Source: Tubulanus polymorphus (taxonomy: Eukaryota > Animalia > Nemertea). From it: a stretch of 64,000 bases of DNA. Shown in pieces: positions 1 through 64,000 of the stretch. The stretch's first letter is position 1. Each line of letters opens with the position of its first letter. The DNA lies in contig NC_134035.1 in assembly GCF_964204645.1 (NCBI RefSeq), positions 11,316,451 to 11,380,450 of the forward strand. The letters run 5' to 3'. Position numbers and translations under genes: made by a program. Below the pieces are notes generated by a model that was given only the letters and a program-made list of their open reading frames with translations, did not search any database and was not told where the DNA came from.

Positions 1-118
1 CACCACTACTACAATACCCCCACCACTACTACAATACCCCCACCACTACTACAATACCCCCACCACTACTACAATACCCCCACCACTACTACAATACCCC
101 CACCACTACTACAATACC
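1..118. repeat. 20-bp minisatellite (CACCACTACTACAATACCCC)n, ~6 copies, truncated by window start
   Basis: Identical 20-mer repeated from base 1 to ~118. Confidence 0.95.
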
Positions 119-1433
119 GGGGTTTCTGATTTCTAAAAGAGATAGAGTTGCGCGATTGGCGCAGGCAGAATTTTTTGTTTGAATGCAACTACCTGCACAT
201 TTAAGTACATAATTTGAAATTTTGGTTCCGGTTCATTCAACCAATCTTCCGACCAACCTGAACAGGGGTGGATATACGAATGGTTGGATATTCGGTGTCA
301 AACACCTGCCGAATCCGCTTCTGTTTCGGTGCCGTCGTAAGATTTCACTATCCTAATTCTCGTCATGTTTTCGTTGGGAAATTCGACTTCTGGATCAAGA
401 ACCTGAAGCGCACTAGCACGAGTTTGAAGAGGGTACCAGACCGTGGCGTTGTCCTATAGAGTGCTGAACCCGTGGTATGAAGAATTTGTATTGGCGTATA
501 ACCCAGTATCTTACGAAAAATAATCCCCGTCGAAAAGAAAACATTTAAACGTGGTTTAAAAACAGTCTTCTCTTAACATAGAAATTAAAAAAAAATTGTA
601 GGTTAATTTTCTATGTTGTGAAAAAAAATAAAAATGTTTCATTAAAAAGAAATCGGTCACACAGTTCTCTACGACTTGTAGATCATAAACTTTATGTTAC
701 TTAAAATAACCAAACCATCACTTAGAAAATGATTTCAAAGGAAATTCAAGCGGACTTCAGTGGATTGGCTATAGAACGACGATGGTCTCTGGCGGGTCTT
801 AAGTTCAAGCCATGACAATGGGACCTGCCACTGATCCTAAATAGATCCAACATTTCAGCAATGAAACCGTTAATTCAAAGATTTCTTTCATATCAATAAC
901 TTGAAACAATATATTCATTATTGATGACATTCATTGATTCGTTAAGCCTATATGAGCTCATCGACAAAAATCGCTATTTCATCCGATTGTTTTAAGTAAT
1001 ATCGCCGAAAATTGTCGATGACTTCATCATCAAAACAGACCACGACTGGAGTTTTTGCGCGCGTTGAAGATTGTGGTATATACCGTGTAGACATGATTAA
1101 TAGACAACTCTGATATAGTTACCGTGAACGCAGGCCGCGCGCGCTAGCTAGACTTGTATCTAAAGGGAACGATAGAGAGTTAAAGCTGTATAGATAAAAG
1201 TTTCGAGAGAGAAACGATCTTCACCTTTTTCCTCACTCGATTTCTCTTTAACACGAAACACGGGTGGATAATCTCTAAATTTATCGTTCGTTCATCGTTA
1301 CAAACGGGTTGTTCTGCGGAGGGCATGACTAGTAATCTACCACATCTGGGGCTTTTCTTCTAATGAATTTCTCCTACTAGAAATTTACAGTTAAAACGTA
1401 TAGGCAAACAGTTTTGACTATCTAAAATGACTG

Positions 1434-1658
1434 CAGAGCTGCCAACCTCTGAAAAGTGCTAGCAGTAACAAATTGAACTTTTTTCAGTATTATCTCATTG
1501 AAATATGAAAGAAAATGTTCAATTATTCAGTATTTATCAACAGTAAGACACTCAGTAACATCTTTCAATATCTCTGTACGCATCAAACAAATCAAATCAG
1601 TATTTCTCGTTATAAAATAGTAACAATTACTGAAAATCAGTAACAGTTGGCAGCTCTG
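1434..1658. mobile_element. Non-autonomous TIR DNA element (MITE), hAT-like CAG termini; family A copy 1
   Basis: TIR CAGAGCTGCCAAC...GTTGGCAGCTCTG; homologous copies at 22342-22567 and, 3' half only, ~20981-21243. Confidence 0.8.
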
Positions 1659-2071
1659 GGACTGGTTTTCTATTGAATGTGAATTAGGAATTTGATGAAA
1701 ATGGCAAATGACTCAGTATTATTGGTTTTGATTTCGATTTCTTCTTTCTGGTTTGATCAAGAGAAATCGAGTGACAACCTTACCTTACCTTAGAATATTG
1801 GCTTTCTCGAATATCCGCAATGGATAGTGCGGAGAGGTTAAGCGCTTAGATCATGTTTATAAAGAAAATTGAAGGTGTTATTTTATCTCCTGATGTTTGT
1901 TTTCATACAGATGCTTGTGAAAACTCGCTACAGAGCCGGTGTGTATTACAAATAGATCCATTCGTTTTAGATTTCCTATCGAATCTTATGAATTAAACTG
2001 CACTAGATAATTGTTCAAATACAAAAAAATTTCTAGCAAACCGCAAATGAACCCCAGCGAGACTCAGTGGT

Positions 2072-2415
2072 CATCCTCCCCCCCCGGCAGGGATTCGAAC
2101 CCGATGGCATCAAGATTGCCGCGGTACAAAGCCCTGCCACACTAGACCGAGTGCGCAGCTACACGCGCATATTAGGTGATGTCATTATCAGCCAATCAGG
2201 TATCCCGTTTTATTCTAACCCTGGGTTTTCCCGTTTATGGTTCTTCCGTGAAATTTACCTCGGCGATTATACAACGAGCAATCTGATTGGTGCCGCAAGA
2301 TTTCGTGCGGCACAGCTGCGCATGTACCTGCGCACCCGGTCTACTGTGGCAGGGGTTCATGCCGAGGCCGAGTGAAGCGATGCCATCAGGTTCGAATCCC
2401 TGCTGAGGGAGGATG
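2072..2415. mobile_element. Palindromic (fold-back) element with an outward-facing tRNA-like B-box in each arm
   Basis: CATCCTCCC...GCAGGGATTCGAACCCGATGGCATC pairs with GATGCCATCAGGTTCGAATCCCTGC...GGGAGGATG; GGTTCGAATCC at 2389-2399 and its reverse complement at 2091-2101; inner CCAATCAG (2191) / CTGATTGG (2283). Confidence 0.7.
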
Positions 2416-4014
2416 CTAAAGGTATGAAAATATTTGTAACTGCTCTTCCAAGTCTACTTTCTATATGCATCTAAACGGAGGCAGACGCTCAGATAATATT
2501 CAATGATGGGTGTGATGGTGTGAAGGGTTTGATTGATGCCTTTATCTCATTCAGATTATAGATATTCGACTAGGGATGGGTGTGCAACTAAAATTATAAC
2601 TTCACTGCCACGCAAAGCGCTTTTTAAATGCCAATTATTACAGCGATTTGCACAAATTTGTTTAAAATGATAACAATCATAATGGCAGAGCTTGAAACAG
2701 ATTTCACAAAAATTTGCTAAAATCTTACACACCGTCCCTACAGATCAGTTATATCTGAATTTAGTCAGTTTTCGAGGAGTTTTAAAGGAGAAAATTTCAA
2801 ATATGTCTGCATCACTTTCTTATCTTAATTACTGTAGACTCCTTCTACGTAGGTACTGTTTATCTCAGTAAACTATTAATTCGGTGGTTTATTACTCTAT
2901 AATAGTCCGTCCATAAACTGTAGTTTTATCATGTAAGGATGGCTGGTCAGAAATCTCAATGAAATATATCGAGTGCCATATGGCTGATATCTTCTACCCC
3001 ACCCCCCCCCCCCGAAGGTACCAGCAGCAAAACTGCCATTACCACACGCTTGAGTCACTTTCTCTCAACGAAATGAGAATCAAAGAATCAGAGAATCTAC
3101 CGTCGCGTGGCGTTACAATATTTATCCTCGATTCCGAGGACGACGACGCCGCAAGGAAAAAACGAATAGAATCGATAACCGTCGCCGAGCTGCGAGTCGA
3201 AATTCAATTTGTTCTCACACGGCGCTGTTTTTCCGCGACCCGAAATACCGGCGACTCCTCGCTACGTCCTTTTCAGTAATCGGTATTTACATCTCGAGAG
3301 TGAACAAAAAAAATCGGAATAAAAATCTAGCTATTCATCGCGTGCATCGAACCAACTGAGTTTCAAACATAAAAACTGGAAGTGGTTGTTTGCGTAAGAT
3401 CCCGAGGAACGGATAGCCTACATGTGTAAATTCCAGTAACATACATTCAGCCCCGAACGCGAGGAATATTCTTCCGTCTCCTCAATGAAGTTAACGGGGT
3501 CTTCGCAAATATTAGTTTAGCATACTGAGGTTTATCGGAGACGTCGATCGGACGAGGTACCTGACTGACATTATTCTCGCCATCGAGGTTCGGTTTCCGG
3601 AACTTTTTCGTTTATTACAGCAAAACGACGGCGCTTCGTCTAGCGGTATCGCGCGGAACAGATTTTTGGCATTCAGTTTATGAATTTCTTTCAACAAGGG
3701 AATTTTTTGCGTATCAATTTTCGCGCTGTGTATGTATGTGCGTGTGTGAACCGGTACAAAGAGGAAATTTGATGACGCTTGCAGTAGTAAGCAATTCACT
3801 CAAAACAAATAAAAAAAGATTTGTATAAAAGAATCATTGTCTTGAACAACGCATTTTTCTAGTGCTTGGAAAAAGATGACTTAGTCAAAGATATTTAAAC
3901 AGATTCGAAGTTTGGACTTTTTGTTATGAAGACATAACCATTGATGAAACGCTATGTCCGTGTTGTGACGATATACAGAGAATCCCGTAATGATACAACA
4001 AAAAAGACGTAGTC

Positions 4015-4168
4015 GGAAAAGTTTCCTTTTTAGCTAATATTTTATTGATTCGACGTTTCGACTATAACCTGATAGTCATTTTCAGTTATGTTCATTCCTG
4101 ACGATGATTATTAAGATGTAGTCGAAACGTCGAATCAATAAATCATTAGCTGAAAGGAAACTTTTCGA
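4015..4168. mobile_element. Inverted pair of Penelope-like element (pseudo-LTR) fragments carrying hammerhead motifs
   Basis: Imperfect palindrome AAAAGTTTCCTTTT-AGCTAAT...TTGATTCGACGTTTCGACTA / TAGTCGAAACGTCGAATCAA...ATTAGCT-AAAGGAAACTTTT; AATAAA follows the ribozyme motif in each arm. Confidence 0.6.
4091..4138 (+). ncRNA. Minimal type I hammerhead ribozyme motif (Penelope-type)
   Basis: CUGACGA (4098-4104), stem II GAUUAU/GUAGUC, GAAA (4124-4127), palindromic ACGU stem III, GUC cleavage triplet (4129-4131), stem I AUUC/GAAU. Confidence 0.7.
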
Positions 4169-7100
4169 AATTCAACTTTCTCGTTAAATATCAGTCTGAG
4201 ATTCTCTATGTATTGATAAAAAATTACGGACAGGTAAATTTACAGGATATGGACTCTTCGTGCTTCTGCAACATATATCAAGACATGTTACAGCTACCTT
4301 GCCCCAGTCATTGACCCGGGAAGGTTAAGGATATAAGGATATAATCGAATTTGCTTGCGCGGAGGAGAAACGAAGGAAAGCAACGATGAATCGACCAACT
4401 ACAGCAGGTAAAGACCTCCCTCGGGTAACAGACAGTAACAGAGAGATGCACCTGTATAACGAATAGATCACCTGCGCGTCGGTTGCTTACTTTACAACAC
4501 GAAATAGATGGCCGGGCGTCTTTCTACTACGAAAACACGGCAATTATGTTCTTAACAACCTTCTCATTCCTAGCTATGTATCCCGTATCACAACTGTCTG
4601 TATTCTAACCGGTAAATCTGTCTTGCTCGAGAAGAAATCAAATACGATCACACTGCGATGTGCGCGCGAGCGAGAGGTAGTTCCAGGTAGTTCCTAAGCG
4701 TTTTGATAGTTCCCACCGGAATAGAAAACAACTACACGAAAAACACCCCGCTGTCTCATAGGCAGCTTGATATATACATACTTAAGAGATGAATTCGGAT
4801 GAAATGCCATAATTCGAAGGATGATATTGATTCAAGGATTATGTTACTTTTTTCTAGGATTCCAATGGGGTAAAAGCAGTAAAACACTACAGCCGCCATA
4901 AGCAAGCATTTTTGGGCCTTCGCAAATTTTGCCCGGAACAACTGTTCGCACATTCAACTGTTAGGGTACTAATTGCGACTGAGCCTGTTTGGCCCTGGCC
5001 AAAAATTTTGGACCAGGCCCAAGCCAAATTTTGGCACGGGTAAAATGATTGCGTGTGAATTGCAACTGGTTCCGGATGTTACTCACTTCACTTTGGTTAG
5101 TATCGAGTGAGTGCTTGAAATGTAAATCATTATATAATTTCTCTTCTATTTTTAGCAATAAGACGGTTATTCCTTGTAATGTGTTTAATGTTGTATTTGT
5201 TGTGTATATTCAGTTGTATAAAAATAAAAAAATTTGACCCGGGTCTGATCCGTGCTAAATCATCTGCATATAATCGCGGCTAAAGACTCATCCCTGAGTC
5301 TCAAAGTAGAAGATCTACAAGTGATACAATAAATGATTCAATGGTTGCTACCACTGCCCGAAATAACACACCGCACCGAGAGCAATTAATACACCGCACT
5401 ATCCAACAGCTATTACTTTAATAATGATCATCCAATTATTATGACAGCTATAAACAGCTGTAAATTATCACGTTTCTAATTACACTACTATTGTTCGAAT
5501 CCACAGCTTCAACTGTTCACTTCATAGCTGCATTCATCATTCAAATGCTAATGCGTCGTTCATTATTATGATTATTCGAATCCAATTAATACGTCATAAG
5601 GCAGCATTCGATATTCATAACATCGATGATGATAATATCAGTTGATATCTGTTGACCGCCGGCGATCACGTCGATCATGGCCACCGGGTGAAATTCGAAA
5701 CCGTCGTGTTGTGACATATTTCCTGGTATAAGGGTGGAGGTGACGTTGATGAACTGCTACGCGAACTTTCTAACGCCGGCGGCGATTAAACAAATCCGGC
5801 GAACACGCACAGAGGGGCAGTGCATTAAATCCCTTCGGCGTACGGCGCGCTTTTAGAATTTCGCGAAGTTCGTCCTCGTGAATATTTTGTAGCGCGTTCG
5901 CTTCATTTAACAAGTCTATACGACGCTGATTCGAGAATAAGAGATTCGCGTATTTCTATAGACGGACGTCGTGTTTTTATTGAAAGAATTCGGACGTTCG
6001 CGGAGCCGTTTTTTCTGCGCGAATGAAGAAATTCCCCGTTTTTATGATCTCCCGGAAGACGCTACATCGATTACCGTATTATAAAGCGCCGGCATCAATA
6101 ACGATTTTAAATAGAAAAGGTTTGTATTTAATGGAGTACGGTGGTTGCTGTCTGGCCGTATAGCCAACCATAGTAACCGACGCGTTGAATATGGAAATAT
6201 GGAGATGTTTAAAACGACGACGACGGAACCGCGTGCACAAACTAGACGCATTAATCTGTATTAAGGCGATAAATTATTAGAAAGCAAGTCGCAGACACTA
6301 ATCGATGACAAATTTCGAATAGAAATCTTATTATACCACACCATAGATTATCAACCTGTACCACGCAACCACAGATTCAGTTTATACAGCCGGGTTCTTC
6401 CTTTTCCATACTATACCCGGATTATAAATTGTCCATAAGTTACACATCATTAAAGGACTACTGAACAATTTTGTTTTTTCCCTTGAATCAATCCAGTAAG
6501 ATGTAATAAATAAAACAGCATACAGCCTAAAACTTGAAATAGAAGGAAATTTTCTTTTTGGGACCATACCTGAGAAAACAAAATTTTCATAGCTTGGCCT
6601 AGAAAATTATTCCTGTTTTCAAAATTTTCCAAAAAGTTTGGACAGTAAATTATGGGTCTTACTTATAGATAACATAGGGGCTCAAATTCATCCTCCTATT
6701 GAGCACGTGTAAGTATAGTTTAAGATGTGATTTATCGCAATTAAATAAAATTCATACGTAGATAGAATAAACATTTAAACATGGGAAAAATCTACATATG
6801 TCAGGCGCAAGTACGTGTGAGCAAACATCTGTTTAATTCACGACGAATGCAGTTTTATGGTTCAATATTCCTATAACATGATCGGAAATTCTACAGGCAG
6901 AAGTAATGAATGTATCTGGATTTTAACATAATGAATGGCGTATTATAGATATGAATATGTGATGGAAATTGTATGTGATCGGTGTATAGCAGTTTGATTA
7001 AAGAGATCTTTTAAATCATGAAGTCGAATATTGAGTGGGGTGCAGTTTCTCACAGAATCGCATACAAGCAAAAGAAATTAACATTACAAAAGCTAAAATC

Positions 7101-7672
7101 ATGTATATGTGAAAATTTTGAATATTTTCTAGATCGAAATAAATGTCATTGTGACATTTGAAATTTTCAAATGGGTTTATGTTTCCATGTATTTTCTTAA
7201 CTGCTTCTTCGGAATTTGCTTTGTTACGTAACACCTTTTCCCACAGAAAGCCCAGTGACTTTTTATCCCCTAAAAATTCTGCGCCGCTCTCAAACAAATT
7301 CTTTATATCAACGCGCATGGCTACTCACTCTGAATGGAACTTAATGCTTTCTTTCTTTTGTTTAGGGTTTACACAAAATATGATACTTGGAGAGGGAACC
7401 AGTCGGAAGCATTTAAGCTGGTGGGTTTTCATGAAAAGTGCTATATGGATGACTATGTAAACAACTGTATGATTGCCGAGAGTGTGCTATAAAACTATAA
7501 CAATTCTATCGGAGGATTACTCGAGAACAAACACTTTCTCAACACAATGAAGATATCATTAAAAACTTCTTACTCAGTCACTGAATTTTTACGAGCACTT
7601 ATTCAATATAAAGGACGATTTAAAAAGAAAGTAGCAGCCATCATAATGTTTGTCAATCATTTCAGAGTTTCT

Positions 7673-8809
<1,137 letters not shown>

Positions 8810-11800
8810 GGAATTGGTTGTTTAACTGAAGATGTAGAGATGGACACCTCATTCATATTAGCATTCACTTTCTTTGATTATGTTGCAATATCAAATCTAT
8901 TTCATATTCATTTCATATAACGATATTTCTTGAATAAGGGCTTTCGTCGGGGCCTCCCTCTCCTTGTCGATAATCCAAATTTGGAGGAAATTAACAAAAT
9001 TGCCTGATTGATTTTCTAATCACGACAGCCAAAATTTAGGAAGTTCATTTCGTTTTTGTCTGAATCTTGAAACCAATCAGAATAAAGAGCAGTCAATAGT
9101 TAAGGTGTCTAAAATTGTGCACACTTCTGACCACGGGAATGCGCTCAGTAGGAGGGGGAACCATCCTGGGCATTAACGATGTCATAGTGACTATACATGC
9201 CATCACCCATGACGAAATTACCAGGCATTATTTTATTAGCGAGGAGGTCGGCCAGCGGTGATTAACTAATTAGTCAACCACACTCTCCATAATCGACACA
9301 GATATGAACATCAACTATTACTAATATAGGAAAGGTCATAATTTCATAATTACATATTTAGGTGCAACACATTTGTTGTTCAGTTTCTGTCAACTTTGGT
9401 TTCTGGGGGAAATTTTCTTTATACAACGATTAACATTGACAAATCTCATGATCATTTTTCCGAACAAAAAAAAAAAAAAACTTTTATAACTACGGATTTT
9501 CTATATCCGTGGTATGCTAAAATAACAGGCCAGTGCCCTATACTTAGATAGAACAGAAAGGTGGGATGAAAACTTATCAAATTGGAAATTGGTGCCCATA
9601 TTTTCTGATATCTCTTGACATGGTGTAGATTGAGGCCAGGTGAGTGACTGGCCACATCCAATGATTGAAGTTGTCACTTGCCAGATAAAAAGAGCTCTAA
9701 TGGAATGCTTTTTAGCCTAGGGGTAATTCATTTCATGCCTTTAAGGAAATAACTATTCAGAGTTACCTTAATCAGCGGGGTATTGGGCTTGAGTACAATA
9801 TGCCTGAGGCTTTTTTCATAAGCCACCTCCTTGGTCAAGCAAGCTCAATCACTTAGCCTAAAGCAACCAGCTGACCAGAGATGCAAAAAATAAGCCAGTG
9901 TTTTGAGGCCCTAGGATATGAGAACGGCCACTGGCAAGTTCAGTAGCGTGCCTGGAATGTCTTCTGGGCAAAAACCTTGAGTCTTTAATGAGTTTGTTAG
10001 GCATCAGAAGGACTTCTGGGGACGTGAACAAGAAACTAGTGAGATTCGAAACATGTTTACAAACGGATTAGATTCAATGAAATACTAAACAATTTGGTGA
10101 CCAAATGGAATCAGACGTTGTGTACGAAGCCAAGTTAGTTTACACGCGAACAACATATCAACAAAGACTGACCAACAAAACAAATATATTCATCCACCAG
10201 ATATGCCAAAAGCACGGTGGACATAGACAAAGCTTATATGCATAGGCTGGATACGATATATTAGACAACGAGGTACAAGGAGACTTTACTTTCAACAAAC
10301 TCCGACAAATAAATGAATGTTTAAGTCAGCGATAGGTACACATAGCCATCTTGGAGTTCGGGTTGGCCAATGACCACACGGACTTCATGTAGGCATCATA
10401 ATTACACGCTTTACATGGAGGAGATCTAGTTATGAAAGTCTTTTGTCAAAAGTAACTGAATTCCTTTGTTAATTCGACACAATAGCCGCTCATGAGAAAC
10501 TATTTGTATCCAGCCGCATGCAATAAAAGTTGCACTTCAAAATGCATTCGAAGAGCTATCCAGCCACCTAATCTATAACAGATCTGTTGCGTATCTGACA
10601 ATAAATGCGTTAAAACATTTCTCGAACTTTTTCAAGAAGCAAGAAAAAAAAACCAGATGTATACGTTTCCTATTCGCATCAACGTAATAAGAATAAGAAA
10701 AGGCCTACAGAAATTAAGTAAGTCAAAATGTGCCAATACTGATACTTAAAATAAGCCTTATTCCGGCTAGCTTCAAGCTATACGAATGAAAGAAGATTTA
10801 TTATTAATTTTCAACAGGATGCTCGCTGGTGTTAATACCCCATGTAGACAGAAGTGAGCCAGTCTGATGCCTGATTGTCACAGTGTCAACTCCCTATTAA
10901 AGTAATTACTATCACTCCCTGTATAATTATCAACACTTCCTAATGTCGCACCTCAGACTTGACAGATTGCGATTTTGAATAGAATCCATTAATTCTCAAT
11001 CAGTGTTGCAACCACTGTTCGCAATTTTCAAGGTAGAGAATACCACAAAAATAACGAAAAAATAATGTCCAATCTGAAAATGTTTCCTTGGTTGAGCTTG
11101 CAGTTTATTCAATGTATGACTATATCCTAATAGCCTAGTCATCTTCAGCAATACTGATTTATTAGAATATTGTCGAAACATTGAATAAACCACTAGCTCG
11201 AGGAAACTTTTTCAGACTTCTATTTTTTTCGTTATCATTGTGGGATATTCTACACATTACCATCACAATATGGGTATAGTGTTTTATCAGTGGTTATACA
11301 TTTTTTCATTTCAGTTTCAAGGTACATCCTGAAACAATTTCTTTTTCGAATTTAGTTTTGAATCGCAAGAAAGATTAAGTTACTAAGGTTTTAAGATAAA
11401 GATCTTTATCTTGTAATTAAAAACCTGCAGGTGTGAATGTTATCACATTAATCAGGTTATTCTTCCACAAACAAATTTTGCAAGGTGATAACTGGAACAA
11501 AAGCCATCTAGGAATTTATCTAAGGCATTAGTTTTATAAAGATTAAAATTGTTTGTTTAATAATTAGGACTATTTTGTTACCATGCCTTTGATTTTGAAC
11601 TTGGCATGCACAATCCACATCTCAAGGGGTTGATTCTTTTCTGCTTAAACTTAGTAGGCTATTCGCGCAATGGATTAGAATCATAGAAAATTCTTTAAAA
11701 ATCATATAAGATATCAATATGGCAACCTGAATAAAGGCTAAATCTGCATTAAAACAAAAATTCTTATCCCAATGATTGAGAAACCTCATCAATTGCATTT

Positions 11801-12099
11801 ATGGTACTCAATTTAACTCGCGTGTTAGATTAAAAAAGTACCAAAATTGTATTCCAGTTTAGGCATATTTTCTGTATGGAATGAATTTTTTCACAAGCAT
11901 ACTTTTGAATTAAATAATTGGCATTGCGCAATCACCATTTACATACATACAATAACATAAAACATATATTCCCAGTCGAAATTATCGTCTCGAAACAAAA
12001 TAGAAACACATGCATTATGAAAAATATTTATAGATCCATCATTATATACAATACAGCGCTGTAGATATAGAAAGCGATAATAATGATATGAAAACTTAC

Positions 12100-12206
12100 A
12101 TTTTATTGGTAGAATTCCAATATATCGGTGGTAGTTCTATCCCAGCGACAAATTCGCCTATATATCCTACTAACAGGCTCAGAAAAAGCCACGGCAACAT
12201 ATCCAT
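12100..12206 (-). CDS. Ephrin (Eph receptor ligand), first coding exon; rest of the gene probably lies beyond the window start
   Basis: MDMLPWLFLSLLVGYIGEFVAG (signal peptide) + IELPPIYWNSTNK matches the ephrin N-terminal motif (L-E-P-I-Y-W-N-S-S-N); AAC ATG G start context; phase-2 GTAAGT donor at 12099, where ephrin genes have their first intron. No second exon found in 1-12099. Confidence 0.82.
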
Positions 12207-13644
12207 GTTGTCTGACGGTGGTTTCACATACAATCCAATTGTTTTTTCACTGTCATCGGTACGGGTAGAGAGAGCAACAACTCGCACGATGCGAACACTA
12301 TCAGAGCTCGTCAATGACTGGCGCGTGCATATTGAATCGAGTGAACGCGTATTTCCAAAGTCTCCTAGTGCGCCATCTGTCGTGTTGCGCTCATAACTAA
12401 AATGCGCAGTGTTTTTGAGGAAGAATTTTACATTTTCTTTTTTCTTAATTGTACCCTTCTTGCTTTGAACTTCGCGAAACCATTCCAAATTTAGATACAT
12501 CTAGAAATTTTGACATATCAAAAACTCCAAATTTCCGTTTAGAAAAAGTTATTAAAGATGGTTTATGTAGGCCTATAGATCCACGTGTATAGTAAATACT
12601 AGGCCTACATGTTTGTATATATTGTAAATAACGTTGTTATGTTTTTTAAATGTTTTTACTTTTTTTGATGTAGATATTTATTTGCAAACAAAATTCTTTT
12701 CCCTCCACATACCACGGTAAATAGTGATAAGATCATCTATCTTAAAGTAACAGCAAACCCATCAATTTGTCTTGTTCAATATTTCGAAGTAGAATAAAAG
12801 TAATTATCAAAATAAAGAACATTGATGCAATTTTCCCCTAAATTTAGCCTGCATGGTGTATTACTGGATGGGGTCAACAAGTTGTGTCAGGCCGTGTGAT
12901 ACTGGGAGTAGCGTCCTTGGGACTTAGGGAAAACATAAGGGATTTTTTGTGAGTTCTATTCACATTAGAAACATTTTCTATGATTTTCATCTAGAAAGTC
13001 TGAAACAAAAGCATCACAACCGTCGACGATACACTCTGTTCTGTGTTCTCTGTTCTGTTTTATTATTGATAAAGATGACTTTTAGGATATATAGTCAAAA
13101 GGTTGAATAAATATTAGCTCGGGGAAACATTTAGGACTCTTTTTTATGTGGGAATTTATATCATTCACGAATGCAAGAAACTTACGTAATTCATCTAGAC
13201 AAAAATACTATTTTTGGTCTAGATTACTGAAGTTCCTCTCACTCAGCTTGTTACCTGGAAGACCTCAGTTTTTCCATTGAGATCGTGCTTTTCGTAATGA
13301 CTGAGATCGATAAAACCCATAAATTTTACACTAAACCACTCAGAAATTGCATCTTTTAGGATGGATTTCTTCAAAAATATCAAACCTTTTATGGAAGGAT
13401 CCCACTAGAGGGCTTTGACACGGCTGCTTTATCCAGAAAACGCCTTTTATCTTCTGGATCCCAGGCCTTCCAAAATTCCCTAGATCCGCCCTGGACAAAT
13501 TAGACTACTAACTCACCGGTCAAGAGGGGTTTCTCCAAGTCGACAACATTGCAACTTGACTATGTAAGTCCATCATCATTCAGAAATGAATGAATAAAAA
13601 GACAACAAGAACTTCATTTCGCCTTCCATCGACAAAAAGATGCA

Positions 13645-13650
13645 TTTATT
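13645..13650 (-). terminator. Putative distal polyadenylation signal (AATAAA), probably of ARF6
   Basis: TTTATT on +; upstream TGTA motifs and downstream U/GU-rich tract on the - strand. Confidence 0.5.
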
Positions 13651-14078
13651 TTTTTTCAGCGTCAGGAAGACCTGTACATAATATATATAATCATAATATA
13701 TATATTCATATATAATTATATTATATCGTAATAATAATAATTAGTATGTACACATGAGAATGGTGCTGGCAGGTTGGTGTTCAGTCAGCACTATGGTTTT
13801 CTTCTTACAAGATACAAACACACACGTATTAACTAAAAATCAATCTTTTTACAATCATTAAAACTGATAAATTTACTATCATTTATATAATTATTATTAT
13901 TATTATTGTTGTTGTTATTACTATTATATTAATAATATATGTACAATTGTTACTTCTAATGTGACAGCCTAGAATCCACTTGCGGTTACAATAACAACAA
14001 CACATGTCATACTTTTCTTTAATGAAAATCATCGAAGCGTTTAAGACTAAAAACAATATTTATCTTTCTAAGTTCAGG

Positions 14079-14399
14079 CATCCTTGCCTGCCAGGGTTTG
14101 ATTGCCTCCTGCCAACGCAAACCCAGGTCGCAGACACTTCATTGGTCTATTACACCGCCCAAGATTTCTTGAGGAGACTGGTTGCCGCTCAGTGACCACC
14201 GGTCTATGTATTAAGCCAATCAGATGCATTGTTTTTCAGTCAGATTCACTCTATCATTACAACGCATCTGATTGGCTAATCTGATCAAGCATCGAACCTG
14301 TCCACCCAATAAATCTTGGGCAGTATAATAGACCAGTGAAGGGTCTGCAACCAGGGTTTCTGTAGGAGTGAGGCAATCATACCCTGGTAAGCGAGGATG
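14079..14399. mobile_element. Fold-back MITE with ~90 bp inverted arms and inner CCAAT palindrome
   Basis: CATCCTTGCCTGCCAGGG...GCCCAAGATTT pairs with AAATCTTGGGC...CCCTGGTAAGCGAGGATG; inner AGCCAATCAGATGC / GCATCTGATTGGCT. Confidence 0.75.
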
Positions 14400-15196
14400 T
14401 GTTCGGGTGAAGTAAACTCAAAACTTTTTTCGACGAAATCTACTGAAGTATTTGAGTGACTGGCCCTACTAGAAATGGTTCATCAAATATGTTAACAAAT
14501 ACCACGACAGCAAACGTTAATCTAGCTTGACATACCCTCGGTAATTTTGGAGTTTGACACTTGTGCGCCCCCTCCTGATGTATTTCGAGATTCAGCCATT
14601 ATAATTTTCTTTCCGAATGAATGAGTCTCTAGATAATCACTTGGTGCAAGTCGTTAAAATATCTTACACAATCCGTAAAAACAACAGAAAATCCCCAATA
14701 ACAAAACACAATTCCAAACAGTTGCGAAATGAAATTCAACCCCGGAGTCAAAACATCGGAATTGATTTCAACTTGAGAGTTAACTGTAACTCACAACTGT
14801 TGAACAGGGTCCATGAGAACAGAAAAAAAGTGTATTTCAGTATCTTTTTTGTTACCTATGCAAAAAAGCTTTCGAATGAATCGATTGATTTTTTCTACTT
14901 GAATGAATGAAAGTTGCTGAAGGCAGCTCGTATTGTGCTGAGCATGTTTTTAAAATTAGCGCTCATGTTTATCCACATATTAAGCGTGTATGTAGTTCTA
15001 CGAACCCGGTTTCATAATATTCAAATCTTAAATCGACTTAATATTGTTTATCTAAATCAATTTTATGAGTAAATTCACTTTCATAAAGCAAGATCCAGTT
15101 TTGATAATCGAAAGTGAAATCATTTACCTCTGCAAGTGAAACTTACAACAACTGTCGGTCTAGAAATTGTGGACAAGGGTCGAAGTTACGACTTTA

Positions 15197-15454
15197 CCCT
15201 TTCAGTGCGAGGTATAAATCGATGATGGACTTTGCAAGTACAACGCGAGCGATGTATCATTGATGTCTCATTAGTGATGAGTTTTTATCTTGATTGAAAG
15301 ATGGCAGCACCTGTCAAACATAGTGAAATATTGGTAACTAATGATACACCGCACCGTGGTGTAGACGCACTAAATCAGTTACGCACTGGGGTGGAATTTC
15401 TTGAAATTATCTCTAGCACTTCAGGGTATTAATCATTAGTCAACACTGAAAGGG
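15197..15454. mobile_element. piggyBac-type MITE, copy 1
   Basis: CCCTTTCAGTG...CACTGAAAGGG termini flanked by TTTA/TTAA; homologous to 16683-16940. Confidence 0.8.
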
Positions 15455-16682
15455 TTAAATTAATCGAAGAGCTATGTAAAGCGGGACCTGGAGTTGACAA
15501 ACCGAAGCGAAATCATTTACAATTGAAACTATCAACAACTGTGGGTCTAGAGATCGTGGACATGGGTCGAACTTACGACTTAAGTAATGCTAATGATCAA
15601 ATTACGACTTTCAAATTATTCCATTCCGTTGACTATAGAACTAGGAACGAACGAAATGACTATTATCAGTACTGGATTCACAGACGTTGCGGGCAGGAGT
15701 GGTAGAAATAACGTCAATTAATATTCATTCTTCGAGTAGTAATTAATCACGCGAATGAAGAACGAACGCGTTAATATTAATACATTATTCAAACGAAGCG
15801 AGCACAGCACAATTATACATGCAGTACGACGATGACGACGACGTATAATATCATTTTGTCGTTATGTTTGAGCAGCAGAGCCTGTGTTTGACCAATACCG
15901 TAGCGTCTTGAGTGGATAACATACAATCAAGTAAAAAAAAATAACATCGTCAAATCAATCTTCGTCGTAAACGGTGACGATTATAACGAAGCCGATTCGA
16001 CGTGCGGTAAAAATAAAAACGCTTTGTTACTTAGTGACAATAACCTGTAAAGACAGACGTACGGATGAAATAAGAAAAATCTGAAGTAAATAACCCGGCG
16101 CAATAATAATCAAGGAAGAAACTAAATTCGACATTTCGACCTAATTCTACAGGCCATTTTCAAATTCAAAAAGTCTTTAAAAAATGGCCCGCAGCCATTT
16201 TTCAATAGGCCATTTTCAAAAACATCAAAAACGTTAAATGCTGATTTAGTTTTTCTTTATCATTATCATGGGTTTTTTGCTTCAAATAATGGTATTAGTC
16301 ACTTGTCTATGGAAACCCAAGTAAAATCTTCCCTGAATGCAGCATCGTTTGATGACATCACGAGAGCCGACCGCCTCGCAAAAGACGAGACAGTTCTGGA
16401 GAATCAACTCACACGGCCACGGAACATGTTAACTACCCGGCATGATCTTAGGTAAGCTTCTTTAATTGGATGGGCTTATAACAACCAATTCCAATATGCC
16501 ATTTGTGACAATATCGGATCGTGAAACTAAACCACAGACAGGTTACTGACTGACTAGGTACGATCTTAACGGAATATGGTCCATTTTTGAAATAAGTGCG
16601 TCATGTTTCAGTTAGATATAAATTGTGCCCCGTATACTACTCGCAAGCTAACAGTTGATCTGAAATCCAGACCATTGATTAA

Positions 16683-16940
16683 CCCTTTCAGCACAGCTAC
16701 ACCGCAGTGCAGTGTATAAATCGGATTTTTTTCAGCCCGGTGTATTGATGTTATTAGCTTTTTTTAAATCTTTAATGAAAGATGGCAGCACCAGTCAAAC
16801 ATAGTGAAATATAAGTAACTAATGATACACTGCAGTGTAGATGCATTATGCCCATCATTCAACACACTGCAGTGGAATTTTCTAAAATTTTCAAATTATC
16901 TCCAGCACTTTCGGGTATCGATTAGTCAGCACTGAAAGGG
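16683..16940. mobile_element. piggyBac-type MITE, copy 2
   Basis: TTAA|CCCTTTCAG...CTGAAAGGG|TTAA; TTAA target duplication and CCC...GGG ends are piggyBac hallmarks. Confidence 0.85.
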
Positions 16941-17971
16941 TTAAACTGTATTGTACATTCAAGGGGGTTAAAAAAAATTCAAATGGGAACCAACAGCTCT
17001 GGCTCAAACTTCAATATCTCCCACACACACACACACACCGTGCTCAAATCTTAACTCATGACAGACTAAAATTTTCCACGCAAGTATTTCACATTTTCAT
17101 ACAGCGATGGTCCAATTGAAAAAATCACAATTTTGACCATCATCACGACGAACTACGTACACCTGTTATTCCCAGAGTGAATTGAGGTAACAACACGAGT
17201 CAACAGTTGAAATATCAGCCGACAGATGCTTCAAAAATGACCTTCAATCTCGCAATTCAGACCGACCATCAATTACGATATTCATACAACTAGGTGCCGA
17301 AAAGGTGTGGAAGAAAGCATTTCAAACAGTACCTATCTTTTGGTTAGACTTGATATACAATATTAGCAGCACCTGCTTCAATGTTTCCATATCATATGCA
17401 CAGTTGATTCATTTTATAAGAAAAAAAACTTGATTATCATCGAGGTGTAAGAAGGTAATTAAAAACTGATGAATCGCATTTTCTCCGGTAGAATATTAAT
17501 GACGATGAATGGTTGTTTATATAGTTGAATGCAAGATGAGTCATAAATAAAGCTATATGATAACGTTTGAAAGTTTGAACAGTGGAAACTAACGATTGAC
17601 ATCAGTTTTAGCCATTTTCGCGCCGTATATCGATACAACGATTCCGAGATCATGAGCATGATCCGTATAAATCGACACTATCAGTGACAATGACTGACCA
17701 TTCTGTGACGAAATTTCGGTTTCAGGACAACCCCGACGGTAGCCCCATGCATCAGACTCGAATCTCTAATATCAAATAAGCCTCATAAGAGATAAGACAT
17801 TTAGGAAATTCAATTTCTCACTTTTCGTTTCTATGACCGCAGTGAAATTTGTCATTTCAAATTCCACGAATTTCCTTTGCGCTATGAAGCCTGAAACATA
17901 AATTCTTACCCACGAAAATGTCAAATGGCCATATAACCCATAGTACATATTTCATGTAATAAGCATGTATC

Positions 17972-18229
17972 CAGGGTCCGATCTAAGGAATGAGAGCCAC
18001 TTGCCCGGGGGGCAAGCATATCTGAAATTTCACTTGCCCCTTCCAAAAGCTTCTTGCCCTTAACAAGCAGTCCGATTGGTGGCACTATCATCCGTTGTAT
18101 AGAGTGGAAAAAAAGCTTTGTGAGATAAAATTGCACTATCCCAGGGGACAAGTGATAATGATAACCTACTTGCCTTGATGAGAATATACTCGTCCCGGGC
18201 AATCGGACAAGTGCTTAGATCGGACCCTG
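17972..18229. mobile_element. MITE with 16-bp TIR, hAT-like termini
   Basis: CAGGGTCCGATCTAAG...CTTAGATCGGACCCTG; related 5' fragment near 48221. Confidence 0.7.
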
Positions 18230-19794
18230 CTTATTGTTTTCATGATACCTCTATAGGAATACATGCACGTCATACCTTTTAGAAACATCGCGATCGCGCT
18301 AGTAAAACTTATCGATGAATTGATTCGACCGTACATCGCGATAATGGCTTAAACAGATATATTACTCTGACTACGCACAGGTGCTTCATATTAACGATGC
18401 TATGATAATACAATAGCGAATATGACTGCTAGATTCTGCGTCGTGAGGACTAGAGCCCCCAGACGATTCATCGTGACAACGATTCTTTGGTTTCATTTGA
18501 AATATGTGACGAAAAAAACAACTACACGTAGTATGTGCAGCATCGATCACCAAGGGCTAGTTTTATAGATCAGCGTTAACACTTTCACTGCATGTACCTC
18601 ATCATGCGATGTATAACTTATGTACCTCGCTATGCGATGTATAACCCACCCACCCTATTATTGCGTGATATGGCAGTGCGGTGTTTCCATGTAAATGTTT
18701 TAGTCAAGATGGCAGCACTTCGGTCAAATATTTGGAAATTAAGTATCCATACACTGCACAGCTGGGCAGACTGAATAAGGCAGTACATCCATTACACACA
18801 TGCGATGGAATTCTAAATGATGTCAGCAGAAAAAGAGTTGGTTTAACGTTCATTGCCCCCCCCGCCCCCGGGCCAACGTTGATACTGGTCTATAAAACTA
18901 GCACCTAGTGATTGATCTAAGCCTAAAAATCCAGGCCCGAGATACGCGTACAATTTTCTATCGTCAACATAGAAAACAATATACCGAAAAACCCACTGCC
19001 TATAATGATCACATTACATGCAGCGGATTACCAAAAAAAAAAAATAACAATGATTTTCATTCATAAAATAATAATAAATAGCGAGTAACGAATAAATCGA
19101 ATTGTCAGGAACCGACGGTTCGATGGTTTTCGTTTTAAAAATACCACTCAGCTCAGGGCGAGAGAGGTGAATGGATTCACTGTCGAAATTAGTTCGCTAT
19201 CGTCTCTACAACGAGTAAAATCCGATTAATCTACGCACACACGACGACGGCGGCAGATCAACGCGCGGTTTTTCTGCGATGAAAATTTTTCTTCTCTCCG
19301 TCATTAAAAACAATAATCGGTAAAGAATTACGAAGAATAATCGATCGCGCGTTCCGTCGCTGTCCGATTCATTTACGCATAAGTTAAATATATTATGTCA
19401 CGAGAATTACATCGAGATTTGCATATAAGCAGCCACCAGAAACACACGCGCGCGTTTTATACCGGCCACGAAGCGAACTACTACTTAAACTACTTCCAAA
19501 ATCAGGTTTGCTAGGAAAAGCGATTTCTATTCGTCGTCGAAAGCTTCTTCCATCTGTAAATTTCGTCGCGCGATTTTCCATTTCATCTCAGGCACGCGCA
19601 TCGTCGCATCGGAATATAGCTACGTACGCTCGAACGGAAATAATAATAATTATAATAATAAAGATAAACGTCGCGAATCTTCACACACACGAGAATGACC
19701 ACTCGTCTCGTTATTATTATTATTCTCGTTATCATAATTATTAAAACATTGCACCAGTGATATGTCAGGCAACAACTAATATTACGTACACTTA

Positions 19795-19803
19795 TGTATA
19801 CAT

Positions 19804-19878
<75 letters not shown>

Positions 19879-19879
19879 G
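19795..19879. repeat. (CA)n/(TA)n microsatellite in the putative ARF6 3' UTR
   Basis: Directly visible. Confidence 0.9.
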
Positions 19880-20379
19880 AGCGAGCATTCACACACATAC
19901 GTCAAATTCTTCATCTTTTTCGTAAGCGCGTCTCACACATTTGACCACCGCATAACCCGGGCATAGGTCGACACCATTCGCGCGAGTCTTTTTCTTTGCC
20001 ATCTCTTCTAGACGCAACCCACGTTCGCTGCTCTTAAGCGATTAAGACGCACGCGCCAATTTGTGACCAGTCGATCGCGCCTCGCCGGTCGACCTATGCC
20101 CGACTGTACGCCGCTCGGGGTATGTTCGAGCGACACACACACACGTAATATGCGCTCGCGGAGTTAGTCGTGAAGATATTTATTACGAGCCCGTCGACGA
20201 CTGGGCAGAGAAGACATGACGTTTCGAGTTGTCATTTTGTCGCTAACGCGCGTTAAAGTGATCAGGAATATATATACATATATTTGTGGATACCCGTGTG
20301 TGTGTGTGTGGGGGGTTAGTGAGAGAGAGATAGAGAGAGAGAGGGAGAGAGTTTATACGATACACGACGATCATATCAA

Positions 20380-23438
<3,059 letters not shown>

Positions 23439-24458
23439 CTCGATAGTGTGGGCACTGTATCTACCATGAGTGGGTTGAAATATGGGACTAGGAAATTCAC
23501 CTCCTGCAAAATAGAATCGGGGAACTAAAACATGTTGATTTTAAGTAAAAACTGACAGAAGAGATAGGCCTATTGGGCGGCACAACTCGGGAGATGATTA
23601 CGGGTCTAGGGCTGAGAAATAATGGATATTTTGATGAAGTAATTCAAAATAGAACTTAAGTATGTAGTCTATGGAACCAGGCCCAGGTCATTCGTACCAA
23701 TAGATCCAGAGTAACAGGCCTATCAATTGTAACAAGACCTACATAGGCCTATATAGTGGATAAGGTGAGGCTAAATATGAGTTTATCTTACGACATACTC
23801 AACATCCATTGATGGACATTTCTTTTCAGGAATATAGGCTATGATATGTGGAGGATCCCACAGTAAGACTGCAGTTTAGGCCATCTTCCAGCTATTGTGG
23901 TCCTTGTCTAGGCCGGGAGCAATTGCAATTCTGCTTTCCACCCAATGGTTTTTCACATAACTTATCATTAAAATTACACGAAGAAGCACTAGCTAACCAT
24001 CAGGAAAGCGACCTCAATTGCAGTTAGACCAATAACTTAAATCAAAATGATTGATAGGGAGGAGATCGGTTTGGAGATTGTATTTTAGGCCGAACCCCAC
24101 CGACCCCAAAAAATTTCAATTCTTAAAAAAAAATTTGACGAGACAGGATCATCGAAATCGGGCTCTCTCTCGTACGTTTTGAGACGTACTTTTTCAGATC
24201 AAGGCGTGCGGATCACCTACGAATGAAGAAGAGTGTCTAAATCGCGTTCAACCGGTAGAATTTAGCAGGTTCACACCTTGTTTTACTCCTCCTTCACTCA
24301 ACGACTCAGGAAGCAATGGTGGCGATTACTCACTCACCCTCACCCACCTCCCAACCCTACACTAGCAAATAGGTCCACATAATATCGACCCTAAACGCTG
24401 ATTTAGCCTCCGATTGCGTACAAAAGCTTCCATATTAGAACAAAAATAAAAGTTTTAC

Positions 24459-24570
24459 CTCAATTCAAGTGTTATCAACTCAATCCACGAATGGAATATA
24501 ATTCCTGAACTTTTTACGCGCGTAGTGATTGAGTAGCGATGGGTTGTCCTAGTAAATCATGACGTCATTG
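24459..24570 (-). promoter_or_regulatory. Putative ARF6 non-coding first exon and promoter with a CRE site
   Basis: Donor GAG|GTAAAA at 24458; acceptor TTTTGCAG before 23503; palindromic ATGACGTCAT at 24559-24568. Confidence 0.5.
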
Positions 24571-25243
24571 TGGAATCCCTAACACACCCGAAATAGATTT
24601 GACATTCGAAAGTATCATCGCCGCTTGGCGGCGGTAATGGACGGCGTAGCCCGCATTTAAAAACCTTCAAACAATTATATCATCAGAATGACAGCTGTTG
24701 AATTTTGTCCGTTATTAATCGAAAATAATTGGGACGAATCATTAGCTACTTATAGTTCAAAATTATTGGGTTTTTTACGGAGTTGTATTCATCCTCATTT
24801 ATTCCACCGAAACTGCCGGGTTGGCAAATTCGCCCTACAGCAAAGAACAGATTTGAATGGCCTCTTCAGGGTTCCTACACCGTCACATTTTTAATACTCC
24901 ATTTCAATAACAAATTTCAGTGATTTTCCATGATTTGCCCACCAAATATTGGCACTTCTCCAGGGTTTCACCTTTCACTTGATTTATTTATGCATTTTAC
25001 TAATTTACCAATTTATTTTATTTGGAGAGAAGATTCTGACATTCACATTTGACATTTGATGAAATCTCCATGATTTTCAGTTGCTGGAAAACTTTCTGGT
25101 TCCACGACATTTCTTGATTTTCAATGTTCAGGAACCCTACAGTCTCGCAACTCAGAATGGGATCCAACCTGTAATTTGTGAAAACATGTAAAAACCAAAG
25201 TCATAAAACAAAGCTAACAATTCATGTACATGCAAGCAAATAA

Positions 25244-25249
25244 TTTATT
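25244..25249 (-). terminator. Putative polyadenylation signal of the G-gamma gene
   Basis: AATAAA on -, followed by a GU/U-rich tract; lies between G-gamma and the ARF6 promoter. Confidence 0.55.
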
Positions 25250-27910
25250 TCACAACAACTATATTCTACAGTACACAAAAGATATATAAGAGATCACAAA
25301 TAGAAAATCTTAAACGTATAGAAACTGAAAATTTCATCGTTTGTCATTAAAATATTGTTTTGATTATTCCATAAAAATAGTTTGAATTTGTAATCATAAT
25401 ATAAGGCCATGATGATAAAAGTACATCCCATGCTCAGGGGCCGGTTACTCAAAGGTTGGCTAAAATAATGCAGTTTGTTCTAATAATTTTTGATTATCCA
25501 CTATCGTCAACTTTAACCAACATTTGAGCAAATGGCCCGGCTAGAGTTTAAAGTAAAAAAGAAATTCTCTTCAACGTACATCGATTCAGAGATGTTTAAG
25601 TTAACAAAAAGTCTATGGACTAACATGATAAATCATGGGATAAAATAAGCACCATTCGGCAAAGATTACAACAGAAGAATAGATAAAACACTAAGTCAAT
25701 TAACGATTGATTATCTTCTAAACATGTTTATCTTCTAAACATGTCCGTGTAATTCTCGAATTAAATATCAATTTTGTTCTTCGTAAAATAAGTCTCATAT
25801 CTTAAGTAGCGCACGACGATAAAGACAATAAAATCGCAACATTTTCGTTGTGTGCGAAAGGATAAAATTTCCAATCGGATAATTCACATTATTACGACGA
25901 GAATTCTCGTACGATCAGAGATCTCTTTTATGATATATTCTGTTTTTCGGGGATTGAATTCGAAACAACTGATTTTATGTTAATACGTTTATATCTAAAT
26001 TAGATGGCAGTGAAATGGCTTTGCAGATATTGTTATTCTAGTGCAGTTGCTTTTTAACCTAAAAAAGAGCATTCAAATCTAACATTACACAAATTGTTGC
26101 AGTTGATATTAGCCTAGTTTGTGTCAGTCGTTGAAAGTAATCAGATCGGGCAAATTTTAGAGGAACATGGGTTAAATTTGTCATGCTCCTGGATTAAAAG
26201 AAGTAGCACGCACTACATGCTTTACTATTGAAAACTGCATCGAAGTCAATAGTGACAGAATCAAAATTTGATATATTACAACCATTAACCTCATTAGTAC
26301 GAAACGAGGATTTACAAGTCTACGTGTTATCAACCACATGTAATAACAGTGGCTGTGGTAGGAGTAGCAGCTAATGACCAGCTTGTCATTCACTCAACTA
26401 TTTGATTAAATTGTTGCTTTGTGAAACTGGGCATAGTATCAATTGTATCTGTCTATAAAACTGGCCCCTGGGCCCATAGTCAAATGAAGTCTTGAAGCCG
26501 TTAGATCAGCTAGAGCGGATCTAGAGGTCCAGACCCTCCTTTCCTACTGAGGCTACCCCTTGACACTCTCATCCTCTCAGAAATCGCAAATTATCCGTTG
26601 TATATCTTCAAAAATATCTAACACTGAGAGTGGAACCTAGTAGTAGTGGAACCCACTAGTAGCCTATGAAAAATCAAAATGCCTCTATTTTTTTCCTGGT
26701 CCTCTAATTTGTCTAGATCCGCCCTGGATCAACTCTAGGACCAAGATGGTCTTAGACCGGTCACAGTTCGAAGCATAGATAGCGCGACTGACGCTAGGGG
26801 TTAAAATAAATGGATCTGAGTATTTCAACACTGTATCATTGGTGGCATTTATGTCGATATCAATTCACTTAATATCTCCAGGTAAATACAGGTTACAACA
26901 ATCTCATAATTAAGAGGTTTGATACGTGACATTATTTCATTCTTTGTTAATTTCAAGACTCATTTCCGATATTCGTAAACTTAATCAAGGGTTTGAAAGA
27001 GAGAGGCAACAAATAATGCATTATTCATAAATATCGGCAAAATTTAACGATGTACCAAAAAACAGCTGCTGTGTGACGGCAAGACTTTTTAAAAATATCC
27101 TTTAACCGGTAATGGAGAAAAATGTAAATAAAGCAATAATAATAATATTAATAAATAATCTCTTATTAGGTATATATCGATCCAGATCTTTGTTGTAAAA
27201 GGTTGAGACAGAGGGTAAAAGGTCGAGACACATTGTTTATCGTAGTAAGTGATGATGCTCCTTTGTGTTTAGTTTTCTGTTCCGTTGGTAGAAAGTGATG
27301 TAACGTTTTTCGATCTAATACCTGAAATATGAAACAGAAAATATCCGTTCAATTCGGAACGTTAAGAAAAGTATTCATAGGGGAATTTTTGATCAAACGT
27401 ATCGCATCATATCCAAAGATAGATTTAGATCCACCCCCTTCAAAATCCAAGTATGCCCTCCAAAAAGTCTTGGAAAAATATTTTTTGCTAAGAAATTTTA
27501 AAATAGACGAAGTACATAAGTAATATATCATCATTCATACAAATCCAAATGGACCTTATAAGGGCCAGAAAAGCCCCTTTATAACCTAAATTTTCAATTT
27601 CTTAATCGATCTCAATTTATCTAGGAACAAATCTGTTTAATGAAACTAGGCTCTCATATGTTGCATGTGCAATTTTATGAACTCATGACTGCAAAAAACT
27701 CTTTGATTTTTCAAAGTGGCTACTGTAATCATTTGACCAATGCATTTTTTATATTGAATAAGGCCTATGATATATTTTTAGAGTCTACATTTTAACTTTT
27801 CAGTTTTGGTTCGTTTCAATTAATTTCTGGAACTACCATATATTAAGAATCATTATTCACCTAGTAAAAATGAGTGATGAATCGCCATTGTTTGTCGGTT
27901 GTATTTTTCT

Positions 27911-28606
27911 TTACAATATACTACAACTTTTCTGATCTCTGAAAGGATTTTCTGACTGCGCGATTCCGTTAACTAACGTATCGCCGGCTGCGTTCTGTGT
28001 CATGAATTGAACCAAACTGAAAAACAACGGACAAATTTCATTCATTTTACTATAGTTGATGAGAATAGATTACTCTGACTGGAGGATGACTTAAAAACCG
28101 CCTTAAACAAATTATATGTTATTCAATCAAGGCCGGGTTTGATCGGGTCGTAGAAAATAGAACTCTTTCTATCCTAGTGATTCGGCTTACGATCAGTCTG
28201 TGATCAATTCGTCGCGGTTGTTAGTAAACCCATGTCGAAAGGTTCCCCATCGATCCATAGTACCGGCCCGGATAACAGTTAACTGGATGATCTTAAGCTA
28301 GGGCCTACTACGTTTCACCCTCAATAATCCTCAAATATGAGCCCCTGTGGATCCGACGCGATGGCCGGGTTGTAACTTAGCTTAGGATCTCAGATCTAAG
28401 CCGAGCTTAGGTTATCGAGGAATAAACAGCAATGACGATACGGAATATGACGATGAACAGATAAGTCGAGAAATGAGGAAACGAAACAGATCGAGGAGGA
28501 AAGAAACTTACTCATTTACGGCCTGAGAAACAGAAATACGTTGTAAACTGGCCTCCTGTCGGAGCTGTGAAACTTGTTTTTGAAGCGCCTGCACTTGAGA
28601 TGACAT
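27911..28606 (-). CDS. Heterotrimeric G-protein gamma subunit (66 aa)
   Basis: Exons 28512-28606 and 27911-28016 (201 nt): MSSQVQALQKQVSQLRQEASLQRISVSQAVNDLVQFMTQNAAGDTLVNGIAQSENPFRDQKSCSIL. GGL-domain motifs V-QL--EA---R--VS-A, D-L, ENPF and a C-terminal CaaX (CSIL, geranylgeranyl type); canonical GTAAGT donor and AG acceptor. Confidence 0.93.
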
Positions 28607-29932
28607 ATTGAATCGGATTCGAGTGGCTGATCAAAGAAATTTAGACAAAGAAAGTGTTTGCAGAAGGGCGTCGGCAATTTCTCTACAAATGGCGTTTGCT
28701 TCTGCGGTAGTTACGGATACTGCCGCTCGATATGAGGGCAGCACCTGATGGGGGAATCTGAACTCGCGGCCGCTTACATCTTCGTATTCAAGACAAATCA
28801 TTCTTCAACGATACATTTGTTTATCTAAAAGAAAACATACTTTTTCTTTCAATTTCTTTGCACTTCATTTCCTTGTGTTCTTTACAGGATCTCCCAAAAT
28901 ATCTTTTAGGTATAAATTGTGAATTAAATGTGTATGGCCAAAATAGCCAGTTTTGAAGTATTGATTGTTTTAGCATTGTATTTTCAAAATCAGAAAATGG
29001 ATTTTCACATGCCCACAACAAATTTCTTCAAAACAATTACTATTTGGAGGTGAAGAAAAACTAGAAATCCCTGTAGGTCGTCAACAGTCCTGGACCCAGC
29101 CAGACCCGGCGCCCAGACTCCCACGCTTCCGCAGTTCTCGGTTCAGTGACTTTTGGCATTCGGTCGGTATAAGTGTTGTCCAAGAATAAAATGGCATTTA
29201 TGTTCATCAAATCCTTCGTTCGTTTAATTTCTATCTTGATGATTTCTGGTACCAGTTTTCAAAATGGTTCATAAAATGCCAATAAACAGTAACCTTTTAC
29301 CAAATAAAACACATAATGAAATAAAAACGTTAAATTGCGCAAATACATTTGAATAGTTGATATGATAGAATGTTTGATATACTTCATGAGATACATATTC
29401 ATAACAATCATTTGATGAATTGTCATCAAGCGTTGTTTTAGCTTCTCAAAGTCCGAGTTTTCCGACTTGGCTTATGCCTGAAGATAAGAGGTAGTAATTT
29501 TGTTGTTGGGAAATATGATAACTATGAATATAGATTGTTGACGTTGTGGTTGCAATATTTTTATTGGATGACCAAATCATGTAAAATCGGTTTGTCTATT
29601 GAAATTTCTCCCATTATATTACTTGGAAATAATTGTGAAGGTAATGTTCTTGTTGATAGTGATGCATTATCTATATTTTGTACGAACGTGCAATAGAACC
29701 GTGAACGATTAACATTTAGCGATTGACGGTTAGCGATGGCGGTGCAAGAATCCCGTACGACGATGGACGATTGGCGGTACAGGCAGGGGTTCCGTACTTT
29801 CTGGTGGTCTCTGAGTACCGCTTTGAGTACCGCTTTGAGTGCCGCTTGTGAGGTGTGGTTAGAAGGCTGGATCTACGAGCTAGCTAGTTGAGCCCGTAGG
29901 CTGGATCCACCCCTGCCATCAAAACCATGTCG

Positions 29933-31015
29933 TTAACGCTGTGATCGCCACACGCAGCAGCAAAATGCCGCGCAAAAATATTCACGAATTTCTCGTCCCA
30001 GTAAAAGATAAATGTAAAAGTTAACCGAGTAGTTACATACTTGGAACTGTGTGAACACGTCTAAAAGGAAATCTTTATCATCGGTGGAGATTGGTAGGAA
30101 TATCGGAATGGACGATGGAATCGTGAATAATCCAAACGCGAGTGAAACTGTTAAAAGCATTATTGTAGTGCGCTTAGATTTTGTATTTTTCCTTTCAGAC
30201 GAAACCATTTTTGAACTTCTCAATAACTGGACTATGATAACAAAATTCGATGTGATTATCAGAGTTAAAGGTACGATGTAAATGTATACGACAATTGTAA
30301 TAAACAGTATGAATTGATGAGCTAATTCGGAGTAACATGTGAAAAACTGGTCAGAAAAGTATATCGACGCACTAGGAAGAAGATATAGGATCAAAGCATT
30401 CACTCCGATGATGATCAGTATAACAAATCTTGCGAATTTCGGTGTACAAATCAAACGAGATGTGAACGGGAAGAGAACAACTGCCGCACGTTCTAGAGAT
30501 ATTGCTACTATCAACCACGAACTATTCATTGCTGCGAATGTCATTAAAATCTCGTAGATTTGGCAACCTATTAGTGATCGGATCGCAAATATAGGACCAG
30601 TTGCTACGTGCAAGAGAACAAACTGTAAGACGGGCATCAAAGATAGATTTATGCAGAACACAAAATCATTGACTGACAACATGATAAGGTAGTTAGCGTA
30701 TGATAATCCCCGGAATCTGCGACTTATCATTATCAGGAAAGTAGCTGAATTTCCAAATGTTCCTGACAGGAACAGAATTACCAGAATAACCAATGACAGC
30801 GTAAGGTAGCTACCAGACTTGTTTGCCAAAGACATAAGAACGATATAACTGTTGTAAGTTAGACCAATCTGCGTCTGAGAAGAATTCATGATCAACAACG
30901 AAGAACAATTGCGCGGTGAATGGGTGCTAATGGCCGACTCACTGTCTCCAGACGTATTGAACAATTCATTTAATGGTTTGAATGAAATCCATATTAATAA
31001 AGTTTCATTTATCAT
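29933..31015 (-). CDS. Intronless rhodopsin-class (class A) GPCR, peptide-receptor-like (FMRFamide-R / GPR139-142-like group)
   Basis: 7 hydrophobic segments; TM1 GN, TM2 LSVND, TM3 Cys and SSWLIVAISLER, ECL2 Cys, TM5 P, TM6 FGLFTIP, TM7 NYSVNFYIY, C-tail CCC; N-terminal N-glycosylation sequons. True start codon uncertain. Confidence 0.88.
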   Translation of the reverse strand: MINETLLIWISFKPLNELFNTSGDSESAISTHSPRNCSSLLIMNSSQTQIGLTYNSYIVLMSLANKSGSYLTLSLVILVILFLSGTFGNSATFLIMISRRFRGLSYANYLIMLSVNDFVFCINLSLMPVLQFVLLHVATGPIFAIRSLIGCQIYEILMTFAAMNSSWLIVAISLERAAVVLFPFTSRLICTPKFARFVILIIIGVNALILYLLPSASIYFSDQFFTCYSELAHQFILFITIVVYIYIVPLTLIITSNFVIIVQLLRSSKMVSSERKNTKSKRTTIMLLTVSLAFGLFTIPSSIPIFLPISTDDKDFLLDVFTQFQVCNYSVNFYIYLLLGREIREYFCAAFCCCVWRSQR

Positions 31016-32756
31016 TAGCTGTCATTCATCATTTGTAATAGATCAAATCTCATTTCAACTAACAATAGTTGTAGACACGTTTAAGAAAACTAACACCATT
31101 GTTTATTGACATTTGTGCAAGTTTATCTATTACCAGGTACATAAGGCGCAAAAAAATTGAAAATAATTTCTGGAAGTCGAAAGGTAGCAGCAACTTACTG
31201 TCTTGTGTAGAATTTTATCTGCAGTCAGTCGTGTCGCACAGTTCAAATGTTTCGCAAGTTAAAAACAGTTCAGTCAAAATATATTAAACTTGCTTGAATT
31301 CAAGAAATTCCAAATTAAAAGTAGTTTATTTCAGTGACGATATATTACTAGTAAAAAAGAGTTATATTCAGTTTAATTTTGAAAATGCTACGAATAAAAA
31401 GTTTATTAATTTCATTAATTCTAAGAATTTATTTAAGGATTTAACAGCGGCTGAGTTCAAATTGCACGATTCATATTTCACTGAAAAGCCACTGTTTAGG
31501 CCAATGATGAAAATAGCAGGTTTTCAAAACAAAGCGGCGAAGTTCAGTTGCTCGGGTAAACTAGTGAGGTGAGGCGTCCATTGCCGAACCTCGAGTAATC
31601 AGACTGAATCCAAAGCTAGTCAGGTCCCAGATAGCAAAACATGGCTTATCCGGGTCCAGAAGTTACTGAGGCGAAAGTAAGGCTTAGGCGTTAGGCAAAG
31701 TGACCAAGTCATTTGACCGCAGCTGGTCCGTGCTACGATTTTGGCCCATCTCGACGCAAATGGCGACCCATTCAAGCACTTGGAGACTCCATTTGCATAA
31801 GTTGCTTATTGCAAAACAGATATACTTTATCGCAATATGAGGGATAACGATGATTCACTGATGATTTTCGGGCCGATCTCTTGCCCGGGTTTATGACCAG
31901 CGGATGCTGTGGCAAGCGATGAGAAAGCGTAAAATTGATTAATAAACTGCATTTGAATTTCAATTGAATAGCCATATATTTATGAATTGAATTGATCTGA
32001 AGGTCGTGTGGGTATTCAATTAAATTGAATTTTATTGTAGAAAATTACACTGGTTGACAAAAAGGTCGATGTTAGATCCTATAACTGACAAAAGGTTACC
32101 CTTAACAAACTGTGGCATTTATCGAGTAATTAAACGAGACTTATTTGTAAGTTGAAGTGTGGTTGTTGCTGTAATTTAAGGTCAATCGAAGTTTGAATGT
32201 AATTGTCATTGTGAAGTAGTAAGTAGTCTAGTATACACTTTGGTTGGGGCGGGGATACCCCTCCAGTCCACTCCAGCACAGTCCAGGATTTGACTTGGAT
32301 TATTTCATTTTCAAAAGCTGTGGTTGGGTTTGCAGCCATGGGGCTACTCGTAGTTAGTTATAATCCTAGTTAGTTACCTAATCATTGGTGGTAAGCTATT
32401 TTAATGGGATGGGCTCGTGGTTTGTGGTTAATTTCTGATCGTGAAACTGAACTGGCACTGGCACAGACCGGTTACTGACCACATTAATTAATTGCGTGGG
32501 GTGAAAACCACCACAATGCCTGAGAATGCGTAGCTATGCTAGCCTAGCAGCCATAATCTGGGTTGTCCCCTGATTTACGTGCTTTAATGAACTTAACGCA
32601 CAAATTTTTTTAACTATAGGATATAGAAGATTTTGGAATGGTCGTCTGAGCCTTTAAAGAATTCGAAGAATGAACAAATGAAATGTGGATGAAAATCTTC
32701 ATTTCGGAATGAATTGATAGCATTGAAATCGTCGAGAGCGAAACAAAGAAGTGACG

Positions 32757-33917
32757 ATGTTGTATCGCAGCAATTTCGACAAACATTTTTCTAAAGTTGT
32801 CACCGCCAGAAAATTGTTTATTCGCCTAATTTTCTGTCTGTGCGTGGTCGGCGTATTGATGATATTACGAACGTCTTACCACTGGATCGCCGTGGGCGAC
32901 GTCGACGATCGATTGATGGATAAAATCTTGCGAACCGATTTGAAAACGTGCGCGAAGAACTGTTTTCCACGAATGAACATCGATGAATCGTTCCCGAAAT
33001 TCCCGTGTCTGACGGGAATCCCGCCGTCGGTGAATCGTACGAGTTTAGTAATCGTCGTCGCGAGTCAAGCGCATTTAAAACACGAACGCGATCTGACGCG
33101 CGCGATCTGGACGCGACGTCGAGCGTACGACATCGACGTGAAATTCGTACTCGGTAAAACGCGGTTGACGACGTCGCGACGCGAGTCGTTGCTACGCGAG
33201 ATGAACGACAATAACGACATCATCGTCGGCGACTTCGACGACACGTATCGTAACCTGACGCTGAAAACGATCTTCGCGATACGTTGGGTCGTTGCGAACT
33301 GTCGCCGCGCGAAATACGTGATGAAAACCGACCACGACGTCGCTGTTAACATTGACAACTTGATGACGATGCTCGCGCTCGACGCTCCGTCCGGGATCGT
33401 CGGCGACTGTTTCGGCCCGTTTGCGCCGATACGCCGACCCGATGACAAGTGGTACACGCCGATGTCCGAATATTCGCTGTCGTATTTTCCGAAGTATTGC
33501 TCGGGTATCGGTTACGTGGTATCGATGAATGCGGCGCGGGCGCTCGTGCGGCTGTCACCGGTCGTGCGTCCGCTCGCGATGGAAGACGTCTACGTCGGTT
33601 TATTACTGTCGAAACTCGGCGTCGAGAAACGACGCGTGCGCGGGTTCGATCGAGTTCGCTCGTGGGCGCCGCAGAGCGACGAATATTTCTGCGATTGCGT
33701 CATCGCTGGACATGAATATACGTTCTCGGAAAGAGAGACGAACGGTCGAGCCGTTCTCGGTAAACGTTGCGTAATGCGCGGCCGATTTCATTGTTTCCTA
33801 CTGATATTAAGAGCGCGTTACGTATTAACCTGTCTCGCAATTATAGCGTCTTTTATTTTAATTAGATGTTTGGTAGTTTTCATGAGATTCGCTATTTATC
33901 GTTATTTCAAGCGTTAG
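32757..33917 (+). CDS. GT31 beta-1,3-galactosyltransferase-like glycosyltransferase, single coding exon
   Basis: Type II N-terminal TM; motifs DIIVGDFDDTYRNLTLKT, KTDHDV, KWY, PKYCSGIGYVVS, EDVYVG. First ATG at 32757 (the ORF track starts at a GTG). Possible 5' UTR intron 31569-32619. Confidence 0.9.
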   Translation: MLYRSNFDKHFSKVVTARKLFIRLIFCLCVVGVLMILRTSYHWIAVGDVDDRLMDKILRTDLKTCAKNCFPRMNIDESFPKFPCLTGIPPSVNRTSLVIVVASQAHLKHERDLTRAIWTRRRAYDIDVKFVLGKTRLTTSRRESLLREMNDNNDIIVGDFDDTYRNLTLKTIFAIRWVVANCRRAKYVMKTDHDVAVNIDNLMTMLALDAPSGIVGDCFGPFAPIRRPDDKWYTPMSEYSLSYFPKYCSGIGYVVSMNAARALVRLSPVVRPLAMEDVYVGLLLSKLGVEKRRVRGFDRVRSWAPQSDEYFCDCVIAGHEYTFSERETNGRAVLGKRCVMRGRFHCFLLILRARYVLTCLAIIASFILIRCLVVFMRFAIYRYFKR

Positions 33918-35199
33918 CTCCCAGAAAACTTTAGAATTTTATCGCCCCGGAGGCATTCCGAGCGTTTTTGGGGATGTTGAATTTAATTTACCACTCATCA
34001 ATCCAAAATACTTCGAAAATAAATCTGCTCTGGCGTTTGATGTCTCGAAAGCAAAAAATCATTCTTGAAAAATCCGAAAGTACCGCTCAAGTGGTAACGG
34101 CGGTAGGCTGGATCAGCACCCGGTAATCTTTGACTGATTTTATAGACTGGTAATATCTTAAACCCAGGGGTTAACTCAATTGAGTTAACCGCAGGTTTGA
34201 GATTATTCCAGTCTATGAAACCTGCCCATGGTGTTTGAAACTGTGTTTAGATATGTTCAGATCATCTGATAGTAATCCTAATATTACCGGTTATTTAATT
34301 GGTCCTAAATGATCCAAATCATGTGGGCTTCATTGTATGTACAGTTGACCTAGCATAATTCAATTCAATTTTTAAAGTGCTTTTGATCATAAAATAGGTA
34401 TAATTCTTCTAGCCTGACCATTGATGAAGCACTCCATCAATGATGAAAGATGACGTAGAACCCATCGCCATGAACAAAATGTTTTCCAGTATTCCTGAAG
34501 GTAACTGTTAGGATATTTACTTTAATGAACTTTAGCCCAAGGAAAACTTTCGATGTCTTTGAATTCAAATCTAGATTTCTGGGATAAACTGATGAAATTC
34601 TTGAGTGATGATATAAGCAGGTTTTACGTATACGGCAGTAATTAGAAATGATAATCAGTATTAGTTAGCACAACGTAGGGCTAGCGTAATGAGATTAATG
34701 ATAATAGGTGTGATCGATGCAGCCGGATTGAACCCTCTCAGGCATACATACCATTCTCTCAATTATTGATGGTCATGGCTCTACCAGTGTTCAGTGTTCA
34801 TACTGAAATGGTGAAAGGCTGAATGAGGGTGTTCCAGACTGCAGATATGTGGTATTTGAAAGAAATCAAAATACACACATAGGTGTCTTAAGAAGGGCTA
34901 TTCTTTGTCTCGCCAAAGAATGAATGGAAAATGTCTCAAATGTCTAATATTGTCTTATCATGAATGGAAACTGTTTTTAGAACACTTTCACATGTGTTCA
35001 ATGATTTTAGTTTGTATATTTACAATGCATATTGTATCTAGATAAGCGTTTGTTGTTTTATTTCTCAAAAAAATTATACTGTACATTCCACTGTTAAAAA
35101 TTCCATTTGACGATGAATAAAATAGATAGAGTCAACCAAATCGTTTTAGTCGAACCAGCTTAAGGAGCTTTCTAATTGGTTCTCGGGCTTCCGTGAGAC

Positions 35200-35325
35200 C
35201 CCTTGTACTGTGTCTGTCCGTCTTCAACTACTTCGTTAAAAGTGGGTCGATCTTGATAACAATGTTAGTTTGGGGGGCCTAGTCGTGAAGTGCAAAGAAT
35301 GGGCGTCCCAAGTGGGCTAAAAACG
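35200..35325. mobile_element. Fragment resembling non-autonomous Helitron/Helentron-associated (HINE-like) elements
   Basis: TGTCTGTCCGTC tetranucleotide-like motif and a GCTAAAAA terminus; resemblance only. Confidence 0.35.
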
Positions 35326-37681
35326 ATAATCTGTTAATTCAGTGTGTTATTTTATATACATTAAAATAACGAAAACCAGGCGGCTACGTAAATTCGGAGG
35401 GGAGCTGTTGGAAAACAAGTAATTTATTTTATGGCCTTGTTTAAGTTCCACAACTTTTGTTAAGCTGGCTACTGGGGCGTGTGCAACCCGGCAGTAGAAC
35501 CTTCTATAAGCTTTCAATGTAAATACAATGGAGATACACAATTGCGGTTTTTCAGAGTTGTTGATATCATTCGCACGCGCTATTGAGCAAAATTGGAATA
35601 CTTCACCGACTGACCACCGGTGTGTAAAACCATAGCTCGCAGGCGGGGCCTGACACAAAAGGTTTTTGACCCCAGTATCCTAGGTACTATGTATAAAAAT
35701 AACCACCAGACTGAAACATCCATGCTGGGCTAACCCAACAGACAAGAGAGCTACAAAAAATATGTTAACTTTTGCAGCAAGAAATAAAAAAAAGAAACTT
35801 TTATACAGAATTGAACTAAGTTAAGTTTGCACGAAATCGTTTCAACCCAAAAACTAATCATTCTACGCTTTACGCCAATATACAGGATAACGTCCTATCT
35901 CCGCTAATACTTGCATGCAATGAATGGGAATATTTCGTAACTTTCATGATAATTTTACAAAATAAACAGATGAAGGCTTTCTAATAAAACCACATATGAC
36001 AAATACGGCATCTAGTAGGGCTGGCATATTATAGTACGGGACTTAGTTTTGTTCAACTTACGAGCATGAATAGACCCCACGATCATTCGACTATGACCAT
36101 GTGAAATCTGAATGAATCATGCGATTCATATACCTTCCACAGCCCCAAATCTCCAATAATTTTACCACCTAATTTGCCAACCAACCTCCTTGCAGAATGA
36201 ATATATTTCCAGGGTCGGTTTTGGGTTTTTAATGAGATTGTAAACTAGGCATACTTTCAATATTTTGGAAACTAATGTTCATATTCATAAACATGTCTTT
36301 TTAATCAGATGTATTTGCCTTTATCCATCGCTTCCTCAAAGGATTTCTTCACAAGATTCTGATAAAATGGCCACCCTGTCATTGATGTAGACTTCGGGTG
36401 CTCATTTTTATGGGACTGTTTGAGTTTGATCTTGACGTGAACAAATCTACGCAGTGTCATTTGAACTTCTAGACATCTCCTGAGATGTTTTACTCTCTCA
36501 TTCGACCACACCCTATAAAGTCTAGCAATTGAAATTCGATTTGCATAGATCTGCCCTCGTGGTGTGAGCTTCAAGCCCAAGCTACTTCATCGGTTTTAGT
36601 GGTTAATTGTTAAGCATCCATAAAGTTATATCCTCGTACTTTCGATATTTCCTTTTCGATTTTGTTTATGTTGCTAATTCTTCATTTCTCGTCAAGGCTT
36701 TTGAATTGCAGTTGAATATTGTATTGTAATGGTGGATACATGGGTGGGCCTACCTTTCCTTTGCTTTACATTTTCCATTGTACGGTCCTAAGGAGCTAAC
36801 TGTTTCTAACATTTATTACCCGAAGATTCAGTGTTTCGCTGCTATCTTTCAGTGGGCCAACGAGTTGTTGTTTGTGAAATCTGCTAAAATCTACTGTTCG
36901 GATAATATCATTTAATTATCTAGCTATACCGCTGAATGAATCCAATATGGTTTATTATCTTAGGATACTACAAGACACGAACGACGTAATCTAAGCAAGA
37001 TAAGTAAACGGTAGGCCTTTACAAATACGGGCAGAGTATATTAATCGATTAGTTTATGTATTCGCCACAGTATTTAGGGGCAGCACTAGACGATTGATAT
37101 TTGACAGAGCTGTGGCATGTGAGCAGGAAATTCAACCGCGATTCTTTTATCTAACCCTCACAATTAGATATTAGTCAATAACCCTAGGTATTAAATCTAA
37201 TTTCATTAAAAATAAACGATAAAACATCGATCAAAACGGGTTTTCAAATGACGTGGACTGAAAATAAATTCCGTTCAATAAAATATATACATTTGGGTTT
37301 GCATTTGATCGTAGACTTCGGGCGGAATTTCTCCACAATCGTTCATTCGAGTACTAGTCTTTGACACGATCAGATGGCGTTCTCTCGAGCTCTTCAGCTT
37401 TTGCTGTTTTTCCTGGCGGTTTTGTGGCGCGGTGTTTTTCGGAGTGGTGGCGTGGCGCCGGTGGCGGTGGATGGAGTTATGTGTGCGGTGGATGGAGTTA
37501 TGTGTGCGGTGGATGGAGTTGTGTGCGCGGTGTGTGCAAGAGGAGTGAATGGAGTTTATATGTGTCGTATGAATGTGTGGTATATTTTATATCTTATTTT
37601 TTTCATTATTTTTCTATATTATTTTTGTTTTTTCATTTTTTTTTCTTTCATTTCATTCGTCCCTCGCCCCCGCCCTCTCAA

Positions 37682-38308
37682 TCTCAGGGTTTCAACTGGC
37701 AGCGGCGGAGTCGGAGTTCTCTAGTGTGGCCTCGTCCCACCCAGCTAGTGGCGGAGTGCTGGTGATGCGGATGTTACTACAGGGTACCTGCGATCAGAAT
37801 AAGATGGGGGCGGTAGCAATCTTCGACTGAGGGGGCTGTTGGATCTTTAGGTCCCCAGTTTGGTCCATTCTAGTCTGAATCTGCTGGTTCATTGCCTAAG
37901 GCTACCCATTGGCATCTTGCTGATGGGCTCCCCGTTCACCCAGTTTTTCCTCTGTCATCTGGGTGTCGGTTGTCTTAGGTGGTGTGCTCAATTCTCAATT
38001 GGGTCCCCAGTTAGGTCCATTCTGGTCTGAATCGGCTGGTTTCTTCGCCTAAGGCTACCCATTGGCAGCTTGCTGATTGGGCTCCCCGGTCACCCAGTTT
38101 TTCTCTCTCATCTGGGTGCCGGTTGTCTTTTGGTGTTGATGCTTGAAGATCGGATATCCCCCGAAGCCGAAGTTGTTTGTCACTTCCCGTCTTACTCTGA
38201 TTGCGGGTCCTCCGTAGTAACACCCGTGTCGTCAGCACCCCGCCACTAGCTGGGACGAGGCCACGTTAGAGAACTCCGACTCTGCCGCTGCCAGTTGGAA
38301 CCCTGAGA
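37682..38308 (+). ncRNA. Long fold-back hairpin (arms 37682-37852 and 38141-38308) with a directly duplicated structured loop
   Basis: Arms alignable over ~170 bp; most substitutions give G-U pairs on +; loop contains two ~135 bp direct copies (37850-37984, 38002-38135). Confidence 0.6.
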
Positions 38309-39288
38309 ACTAAGACTTTGCTGTTATCAGCCAGAAGTTCTGTGCTGACTTCTTTCTCTTTCTCAGGTTAGATCAAATATGATGTAAAGCCGTTAAAACC
38401 ATGTATTACCAGCGTCTATATGGTTGTACTTCAATTAAAGCCGTAAAACTCTGGAAATTTTATTTTTCATCCAAGGTTCTTTCCCCTTCCATCAAAATCT
38501 TTCCCAATTTTTCTTGTCGCAGCAGATGATATCGTCTATATTGTATTCGTGAACTCTGTAATCTCGAACATCTTTTGTGTACTTCAAATACATCGTTAAC
38601 TCTGTAGCTTCGATTTCTGATTCAGACCCCTCATCCTGGCCTTTCATCATTTTCTTCATCCACTATCAAAGTTAGATATAGTCGCAAATTGTCTTGTTAA
38701 TCAATGATTATGTACTGTTTAATTTCAGCTCATTACTTGGGGCAATAGTGATATATCAGGGGTTGATTTTTACTAATTCAAAAATGCAGGTGTTTGATTC
38801 TCAGAAAAAACAGCCTGGCATTAGGAGGGGCTAGTGGTATTTTGGTGTTAATTTCTTACTAGCTCTAAGGCAAAAAAACTCTGACATTCCGTTCTCAAAA
38901 AACCTGGCTTATCGTGTTGGGAAGAGGTACATGGTTTGGCTGTATATGTACCCAGACACGAATGGAGCTGGCATAAATCTGTGGCACAATAATAGTTAAT
39001 ACTAGGCATAGGGATAGGGATGGTTATGAGATGATTAAAGCTTTCTCAAACCACAGTGGTCAGGCTCTGTCTGACAAATATTTTGACCTAATATATAATA
39101 TGCTCTCTTCATCTTGTCATTTCGCTAGACAGAAGTCAAACTCCGAAGGTGGGAAGTCTGGTGATACCAACATCCATAATCCGACTCCGGGACTGAGTCC
39201 GATGGCACCCTTGGACGTTCCAACAACATCATTCCCTAGTCAACACACGGGACAAGCAACTTGGAGGATGAAGACATCAACGCAACTA

Positions 39289-40170
39289 TGTCTGCACTTC
39301 AATTTAAAAAAAACTTTAAAAATATGTAAAACTTAGACAAAATTCTACCTTGTAAACTTTCGGACTACTTCGATTTTTGAAAAAAAAATTATGTAAGATT
39401 GACTGCTATATCTGCACTTCGATTTAAAAAAAAAAACTTTAAAAATAGGTAAAACTTAGACAAAATTCTACCTTGTAAACTTTCGGACTACTTAGATTTT
39501 TGAAAAAAAAATTATGTAAGATTGACTGCTATATCTGCACTTCGATTTAAAAAAAAAACTTTAAAAATAGGTAAAACTTAGACAAAATTCTACCTTGTAA
39601 ACTTTCGGACTACTTCGATTTTGAAAAAAAATTATGTAAGATTGACTGCTATATCTGCACTTCGATTAAAAAAAAAAAACTTTAAAAATAGGTAAAACTT
39701 AGACAAAATTCTACCTTGTAAACTTTCGGACTACTTCGATTTTTGAAAAAAAAATTATGTAAGATTGACTGCCAATCACATAACTATATCTGCACTTCGA
39801 TTTAAAAATAAAACTTTAAAAATAGGTAAAACTTAGACAAAATTCTACCTTGTAAACTTTCGGACTACTTGGATTTTGAAAAAAAATTATGTAAGATTGA
39901 CTGCTATATCTGCACTTCGATTTAAAAAAAAAACTTTAAAAATAGGTAAAACTTAGACAAAATTCTACCTTGTAAACTTTCGGACTACTTGGATTTTGAA
40001 AAAAAATTATGTAAGATTGACTGCTATATCTGCACTTCGATTTAAAAAAAAAAAAACTTTAAAAATAGGTGAAACTTAGACAAAATTCTACGTAAATTTT
40101 CGGACTACTTCGATTTCGAAAAAAAATTATGTTAGATTGACCGCAGATCACACAACTATATCTGTACTTC
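39289..40170. repeat. Tandem array, ~120-bp unit, ~7 copies
   Basis: Unit TATCTGCACTTCGATTTAAAA...ACTTAGACAAAATTCTACCTTGTAAACTTTCGGACTACTTCGATTTTGAAAA...GATTGACTGC. Confidence 0.95.
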
Positions 40171-41371
40171 AAACGAGAGCCTGAGATCAACAACTCATCT
40201 AAAATCTGCCGATGAGAGAACAGCTCACATAACGGGCCAGTTTGAATTCAACTCATCAGCCAACAAACTTAGATGATCCACGTCGATATTGAACCCAGCA
40301 ATCATAAAAGGTAACTTGATGTACATGGAAAAATTTTGATTCATTCTAAATGAAATCTTTTGTCATTACAGGATATCTTCTTATGATCATTGCAGCTAAA
40401 ATTCAACTATACGAAAAAGCCCAGCTTGAGATCAACTACTCGTCCAAAATCTACAAACTGGAACGGTGCACAGAAAAGGCCAGAACTGAACCCAGCATTC
40501 TTTAAAGGTAAGTTGATATACATGTACATGGAATTACCGGTATATAGAAATTTCAAGCCTCGTATGAATATCATTTAATAAGTGGCTATCATCAAAATCT
40601 ATTTACCGGTCCAAATGGCTGATCTTTTATCTTCACTAGTCTTAAACAATGATAAACTAGTCCTACTACTGCTATTAATAATTGGGGTTTAAATCGGCAA
40701 TTGACGTCAATGAATTTTACTTTGTGAAAAACACGGTGGCCTGTAATTTGAAATGACATGTAAATTATGATAAATCTGACTGAAATGTTTTGCTTTCTTC
40801 ACTTTGTTTCAGCCAAACTAACATCATCGAGAAGACACCCACAACGATTACTGATTGACCCATTTGCTGATGAAAATTGCAGAAGCCCAGGTGATAAGTT
40901 TAGGAGCCAGCGACGGATAAATCACTCAACGATGCATTCTTCTACAATCAGTGGTTGATTTCTATAAAACATTTTATCAGGGGCAGCATAAACAATAGTG
41001 CATGTTATAAACACTGAAATCCAGGAGCGGCGAAGATAATAGCGCACTTCTGTAGTAAAGTATTGATTATTTTACTTATCCCCCTTTTTCAAACCAGTCT
41101 GATGGATAATATAGTGTTTTCGAGGAAACTATTTTATAATATTTTATGCAATGTGAGAGTCTAATAAAAGCTTAGCTCCATTAATTCAAGATATTGGTCT
41201 TCGATCCTTGGTCGATAGATAAGTCAAGTTAGGTTAGTGACAAGGGGTAAATGTTGGCGTCGAGCGCCTAGTTTTGACTCGTAGGTCTGTTGAGTTAACT
41301 CCTTAACTGAGATATAGTTTCAACATCATATTGTGAGTTTTATCATGCTTTAGTAGTTAAACATAGTCAAC
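40135..41371. repeat. Segmental duplication copy 1 (paralogue at ~45005-46468)
   Basis: Colinear blocks from GATCACnCAACTATATCTGTACTTC to TAGTTAAACATAGTCAAC. Confidence 0.9.
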
Positions 41372-44289
41372 CCTGTCTTGCTAGGCCCTTTCAGGCCTCA
41401 TATGACTATTGTTTAACTGACAATCAAGATATAGATAGAACAATTTACTAATTAACCAATCGCTTAGATATAAGCAATCATACAATATCTTGTAATGTTT
41501 GATGAGAAATTCTTCTGGTGTAGATATTTCAAGGCCCCATATACATTTAGGTCGGCTTTACTTAAAGATATATCAATTCAACTTTATCGTCGGTTAATAG
41601 ATTTTTCTTTACAAATAATATATTGATAAATTTATAAAGATTGAGGCCATACTTTACAGTATATACTGTGTGCTGCCTCACACATAACAATAATGAATTT
41701 CATAAGATAGTGTCTAGGGCTCTATCGAGGTCTGGTGTTATATGGGGAAAACTATGGACTACGGGTCTTTATGAAACAGTGATTTGGTCTCAACACTTTG
41801 ACAAATCCAGAATAAACCAAAGCTTTAATTGATTTAATTCATTCCTGAAACACTGCGTCCTGTTTTGGGCGAAGCATGATAATTATTGTTTGACTGACAA
41901 TTAGCATAAATACAGCCAGGAAAAATGGCTTAGATATTCACAATTAAGATGAATTCAATATTTGATGTTAGATCAAAAACTTTTTATATCATAAATATTT
42001 ATTGAAATATAGCTGAAATATATAATATATTTGAGCACATCTTGAATCAGTCTCATTGACTGATCAGTTCTGTATCGCCAACTGCTGCGCTTACGATGAC
42101 TAGCCATGCTTTTCAATATTGCCAAAATTTACTCTAACCTAACTGATTCAATTAATATCTAAAAGCCATACTGTGTGTCAAGTGACGCATATTGGATATA
42201 GTTAATCGACAATTAGAATCTAAGATGAATTACTCATTAACGTATTACTTAGATCGATTAAGGTTAATTCAATTGTTATGTGAAATTATTTCTAATTCCA
42301 TGGACATTTAAAATGTAGCTGATACATGTGTATCTGAGCACATTTATTTATCTGTATCTAAGTGAACCTATTGTGTCTTCATACAGCTGTATTAGTTTTG
42401 ATACATATTGCCAAAATCATTTCACGCAGATTTACTTCCGATCGAAGGGAGATAAAACAAATCTGTACACAAATACATTCCTGGATTTGGAAGAGGGAAT
42501 ATTTCAATTTCACTGTGTATGTCAGATTGAAAGCCTTATTCTGACAGGATATCCTAAACTTAGGTCTTATTCCTCTTGCTAATAGGTCTCTTTTACTAAC
42601 CCCTCTCCTTCAAACTATTTTCTAGCATCATGACTCGCACCGCACCAGGGAGGTCCGGTCATAACAAGGTCTTTCGGTCCTTATACACAGTGTACTGTAT
42701 ACGGGAAATAAAGATTATATAGCCATTCGGCTAAGGGAATTTCTATTTTACCACTAAAAATATGCTTTTTTATCTTTAATTTCTGATGAATTCAAATAGT
42801 GACGAATTCACCACATCTGAAATTCTACTCATGTAGATTTTCAGGCTCCATATAAATATTGTTCAACTGACAATTAAAATATAGCTAGTATGATTACTAA
42901 TTAATGGTTCGCTTAGATACCTAGAATTCAATTAAAATCAATTCAATATAATGAATATAAGTGAAACTTATTCAAAATTGTGCAGTGGATGAGACGACTG
43001 TATCGTGCAATGTCGTTTGCGTCTAACTGGGCCACATGTGTGTGGGATCTGTTGAATCAGTTAGGTTTTGGGGAATTCTGGGTTAGTTAAGCTAGGTATC
43101 AAAAGCTCTGATGCAAAATCAGCAGTTCAAATAGTGATTAATTCAAATTCGTACCGGATCTGAAATTCTTCTCGTGTAGAAATTTCAAGCCCCTTATAAA
43201 ATATTGTCCGAGACAATTTCAATTATAGCTAGGACATTATCAATTAACTAATTGATTAGGTATCTAATTCAGCATCTTCATATAAGGTGAAAGTGCTCAA
43301 ATCTAAACCATAGGGGTTGATAAGACAACTGTATTATTTAATATTGATTGATATATAAAGAATACTGGTTAACTGTTTAAACTCTGTCTCTTGTGCGTGT
43401 GAATCTTTAAGGCTTTGCAGAATTCTGGATTTGTCGAGGTGTGGGAATGATTCAAGGTTTCTTAAATCTGTAGAACCATGTTACTTATAGGATCAGTGTG
43501 CTCAATGCTGGCAGCGCACTCACTCTTCAGTTAGTTATATTATCATAATTACAAGATCATTGTATATATTAGGAGCAATATTTAGAATTAATGAAATGGA
43601 TTAGAATACCATTCACTGGGTACAGATGTCACCACCTATGGGTAGAAAATATCTCTTAAGTTTATTAACTGACGATGAAGTTAATTTGATAATACGAACA
43701 TGGTTTTGCTGACAATCGAAATATATATATGCCAATATTACTAGCAGGTTTGCACTGTATGATGGGCCTGGGTTTCAATAAAAGACACATCAATAATTTC
43801 AAGAAGATAGAAAAGAATACAGTTCAAAAACGATTTGCCAAGATTGATTATGCATTACTAAATTTGTTGTAACTCTGGTATTCCTAGAGATGACTATAGA
43901 TGCTTTAGTTGAATTGTTGTTAAACTAAAAATAATCAACCATTGCTTAGATGTTTAGAATATAGATGAATTACTATATGAGTTGAATTTCATAAATATCA
44001 TTTAAGACTATTATAAAAAATCTACATAACGATCCACATTGCTGATCTTATATATGAATTGACATGACAATTATGACCAGTGATATTCGAAAGCATTTTC
44101 TGCTCAAAAGGTTCTGCTCTTTTCTTCAGCTTGCCGTTTCAGACTGATTGGAAGATAGTTTGAAAGAACCAGAATCGAATTTCCCAATTATGTACTTCGA
44201 TTTCAGACATACTGGAGAAAAACTACAATAAACTTAAAAAAATTAGACAAATTTAAACGGTGAAAACGACAAAAAAATTTAAGTTAGAC

Positions 44290-44940
44290 ACAATTCTCCC
44301 ACCTTGTAAACTTTCGGACTAGTTACATGAAAAAAAGACCAAATATTGTAAAATATAGTTATTTCCAAAATCTCGATGTATTAAATTAGGCAGAAAAAAA
44401 TAGATAAAATTATTCAACCTTGTAAACTTTCGGACTAGTTACATGAAAAATAGACCAAAAATTGTAAAATATAGTTATTTCCAAAATCTCGATGTATTAA
44501 ATTAGGCAGAAAAAAATAGATAAAATTATTCAACCTTGTAAACTATCGGACTAGTTACATGAAAAAAAGATCAAATATTGTAAAATATAGTTATTTCCAA
44601 AATCTCGATGTATTAAATTAGGCAGAAAAAAATAGATAAAATTATTCAACCTTGTAAACTTTCGGACTAGTTACATGAAAACAATACCAAATATTGTAAA
44701 ATATAGTTATTTCCAAAATCTCGATGTATTGAATTAGGCAGAAAAAAAGTTAACCCCAATCAGTCACTTAATATGTGCTTCGACTATTTAAATGGTGAAA
44801 ACGACCAAAAAAAATTGAAGTTAGACAAAATTATTAAACGTTGTAAACTTTCGGACTAGTTACATAAAAAAAAGACCAAATATTGTAAAATTATCTTCAA
44901 CCTTGTAATATAGTTATTTCCAAAATCAGAATTAGGCAGA
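44290..44940. repeat. Tandem array, 116-bp unit, 4 full copies plus partials
   Basis: Unit CAACCTTGTAAACTTTCGGACTAGTTACATGAAAA...CCAAAATCTCGATGTATTAAATTAGGCAGAAAAAAATAGATAAAATTATT. Confidence 0.95.
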
Positions 44941-45004
44941 CTAAAAGATTGTTAGAATGAACCGGAACCGAATTACCAATTATGTTCTTGGACTTAAGAT
45001 CTGT

Positions 45005-46468
45005 AAGAACGACCGCCGATCACGCAACTATATCTGTACTTCGACTTCCGATTTTGAAAAAAACCACCGTTTCGCTCCTGGCAGGTGTGGTAGGTTTGTA
45101 AGGGACACCAACTTGAAATGTCAAACAAGAGCTTGAGGTCAACAACTCATCAAAGATCTGCCGATTAGAGAACAGTGCACAGAAACCAACCGACTTAGGA
45201 GATCCTCGTCGATGATGAAACCAGCAATCATAAAAGGTAACTTGATACACATGGAGTTATTACGATGATTTCTAAATGTCGTGATTACAGGATATATTTC
45301 TTTACTCATTGCAGCTAAGTTTTAACTATAAGAAAGAGACCAGCTTAAAATCAACTACTCATCTGAAATCTACGGATTTGAACAACCCACAGAAGACTCT
45401 AACTCATTAGATGGAAATTACCGGTATATAGAAATTTCAGGCCTCATATGAATATCATTTGATAAGTGATTATCATCGAAATCTATTTACCTGTCCACAT
45501 GGCTGATCTTAGAACTTTTATCTTTACTAGTCTTACACCTTGGAGTAATAAATTTTTCAAATGATTACTCCAAGCTTAAACATTGATGAACTAGTCCTAC
45601 TACTGCAATTATTTATTGGGGTTTAAATCGGCAATTGACGTCAATGAACCTAATTCTGATTTTGGAAATAACTATATTAACTAAGTGAAAAACACGGTGG
45701 CTTGTAATTTGAAATGACATGTAAGTTATGATAAATCTGTCTAAAATGTTTTGTTTTCTTCACTTTGTTTCAGTCAAACTACATCCCGGAAATAATGGTC
45801 TGAAGAAGACACCCACAACGATTACTGATTGACCCATTTGCTGATGAAAACTGCAGAAGCCCAAATGAGAAGTTTAGGGACCAGCGACGGATTAATCACT
45901 CAACGATGGATTCTTCTACAATCGGTGATTTCTATAAAACATTTTATCAGGAGCCGCAGAGACAATAGTGAATCTTATAAACACTGATTCAAGCGACAAA
46001 GCTAATGGATTATCTCATAAACACTGATTCAGGATAAACACTGTTTTAAAAGCAGCAAAGACAATAGTCTATCTTATTAGGAGCAGCATAGATAATAGTG
46101 CTTCTAAACACTGAGATCCAGGAGCAGCGAAGATAATAGCGGAATTCTGTAGTAAAGTATTGATTTTTTTGCTTATCACCTTTTTCAAACCAGTCTGATG
46201 GATAATATAGTGTTTTCGAGGAAACTATTGATAATGTTTATGCAATGTGAGAGTCTAATAAAAGCTAAGCTCCATTAATGCACGATTTTGGTCTTTGATC
46301 TTTGGTCAATAGATAAGTCGAGTTAAGTTAGTCACTAGGGGTAAATGGTCGTGTTGAGTGCCTAGTTTTGACTTGTAGGTCTCTTGAGTTAACTCCTAAA
46401 CTGAGATATAGTTTCAACATGAATTGTGAGTTTAATCTTCCAACTTACCATAGTTAAACATAGTCAAC
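45005..46468. repeat. Segmental duplication copy 2
   Basis: Paralogous to 40135-41371, with extra insertions at ~45536-45574, 45649-45679 and ~45950-46110. Confidence 0.9.
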
Positions 46469-49400
46469 TGTGGCTATTTGTCTGTGTAGATATCACATAG
46501 TTAGGAAACATAGAACATAACGTTAGACCAGTGTTGATGTACAAATATTAACTATTTGCTGAATTGTAGATGTACTAATTTGATGGCATTGATATTTTCG
46601 GAAGGCCCATGTAACCAATTTGACAAATTTGAAATCGTAGATTTCGATTTTCACATTGACCTTTAAGCCTCCATCAATCTGTTTGATGATCATAGCTACG
46701 TATTTAAAAACTAAAGCTTTATCTGAAAGGAGACCATCATTACATTTGAGAGGTAAAGCTAGGAATAACGAGACATAAAATTATAGCTAGGACTAATTTG
46801 TAACGTTTTAACATTGTTTATAGCTGTATGAACTTCTTTTATTATAATTGGGAAATCCATATCACGAGATGGCTCACGTGAATAATCACTTAGCTTCAAA
46901 TTGGGTGTATAATGATTATTAAGGAGTGGCAGTGAATCGGTAGCGCTTTTTTTTAAATGGGCCCCAGGACTTTACAGTGAAAAAATGCCTGCAGTTGTAA
47001 ATAGAGGAGTATAAATAATACATAACTACAAACTACAAGTACATAAATTAATTCTAAAAAATAAAAAAAAACCAATAAATATTAAATAGAATAAACAACA
47101 ATATAAACAAACAACTAATTAAAATTCTATTTACATGAAAAGGCATTTTTTCAAATATTTATCAACAAGGTTCTTCATTTATCGAACAACCTTCCCTAAG
47201 TATAGCGAAAACCCGAGATCTTTTCTGTTGTTATTCAAAGCATTCTATCAACTCAGTTATTGTAATGAACAAAACAAATAACCATAAACCTTAACTAAAT
47301 CGAAAACATTTAAAAAAATAACTGATATGATAGAATGCTGTGAATAACTGTGATGAAAGATCGACCCGTCCTTTCAACTAGCCGCGCTCAATCACTGCTG
47401 TGACTGTTTATTGTTATACATGGGTAGACTTACTGTCTAAAATCTGGTAAATACTTTTTACTTTCTTAAAAGAATGTGAAACAGCTATAAACTTAAGTTA
47501 TTGATGTTATTGATTAGTTACCGAATGAATAATTACGTTGATCTTTTCAAAGCTGGAAGAAAAAACGTCAGAATACTTAGTATGTAATGTCAAGGTGTTA
47601 GGTAATCTTTAAGTCGGGGCAAAGTTGGCAAAATTCTAGATTTCTAGTGAAAGTAATGATTAATTGATACTAAGAGTCCCAGAGTGAATCTGAGTTTCTC
47701 ATCTCTAGTTTTAATGCTTTTATGTTGGAGACTGTTATTGTGACACATTTTGCATGTTTGTTAATTAGGAACTTGCATGATAATTCCTTGATTAAGATAA
47801 TATTGTTGTGTGAATAAAACGATGTACATTTTCATCATTCATGTTGAAACATTTCAGTTGTTAAGTTTTATAGCAACAATTTTACTTTAGTGCTTTTCAG
47901 TGGTTCATGAAATACTGATTTAATTAAGGGCCTGTCGAAATAGCAGCAGTTTCTTGATAACTTGAGGATACAGTGCTAATTGGTCAATTGTTCTAGCTTT
48001 GTTTTGATTATCGGTTTAACCATGTCTGTTTAGGTAGGGCCTGTAATATCTGGACTCGAAGAATTTCTGATCTTTATATAGAGTTGTATTTATATCTACT
48101 ATCAAGTTGAATAATATAATTGAAAAGTTACTGTCGCTTTGTCAGTTACCATATATTTGTTTGGAGATACTCGATTTATCTTGAATTGTCACAAAGAAGA
48201 AAAACCTTTATAATAGTTTGCAGGGTTTGATCTAAGCAGGGAAGTGTAATGAGAGTATCATTACTTCCTTGATGTAAGGAATAAATGCCTCTTGACCCTC
48301 AAAATCAATTTGTCCTACATGAGCAGTGCGATTGTGACACATTCATCCCTTGCATCGAGTGGGCAACTTTTTCACTGTGGTGCTTTTCAGTGGTTCATAA
48401 AATAGTATTTTTATTAAGGTCCTTATGGAAAATAGAGGAGCAGTCTCTTGTGATAATATGAAGTGTTAATTGGTAGATTGTGCTAGCTGTATTCAAATTG
48501 ACTGGTGAACAATTTTATTTTGTTGATTGCATATAAGAGGATACTTCTAAAATACACTCTGTATTAAATGTAACATATGAGAAAATAAGCAATTTGATCA
48601 TGTCTGATGAAAATTAAAATCAATGTCTGTTTAGTTAATCCATAAGCCTTCCAGTTTGAATTTGTGTTTTTATCTCTGGTTTTTATGTTGGAGACTTTTT
48701 TTGAAATACAGGTCATGTTTCCTCAAGTATATACACACCTGTCATTTAGGTATAATTGTTGTTGTGGGATAAAACGACATACGTTCATGTCAATTGTTCA
48801 TAAAACACTGATTTATTAAGGTCCTATCGAATATAGTTGAGCTTTTTCTTGATAATTGAGGAGATATCCCAGTCTCCTCAATCCTCATCCTCAATCTCGA
48901 TGTCATTTGAAAAGTTGACGATAGATCCATTTCATGAAATATAACAAAGTGTCTGTTATATTGACCTTATGAATTGTCAAATTCATAATCCTCGACATTC
49001 AGACTAGGCCAATTGTTGGTGTTTTATGCATCAAAGTTAATAATTCTTTGTGTATTTTGTTATTTTCCTATTGATGCAAATTGTATAAATCAGCTGTATT
49101 GGAAATGTATTGTAGATATAAAAGACTTCGAAATACCTTAGGCCTACATGTAACTTTTGTGGTTTTAAAGTTGGTACAATTTCATACATAGTAATAGAAA
49201 TAAAATTACTATTAAAATTTGAGAAAATAAAGTTAATTATATGATATGTGAAAATAAAATGATGTAAGAATGTAAATCAGATTGATTACTTAATCCTACG
49301 CTTTCCAGAGTATTTACCCAGGTTTATCTCTGGTTTTAGTGCGGGGGCCATGGGCTATTGAGTCCATGGTTGGGCCATAGACTTTTTTGTATTAGAGGTC

Positions 49401-49959
49401 TATCGTTGGACCATGTATGTATAAACTCTTGTTAATAGTTTATACGCACATGGTGGTTGGACTAGTTGTTTTTGAAATACAGTCCACGTGTTTGAGGAGC
49501 TTACATAATAATCTCTCGAGCACAAACCTGGCATTTTGTAAATTTGTTGTATGAGAATAAATTTGATTGATCTTAAAATTTGTCTCCTGGATCGAGGCAT
49601 AAATCAATTTAAGGTAAACTGAATTATTGAAGAATTTGAATCGTTTTAGGAGTTAAACCTTTTTATGAAACTGGGCCGTGGGCATTGTTGTTGACCAATC
49701 AGTTTCACCCAGGGATCCCAATGGTATTTTATTCCACAAGGGCTCGTATCCAAGTTTTAGTTAGTGTAAATAGGCGTCCAGTGCCACCATGCCCGCTTGG
49801 AAGTGGTTTCAAATGCTAGCACATCTAACAATTTTAATATTCAACGCCCCCTGGTGACCATATACAAACCAATAACCTTGGCAATCAAAAATACTTGTCT
49901 CGGGTATGAAACATCCCTTTCCAAAGAATACCCATCACTAATTGCAATGAGAAATGGCA

Positions 49960-50410
49960 AACCAGTAGGAAGCTACAGGACTCTGAATTCGGGCCAAAAT
50001 TGACATTTTTGGGCACGAAAAAGATCATAGGATGGCCATATTTAGTCTGATCGACCCAATTTTTCTTAGGTTGATGGGGCCCTTGGGAGATTCAATTATA
50101 TAGGAAAGATCAAGGTAATTGATCAAAGCGTTTTCAAAATTTCCCTCAAAAAGTTCAAAAATGTGTAAATAGTGCCGATTTTGGTGAACAACAATGGCTG
50201 CCAGTCGGCCATCTTGATTCTGAAAGGGCCAGTTTTTGGGCTGAAGATGTGTCTAGGGTAGATACATGTGTAACCCAAATATCAAAGCATTACATCGAAG
50301 CGTCTTCATAACTTGCCAAAATAACTAGATTCTGTCTACGGATGGAGGACGAATGAAAAGTGAATGCAAATAGCCCCCTGGGGGACTAAAGTACCAAGTG
50401 AGCTAAAAAC
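49960..50410 (-). mobile_element. Non-autonomous Helitron/HINE-like repeat fragment
   Basis: Minus strand starts TTTTTAGCTCACTTGG... and contains CAAGATGGCCGACTGGCAGCCATT, motifs recurrent in such marine-invertebrate repeats; recognised by resemblance only. Confidence 0.45.
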
Positions 50411-50946
50411 GTCAGATCTATTCACTACTTATAATTTATTGATTTGAAATTGTTGACAACTGTAGATATAAAGAGAATGCACTGTAAAAAGAACTTGTAA
50501 AAATCGCCTCGTGGCAAACCTTATAACCAGGTTTTATATCCCCAGTATCTCTCTTACTGCTGACTTATATTGGCCATGAATGAGACAAAATTGACTCAGC
50601 CAGAGATAAAAGAGCAGGGGTGGATCCAGGGGGGGGGGCTTGTGAGATTTGAAGTCCATCAAATTTGCCTTTTTCCATTCTGTCAGTGCCGCAAGTGTCC
50701 GGCAATATTCCCTCTGTGGACATCAAAGTGCCCTTTTGGGATGTGAAAAGTTCTTCAATATTGGCCTCTGGATCCATCCATCCCTGCTGAGTTTTAAATC
50801 ATCAAATAGTGGACGTTTACTCGGTTACCCAAATGAACATACATTTTACAACTTTAATCAGGTCTACAATTCCTTCTAAATCAAGTCAGAGTTCATACTA
50901 ATGCAGTTGTGGACTGCGAAAGCTTCTTTTCAATTTCTGCACAGTT

Positions 50947-53900
50947 TTACACGGAGATACTGCCTTCTCGGAAATTCGTTTTACCGATCAACGTATTGAT
51001 CAACACGGGTCGACCGTTTTTAGCGTCTTGCTGAGCGTTTCGAAGGATTTCTTCAATTCGTTCGTCGTCGTCGCGAGACAGCAGGTAACCTTTACCGCCG
51101 AAACCTTCGGCGATCTTATGATAATCGGTATACTGAAAAACAAAAACGTAAACCGCCACTTTTCGTAATCTTTCATTACATTTCTGATAATAATAATAAT
51201 CAATTGGTTGACTGGGCATCTAACAATGTACTCTCGAGGTTTCCCTAAAACAACTCAAAGTACAGTGAAAATTGAAAATAAACTATGACTCTTGAGTTAA
51301 CTCATCGAGCTGATGAACTGATTCTAACTCATACACTCTATCAACTCATCTAACTCTTCACTGTGGAAATGATATAATGGGCTTAAATCTACTAGATTTA
51401 GATTCTAAAGACGTCTCGAATTGTTAATTTGGCCAATATGGGTTTAGATTGATGTTTAATTTAAGGCAGATTTCGATTGGTCTTCTATACGCTCTACCGA
51501 TTTCACAATCCGTAAACCTGATAGAAGTGGCCCCTGATATTACAGTACACTTGTACAGACTCTATCTTGAAGTTCATATTCAGATTCATTACGAATTTCA
51601 CTTTCGCTAGTTCAATTACTTACAGCTAATCCACAGGCGACATTTGAACCGAACATCGGAATTTGTTCGCGAGATATTTGACTCCAACAAGCGTCATTAC
51701 CGACTAGTGCTATTACGGGTAACTAAAATATTGAAATAAAGCAAAAACATTACATTTATAATGAAACAAAATAGACAATATGCGGTAGATCTTAATTAAT
51801 TACCTTAAATCGTGTAAATGTATCAAATTCAGCTAAACTGTAACCGAGAGCTCCATCACCGTATATCATCCATACTTCACTGTCCGGTCGACACAGCTTA
51901 GCACCGAGCGCAAAACCACCTCCGACTCCGAGTGTACCGAATGCTCCGGGATCCAACCATCGCAGCGGTCCTCTCGGCCTAAACGGAAGATAAAACATTT
52001 CATTTTGTTTTCAGTTGGAGAAGACAGGTATAGGTTGGGCAGCAACGAAAGTGAAACCTTTTTACTCCAGAATCAACCCTTCAGATATTCACCATTTTTG
52101 AGTGAAGCTTTGATGATCAGTTTTTTATTTAAAGACATAAAATGTTTAGTTAGTTGATAATTGGTAGTGATTGGGCTGCGGCTGCTATGCATCTCCTGTA
52201 CTCTGGTCCTAGAGGCAGTGCGAATTATATCGAATTACATTGAGCAGGCTGTCAAAAGGGGGCGGTGTAGCTAACCTCAATATGTACGCTGCAGTACCAA
52301 CGAAGTCTCCACCATCAGCGACAATAATGCTATCTTCATCCATTAATTGTTCAGCAGTATGCAACACTTTTATCGGATTCAGGTGATTTTCTGTTTGTTC
52401 TTTAGCTTTAACTCTGAAAAACGTACGAATTCTATCATCATATCGGTGGCCACCAATCAGATACTGACAGCTCAGATTTTCCGAACCAAAAAGTCCATAA
52501 AGATCTGATAGTAAGCATGAATACCCGGTATTCATTTTTGCAATCACACTTGGCTTCTCCTTGTGGTATTTTCTACATAATAGCCAAAAGCTTGTTTATG
52601 TTTTAATATTCAGTTTCACGAAGCATTGTGGATGGATATTTTACTTTCTAGTTCAATAATACAGAACTCTATGAAACTTTCTACACTTTCTACATTTCCA
52701 CTTTTTAAAATGAATCTACTCATCTACTCTTGTACTGACTCATTTTTCTGGTCGACCTCGCGTTCTCTGTTTTGGAGCATTCTTGGCCATTCCGGATCAC
52801 ATTTATAATCTTTCAGACTTTTCGCCAGAGCCGTTATGAAGTGGGCCGCATCGCCTTGAATCGCTACAGTCGGTTTCCAAAACATATCTGAATTCTGAGA
52901 GAAAACAACACTAGATCAAGTCTCGACTGATGTAATTATAGTCTAAGATTTTTTCATTTCTCGGATGTCTTTGTTCTACATTCAAAATGAATTTGATGAG
53001 TGATATCAAAAATTCATTATGAATTTTTGGCGATAGATTGTAGAAACATTTCAGTATTACCCCTAGATCTCTGTGTAACTGTCATCTCTCCCAGAGGAGA
53101 AATGATATTGGTATCATTACCACTAGCCTATATAACTAACTGTGTATCAGTCATCTCTCTTTCTGGAGAAGTGTTCATATTATAACCCCCTAGCCTATCT
53201 AAATCACTGTGGATCAGTCATCTCTCCCTGGAAAGAAGTGATGTTGGCATCCCTACCCCTAGCCTATATCTCCTAAGTAGAGAGAGAGAGACAATGAGGA
53301 CAGGTGCCTTAGGACACTAGGTAACATGCAGGGCTTGGCCCACGGCCTAGCATCCCAGAGTCTAGTCTAGTACCTAGCCATAGTTCCCCAAACAACGAGG
53401 GTTGTAGGGAACCCGTAACAACGACTGGTATTCAGACTACCCTTAGTCAAATGATCTAACGAGTCAAATGATTCGACCACATAGCGGAGATAATTCTGAA
53501 TAGGTTTCATAATATCTTACTTTGTGAAGTTGTTCATGATCTCTGTTGACTGCGATTATCTTCGACCTTTTACTCAAAACTCGTCCATAAGATAAACGGA
53601 AATCACAAATAGCACCTGAAACGAGAAAACCATCAGACAACTTGTTATTCATAGCGACGAACAGTAAGAGAATACTGATAAAAAGAATAATTAGCTTAGT
53701 CTATGTCTGAAGCGGGTTTTGATAATTACCAGCTAAAATTACTACATCCGCCTCTTTTAAAGCGTCACGTCGTTTCTGCCTGGCTTGTATCGGACTGTTT
53801 CGCCCTAGAAGACCACGTGCCATTCCACCCAGGAAACACGGTATTCCCATAGCCTAAAATAGGAAATAATAGCCCTAATATTAACATACGTACATACACT

Positions 53901-56900
53901 ACCCGACATTTCAGATTTCATAAGTTTAGAATTTTGATTTTGATTCCGTAGATTTAGTAATATGATCATTGAGACTCTGAATGCATCTACCACGCCCAGT
54001 TAAATGATGAATATACAGCAGTCATTTCCTTAATCAGTACAGCTCAACTTAGTAAACCACTCTACTCGGTGCAGATTTACTAAAATATTTATTTGAAACA
54101 CGCTACAGAGCAAGGCAGATCGTTATGTACATGTTCTAGGGTACCTCTAATGCAGCTCGGAGTTCATGCACAGATGTTGGGGGTAGTGTAGCTTGACTGC
54201 CGATCAAAATCAGAGGCTTTTTCGCCTTAGCCACGATGTGCGAACACTGTTGAACTGTAAAAAAGATAAATGATAATCAGCACTCGATTTCATTTCAACA
54301 GGATTGGGTGCGATAAATTAATGATGTTTGAGTTACACTAATATGAATTCATAACTGCATAACGACAAGTTTTCGATTGAATTTGAAGTTTCCAGCTAGT
54401 TCCATTTACAGCAGGCTCCGGTTAACTAGAAGTTGGATCTGATTAATTAGGATAACTGTTTGTGTAATTCTGATCATACATGTATAAATTACCCGCCATT
54501 CAACTCGGATATCGCCCAAGTCGGACAAATTTTGGGCGGAGTCTACTGCTAGTTTGCCTATCAGTACATGAACTTGGTTATAACGAACGAACTCATTTCA
54601 AAGTTGGAAGATATCTCCTTGAATTATCAAGAGGTTATCTAATGAAACATACCTTGAGATTTCGTAGCTCTCGGTATATCTACCGGCAGTGGTTTAACAT
54701 CTCTCGGTTCCCATGCACCGGCGAAAAGATTATTCAAATGATTCTGTAAATACCTTCAAACAAAAATAAATATTTTGCACATTAATGCTATTCGTAACTA
54801 GTTGCAATAGAAAGTATGAAGGATTTAAGCAGAAATTATACCAGTTTATAATTCGTTGAATAAAAGAAACAGGTCCGCCATCTTTCATTCCAATTTCTTT
54901 CTTGACAGTCGGGTAGGGATAAAGCACGTCGATCGGAAATTCAACGAATACTGGACCTGCGACGACAGAGGAAACACAACTTAGTTTAACATCTAACTTT
55001 TCACCTATCATTAAATTCACTCTCAAACAGTTCGCACGGGCCAATGGATCATATCGAATTATAGACAGTCACTCAGTCTATGGAAATCCATACCCGGTAT
55101 CTGATGTTCATAGAACTATGTTATTGACAACTGTCTCCTATTTCTTGTCAAAATTGGTAGAATTTTTTACCCAAAACTTAGATTCGATGTCATGCTACTT
55201 ACCAGGTGTTCCGGACTGAGCTAACTGCAAGGCTGTACGAAGCGTTGGAATAATTTCTTTCAGCGATTTGATCGTCGCTGTATATTTACAAAGCGGTTTG
55301 AACAGCGACATTTGATCGATGTCCTGCAACGCTCCGCGACCTTTTAGCAAAGTGGCGGCGGCGCCCCCGATTAACAGTACCGGCGTTTCGGCCATCTGAC
55401 AGTTTTTGATAGCCGTTACTGTGTTCGTTAAACCTAAACGAAGGAGAAAATATAATAAAGAACGAAGAAATAGATTGGGATGATCCATTAAGAACTAGAA
55501 CCTATCCCAGACCAGAAAACTGTAGTAGTTTTCACCAAAATTGAGAGTACAGTCAACCCCCGATATACCGCCCTCCCATTTACTACCACCACTGCCTACC
55601 CCAAGGATTTCTCAATGTACATCTCAATACAAATGCATATCAAAACACCCCTGATATACTGCCATACTCTCTATACCACCAAAATCGTTCTGCACCGATG
55701 TGGATGGTATATAAGGGGTTATATGTAATTCGATATCAAAAATAGTTTAATCTTGTCCTAACTGATCTTCTGGAGCCGGTTTTATAGACTGGATTAACTT
55801 AAGCCCGGGGTTAACTCAACTCGATTTCAACTGAGTTAACCCTGGGTCATGTTGATACCAGTCAATAAAACTGGTCACTGAATCTCATTAAATTTGACTC
55901 CAGAGCTAAATAAGCTCATTTACTATCATTACACCTATTGCAACTTTGATTCTAATGCTTACTTGCCAGTTTGGATGAGAGGGGAGTTGATGACTAAGGT
56001 ATGATAGTTAAATGTACGAACCTGGTCCAGCAGTCACAGCCACAACTCCTACCGTTCCAGATAAACGCGCAACAGCGTCGGCTGCAAACGCGGCGGTAGC
56101 CTGAAAGAAAAACCAAAAAAAAGGTCTTATGCATAAAAATCTAAACATCAGGTGCTGTTTAATGAGTTAAAGCAGAATTTGAAACAGGCCATTAACCCAA
56201 TATAAGCCAAAGTTATTGACGGATGAGTAGAATCGCTTATTCTTATTTGACAGCTCGCCATTAACCAAGTTACACCTATTTCCTCATCTAGAGAACGTTT
56301 TTTCAAAATATTGAGATTTTCATATTTTTACTTTTTTTACAATCACGAAGAACAATAGATTTCTATTTCACAAATCTTTGAAATATTTCATTGCATTGGC
56401 TGGGAGAAAAAATGGTTACTATTTAAGTAATACACGTGTACAGGCCTCCCAGCTATGTCATTTCTTATAACTTATAGTCTTTTTTCTGGACTGCATCTAG
56501 GTCTATATCTATATTTTGTTATCAACCTAGTATTCCAGAAGATGACTGAACGAATCAATATGTCAGTTATTGTTGTAGGCCTACCTCGTGACGTGTATCA
56601 ATGATTTTGATGCCCAGTTTTTCCGACGCGACCAAAATCGGCGAAATATGACCACCGCATAACGTGAATATGTACTTTATACCATGACTCTAGAAAAACA
56701 GAAGAAATCAAATTTAGCTTAAAACCGATGATTCAGATCCAGAACCAGCTTCTACAGTTCTCTGTTGGCCAAAATTTGACCTCAGAAGGTTTAATTCTAA
56801 GAGTTCAAATTTGTCTATTTCTTGATACCGGTACAGTCAATGTCATTTATAAGGCTAAACAAAAATGATACCTTGTTTCTCCGCAGCGGCCGGGTCATTT

Positions 56901-57756
56901 TTGTAAAATATGATAAAATTTATAAACAGTTCATTTCTATAGCGGCCGGGTCTGTTATGGTGAAATTGATCAAGATTTAAAAAAAAGTAATGTATAGGGT
57001 AGATAGGCGGCCGGCCGGGTCAACCTTTAAGGTCAGCAGAGCGGAGAAACAAGGTATCAATTTTTTTTTAGCCTAATGCCATCTTTTTAATGCCACTGCT
57101 TTCTTAGTGCATACATTTTTAACACAGAACGAACTTGTAAGATTATCTTTACAAAACATTGATGCCTTCTACAAGTTTCACAAGGTCCCACTGGATCCAC
57201 CCCTGGGGAACATCTACATTGTCTGGAATTCAGACTTTATCTAGACGGGGAGGGTAAACGCCCAGCCTTCTCGAAATAGATGCTACTTGATGTACATTTG
57301 TATCAAATCAATACCTTTAAGACCTCTGCAACTAATTCACCTCCGTGCCTCGTCGAATTTGCATCTACCTACAAGAAAATACGGAAGATTTAAAAAAGTG
57401 TGGCATATTTCAATGCTGACAACTCGTTCTGATTGTGTCTAGACACTGGATCAACAGATCATCGTATTACAGTACCTACAACTCTGACGAACACCTGTGT
57501 CCAAAAAAAATAAAAATTTCTGAATTGTATTTTTCAACACAACACAGAGGTGACACAGTCACCACAACAGCACAGTGTGTTGTAGAACCACTTCACTCCA
57601 TTCGTTTTATGATTATAAGATAATACTAACCTTGTGTCGCCATTGATAAGTGAGACCCAGTAGTTTCAGTGCAGCTAATAGACCGATTGTGCTCGCCCCA
57701 ATTAATACAGATGGGGCGTAAATCTTTAAAAGCTGACAAATATTTTCCAAGTCCAT
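50947..57756 (-). CDS. ILVBL: 2-hydroxyacyl-CoA lyase 2 / acetolactate synthase-like protein (630 aa, 15 exons)
   Basis: Exons 57631-57756, 57315-57368, 56585-56689, 56022-56100, 55203-55433, 54842-54956, 54653-54753, 54145-54254, 53730-53853, 53521-53615, 52740-52894, 52276-52413, 51804-51978, 51624-51722, 50947-51132 sum to 1893 nt, all GT-AG. N-terminal membrane anchor, [44 protein letters not shown] motif GDG...GND, C-terminal [14 protein letters not shown] at 50435-50440. Confidence 0.95.
55550..55725. mobile_element. Tc1/mariner-pogo-like MITE with TA duplication (related copy 58110-58299)
   Basis: TA|CAGTCAACCCCCGATATACC...GGTATATAAGGGGTTATATG|TA. Confidence 0.65.
56853..57073. mobile_element. 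PIF/Harbinger-like MITE with TAA duplication
   Basis: TAA|GGCTAAACAAAAATGATACCTTGTTTCTCCGC...GCGGAGAAACAAGGTATCAATTTTTTTTTTAGCC|TAA. Confidence 0.8.
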
Positions 57757-58559
57757 TTCGTTGAGCTGTCAAGAGACTTCGACCGACCGTGCTGATCATG
57801 TGACCCGACATGTGCATGTATGTCACATGTACGTGTGGCGTGATAGTAGGTTCGAATCCATGATTTTTGAAATATTTTCGAAATTTTTTATCGGGCTCTC
57901 AATTCTCAATTTATTTCAAAAGGCAGCATTTCTCTAAGTCATGTTTTTCTATCTAAAAATCAGGCGGGCTGTTGTTCTGTATCAGCTTTTTGAGATATCG
58001 ATTTTGTGTAATCTATGGACTTAACAGGGACGAAAATTTTGTAAATCTTAACTTGCAAATCCATGCCTTCCACAACAAAGAGATCCTTCTAAAACTCATT
58101 CATTTAATACAGTCAAACCCACTTCAATCAGATCAGTTTCAATCTTGACTGGTCTCAAGTCAAATCGAAGTCATGACGAGCAACTGGCCACAGGATAATG
58201 TTTATGGTCCACCTAAGCATAATGTATGTAAAATACAATGTTTAATCAGGATTTCTCATATAAACTTGATATATCGATCCGAATTAAGGGGGTCGACTGC
58301 AGTTCCAAGGATCAAACGAGATGGCTTACTAAATATAACCATGAGAGATAGAACACAAAGATTGCTGTTACTGCAACTACATTTTATTCGATTATTTACA
58401 AAACGAAACATGATTCCAAATGGATGTCCACATGTAAAACATCATTTAAACATAATGGTAGAATATGAATCTAGATGAACAAATAATAATATATTTAAAT
58501 CTTAGAAAACAATTATACAGGTTACGAAAGGCGAATGAACTATTCTCCTCCGGATACGC

Positions 58560-61500
58560 TTATAGTCCGAAATGCTTGTTAATGGAATCAATGAGATCGG
58601 CCTTTTTCGTTCCTTTCATTTTAATCTTCATTTGACCGATGCAAGCCTTCAGAACCGGTACGGTTAATTTATTCAACTGAAAAAGACGAAAAATTTACAA
58701 ACATTGCATTCAGATTTGTTAAGCGAGGGTCATCTGAAACCTTGAGGTTAACATTCCTATGATATAATACATTAGATTTTTCATAGATCTTTCACACCCG
58801 ATCATTCACAAGACTTGCTGAGTGACTTATTTTTGAAACTTCTCAAGGCAACCTGGACTGTTAGAAGGCAATTGGATTTGAACCTTAGACAGAAAAATTT
58901 ACTGATTTAAGAATCAGGGAAATAGGTTTTTCCATAGTAAATTCACTGAATTAAGTAAGAAGGAGTCTACTGTATGTCTATTACGTTCTATACCTGTCCA
59001 GCCTTCGCTTCTTTTTCGATATCAATATCGACCTCGTCTCCGTCGTTCTTAGTTCGTTTGGCCGCGTTTCCCGTCGCAGGCGCTTTACGTTTCGCGGCCG
59101 ATTTACCGTCTTTGTAACCGTCCGGAAACACGAGGTCTTCGAATTCTTTGATGACTTTGCCGGCGCGTTTCATCATTTGCTCGTGATTAGGAACTGAAGT
59201 ATATAAACAATAATCAACCAAATATACTTCACAAAATCTGTTGCCTCATCATTTAATCTTCGTAATGTCAAACACCTCCCATAACGCTTCACATATTTTC
59301 TATCTGAATGAATGAAATGCAATATTCTTTTGATGTAGAACGATGTAGAACGATAACCACACTCAAACGTGGTGAACGGATAATAACCTGACGATGATCT
59401 CTAGGGTGAGATCGAAACGTTGTGTATTCTATATATTTTAGATTGAATAAATAAATTCTTGTTTTTAAATTCTTTTAATCTGTAGATAGTGGGTTTTTAT
59501 CTTATTTTTTGATGTAATTCAATCTTCATGGGCCAGTTACACGGTCTTGGCTAAGATGCCACTTTGATTTGACACTGTCCATTCCCCGACATGCACATTG
59601 TTTTCCATGACTGGATCTGCTAAAAATCCAATCAATGAACATAGTCAAATATGTAAAACATAGACAGAAACTGTTTGATTATATGTGCGATCTCAACAAA
59701 TTTCCCTGACTTTTCCCTGATTTTTAGCTTTTTTACAAAATTCCCCGACTATTCCCAGACTGAAAAACAATTTCCCTGATTTCCAGGTGAGCGACCGTGA
59801 AACAGTTCATACTGACTCGTAAGATCATCAGTTGGCTCCGGTTCATCGCGTTCCAAAGCTAACGCTTCCAAATTCGCGTAGTATTTCTGTAACGCCGGAT
59901 TCTCGAATTCGTCGCTCGAGAATTTGAACGATAATTTCTTGATGACATCTTTCGCTTTCTCAATCTGTTCCGTATTCGCTGCAAAATATCGATTATCACC
60001 ATAAAATATCGCGATACAGCGAAATGATATATAGGGATCATTCATTTATTACGTACGCATAAAATTTGAATTTTTCAACCCCCCCTCCCCCTCTGTACTC
60101 CAAATCGGCCATTTTTTCATATACATTAAGCATTACAGTACGCAATTGCACTGACCCCTCCCTTGATGCGTACGTAATAAATGAATGACCCCATAGCATA
60201 ATATCCATGAAAGCTTCCCGAGAACTGGCTGTACGAATGTGGTATAGGTATGTACTACACGCACCTCGAGGCATTTCCTCAAATTTCAACGTGCGAAGAT
60301 CGTCGGCGAATGGAAGAAATATGACGTGGAATCCCGGTGGAGTGATTTGAACGCGCTGATCGTCGAGCTCTTCGGCTTGCGGTAACAACGCGACGAATTT
60401 CGGCGGCGTATTCTTTCGCGGCGTGTACAGACAAATCGCGATGACATTTTTCTCCAACGTCTTTTGCAGCAGTGCCGAGAACATCGTCGTACTGCCCTTA
60501 ATTACCTGAGAAATGTAAATACAGTTGTATGCGCTTACTTTATTCAGCAATGTCGGGAAAGTGAATATATTTCACTAGTTTAACTGGACAAAGTTTAAGC
60601 CGGGCGTAGGTTGGCTTTGGGACTGCTTGTGCGACACCTTCATCGCTACCGGTTCAGGGTGGACCTACCTAGTGTGCTAGAAATCAAACAATCACTTCCT
60701 TGACCAAAACTTAGTTGGCAGCATTAGTTTATTTCAGTAAAAGAGGTTTGAACAAAATTTCTATGAAACCATATTTCGAATAATAATTACTCCGATTTAT
60801 ACATACCGTTTCTTCTGGGTAAATGAACTGAGCTGGTTTCACGTGGTGGTGTCTTTTGAGGTAACTGTGTGGTTTGAATCCGAGCAAGGTTATTCCTAAA
60901 ATACAGAATTCGTAGTCGTTTGATAGTTCTACGCGCACCAGAGAGTTATACCCGTACTGTAAGAAAATTGATACACACCAGGGGCGAGTTGCCCAAAAGT
61001 TACTCAAAACCAACTTTGAGCAACTGCAGCCCCTGCACTCTCCTTGCCATGGAGCCAATTGCCTCGAATTAATGCATTCACCAGATAAAAAATTTGAGTT
61101 TTTACAACAATTCATGCGATCATGACCCATGCCTGCTTCAACTGCCCACGAATTTCCTTGGCCAGACAAAATCTATCTGTGCTGTGAGACTCGAGGCAAA
61201 TGTAGTCTGCTGTATTGAATGGTAAACTGACAGTGCGTAAGAATTCCGTTTCAAGAATTTGACGCATCAATTGTGGGATTTTCATTGTAACTGACAGAAA
61301 TGAACACTTAAAGTCTGATATTATTGAACTGAAATCAAGTGCGGCTGGTGATAAATCTCTGACGTCGATTTTTACCCGTTTTTCCGAATGTTTTAATTTC
61401 GTTGATTTCGTTTTTTTCGAAGCAGATCTTCTTCCCGCCGTATGTGGCAGCCTTTTTCAAATCTTGCGGCATCAAAATTTCGCAGGTTTCCTATTTCAGA

Positions 61501-64000
61501 AATACAAACATACCAGAAGTCATTTTATCGTGAAGCATAATTTCAAAGCATAACAATATTTTTGATTACGGAATACATTGCCCATTTACAAATTCCCTGG
61601 GGTCAGTCGCTCAAAAGATGGTTAAAGATAACCTGCGGATAAATACCATAGTACCAATGAACTTTTACTCGTCACTATGCCAACTATTATATCCACTGGT
61701 TACCTCTAACCAACTTTTGAGCTACTGGCCCCTGAGTTTTCCATGCTATAACACAAAATCGAGCTAGTACGAGAAATATTGTGGTTTAAAATGTTAAATG
61801 TGCAATAATGAGTCACTGTGACTTGAGTGCTCTTAATAAACAATTAATTTATCGAAATGACTACAGCAAAATCGACATCACCGTAAAGAAAACAATTATA
61901 ATTTTCACCTTTAAGAAGGTCTTTGAGTTGGTCCTAATTTCCTCGTTCGTACGTTTGTACAATTTGACACCGTACGGTCTTGAACACTGTCTCACGAGAT
62001 TGTAACTGAAAAACGTATAGTGTTAATCGCTAGATATCGGTTTAATAAATCCATCGTGATTTTATCGGATCAAAGCGAGGAATTATTTACATCCCAACCG
62101 CCATATCGACGCCATTGCCGAAGCTGAAGTTCACTTTGCCGGACGTTCGTTTTTTGTGATCTTTAGAGCGCACCCTGGTGAGTAATTCTTCGAATTGTTC
62201 GGCCGGATCGGGTAACGCGGTGATTTCATCGTCGTTGGAAAATAAACAATCCTAGAAGGGATTTACAAACTTCGAGGGTCTTTCATGTAAATCAAGGCAA
62301 ATCAGAGCATGGCATGCAGTTCAGGTATAGTCTAATCAAAAGATTTTAATTGCTAACATCTCAAAATTGAAGGAGTTTTAAAGGAGTTTCTGACATTTTA
62401 CTAAAATTAAAGGAGTTTCAAGCAACCTTAAAAGCATCTTTCCATTTAGAAGGAGTTTTTAAGGAATTAAGGAGTCGTAGGGACCCTGTAAGATGATCAG
62501 GGGATTTACAAAGGATCTTTGAGGGTGCGCCATGTAAATCAAGCCAATACTGCGCATGGCTACGAAATTTCTACAGGCATGAGGCGAGCAACAGATACAG
62601 ATAAAGGAACTGATATTAGAGGGAATCCTTTGACGTAAGAGGGAACATTTTCTGCTGCGCTCCAAGTTTGACTGTCATTATTTTCGTCTGTTTTTGATTC
62701 TAACCTTGTAAAACGCAGTGACGTCGAACGTTTGTCCCGGTTTTTGCATGTGCATCAGATCGAGTTGAATTCCGGTCTCGTAGAGATCTTTAGCTTTTCG
62801 GATTGCTTGGTTTCGTAGCGAATTATTCTCGGAATGCGGATTATCGTTGTTCGTGAACAACATCACTCGTTTATATCCGAGCTTGTGCGAACTGGAAAAT
62901 AGAATATCGTACATCAGTGGTGTAACACCACCAAATACAGGACACTCAGACCCATGATGCCAAATAATCTTTTTTACAGAAATTCGTCTGAATACTGAGC
63001 TGAGAAAAAATTTAAAGTCTATCCAACTACAGGTCCGAGGACACGAACCATGCACCTAAATACAATATTTGAAAATCTGGCAATTTCAAAACAGTCAACC
63101 TAGCTAATGATCTCAGAGCTGCGACGATCATTTCGTCGACAACTTGAACTTGTTGGCAAATTGAACTGGAGACCGATTACGTAATGTGACAACTAATTGG
63201 AGTTCGACTGTCTTTCAGCTTTTGATGAAGCATAAGATATCATGATACCTGTAAGGGGCCATTCAATAAATACATGACGTGTGCATAAGTATCCACGCGG
63301 AGGGGGACAGGTAGTTGTCTGAAAATCAGCTGATAAGATCTCTTCTCTTCTCAGAATGTACCTTTTGAACTAACTAAATTTTGAACTATACAAAAAAATT
63401 GATTACCAGTTAGAGAACAAATTCGAACAAGTCCATAAAGCGTCGCTCAATGAAAATCCAGCGTTATGACCGTACTCTTTCTTGAAATCTTCAGGTTGAT
63501 CTATGAAATATAACGGTTACGCATTAAAGATTGATAATCTTTTTGTGTCACCTAAAGATTTAGTTTTCAATCTATTAATAGGTGGGTTTTAGAATAGCGA
63601 ATACAATAGCAGAGGTCAGATTGATGAATTATCGAATTATCGATTACTGGAATCATCGAGTGCAGCTGTTCTAGTAAAATGTGAATTCTATTTGACTCAC
63701 AGCTCATAATTTCCTCGAGTTGAAGAACTCTTTCAGCGCTGGGTTGATTAAGGTCCTAAGAAAACAATAGATAGCGATTCTTAGATATACAGTGAAATTG
63801 CGTAAGTCATTTTATTCGGGACGATCAGCGTGTCAATAACTTTCACTATGTAAATTGAATTTCTATTACAAATTAGGACTCAAAAGAGATGACTTCAGCA
63901 ATGTGACTTACAATGACCACTTACCGGTAACTGAATTTGACTGTAATATTGTACACTACAAATTCGTTATGATATTTACCTGCAGAATGTAAATGTGCTT
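58560..64000 (-). CDS. XRCC6: Ku70 (X-ray repair cross-complementing protein 6), 5'-truncated by the window end
   Basis: Exons 63980->64000, 63701-63755, 63407-63500, 62705-62891, 62091-62251, 61909-62005, 61376-61490, 60807-60895, 60265-60505, 59817-59978, 58994-59193, 58560-58676. Motifs [48 protein letters not shown], and a C-terminal SAP domain ([10 protein letters not shown]...KKADLIDSI). AATAAA at 58383-58388. Confidence 0.96.
59382..59428 (+). ncRNA. Minimal type I hammerhead ribozyme motif (Penelope-type), antisense within a Ku70 intron
   Basis: CUGACGA (59388-59394), perfect 6-bp stem II GAUCUC/GAGAUC, GAAA (59414-59417), ACGU stem III, GUU triplet (59419-59421), AATAAA shortly downstream. 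Confidence 0.72.
60034..60192. mobile_element. PIF/Harbinger-like MITE with ATA duplication
   Basis: ATA|GGGATCATTCATTTATTACGTACGCAT...ATGCGTACGTAATAAATGAATGACCCC|ATA. Confidence 0.8.
61600..61731. mobile_element. GGGCC-ended MITE with CTG flanks
   Basis: CTG|GGGTCAGTCGCTCAAAAGATGGTTA...TAACCAACTTTTGAGCTACTGGCCC|CTG; relative at ~25438-25538. Confidence 0.7.

What the first reader, a model, noticed from the sequence alone, without database searches (positions are those of the whole stretch)
37682..38308. Long hairpin with strand-biased G-U wobble substitutions: candidate hpRNA / endo-siRNA precursor
Seen: the two ~170 bp arms align as inverted repeats. In my by-eye alignment about 19 transitions give G-U/U-G pairs when the + strand is folded, against about 5 that give A-C mismatches. 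The MITE hairpin at 14079-14399 shows no such bias. The left arm begins at a strong 3' splice site (long pyrimidine tract ending ...CTCAATCTCAG at 37687). Established: neutral decay of DNA TIRs should be strand-symmetric, whereas G-U enrichment marks selection on an RNA duplex, as in Drosophila hpRNAs processed by Dicer. Inference: this is a functional + strand dsRNA stem rather than a dead transposon.
Basis: partly seen in the sequence, partly recalled or inferred. Interest (0 to 1): 0.8.

Follow-up and report, generated by a model that had tools for sequence, protein, structure and literature searches.

The report
Orphan long hairpin with pairing-preserving arm changes
A 627-base non-coding inverted repeat in a ribbon-worm genome has arms that differ almost only by changes that keep one strand foldable as RNA, making it a candidate hairpin-RNA gene in a phylum whose siRNA pathway is in doubt, though no expression data could be checked.

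Summary
The window is Tubulanus polymorphus (Nemertea), not human. The inverted repeat is real. The robust arms are 37682-37808 and 38186-38308 (123 pairs, 86% identity), with a weaker extension to 37847/38146. The roughly 300-nt loop holds a 153-bp tandem duplication.

The ratio stays near 3:1 but is borderline on its own (p 0.02-0.08). A stronger signal appeared: the core arms differ by 16 transitions and 1 transversion. The same genome's neutral repeats give 4064:3528, and the target ranks first of 155 repeat pairs.

G.U-type changes occur at the same rate in the core and inner arms. Transversions are about 20-fold rarer in the core.

No target-site duplication, no second copy in 191 kb, no ORF and no Rfam or Pfam match were found.

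Against: there are no expression or small-RNA data and only 17 differences. Nemerteans lack DICER2. The element is CpG-depleted, so deamination is a live rival. About 10 such repeats per genome are expected by chance.

Verdict: partly supported. A pairing-constrained + strand hairpin RNA is the leading reading (about 0.35). A neutral relic (about 0.30) and locus-specific transition-only mutation (about 0.20) follow.

The parts
37682..37808 (+). Left arm, robust core (5' half of the stem if the + strand is transcribed)
   Evidence: pairs with 38186-38308 over 123 pairs, 106 Watson-Crick, 12 G.U, 4 A.C, 1 transversion and one 4-nt bulge. The first 54 pairs form an uninterrupted helix on the + strand when G.U is allowed.
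37736..37739 (+). 4-nt insertion in the left arm (a bulge in the stem)
   Evidence: alignment: the only indel within the core arms.
37809..37847 (+). Left arm, inner extension of doubtful homology
   Evidence: 38 pairs at about 68% identity with 3 indels. The mismatches look neutral (G.U 4, A.C 2, transversions 6).
37848..38145 (+). Loop or spacer holding a 153-bp tandem duplication (37850-38129, 1.8 copies, 90%). It is A-poor (12% A) and has CpG o/e 0.30.
   Evidence: the two copies differ by 3 transitions and 6 transversions, which is neutral-like and unlike the arms.
38146..38185 (+). Right arm, inner extension of doubtful homology
38186..38308 (+). Right arm, robust core (3' half of the stem)
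37597..37681 (+).
   Evidence: 82% pyrimidine over 37597-37687, with a TRF period-14 array at 37597-37653. It has no mirror on the right flank, so it is not part of the repeat.

Best explanation
This is an orphan, non-coding, GC-rich (55%) inverted repeat. It sits in AT-rich intergenic DNA of Tubulanus polymorphus chromosome OZ123236.1.

The most likely single reading is that a + strand transcript folds into a stem of about 125 bp with a loop of about 380 nt, and that pairing of this stem has been under selection. Transitions that leave G.U wobble pairs accumulated at the neutral rate. A.C mismatches are under-represented, and transversions, which always break a pair, were almost all removed.

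Such an RNA would be a long-hairpin (hpRNA-like) dsRNA precursor. Nemerteans lack DICER2 but keep siAGO, so any processing would have to go through DICER1 plus siAGO or another dsRNA-binding route.

Shown: the repeat, its folding potential, the substitution pattern and its contrast with same-genome controls. Inferred: transcription, strand, selection, processing and any target. The DNA may well have started as a transposon or a local inverted duplication; that is a separate question.
For: Core arms: 12 G.U, 4 A.C, 1 transversion.

Same-genome neutral spectrum: 4064 transitions to 3528 transversions over 194 repeat pairs. The target has the highest transition fraction of the 155 pairs with at least 12 substitutions (0.94; median 0.54, 90th percentile 0.69). 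P(>=12 of 17 G.U on a given strand) is 2e-4 and P(>=16 of 17 transitions) is 4e-4.

GC-matched controls, taken between copies of two MITE families at 47-62% GC, give 63:71 (Fisher p 1.6e-4). Without CpG sites the comparison is 9:1 against 39:71 (p 0.001).

Internal controls: the loop's tandem copies give 3:6 (p 0.002). Rates in the inner arms versus the core are G.U 0.105 vs 0.098, A.C 0.053 vs 0.033, and transversions 0.158 vs 0.008 (p 0.0007).

The longest gap-free helix is 54 bp as + strand RNA, 22 bp as - strand RNA, and 16 bp with Watson-Crick pairs only.

None of 10 other inverted repeats in 191 kb shows the pattern. There is no TSD and no second copy in 191 kb, although two control MITE families have 4 and 2 copies there. 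The element is unrelated to the other inverted-repeat elements.
Against: There is no transcript, small-RNA, methylation, population or cross-species evidence, and everything rests on 17 differences at one locus. Given the G.U count, the further lack of transversions is only p 0.06, so there is effectively one signal, not two.

At about 24,000 inverted repeats per genome, about 10 such cases are expected by chance. No gene is called over the locus and no ORF from it is in the protein collection.

Nemerteans lack DICER2, and Notospermus small RNAs showed no endo-siRNA signature (PMC11114477). No trans target was found in 191 kb, and the arms have no coding frame.

The element is CpG-depleted (0.59 against a genome median of 1.16), and 7-9 of the 16 transitions are at CpG sites. 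That suits a deamination explanation. The identity gradient, highest at the termini, is also typical of transposon terminal repeats.
Confidence: 0.35

Rival explanations
1. Neutral relic. The element is a decaying non-autonomous DNA transposon (foldback/MITE-like) or a local inverted duplication with no present function. The transition-rich, + strand-biased arm differences would then be chance plus ordinary CpG decay, made to look special because the hairpin was picked out for exactly this feature.
For: The architecture is transposon-like: sharp-edged terminal inverted repeats with identity highest at the tips (95% falling to 70%). It is a GC-rich island (55%) in 39% GC flanks, has an internal tandem repeat and has no ORF.

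Inverted repeats are common in this genome, at about one per 15 kb. Four of the ten controls also have no second copy in the sample. The G.U:A.C ratio alone is borderline (p 0.02-0.08), and about 10 such loci per genome are expected by chance. In addition, 7-9 of the 16 transitions are at CpG sites.
Against: P(>=16 of 17 transitions) is 4e-4 under the same-genome spectrum, and the target ranks 1 of 155. The excess survives removal of CpG sites (p 0.001-0.017) and GC matching.

The arms differ from the element's own loop repeats (p 0.002). There is no TSD at any boundary shift, although TSDs are recognisable for some control elements. No other copy turned up in 191 kb, and the element is unrelated to the two abundant MITE families.
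Confidence: 0.3
2. Locus-specific transition-only mutation without selection. The repeat would be young, with few transversions, and would have been hit by cytosine deamination. Possible sources are germline CpG methylation of this element, transcription-associated deamination of the non-template + strand, or an AID/APOBEC-like or RIP-like activity on the duplex-forming arms.
For: The element's CpG o/e is 0.59 (loop 0.30). That is in the lowest 3% of GC-rich 627-bp windows in a genome whose median is 1.16. The depleted stretch runs from 37682 to about 39285.

Eight of the 12 core G.U mismatches have the T in a TpG context opposite a CpG or TpG. A.C mismatches outnumber transversions 4:1 where the neutral ratio is 0.36:0.64 (p 0.06), which a pure pairing-selection model does not require.

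The transition rate in the arms exceeds that between the loop copies (p 0.0016). The + strand of the left flank and of the loop is G+T-rich (0.58-0.61).
Against: A general repeat-targeted process is unlikely, because other inverted repeats and duplicates have ordinary spectra (for example L029 1345-3915 at 22:19; pooled 59:49). A region-wide process such as methylation or transcription should also mark the loop copies, which give 3:6.

The arms keep more CpG (0.70 and 0.89-0.98) than the loop (0.30). Non-CpG transitions are also in excess, at 9:1. Symmetric CpG decay does not predict 8 TpG against 1-2 CpA outcomes. No RIP-like process is known in animals (own knowledge).
Confidence: 0.2
3. A DNA-level hairpin. 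One DNA strand would need to fold, as a single-stranded intermediate in replication or transposition or as a protein-recognised cruciform, and G.T mismatches would be tolerated in that fold.
For: The same pairing-preserving substitution pattern applies, because G.T is the most stable DNA mismatch (own knowledge).
Against: A cruciform uses both strands, so no 12:4 strand bias is expected. Nothing in the window links the site to replication or to a single-strand transposon. No other copies were found, and long DNA palindromes are generally selected against rather than maintained (own knowledge).
Confidence: 0.05

Closest known systems
Drosophila hairpin-RNA (hpRNA) loci such as hp-CG4068, hp-CG18854 and Nmy/Tmy, which give Dicer-2/AGO2 endo-siRNAs (PMC10317233)
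   Same: A long genomic inverted repeat that, read from one strand, gives an extended imperfect dsRNA stem with a sizeable loop. Local tandem duplications occur at such loci. The divergence here tolerates wobble pairs.
   Different: The defining functional signatures are Dicer-dependent 21-22-nt siRNAs, a primary transcript that rises in dcr-2 mutants, and arms homologous to a target gene or transposon. None of these is shown here. No target was found in 191 kb, and the host phylum lacks DICER2.
Miniature inverted-repeat and foldback DNA transposons
   Same: A short, non-coding element with terminal inverted repeats whose identity is highest at the tips, an internal tandem repeat, and a compositional island with sharp edges.
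   Different: There is no target-site duplication. No second copy was found in 191 kb, where two bona fide MITE families have 4 and 2 copies. The arms are not built of tandem sub-repeats as in foldback elements. The arm divergence is almost transition-only, unlike the MITE controls.
Hairpin-derived endo-siRNA loci processed by the single Dicer of animals without Dicer-2 (mouse oocytes, C. elegans), as cited in PMC11114477
   Same: They offer a precedent for inverted-repeat transcripts being diced without a dedicated Dicer-2, which is the situation in Nemertea.
   Different: No small-RNA evidence exists for this locus. The only nemertean library analysed showed no 21-nt / 19-nt-overlap signature.
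Engineered G:U hairpin-RNA transgenes in plants (PMC9263138, abstract seen)
   Same: Substitutions in one arm keep RNA pairing while weakening the DNA inverted repeat. In that study this prevented inverted-repeat DNA methylation and self-silencing. The target's stem has 12-16 G.U pairs, and its DNA arms are only 83-86% identical.
   Different: That work used designed constructs in plants with RNA-directed DNA methylation. Whether any comparable benefit exists in a nemertean is unknown.

Membership tests
hpRNA / long-hairpin endo-siRNA precursor | A genomic inverted repeat able to fold into an extended dsRNA stem from one transcript | tested here: met
   123-161 paired positions; MFE -379.5 kcal/mol (z -19); a 54-bp uninterrupted helix on the + strand.
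hpRNA / long-hairpin endo-siRNA precursor | A discrete single-strand primary transcript covering both arms | not testable with these tools
   No RNA-seq access. No gene is called over the locus, and no ORF from it is present in the protein collection.
hpRNA / long-hairpin endo-siRNA precursor | Dicer-dependent 21-22-nt small RNAs from the arms, all of one genomic polarity | not testable with these tools
   No small-RNA data for T. polymorphus. This criterion comes from PMC10317233.
hpRNA / long-hairpin endo-siRNA precursor | Arms homologous to a target gene or transposon elsewhere | tested here: inconclusive
   There is no match to the arms anywhere else in 191 kb. No consistent coding frame was found and there is no Pfam hit. 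The other 99.95% of the genome could not be searched.
hpRNA / long-hairpin endo-siRNA precursor | The host has the siRNA machinery (Dicer-2 and an siRNA-class Argonaute) | not tested
   Literature only: Nemertea have siAGO but no DICER2 (PMC11114477). Tubulanus itself does not appear in that paper's main text.
hpRNA / long-hairpin endo-siRNA precursor | Evolution that preserves stem pairing | tested here: inconclusive
   Within-locus proxy only: G.U 12, A.C 4, transversions 1, against a neutral expectation of 4.5: 4.5: 7.9. No orthologues or copies were available to show true compensatory change.
MITE / non-autonomous DNA transposon | Terminal inverted repeats | tested here: met
MITE / non-autonomous DNA transposon | Target-site duplication flanking the repeats | tested here: not met
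   boundary shifts of +/-8 on both sides and lengths of 2-10 gave nothing better than a 4-bp CCCT at displaced, inconsistent boundaries. Control elements L026:18316 (9 bp) and L027:271 (6 bp) do show one. Erosion at about 14% divergence cannot be excluded.
MITE / non-autonomous DNA transposon | Many dispersed copies | tested here: inconclusive
   There are 0 further copies in 190.9 kb on six chromosomes, which bounds the family only at about 5,600 copies or fewer per 358 Mb (genome size from PMC8468679). Control families have 4 and 2 copies in the same sample. Metagenome and viral scans found nothing, and the 23 bacterial seed hits are chance matches.
MITE / non-autonomous DNA transposon | Short and non-coding | tested here: met
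   627 bp, with only short ORFs that have no family match.
Foldback element | Long arms built of tandem sub-repeats | tested here: not met
   TRF and the repeat finder find tandem structure only in the loop (153-bp unit), not in the arms.
Any described RNA family (Rfam 15) | A covariance-model match | tested here: not met
   No hit at the gathering threshold in the window, and none at E<=1 in 37500-38500.

The most novel reading that the evidence does not exclude
This is a genuine + strand long-hairpin RNA gene in a nemertean, with a stem kept by selection. It would be the first endogenous dsRNA precursor locus in a phylum that retains siRNA-class Argonautes but has lost DICER2. It would therefore be a concrete substrate for asking what nemertean siAGO proteins load and whether DICER1 dices long hairpins there.
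Probability: 0.3. Interest if true: 0.75.

Novelty: new member of a known kind. Interest (0 to 1): 0.5.

Why it matters
PMC11114477 describes Nemertea, Bryozoa and Entoprocta as an 'intermediate state': siAGO is kept, DICER2 is lost, and no endo-siRNA signature was detected in the one library examined. What those Argonautes bind is an open question.

A single-copy hairpin whose stem shows a pairing-preserving substitution pattern gives a specific, cheap test of that question. One would map existing or new small-RNA and RNA-seq reads to 627 bases.

If the pattern instead reflects duplex- or locus-specific deamination, it would point to targeted methylation or editing in a genome that is otherwise not CpG-depleted. 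If it is chance, the locus is one more decayed inverted repeat.

The method also carries over. Arm-versus-arm differences can be sorted into G.U, A.C and transversion classes and calibrated on the same genome's repeats. That screens all of the roughly 24,000 inverted repeats of a genome for RNA-level constraint without any expression data.

Tried and rejected
(1) Looking for copies outside the genome sample. Exact scans with the terminal motif and with a loop motif found 0 hits in metagenome contigs and 0 in viral contigs. The 23 bacterial hits extend no further than 28 bp and match the chance expectation.

(2) Protein-space probes for copies or transcripts. The one ORF wholly inside the element found no homologue. 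Exact look-up of all 7 overlapping ORFs found none in the collection.

(3) A coding origin for the arms. There are no Pfam hits. The 50-codon open frame in the left arm is broken in the right arm. For that reason, and because the operators flagged its cost, the deep protein search (search of protein representatives) was not run.

(4) A claim I made mid-way and now withdraw. I had said strand-biased transitions are general among this genome's inverted repeats (chi-square p 0.009). That depended on permissive alignments of AT-rich repeats such as L030 (0:8). Under one strict scheme the controls are symmetric (31:28; heterogeneity p 0.12).

(5) Local keto skew as the sole cause. The left flank and the loop are G+T-rich, but the flank skew comes from low-complexity tracts and the 5-kb flanks are near 0.5.

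(6) Kinship with the two abundant MITE families that share CAGGG[A/T]TT. Alignment scores are no better than shuffles.

(7) Composition as the cause of the transition excess. GC-matched controls reject this.

(8) Papers on the assembly accession: none found.

(9) Spliced genes in the window (Ku exons) were scanned exon by exon by reference only.

Full report
HOST AND CONTEXT. The window is animal DNA. It carries Ku70/80 exons, a rhodopsin-type GPCR and a galactosyltransferase. An exact look-up of the galactosyltransferase places it on NCBI assembly GCA_964204645.2, chromosome OZ123236.1, which is 13.98 Mb. The GPCR's closest relatives are all named Tubulanus polymorphus, and the best of them sits on another chromosome of the same assembly.

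The window is therefore T. polymorphus, a palaeonemertean ribbon worm. It is not human, so none of the restrictions on human contigs applied. The genome is about 358 Mb (PMC8468679).

In the 21 kb around the galactosyltransferase, which includes the hairpin, the only called genes are Arf-like, G-gamma and the galactosyltransferase. Nothing is called between 33.9 and 43.9 kb. ORFs in that stretch have no Pfam match.

THE OBSERVATION. The inverted repeat is real and far beyond chance. The robust arms are 37682-37808 and 38186-38308. They give 123 aligned pairs at 86% identity, with one 4-nt bulge at 37736-39. A weaker extension reaches 37847/38146, giving 161 pairs in all. Identity falls from 95% at the outer ends to 70% at the inner ends.

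The loop contains a 153-bp tandem duplication of 1.8 copies at 90% identity. The element is a 55% GC island in flanks of about 39% GC.

As RNA, the + strand folds to -379.5 kcal/mol and the - strand to -322.5. Both are about 18-19 SD below shuffles.

The ratio of about 3:1 is stable, but the binomial p is only 0.02-0.08.

The pyrimidine tract ending in CAG at 37687 exists. However, the TCTCAG is the tip of the repeat itself, and nothing exon-like follows it.

IS IT AN ORDINARY MITE? I sampled six further stretches of the same genome on five other chromosomes, 127 kb in all. Together with the window this makes 190.9 kb.

The element has no second copy there. Two control families do. The family at window 2077-2413 has 4 copies and carries a tRNA T-arm-like motif in each arm. 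This excludes only a very abundant family, above roughly 5,600 copies.

No target-site duplication exists at any boundary shift, although some control elements show one. The element is unrelated to any other inverted repeat in the sample. It has no credible ORF, no coding frame shared by both arms, and no Rfam match. Scans of metagenome, viral and prokaryote collections were empty or gave chance hits.

I therefore do not file it as a MITE. One defining feature (the TSD) was tested and not met, and another (copy number) is inconclusive.

THE KEY TEST. I first thought the G.U excess was unremarkable, because some control repeats showed equal and opposite biases. That conclusion was wrong in part. 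It leaned on permissive alignments of AT-rich repeats. Under one strict scheme the controls are symmetric, at 31 G.U to 28 A.C with heterogeneity p 0.12.

What does set the target apart is the full three-class pattern of arm differences: 12 G.U, 4 A.C and 1 transversion.

Neutral repeats in the same genome have nearly as many transversions as transitions:
- pooled control inverted repeats, 59:49;
- a nearby segmental duplication, 60:55;
- between-copy comparisons of the GC-rich MITE families, 63:71;
- all 194 repeat pairs found by all-against-all BLAST, 4064:3528.

Among the 155 pairs with at least 12 substitutions, the target's transition fraction (0.94) is the highest. The median is 0.54 and the 90th percentile is 0.69. 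P(>=16 of 17 transitions) is 4e-4, and P(>=12 of 17 G.U on a given strand) is 2e-4.

The excess survives GC matching and removal of CpG sites, at 9:1 against 39:71 (p 0.001).

Two internal controls agree. The loop's tandem copies differ by 3 transitions and 6 transversions (p 0.002 against the arms). In the inner arm extension, G.U-type changes occur at the same rate as in the core (0.105 against 0.098). A.C changes are somewhat commoner there (0.053 against 0.033), and transversions are about 20-fold commoner (0.158 against 0.008, p 0.0007).

That ordering is what selection for pairing of a + strand RNA predicts: G.U neutral, A.C mildly deleterious, transversions strongly deleterious. It yields a 54-bp uninterrupted helix on the + strand, against 22 bp on the - strand.

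WHY I STAY CAUTIOUS. (i) There are only 17 differences at one locus, with no outgroup to polarise them.

(ii) The two statistics are not independent. Given 12 G.U, the further shortage of transversions relative to A.C is only p 0.06. With about one inverted repeat per 15 kb, about 10 such loci per genome are expected by chance. How many hairpins stage 1 screened is unknown to me.

(iii) A mutational rival is alive. The genome is not CpG-depleted (median o/e 1.16; 1.57 in GC-rich windows), but the element is (0.59; loop 0.30). That puts it in the lowest 3% of GC-rich windows. The depletion runs on to about 39.3 kb. Between 7 and 9 of the 16 transitions sit at CpG sites, mostly as TpG on the + strand. 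So deamination has acted here, whether from methylation, from transcription of the + strand as the non-template strand, or from an editing enzyme.

Against a purely mutational account, other repeats in the genome lack the pattern, the loop copies lack it, the arms retain more CpG than the loop, and non-CpG transitions are also in excess.

(iv) The inner-arm yardstick assumes that the weak inner alignment reflects true homology.

(v) Biology of the host. Nemerteans have siAGO but no DICER2, and Notospermus gonad small RNAs showed no canonical endo-siRNA signature (PMC11114477). Tubulanus does not appear in that paper's main text. Its operational criteria are Dicer-2-dependent siRNAs, a precursor that rises in dcr-2 mutants, and arms homologous to a target (PMC10317233). 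None of these could be tested here.

VERDICT. It passed the refutation tests that could be run and gained an independent, calibrated line of support, but it lacks any expression evidence.

My ranking is as follows:
- pairing-constrained + strand hairpin RNA (hpRNA-like, with processing necessarily by a non-Dicer-2 route), about 0.35;
- neutral relic of a transposon or inverted duplication plus chance and CpG decay, about 0.30;
- locus-specific transition-only mutation without selection, about 0.20;
- DNA-level hairpin, about 0.05;
- something else, the remainder.

Origin and present constraint are separate questions, since a transposon-derived repeat can become a hairpin-RNA gene.

The decisive steps are simple. 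They are a whole-genome BLASTN of the arms, mapping of strand-specific long and small RNA reads, 5mC calls, and the same three-class statistic run over every inverted repeat in the genome.

Noticed in passing
window 2077-2413; L029 11000-11333; L026 18316-18948 and 8929-9346: An abundant palindromic MITE-like family, with at least 4 copies in 191 kb. Each arm carries GGCAGGGATTCGAACC, the reverse complement of a tRNA T-arm/3' end, so the family looks tRNA-derived. One copy (L026:18316) shows a 9-bp target-site duplication.
   Followed up: partly
Its CpG o/e is also low, at 0.43.
   Followed up: partly
window 29933-31015 (-): An intact 360-aa single-exon rhodopsin-type GPCR ORF (Pfam 7tm_1), with annotated T. 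polymorphus paralogues at up to 62% identity. It is not among the genes called for this stretch of the assembly, so it may be an unannotated gene or a recent pseudogene. The paralogues are spread over at least five chromosomes.
   Followed up: partly
window 32751-33917 (+): An intronless galactosyltransferase gene (Pfam Galactosyl_T) with a very high CpG o/e (2.26) at 51% GC. The word search found no relative closer than 41% identity, and the best hits were amphibian B3GALT5-like proteins.
   Followed up: no
window 7547-8920: About 1.3 kb is open in all six reading frames and reads as a 76-77% self-complementary low-complexity palindrome, with about 16-21% GC and almost no CpG.
   Followed up: no
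window 39286-39997, 44263-44891, and 39310-41371 vs 44263-46468: A 120-nt tandem array (5.8 copies) has a diverged second array about 5 kb downstream. Both lie inside a segmental duplication of about 2 kb at 65-87% identity. The duplication served as a neutral control (60 transitions to 55 transversions).
   Followed up: partly
window 37682-39285: CpG depletion (o/e 0.56-0.59) starts at the hairpin's left boundary and continues about 1 kb past its right end. The 320 bp to the left are not depleted (1.29). Elsewhere in the window, low-CpG patches include the Arf-like gene body and 46.0-50.4 kb. This may mark a methylated or transcribed domain, but the counts are small.
   Followed up: partly
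window 37464-37532 and 37597-37653: A G+T-rich 21-bp minisatellite (3.3 copies) and a T-rich period-14 array lie directly upstream of the hairpin. They account for most of the local keto skew.
   Followed up: no
window 60038-63055 (-): Three long exons of a Ku70/Ku80-family gene (Ku beta-barrel and Ku_N domains). They were scanned exon by exon only.
   Followed up: no
L029 7153-7596 vs 15049-15530 and 16408-16636; L027 5434-6520 vs 11124-11916: Further young repeat families at 86-96% identity in the sampled T. polymorphus loci, including an inverted pair about 7.5 kb apart on L029.
   Followed up: no
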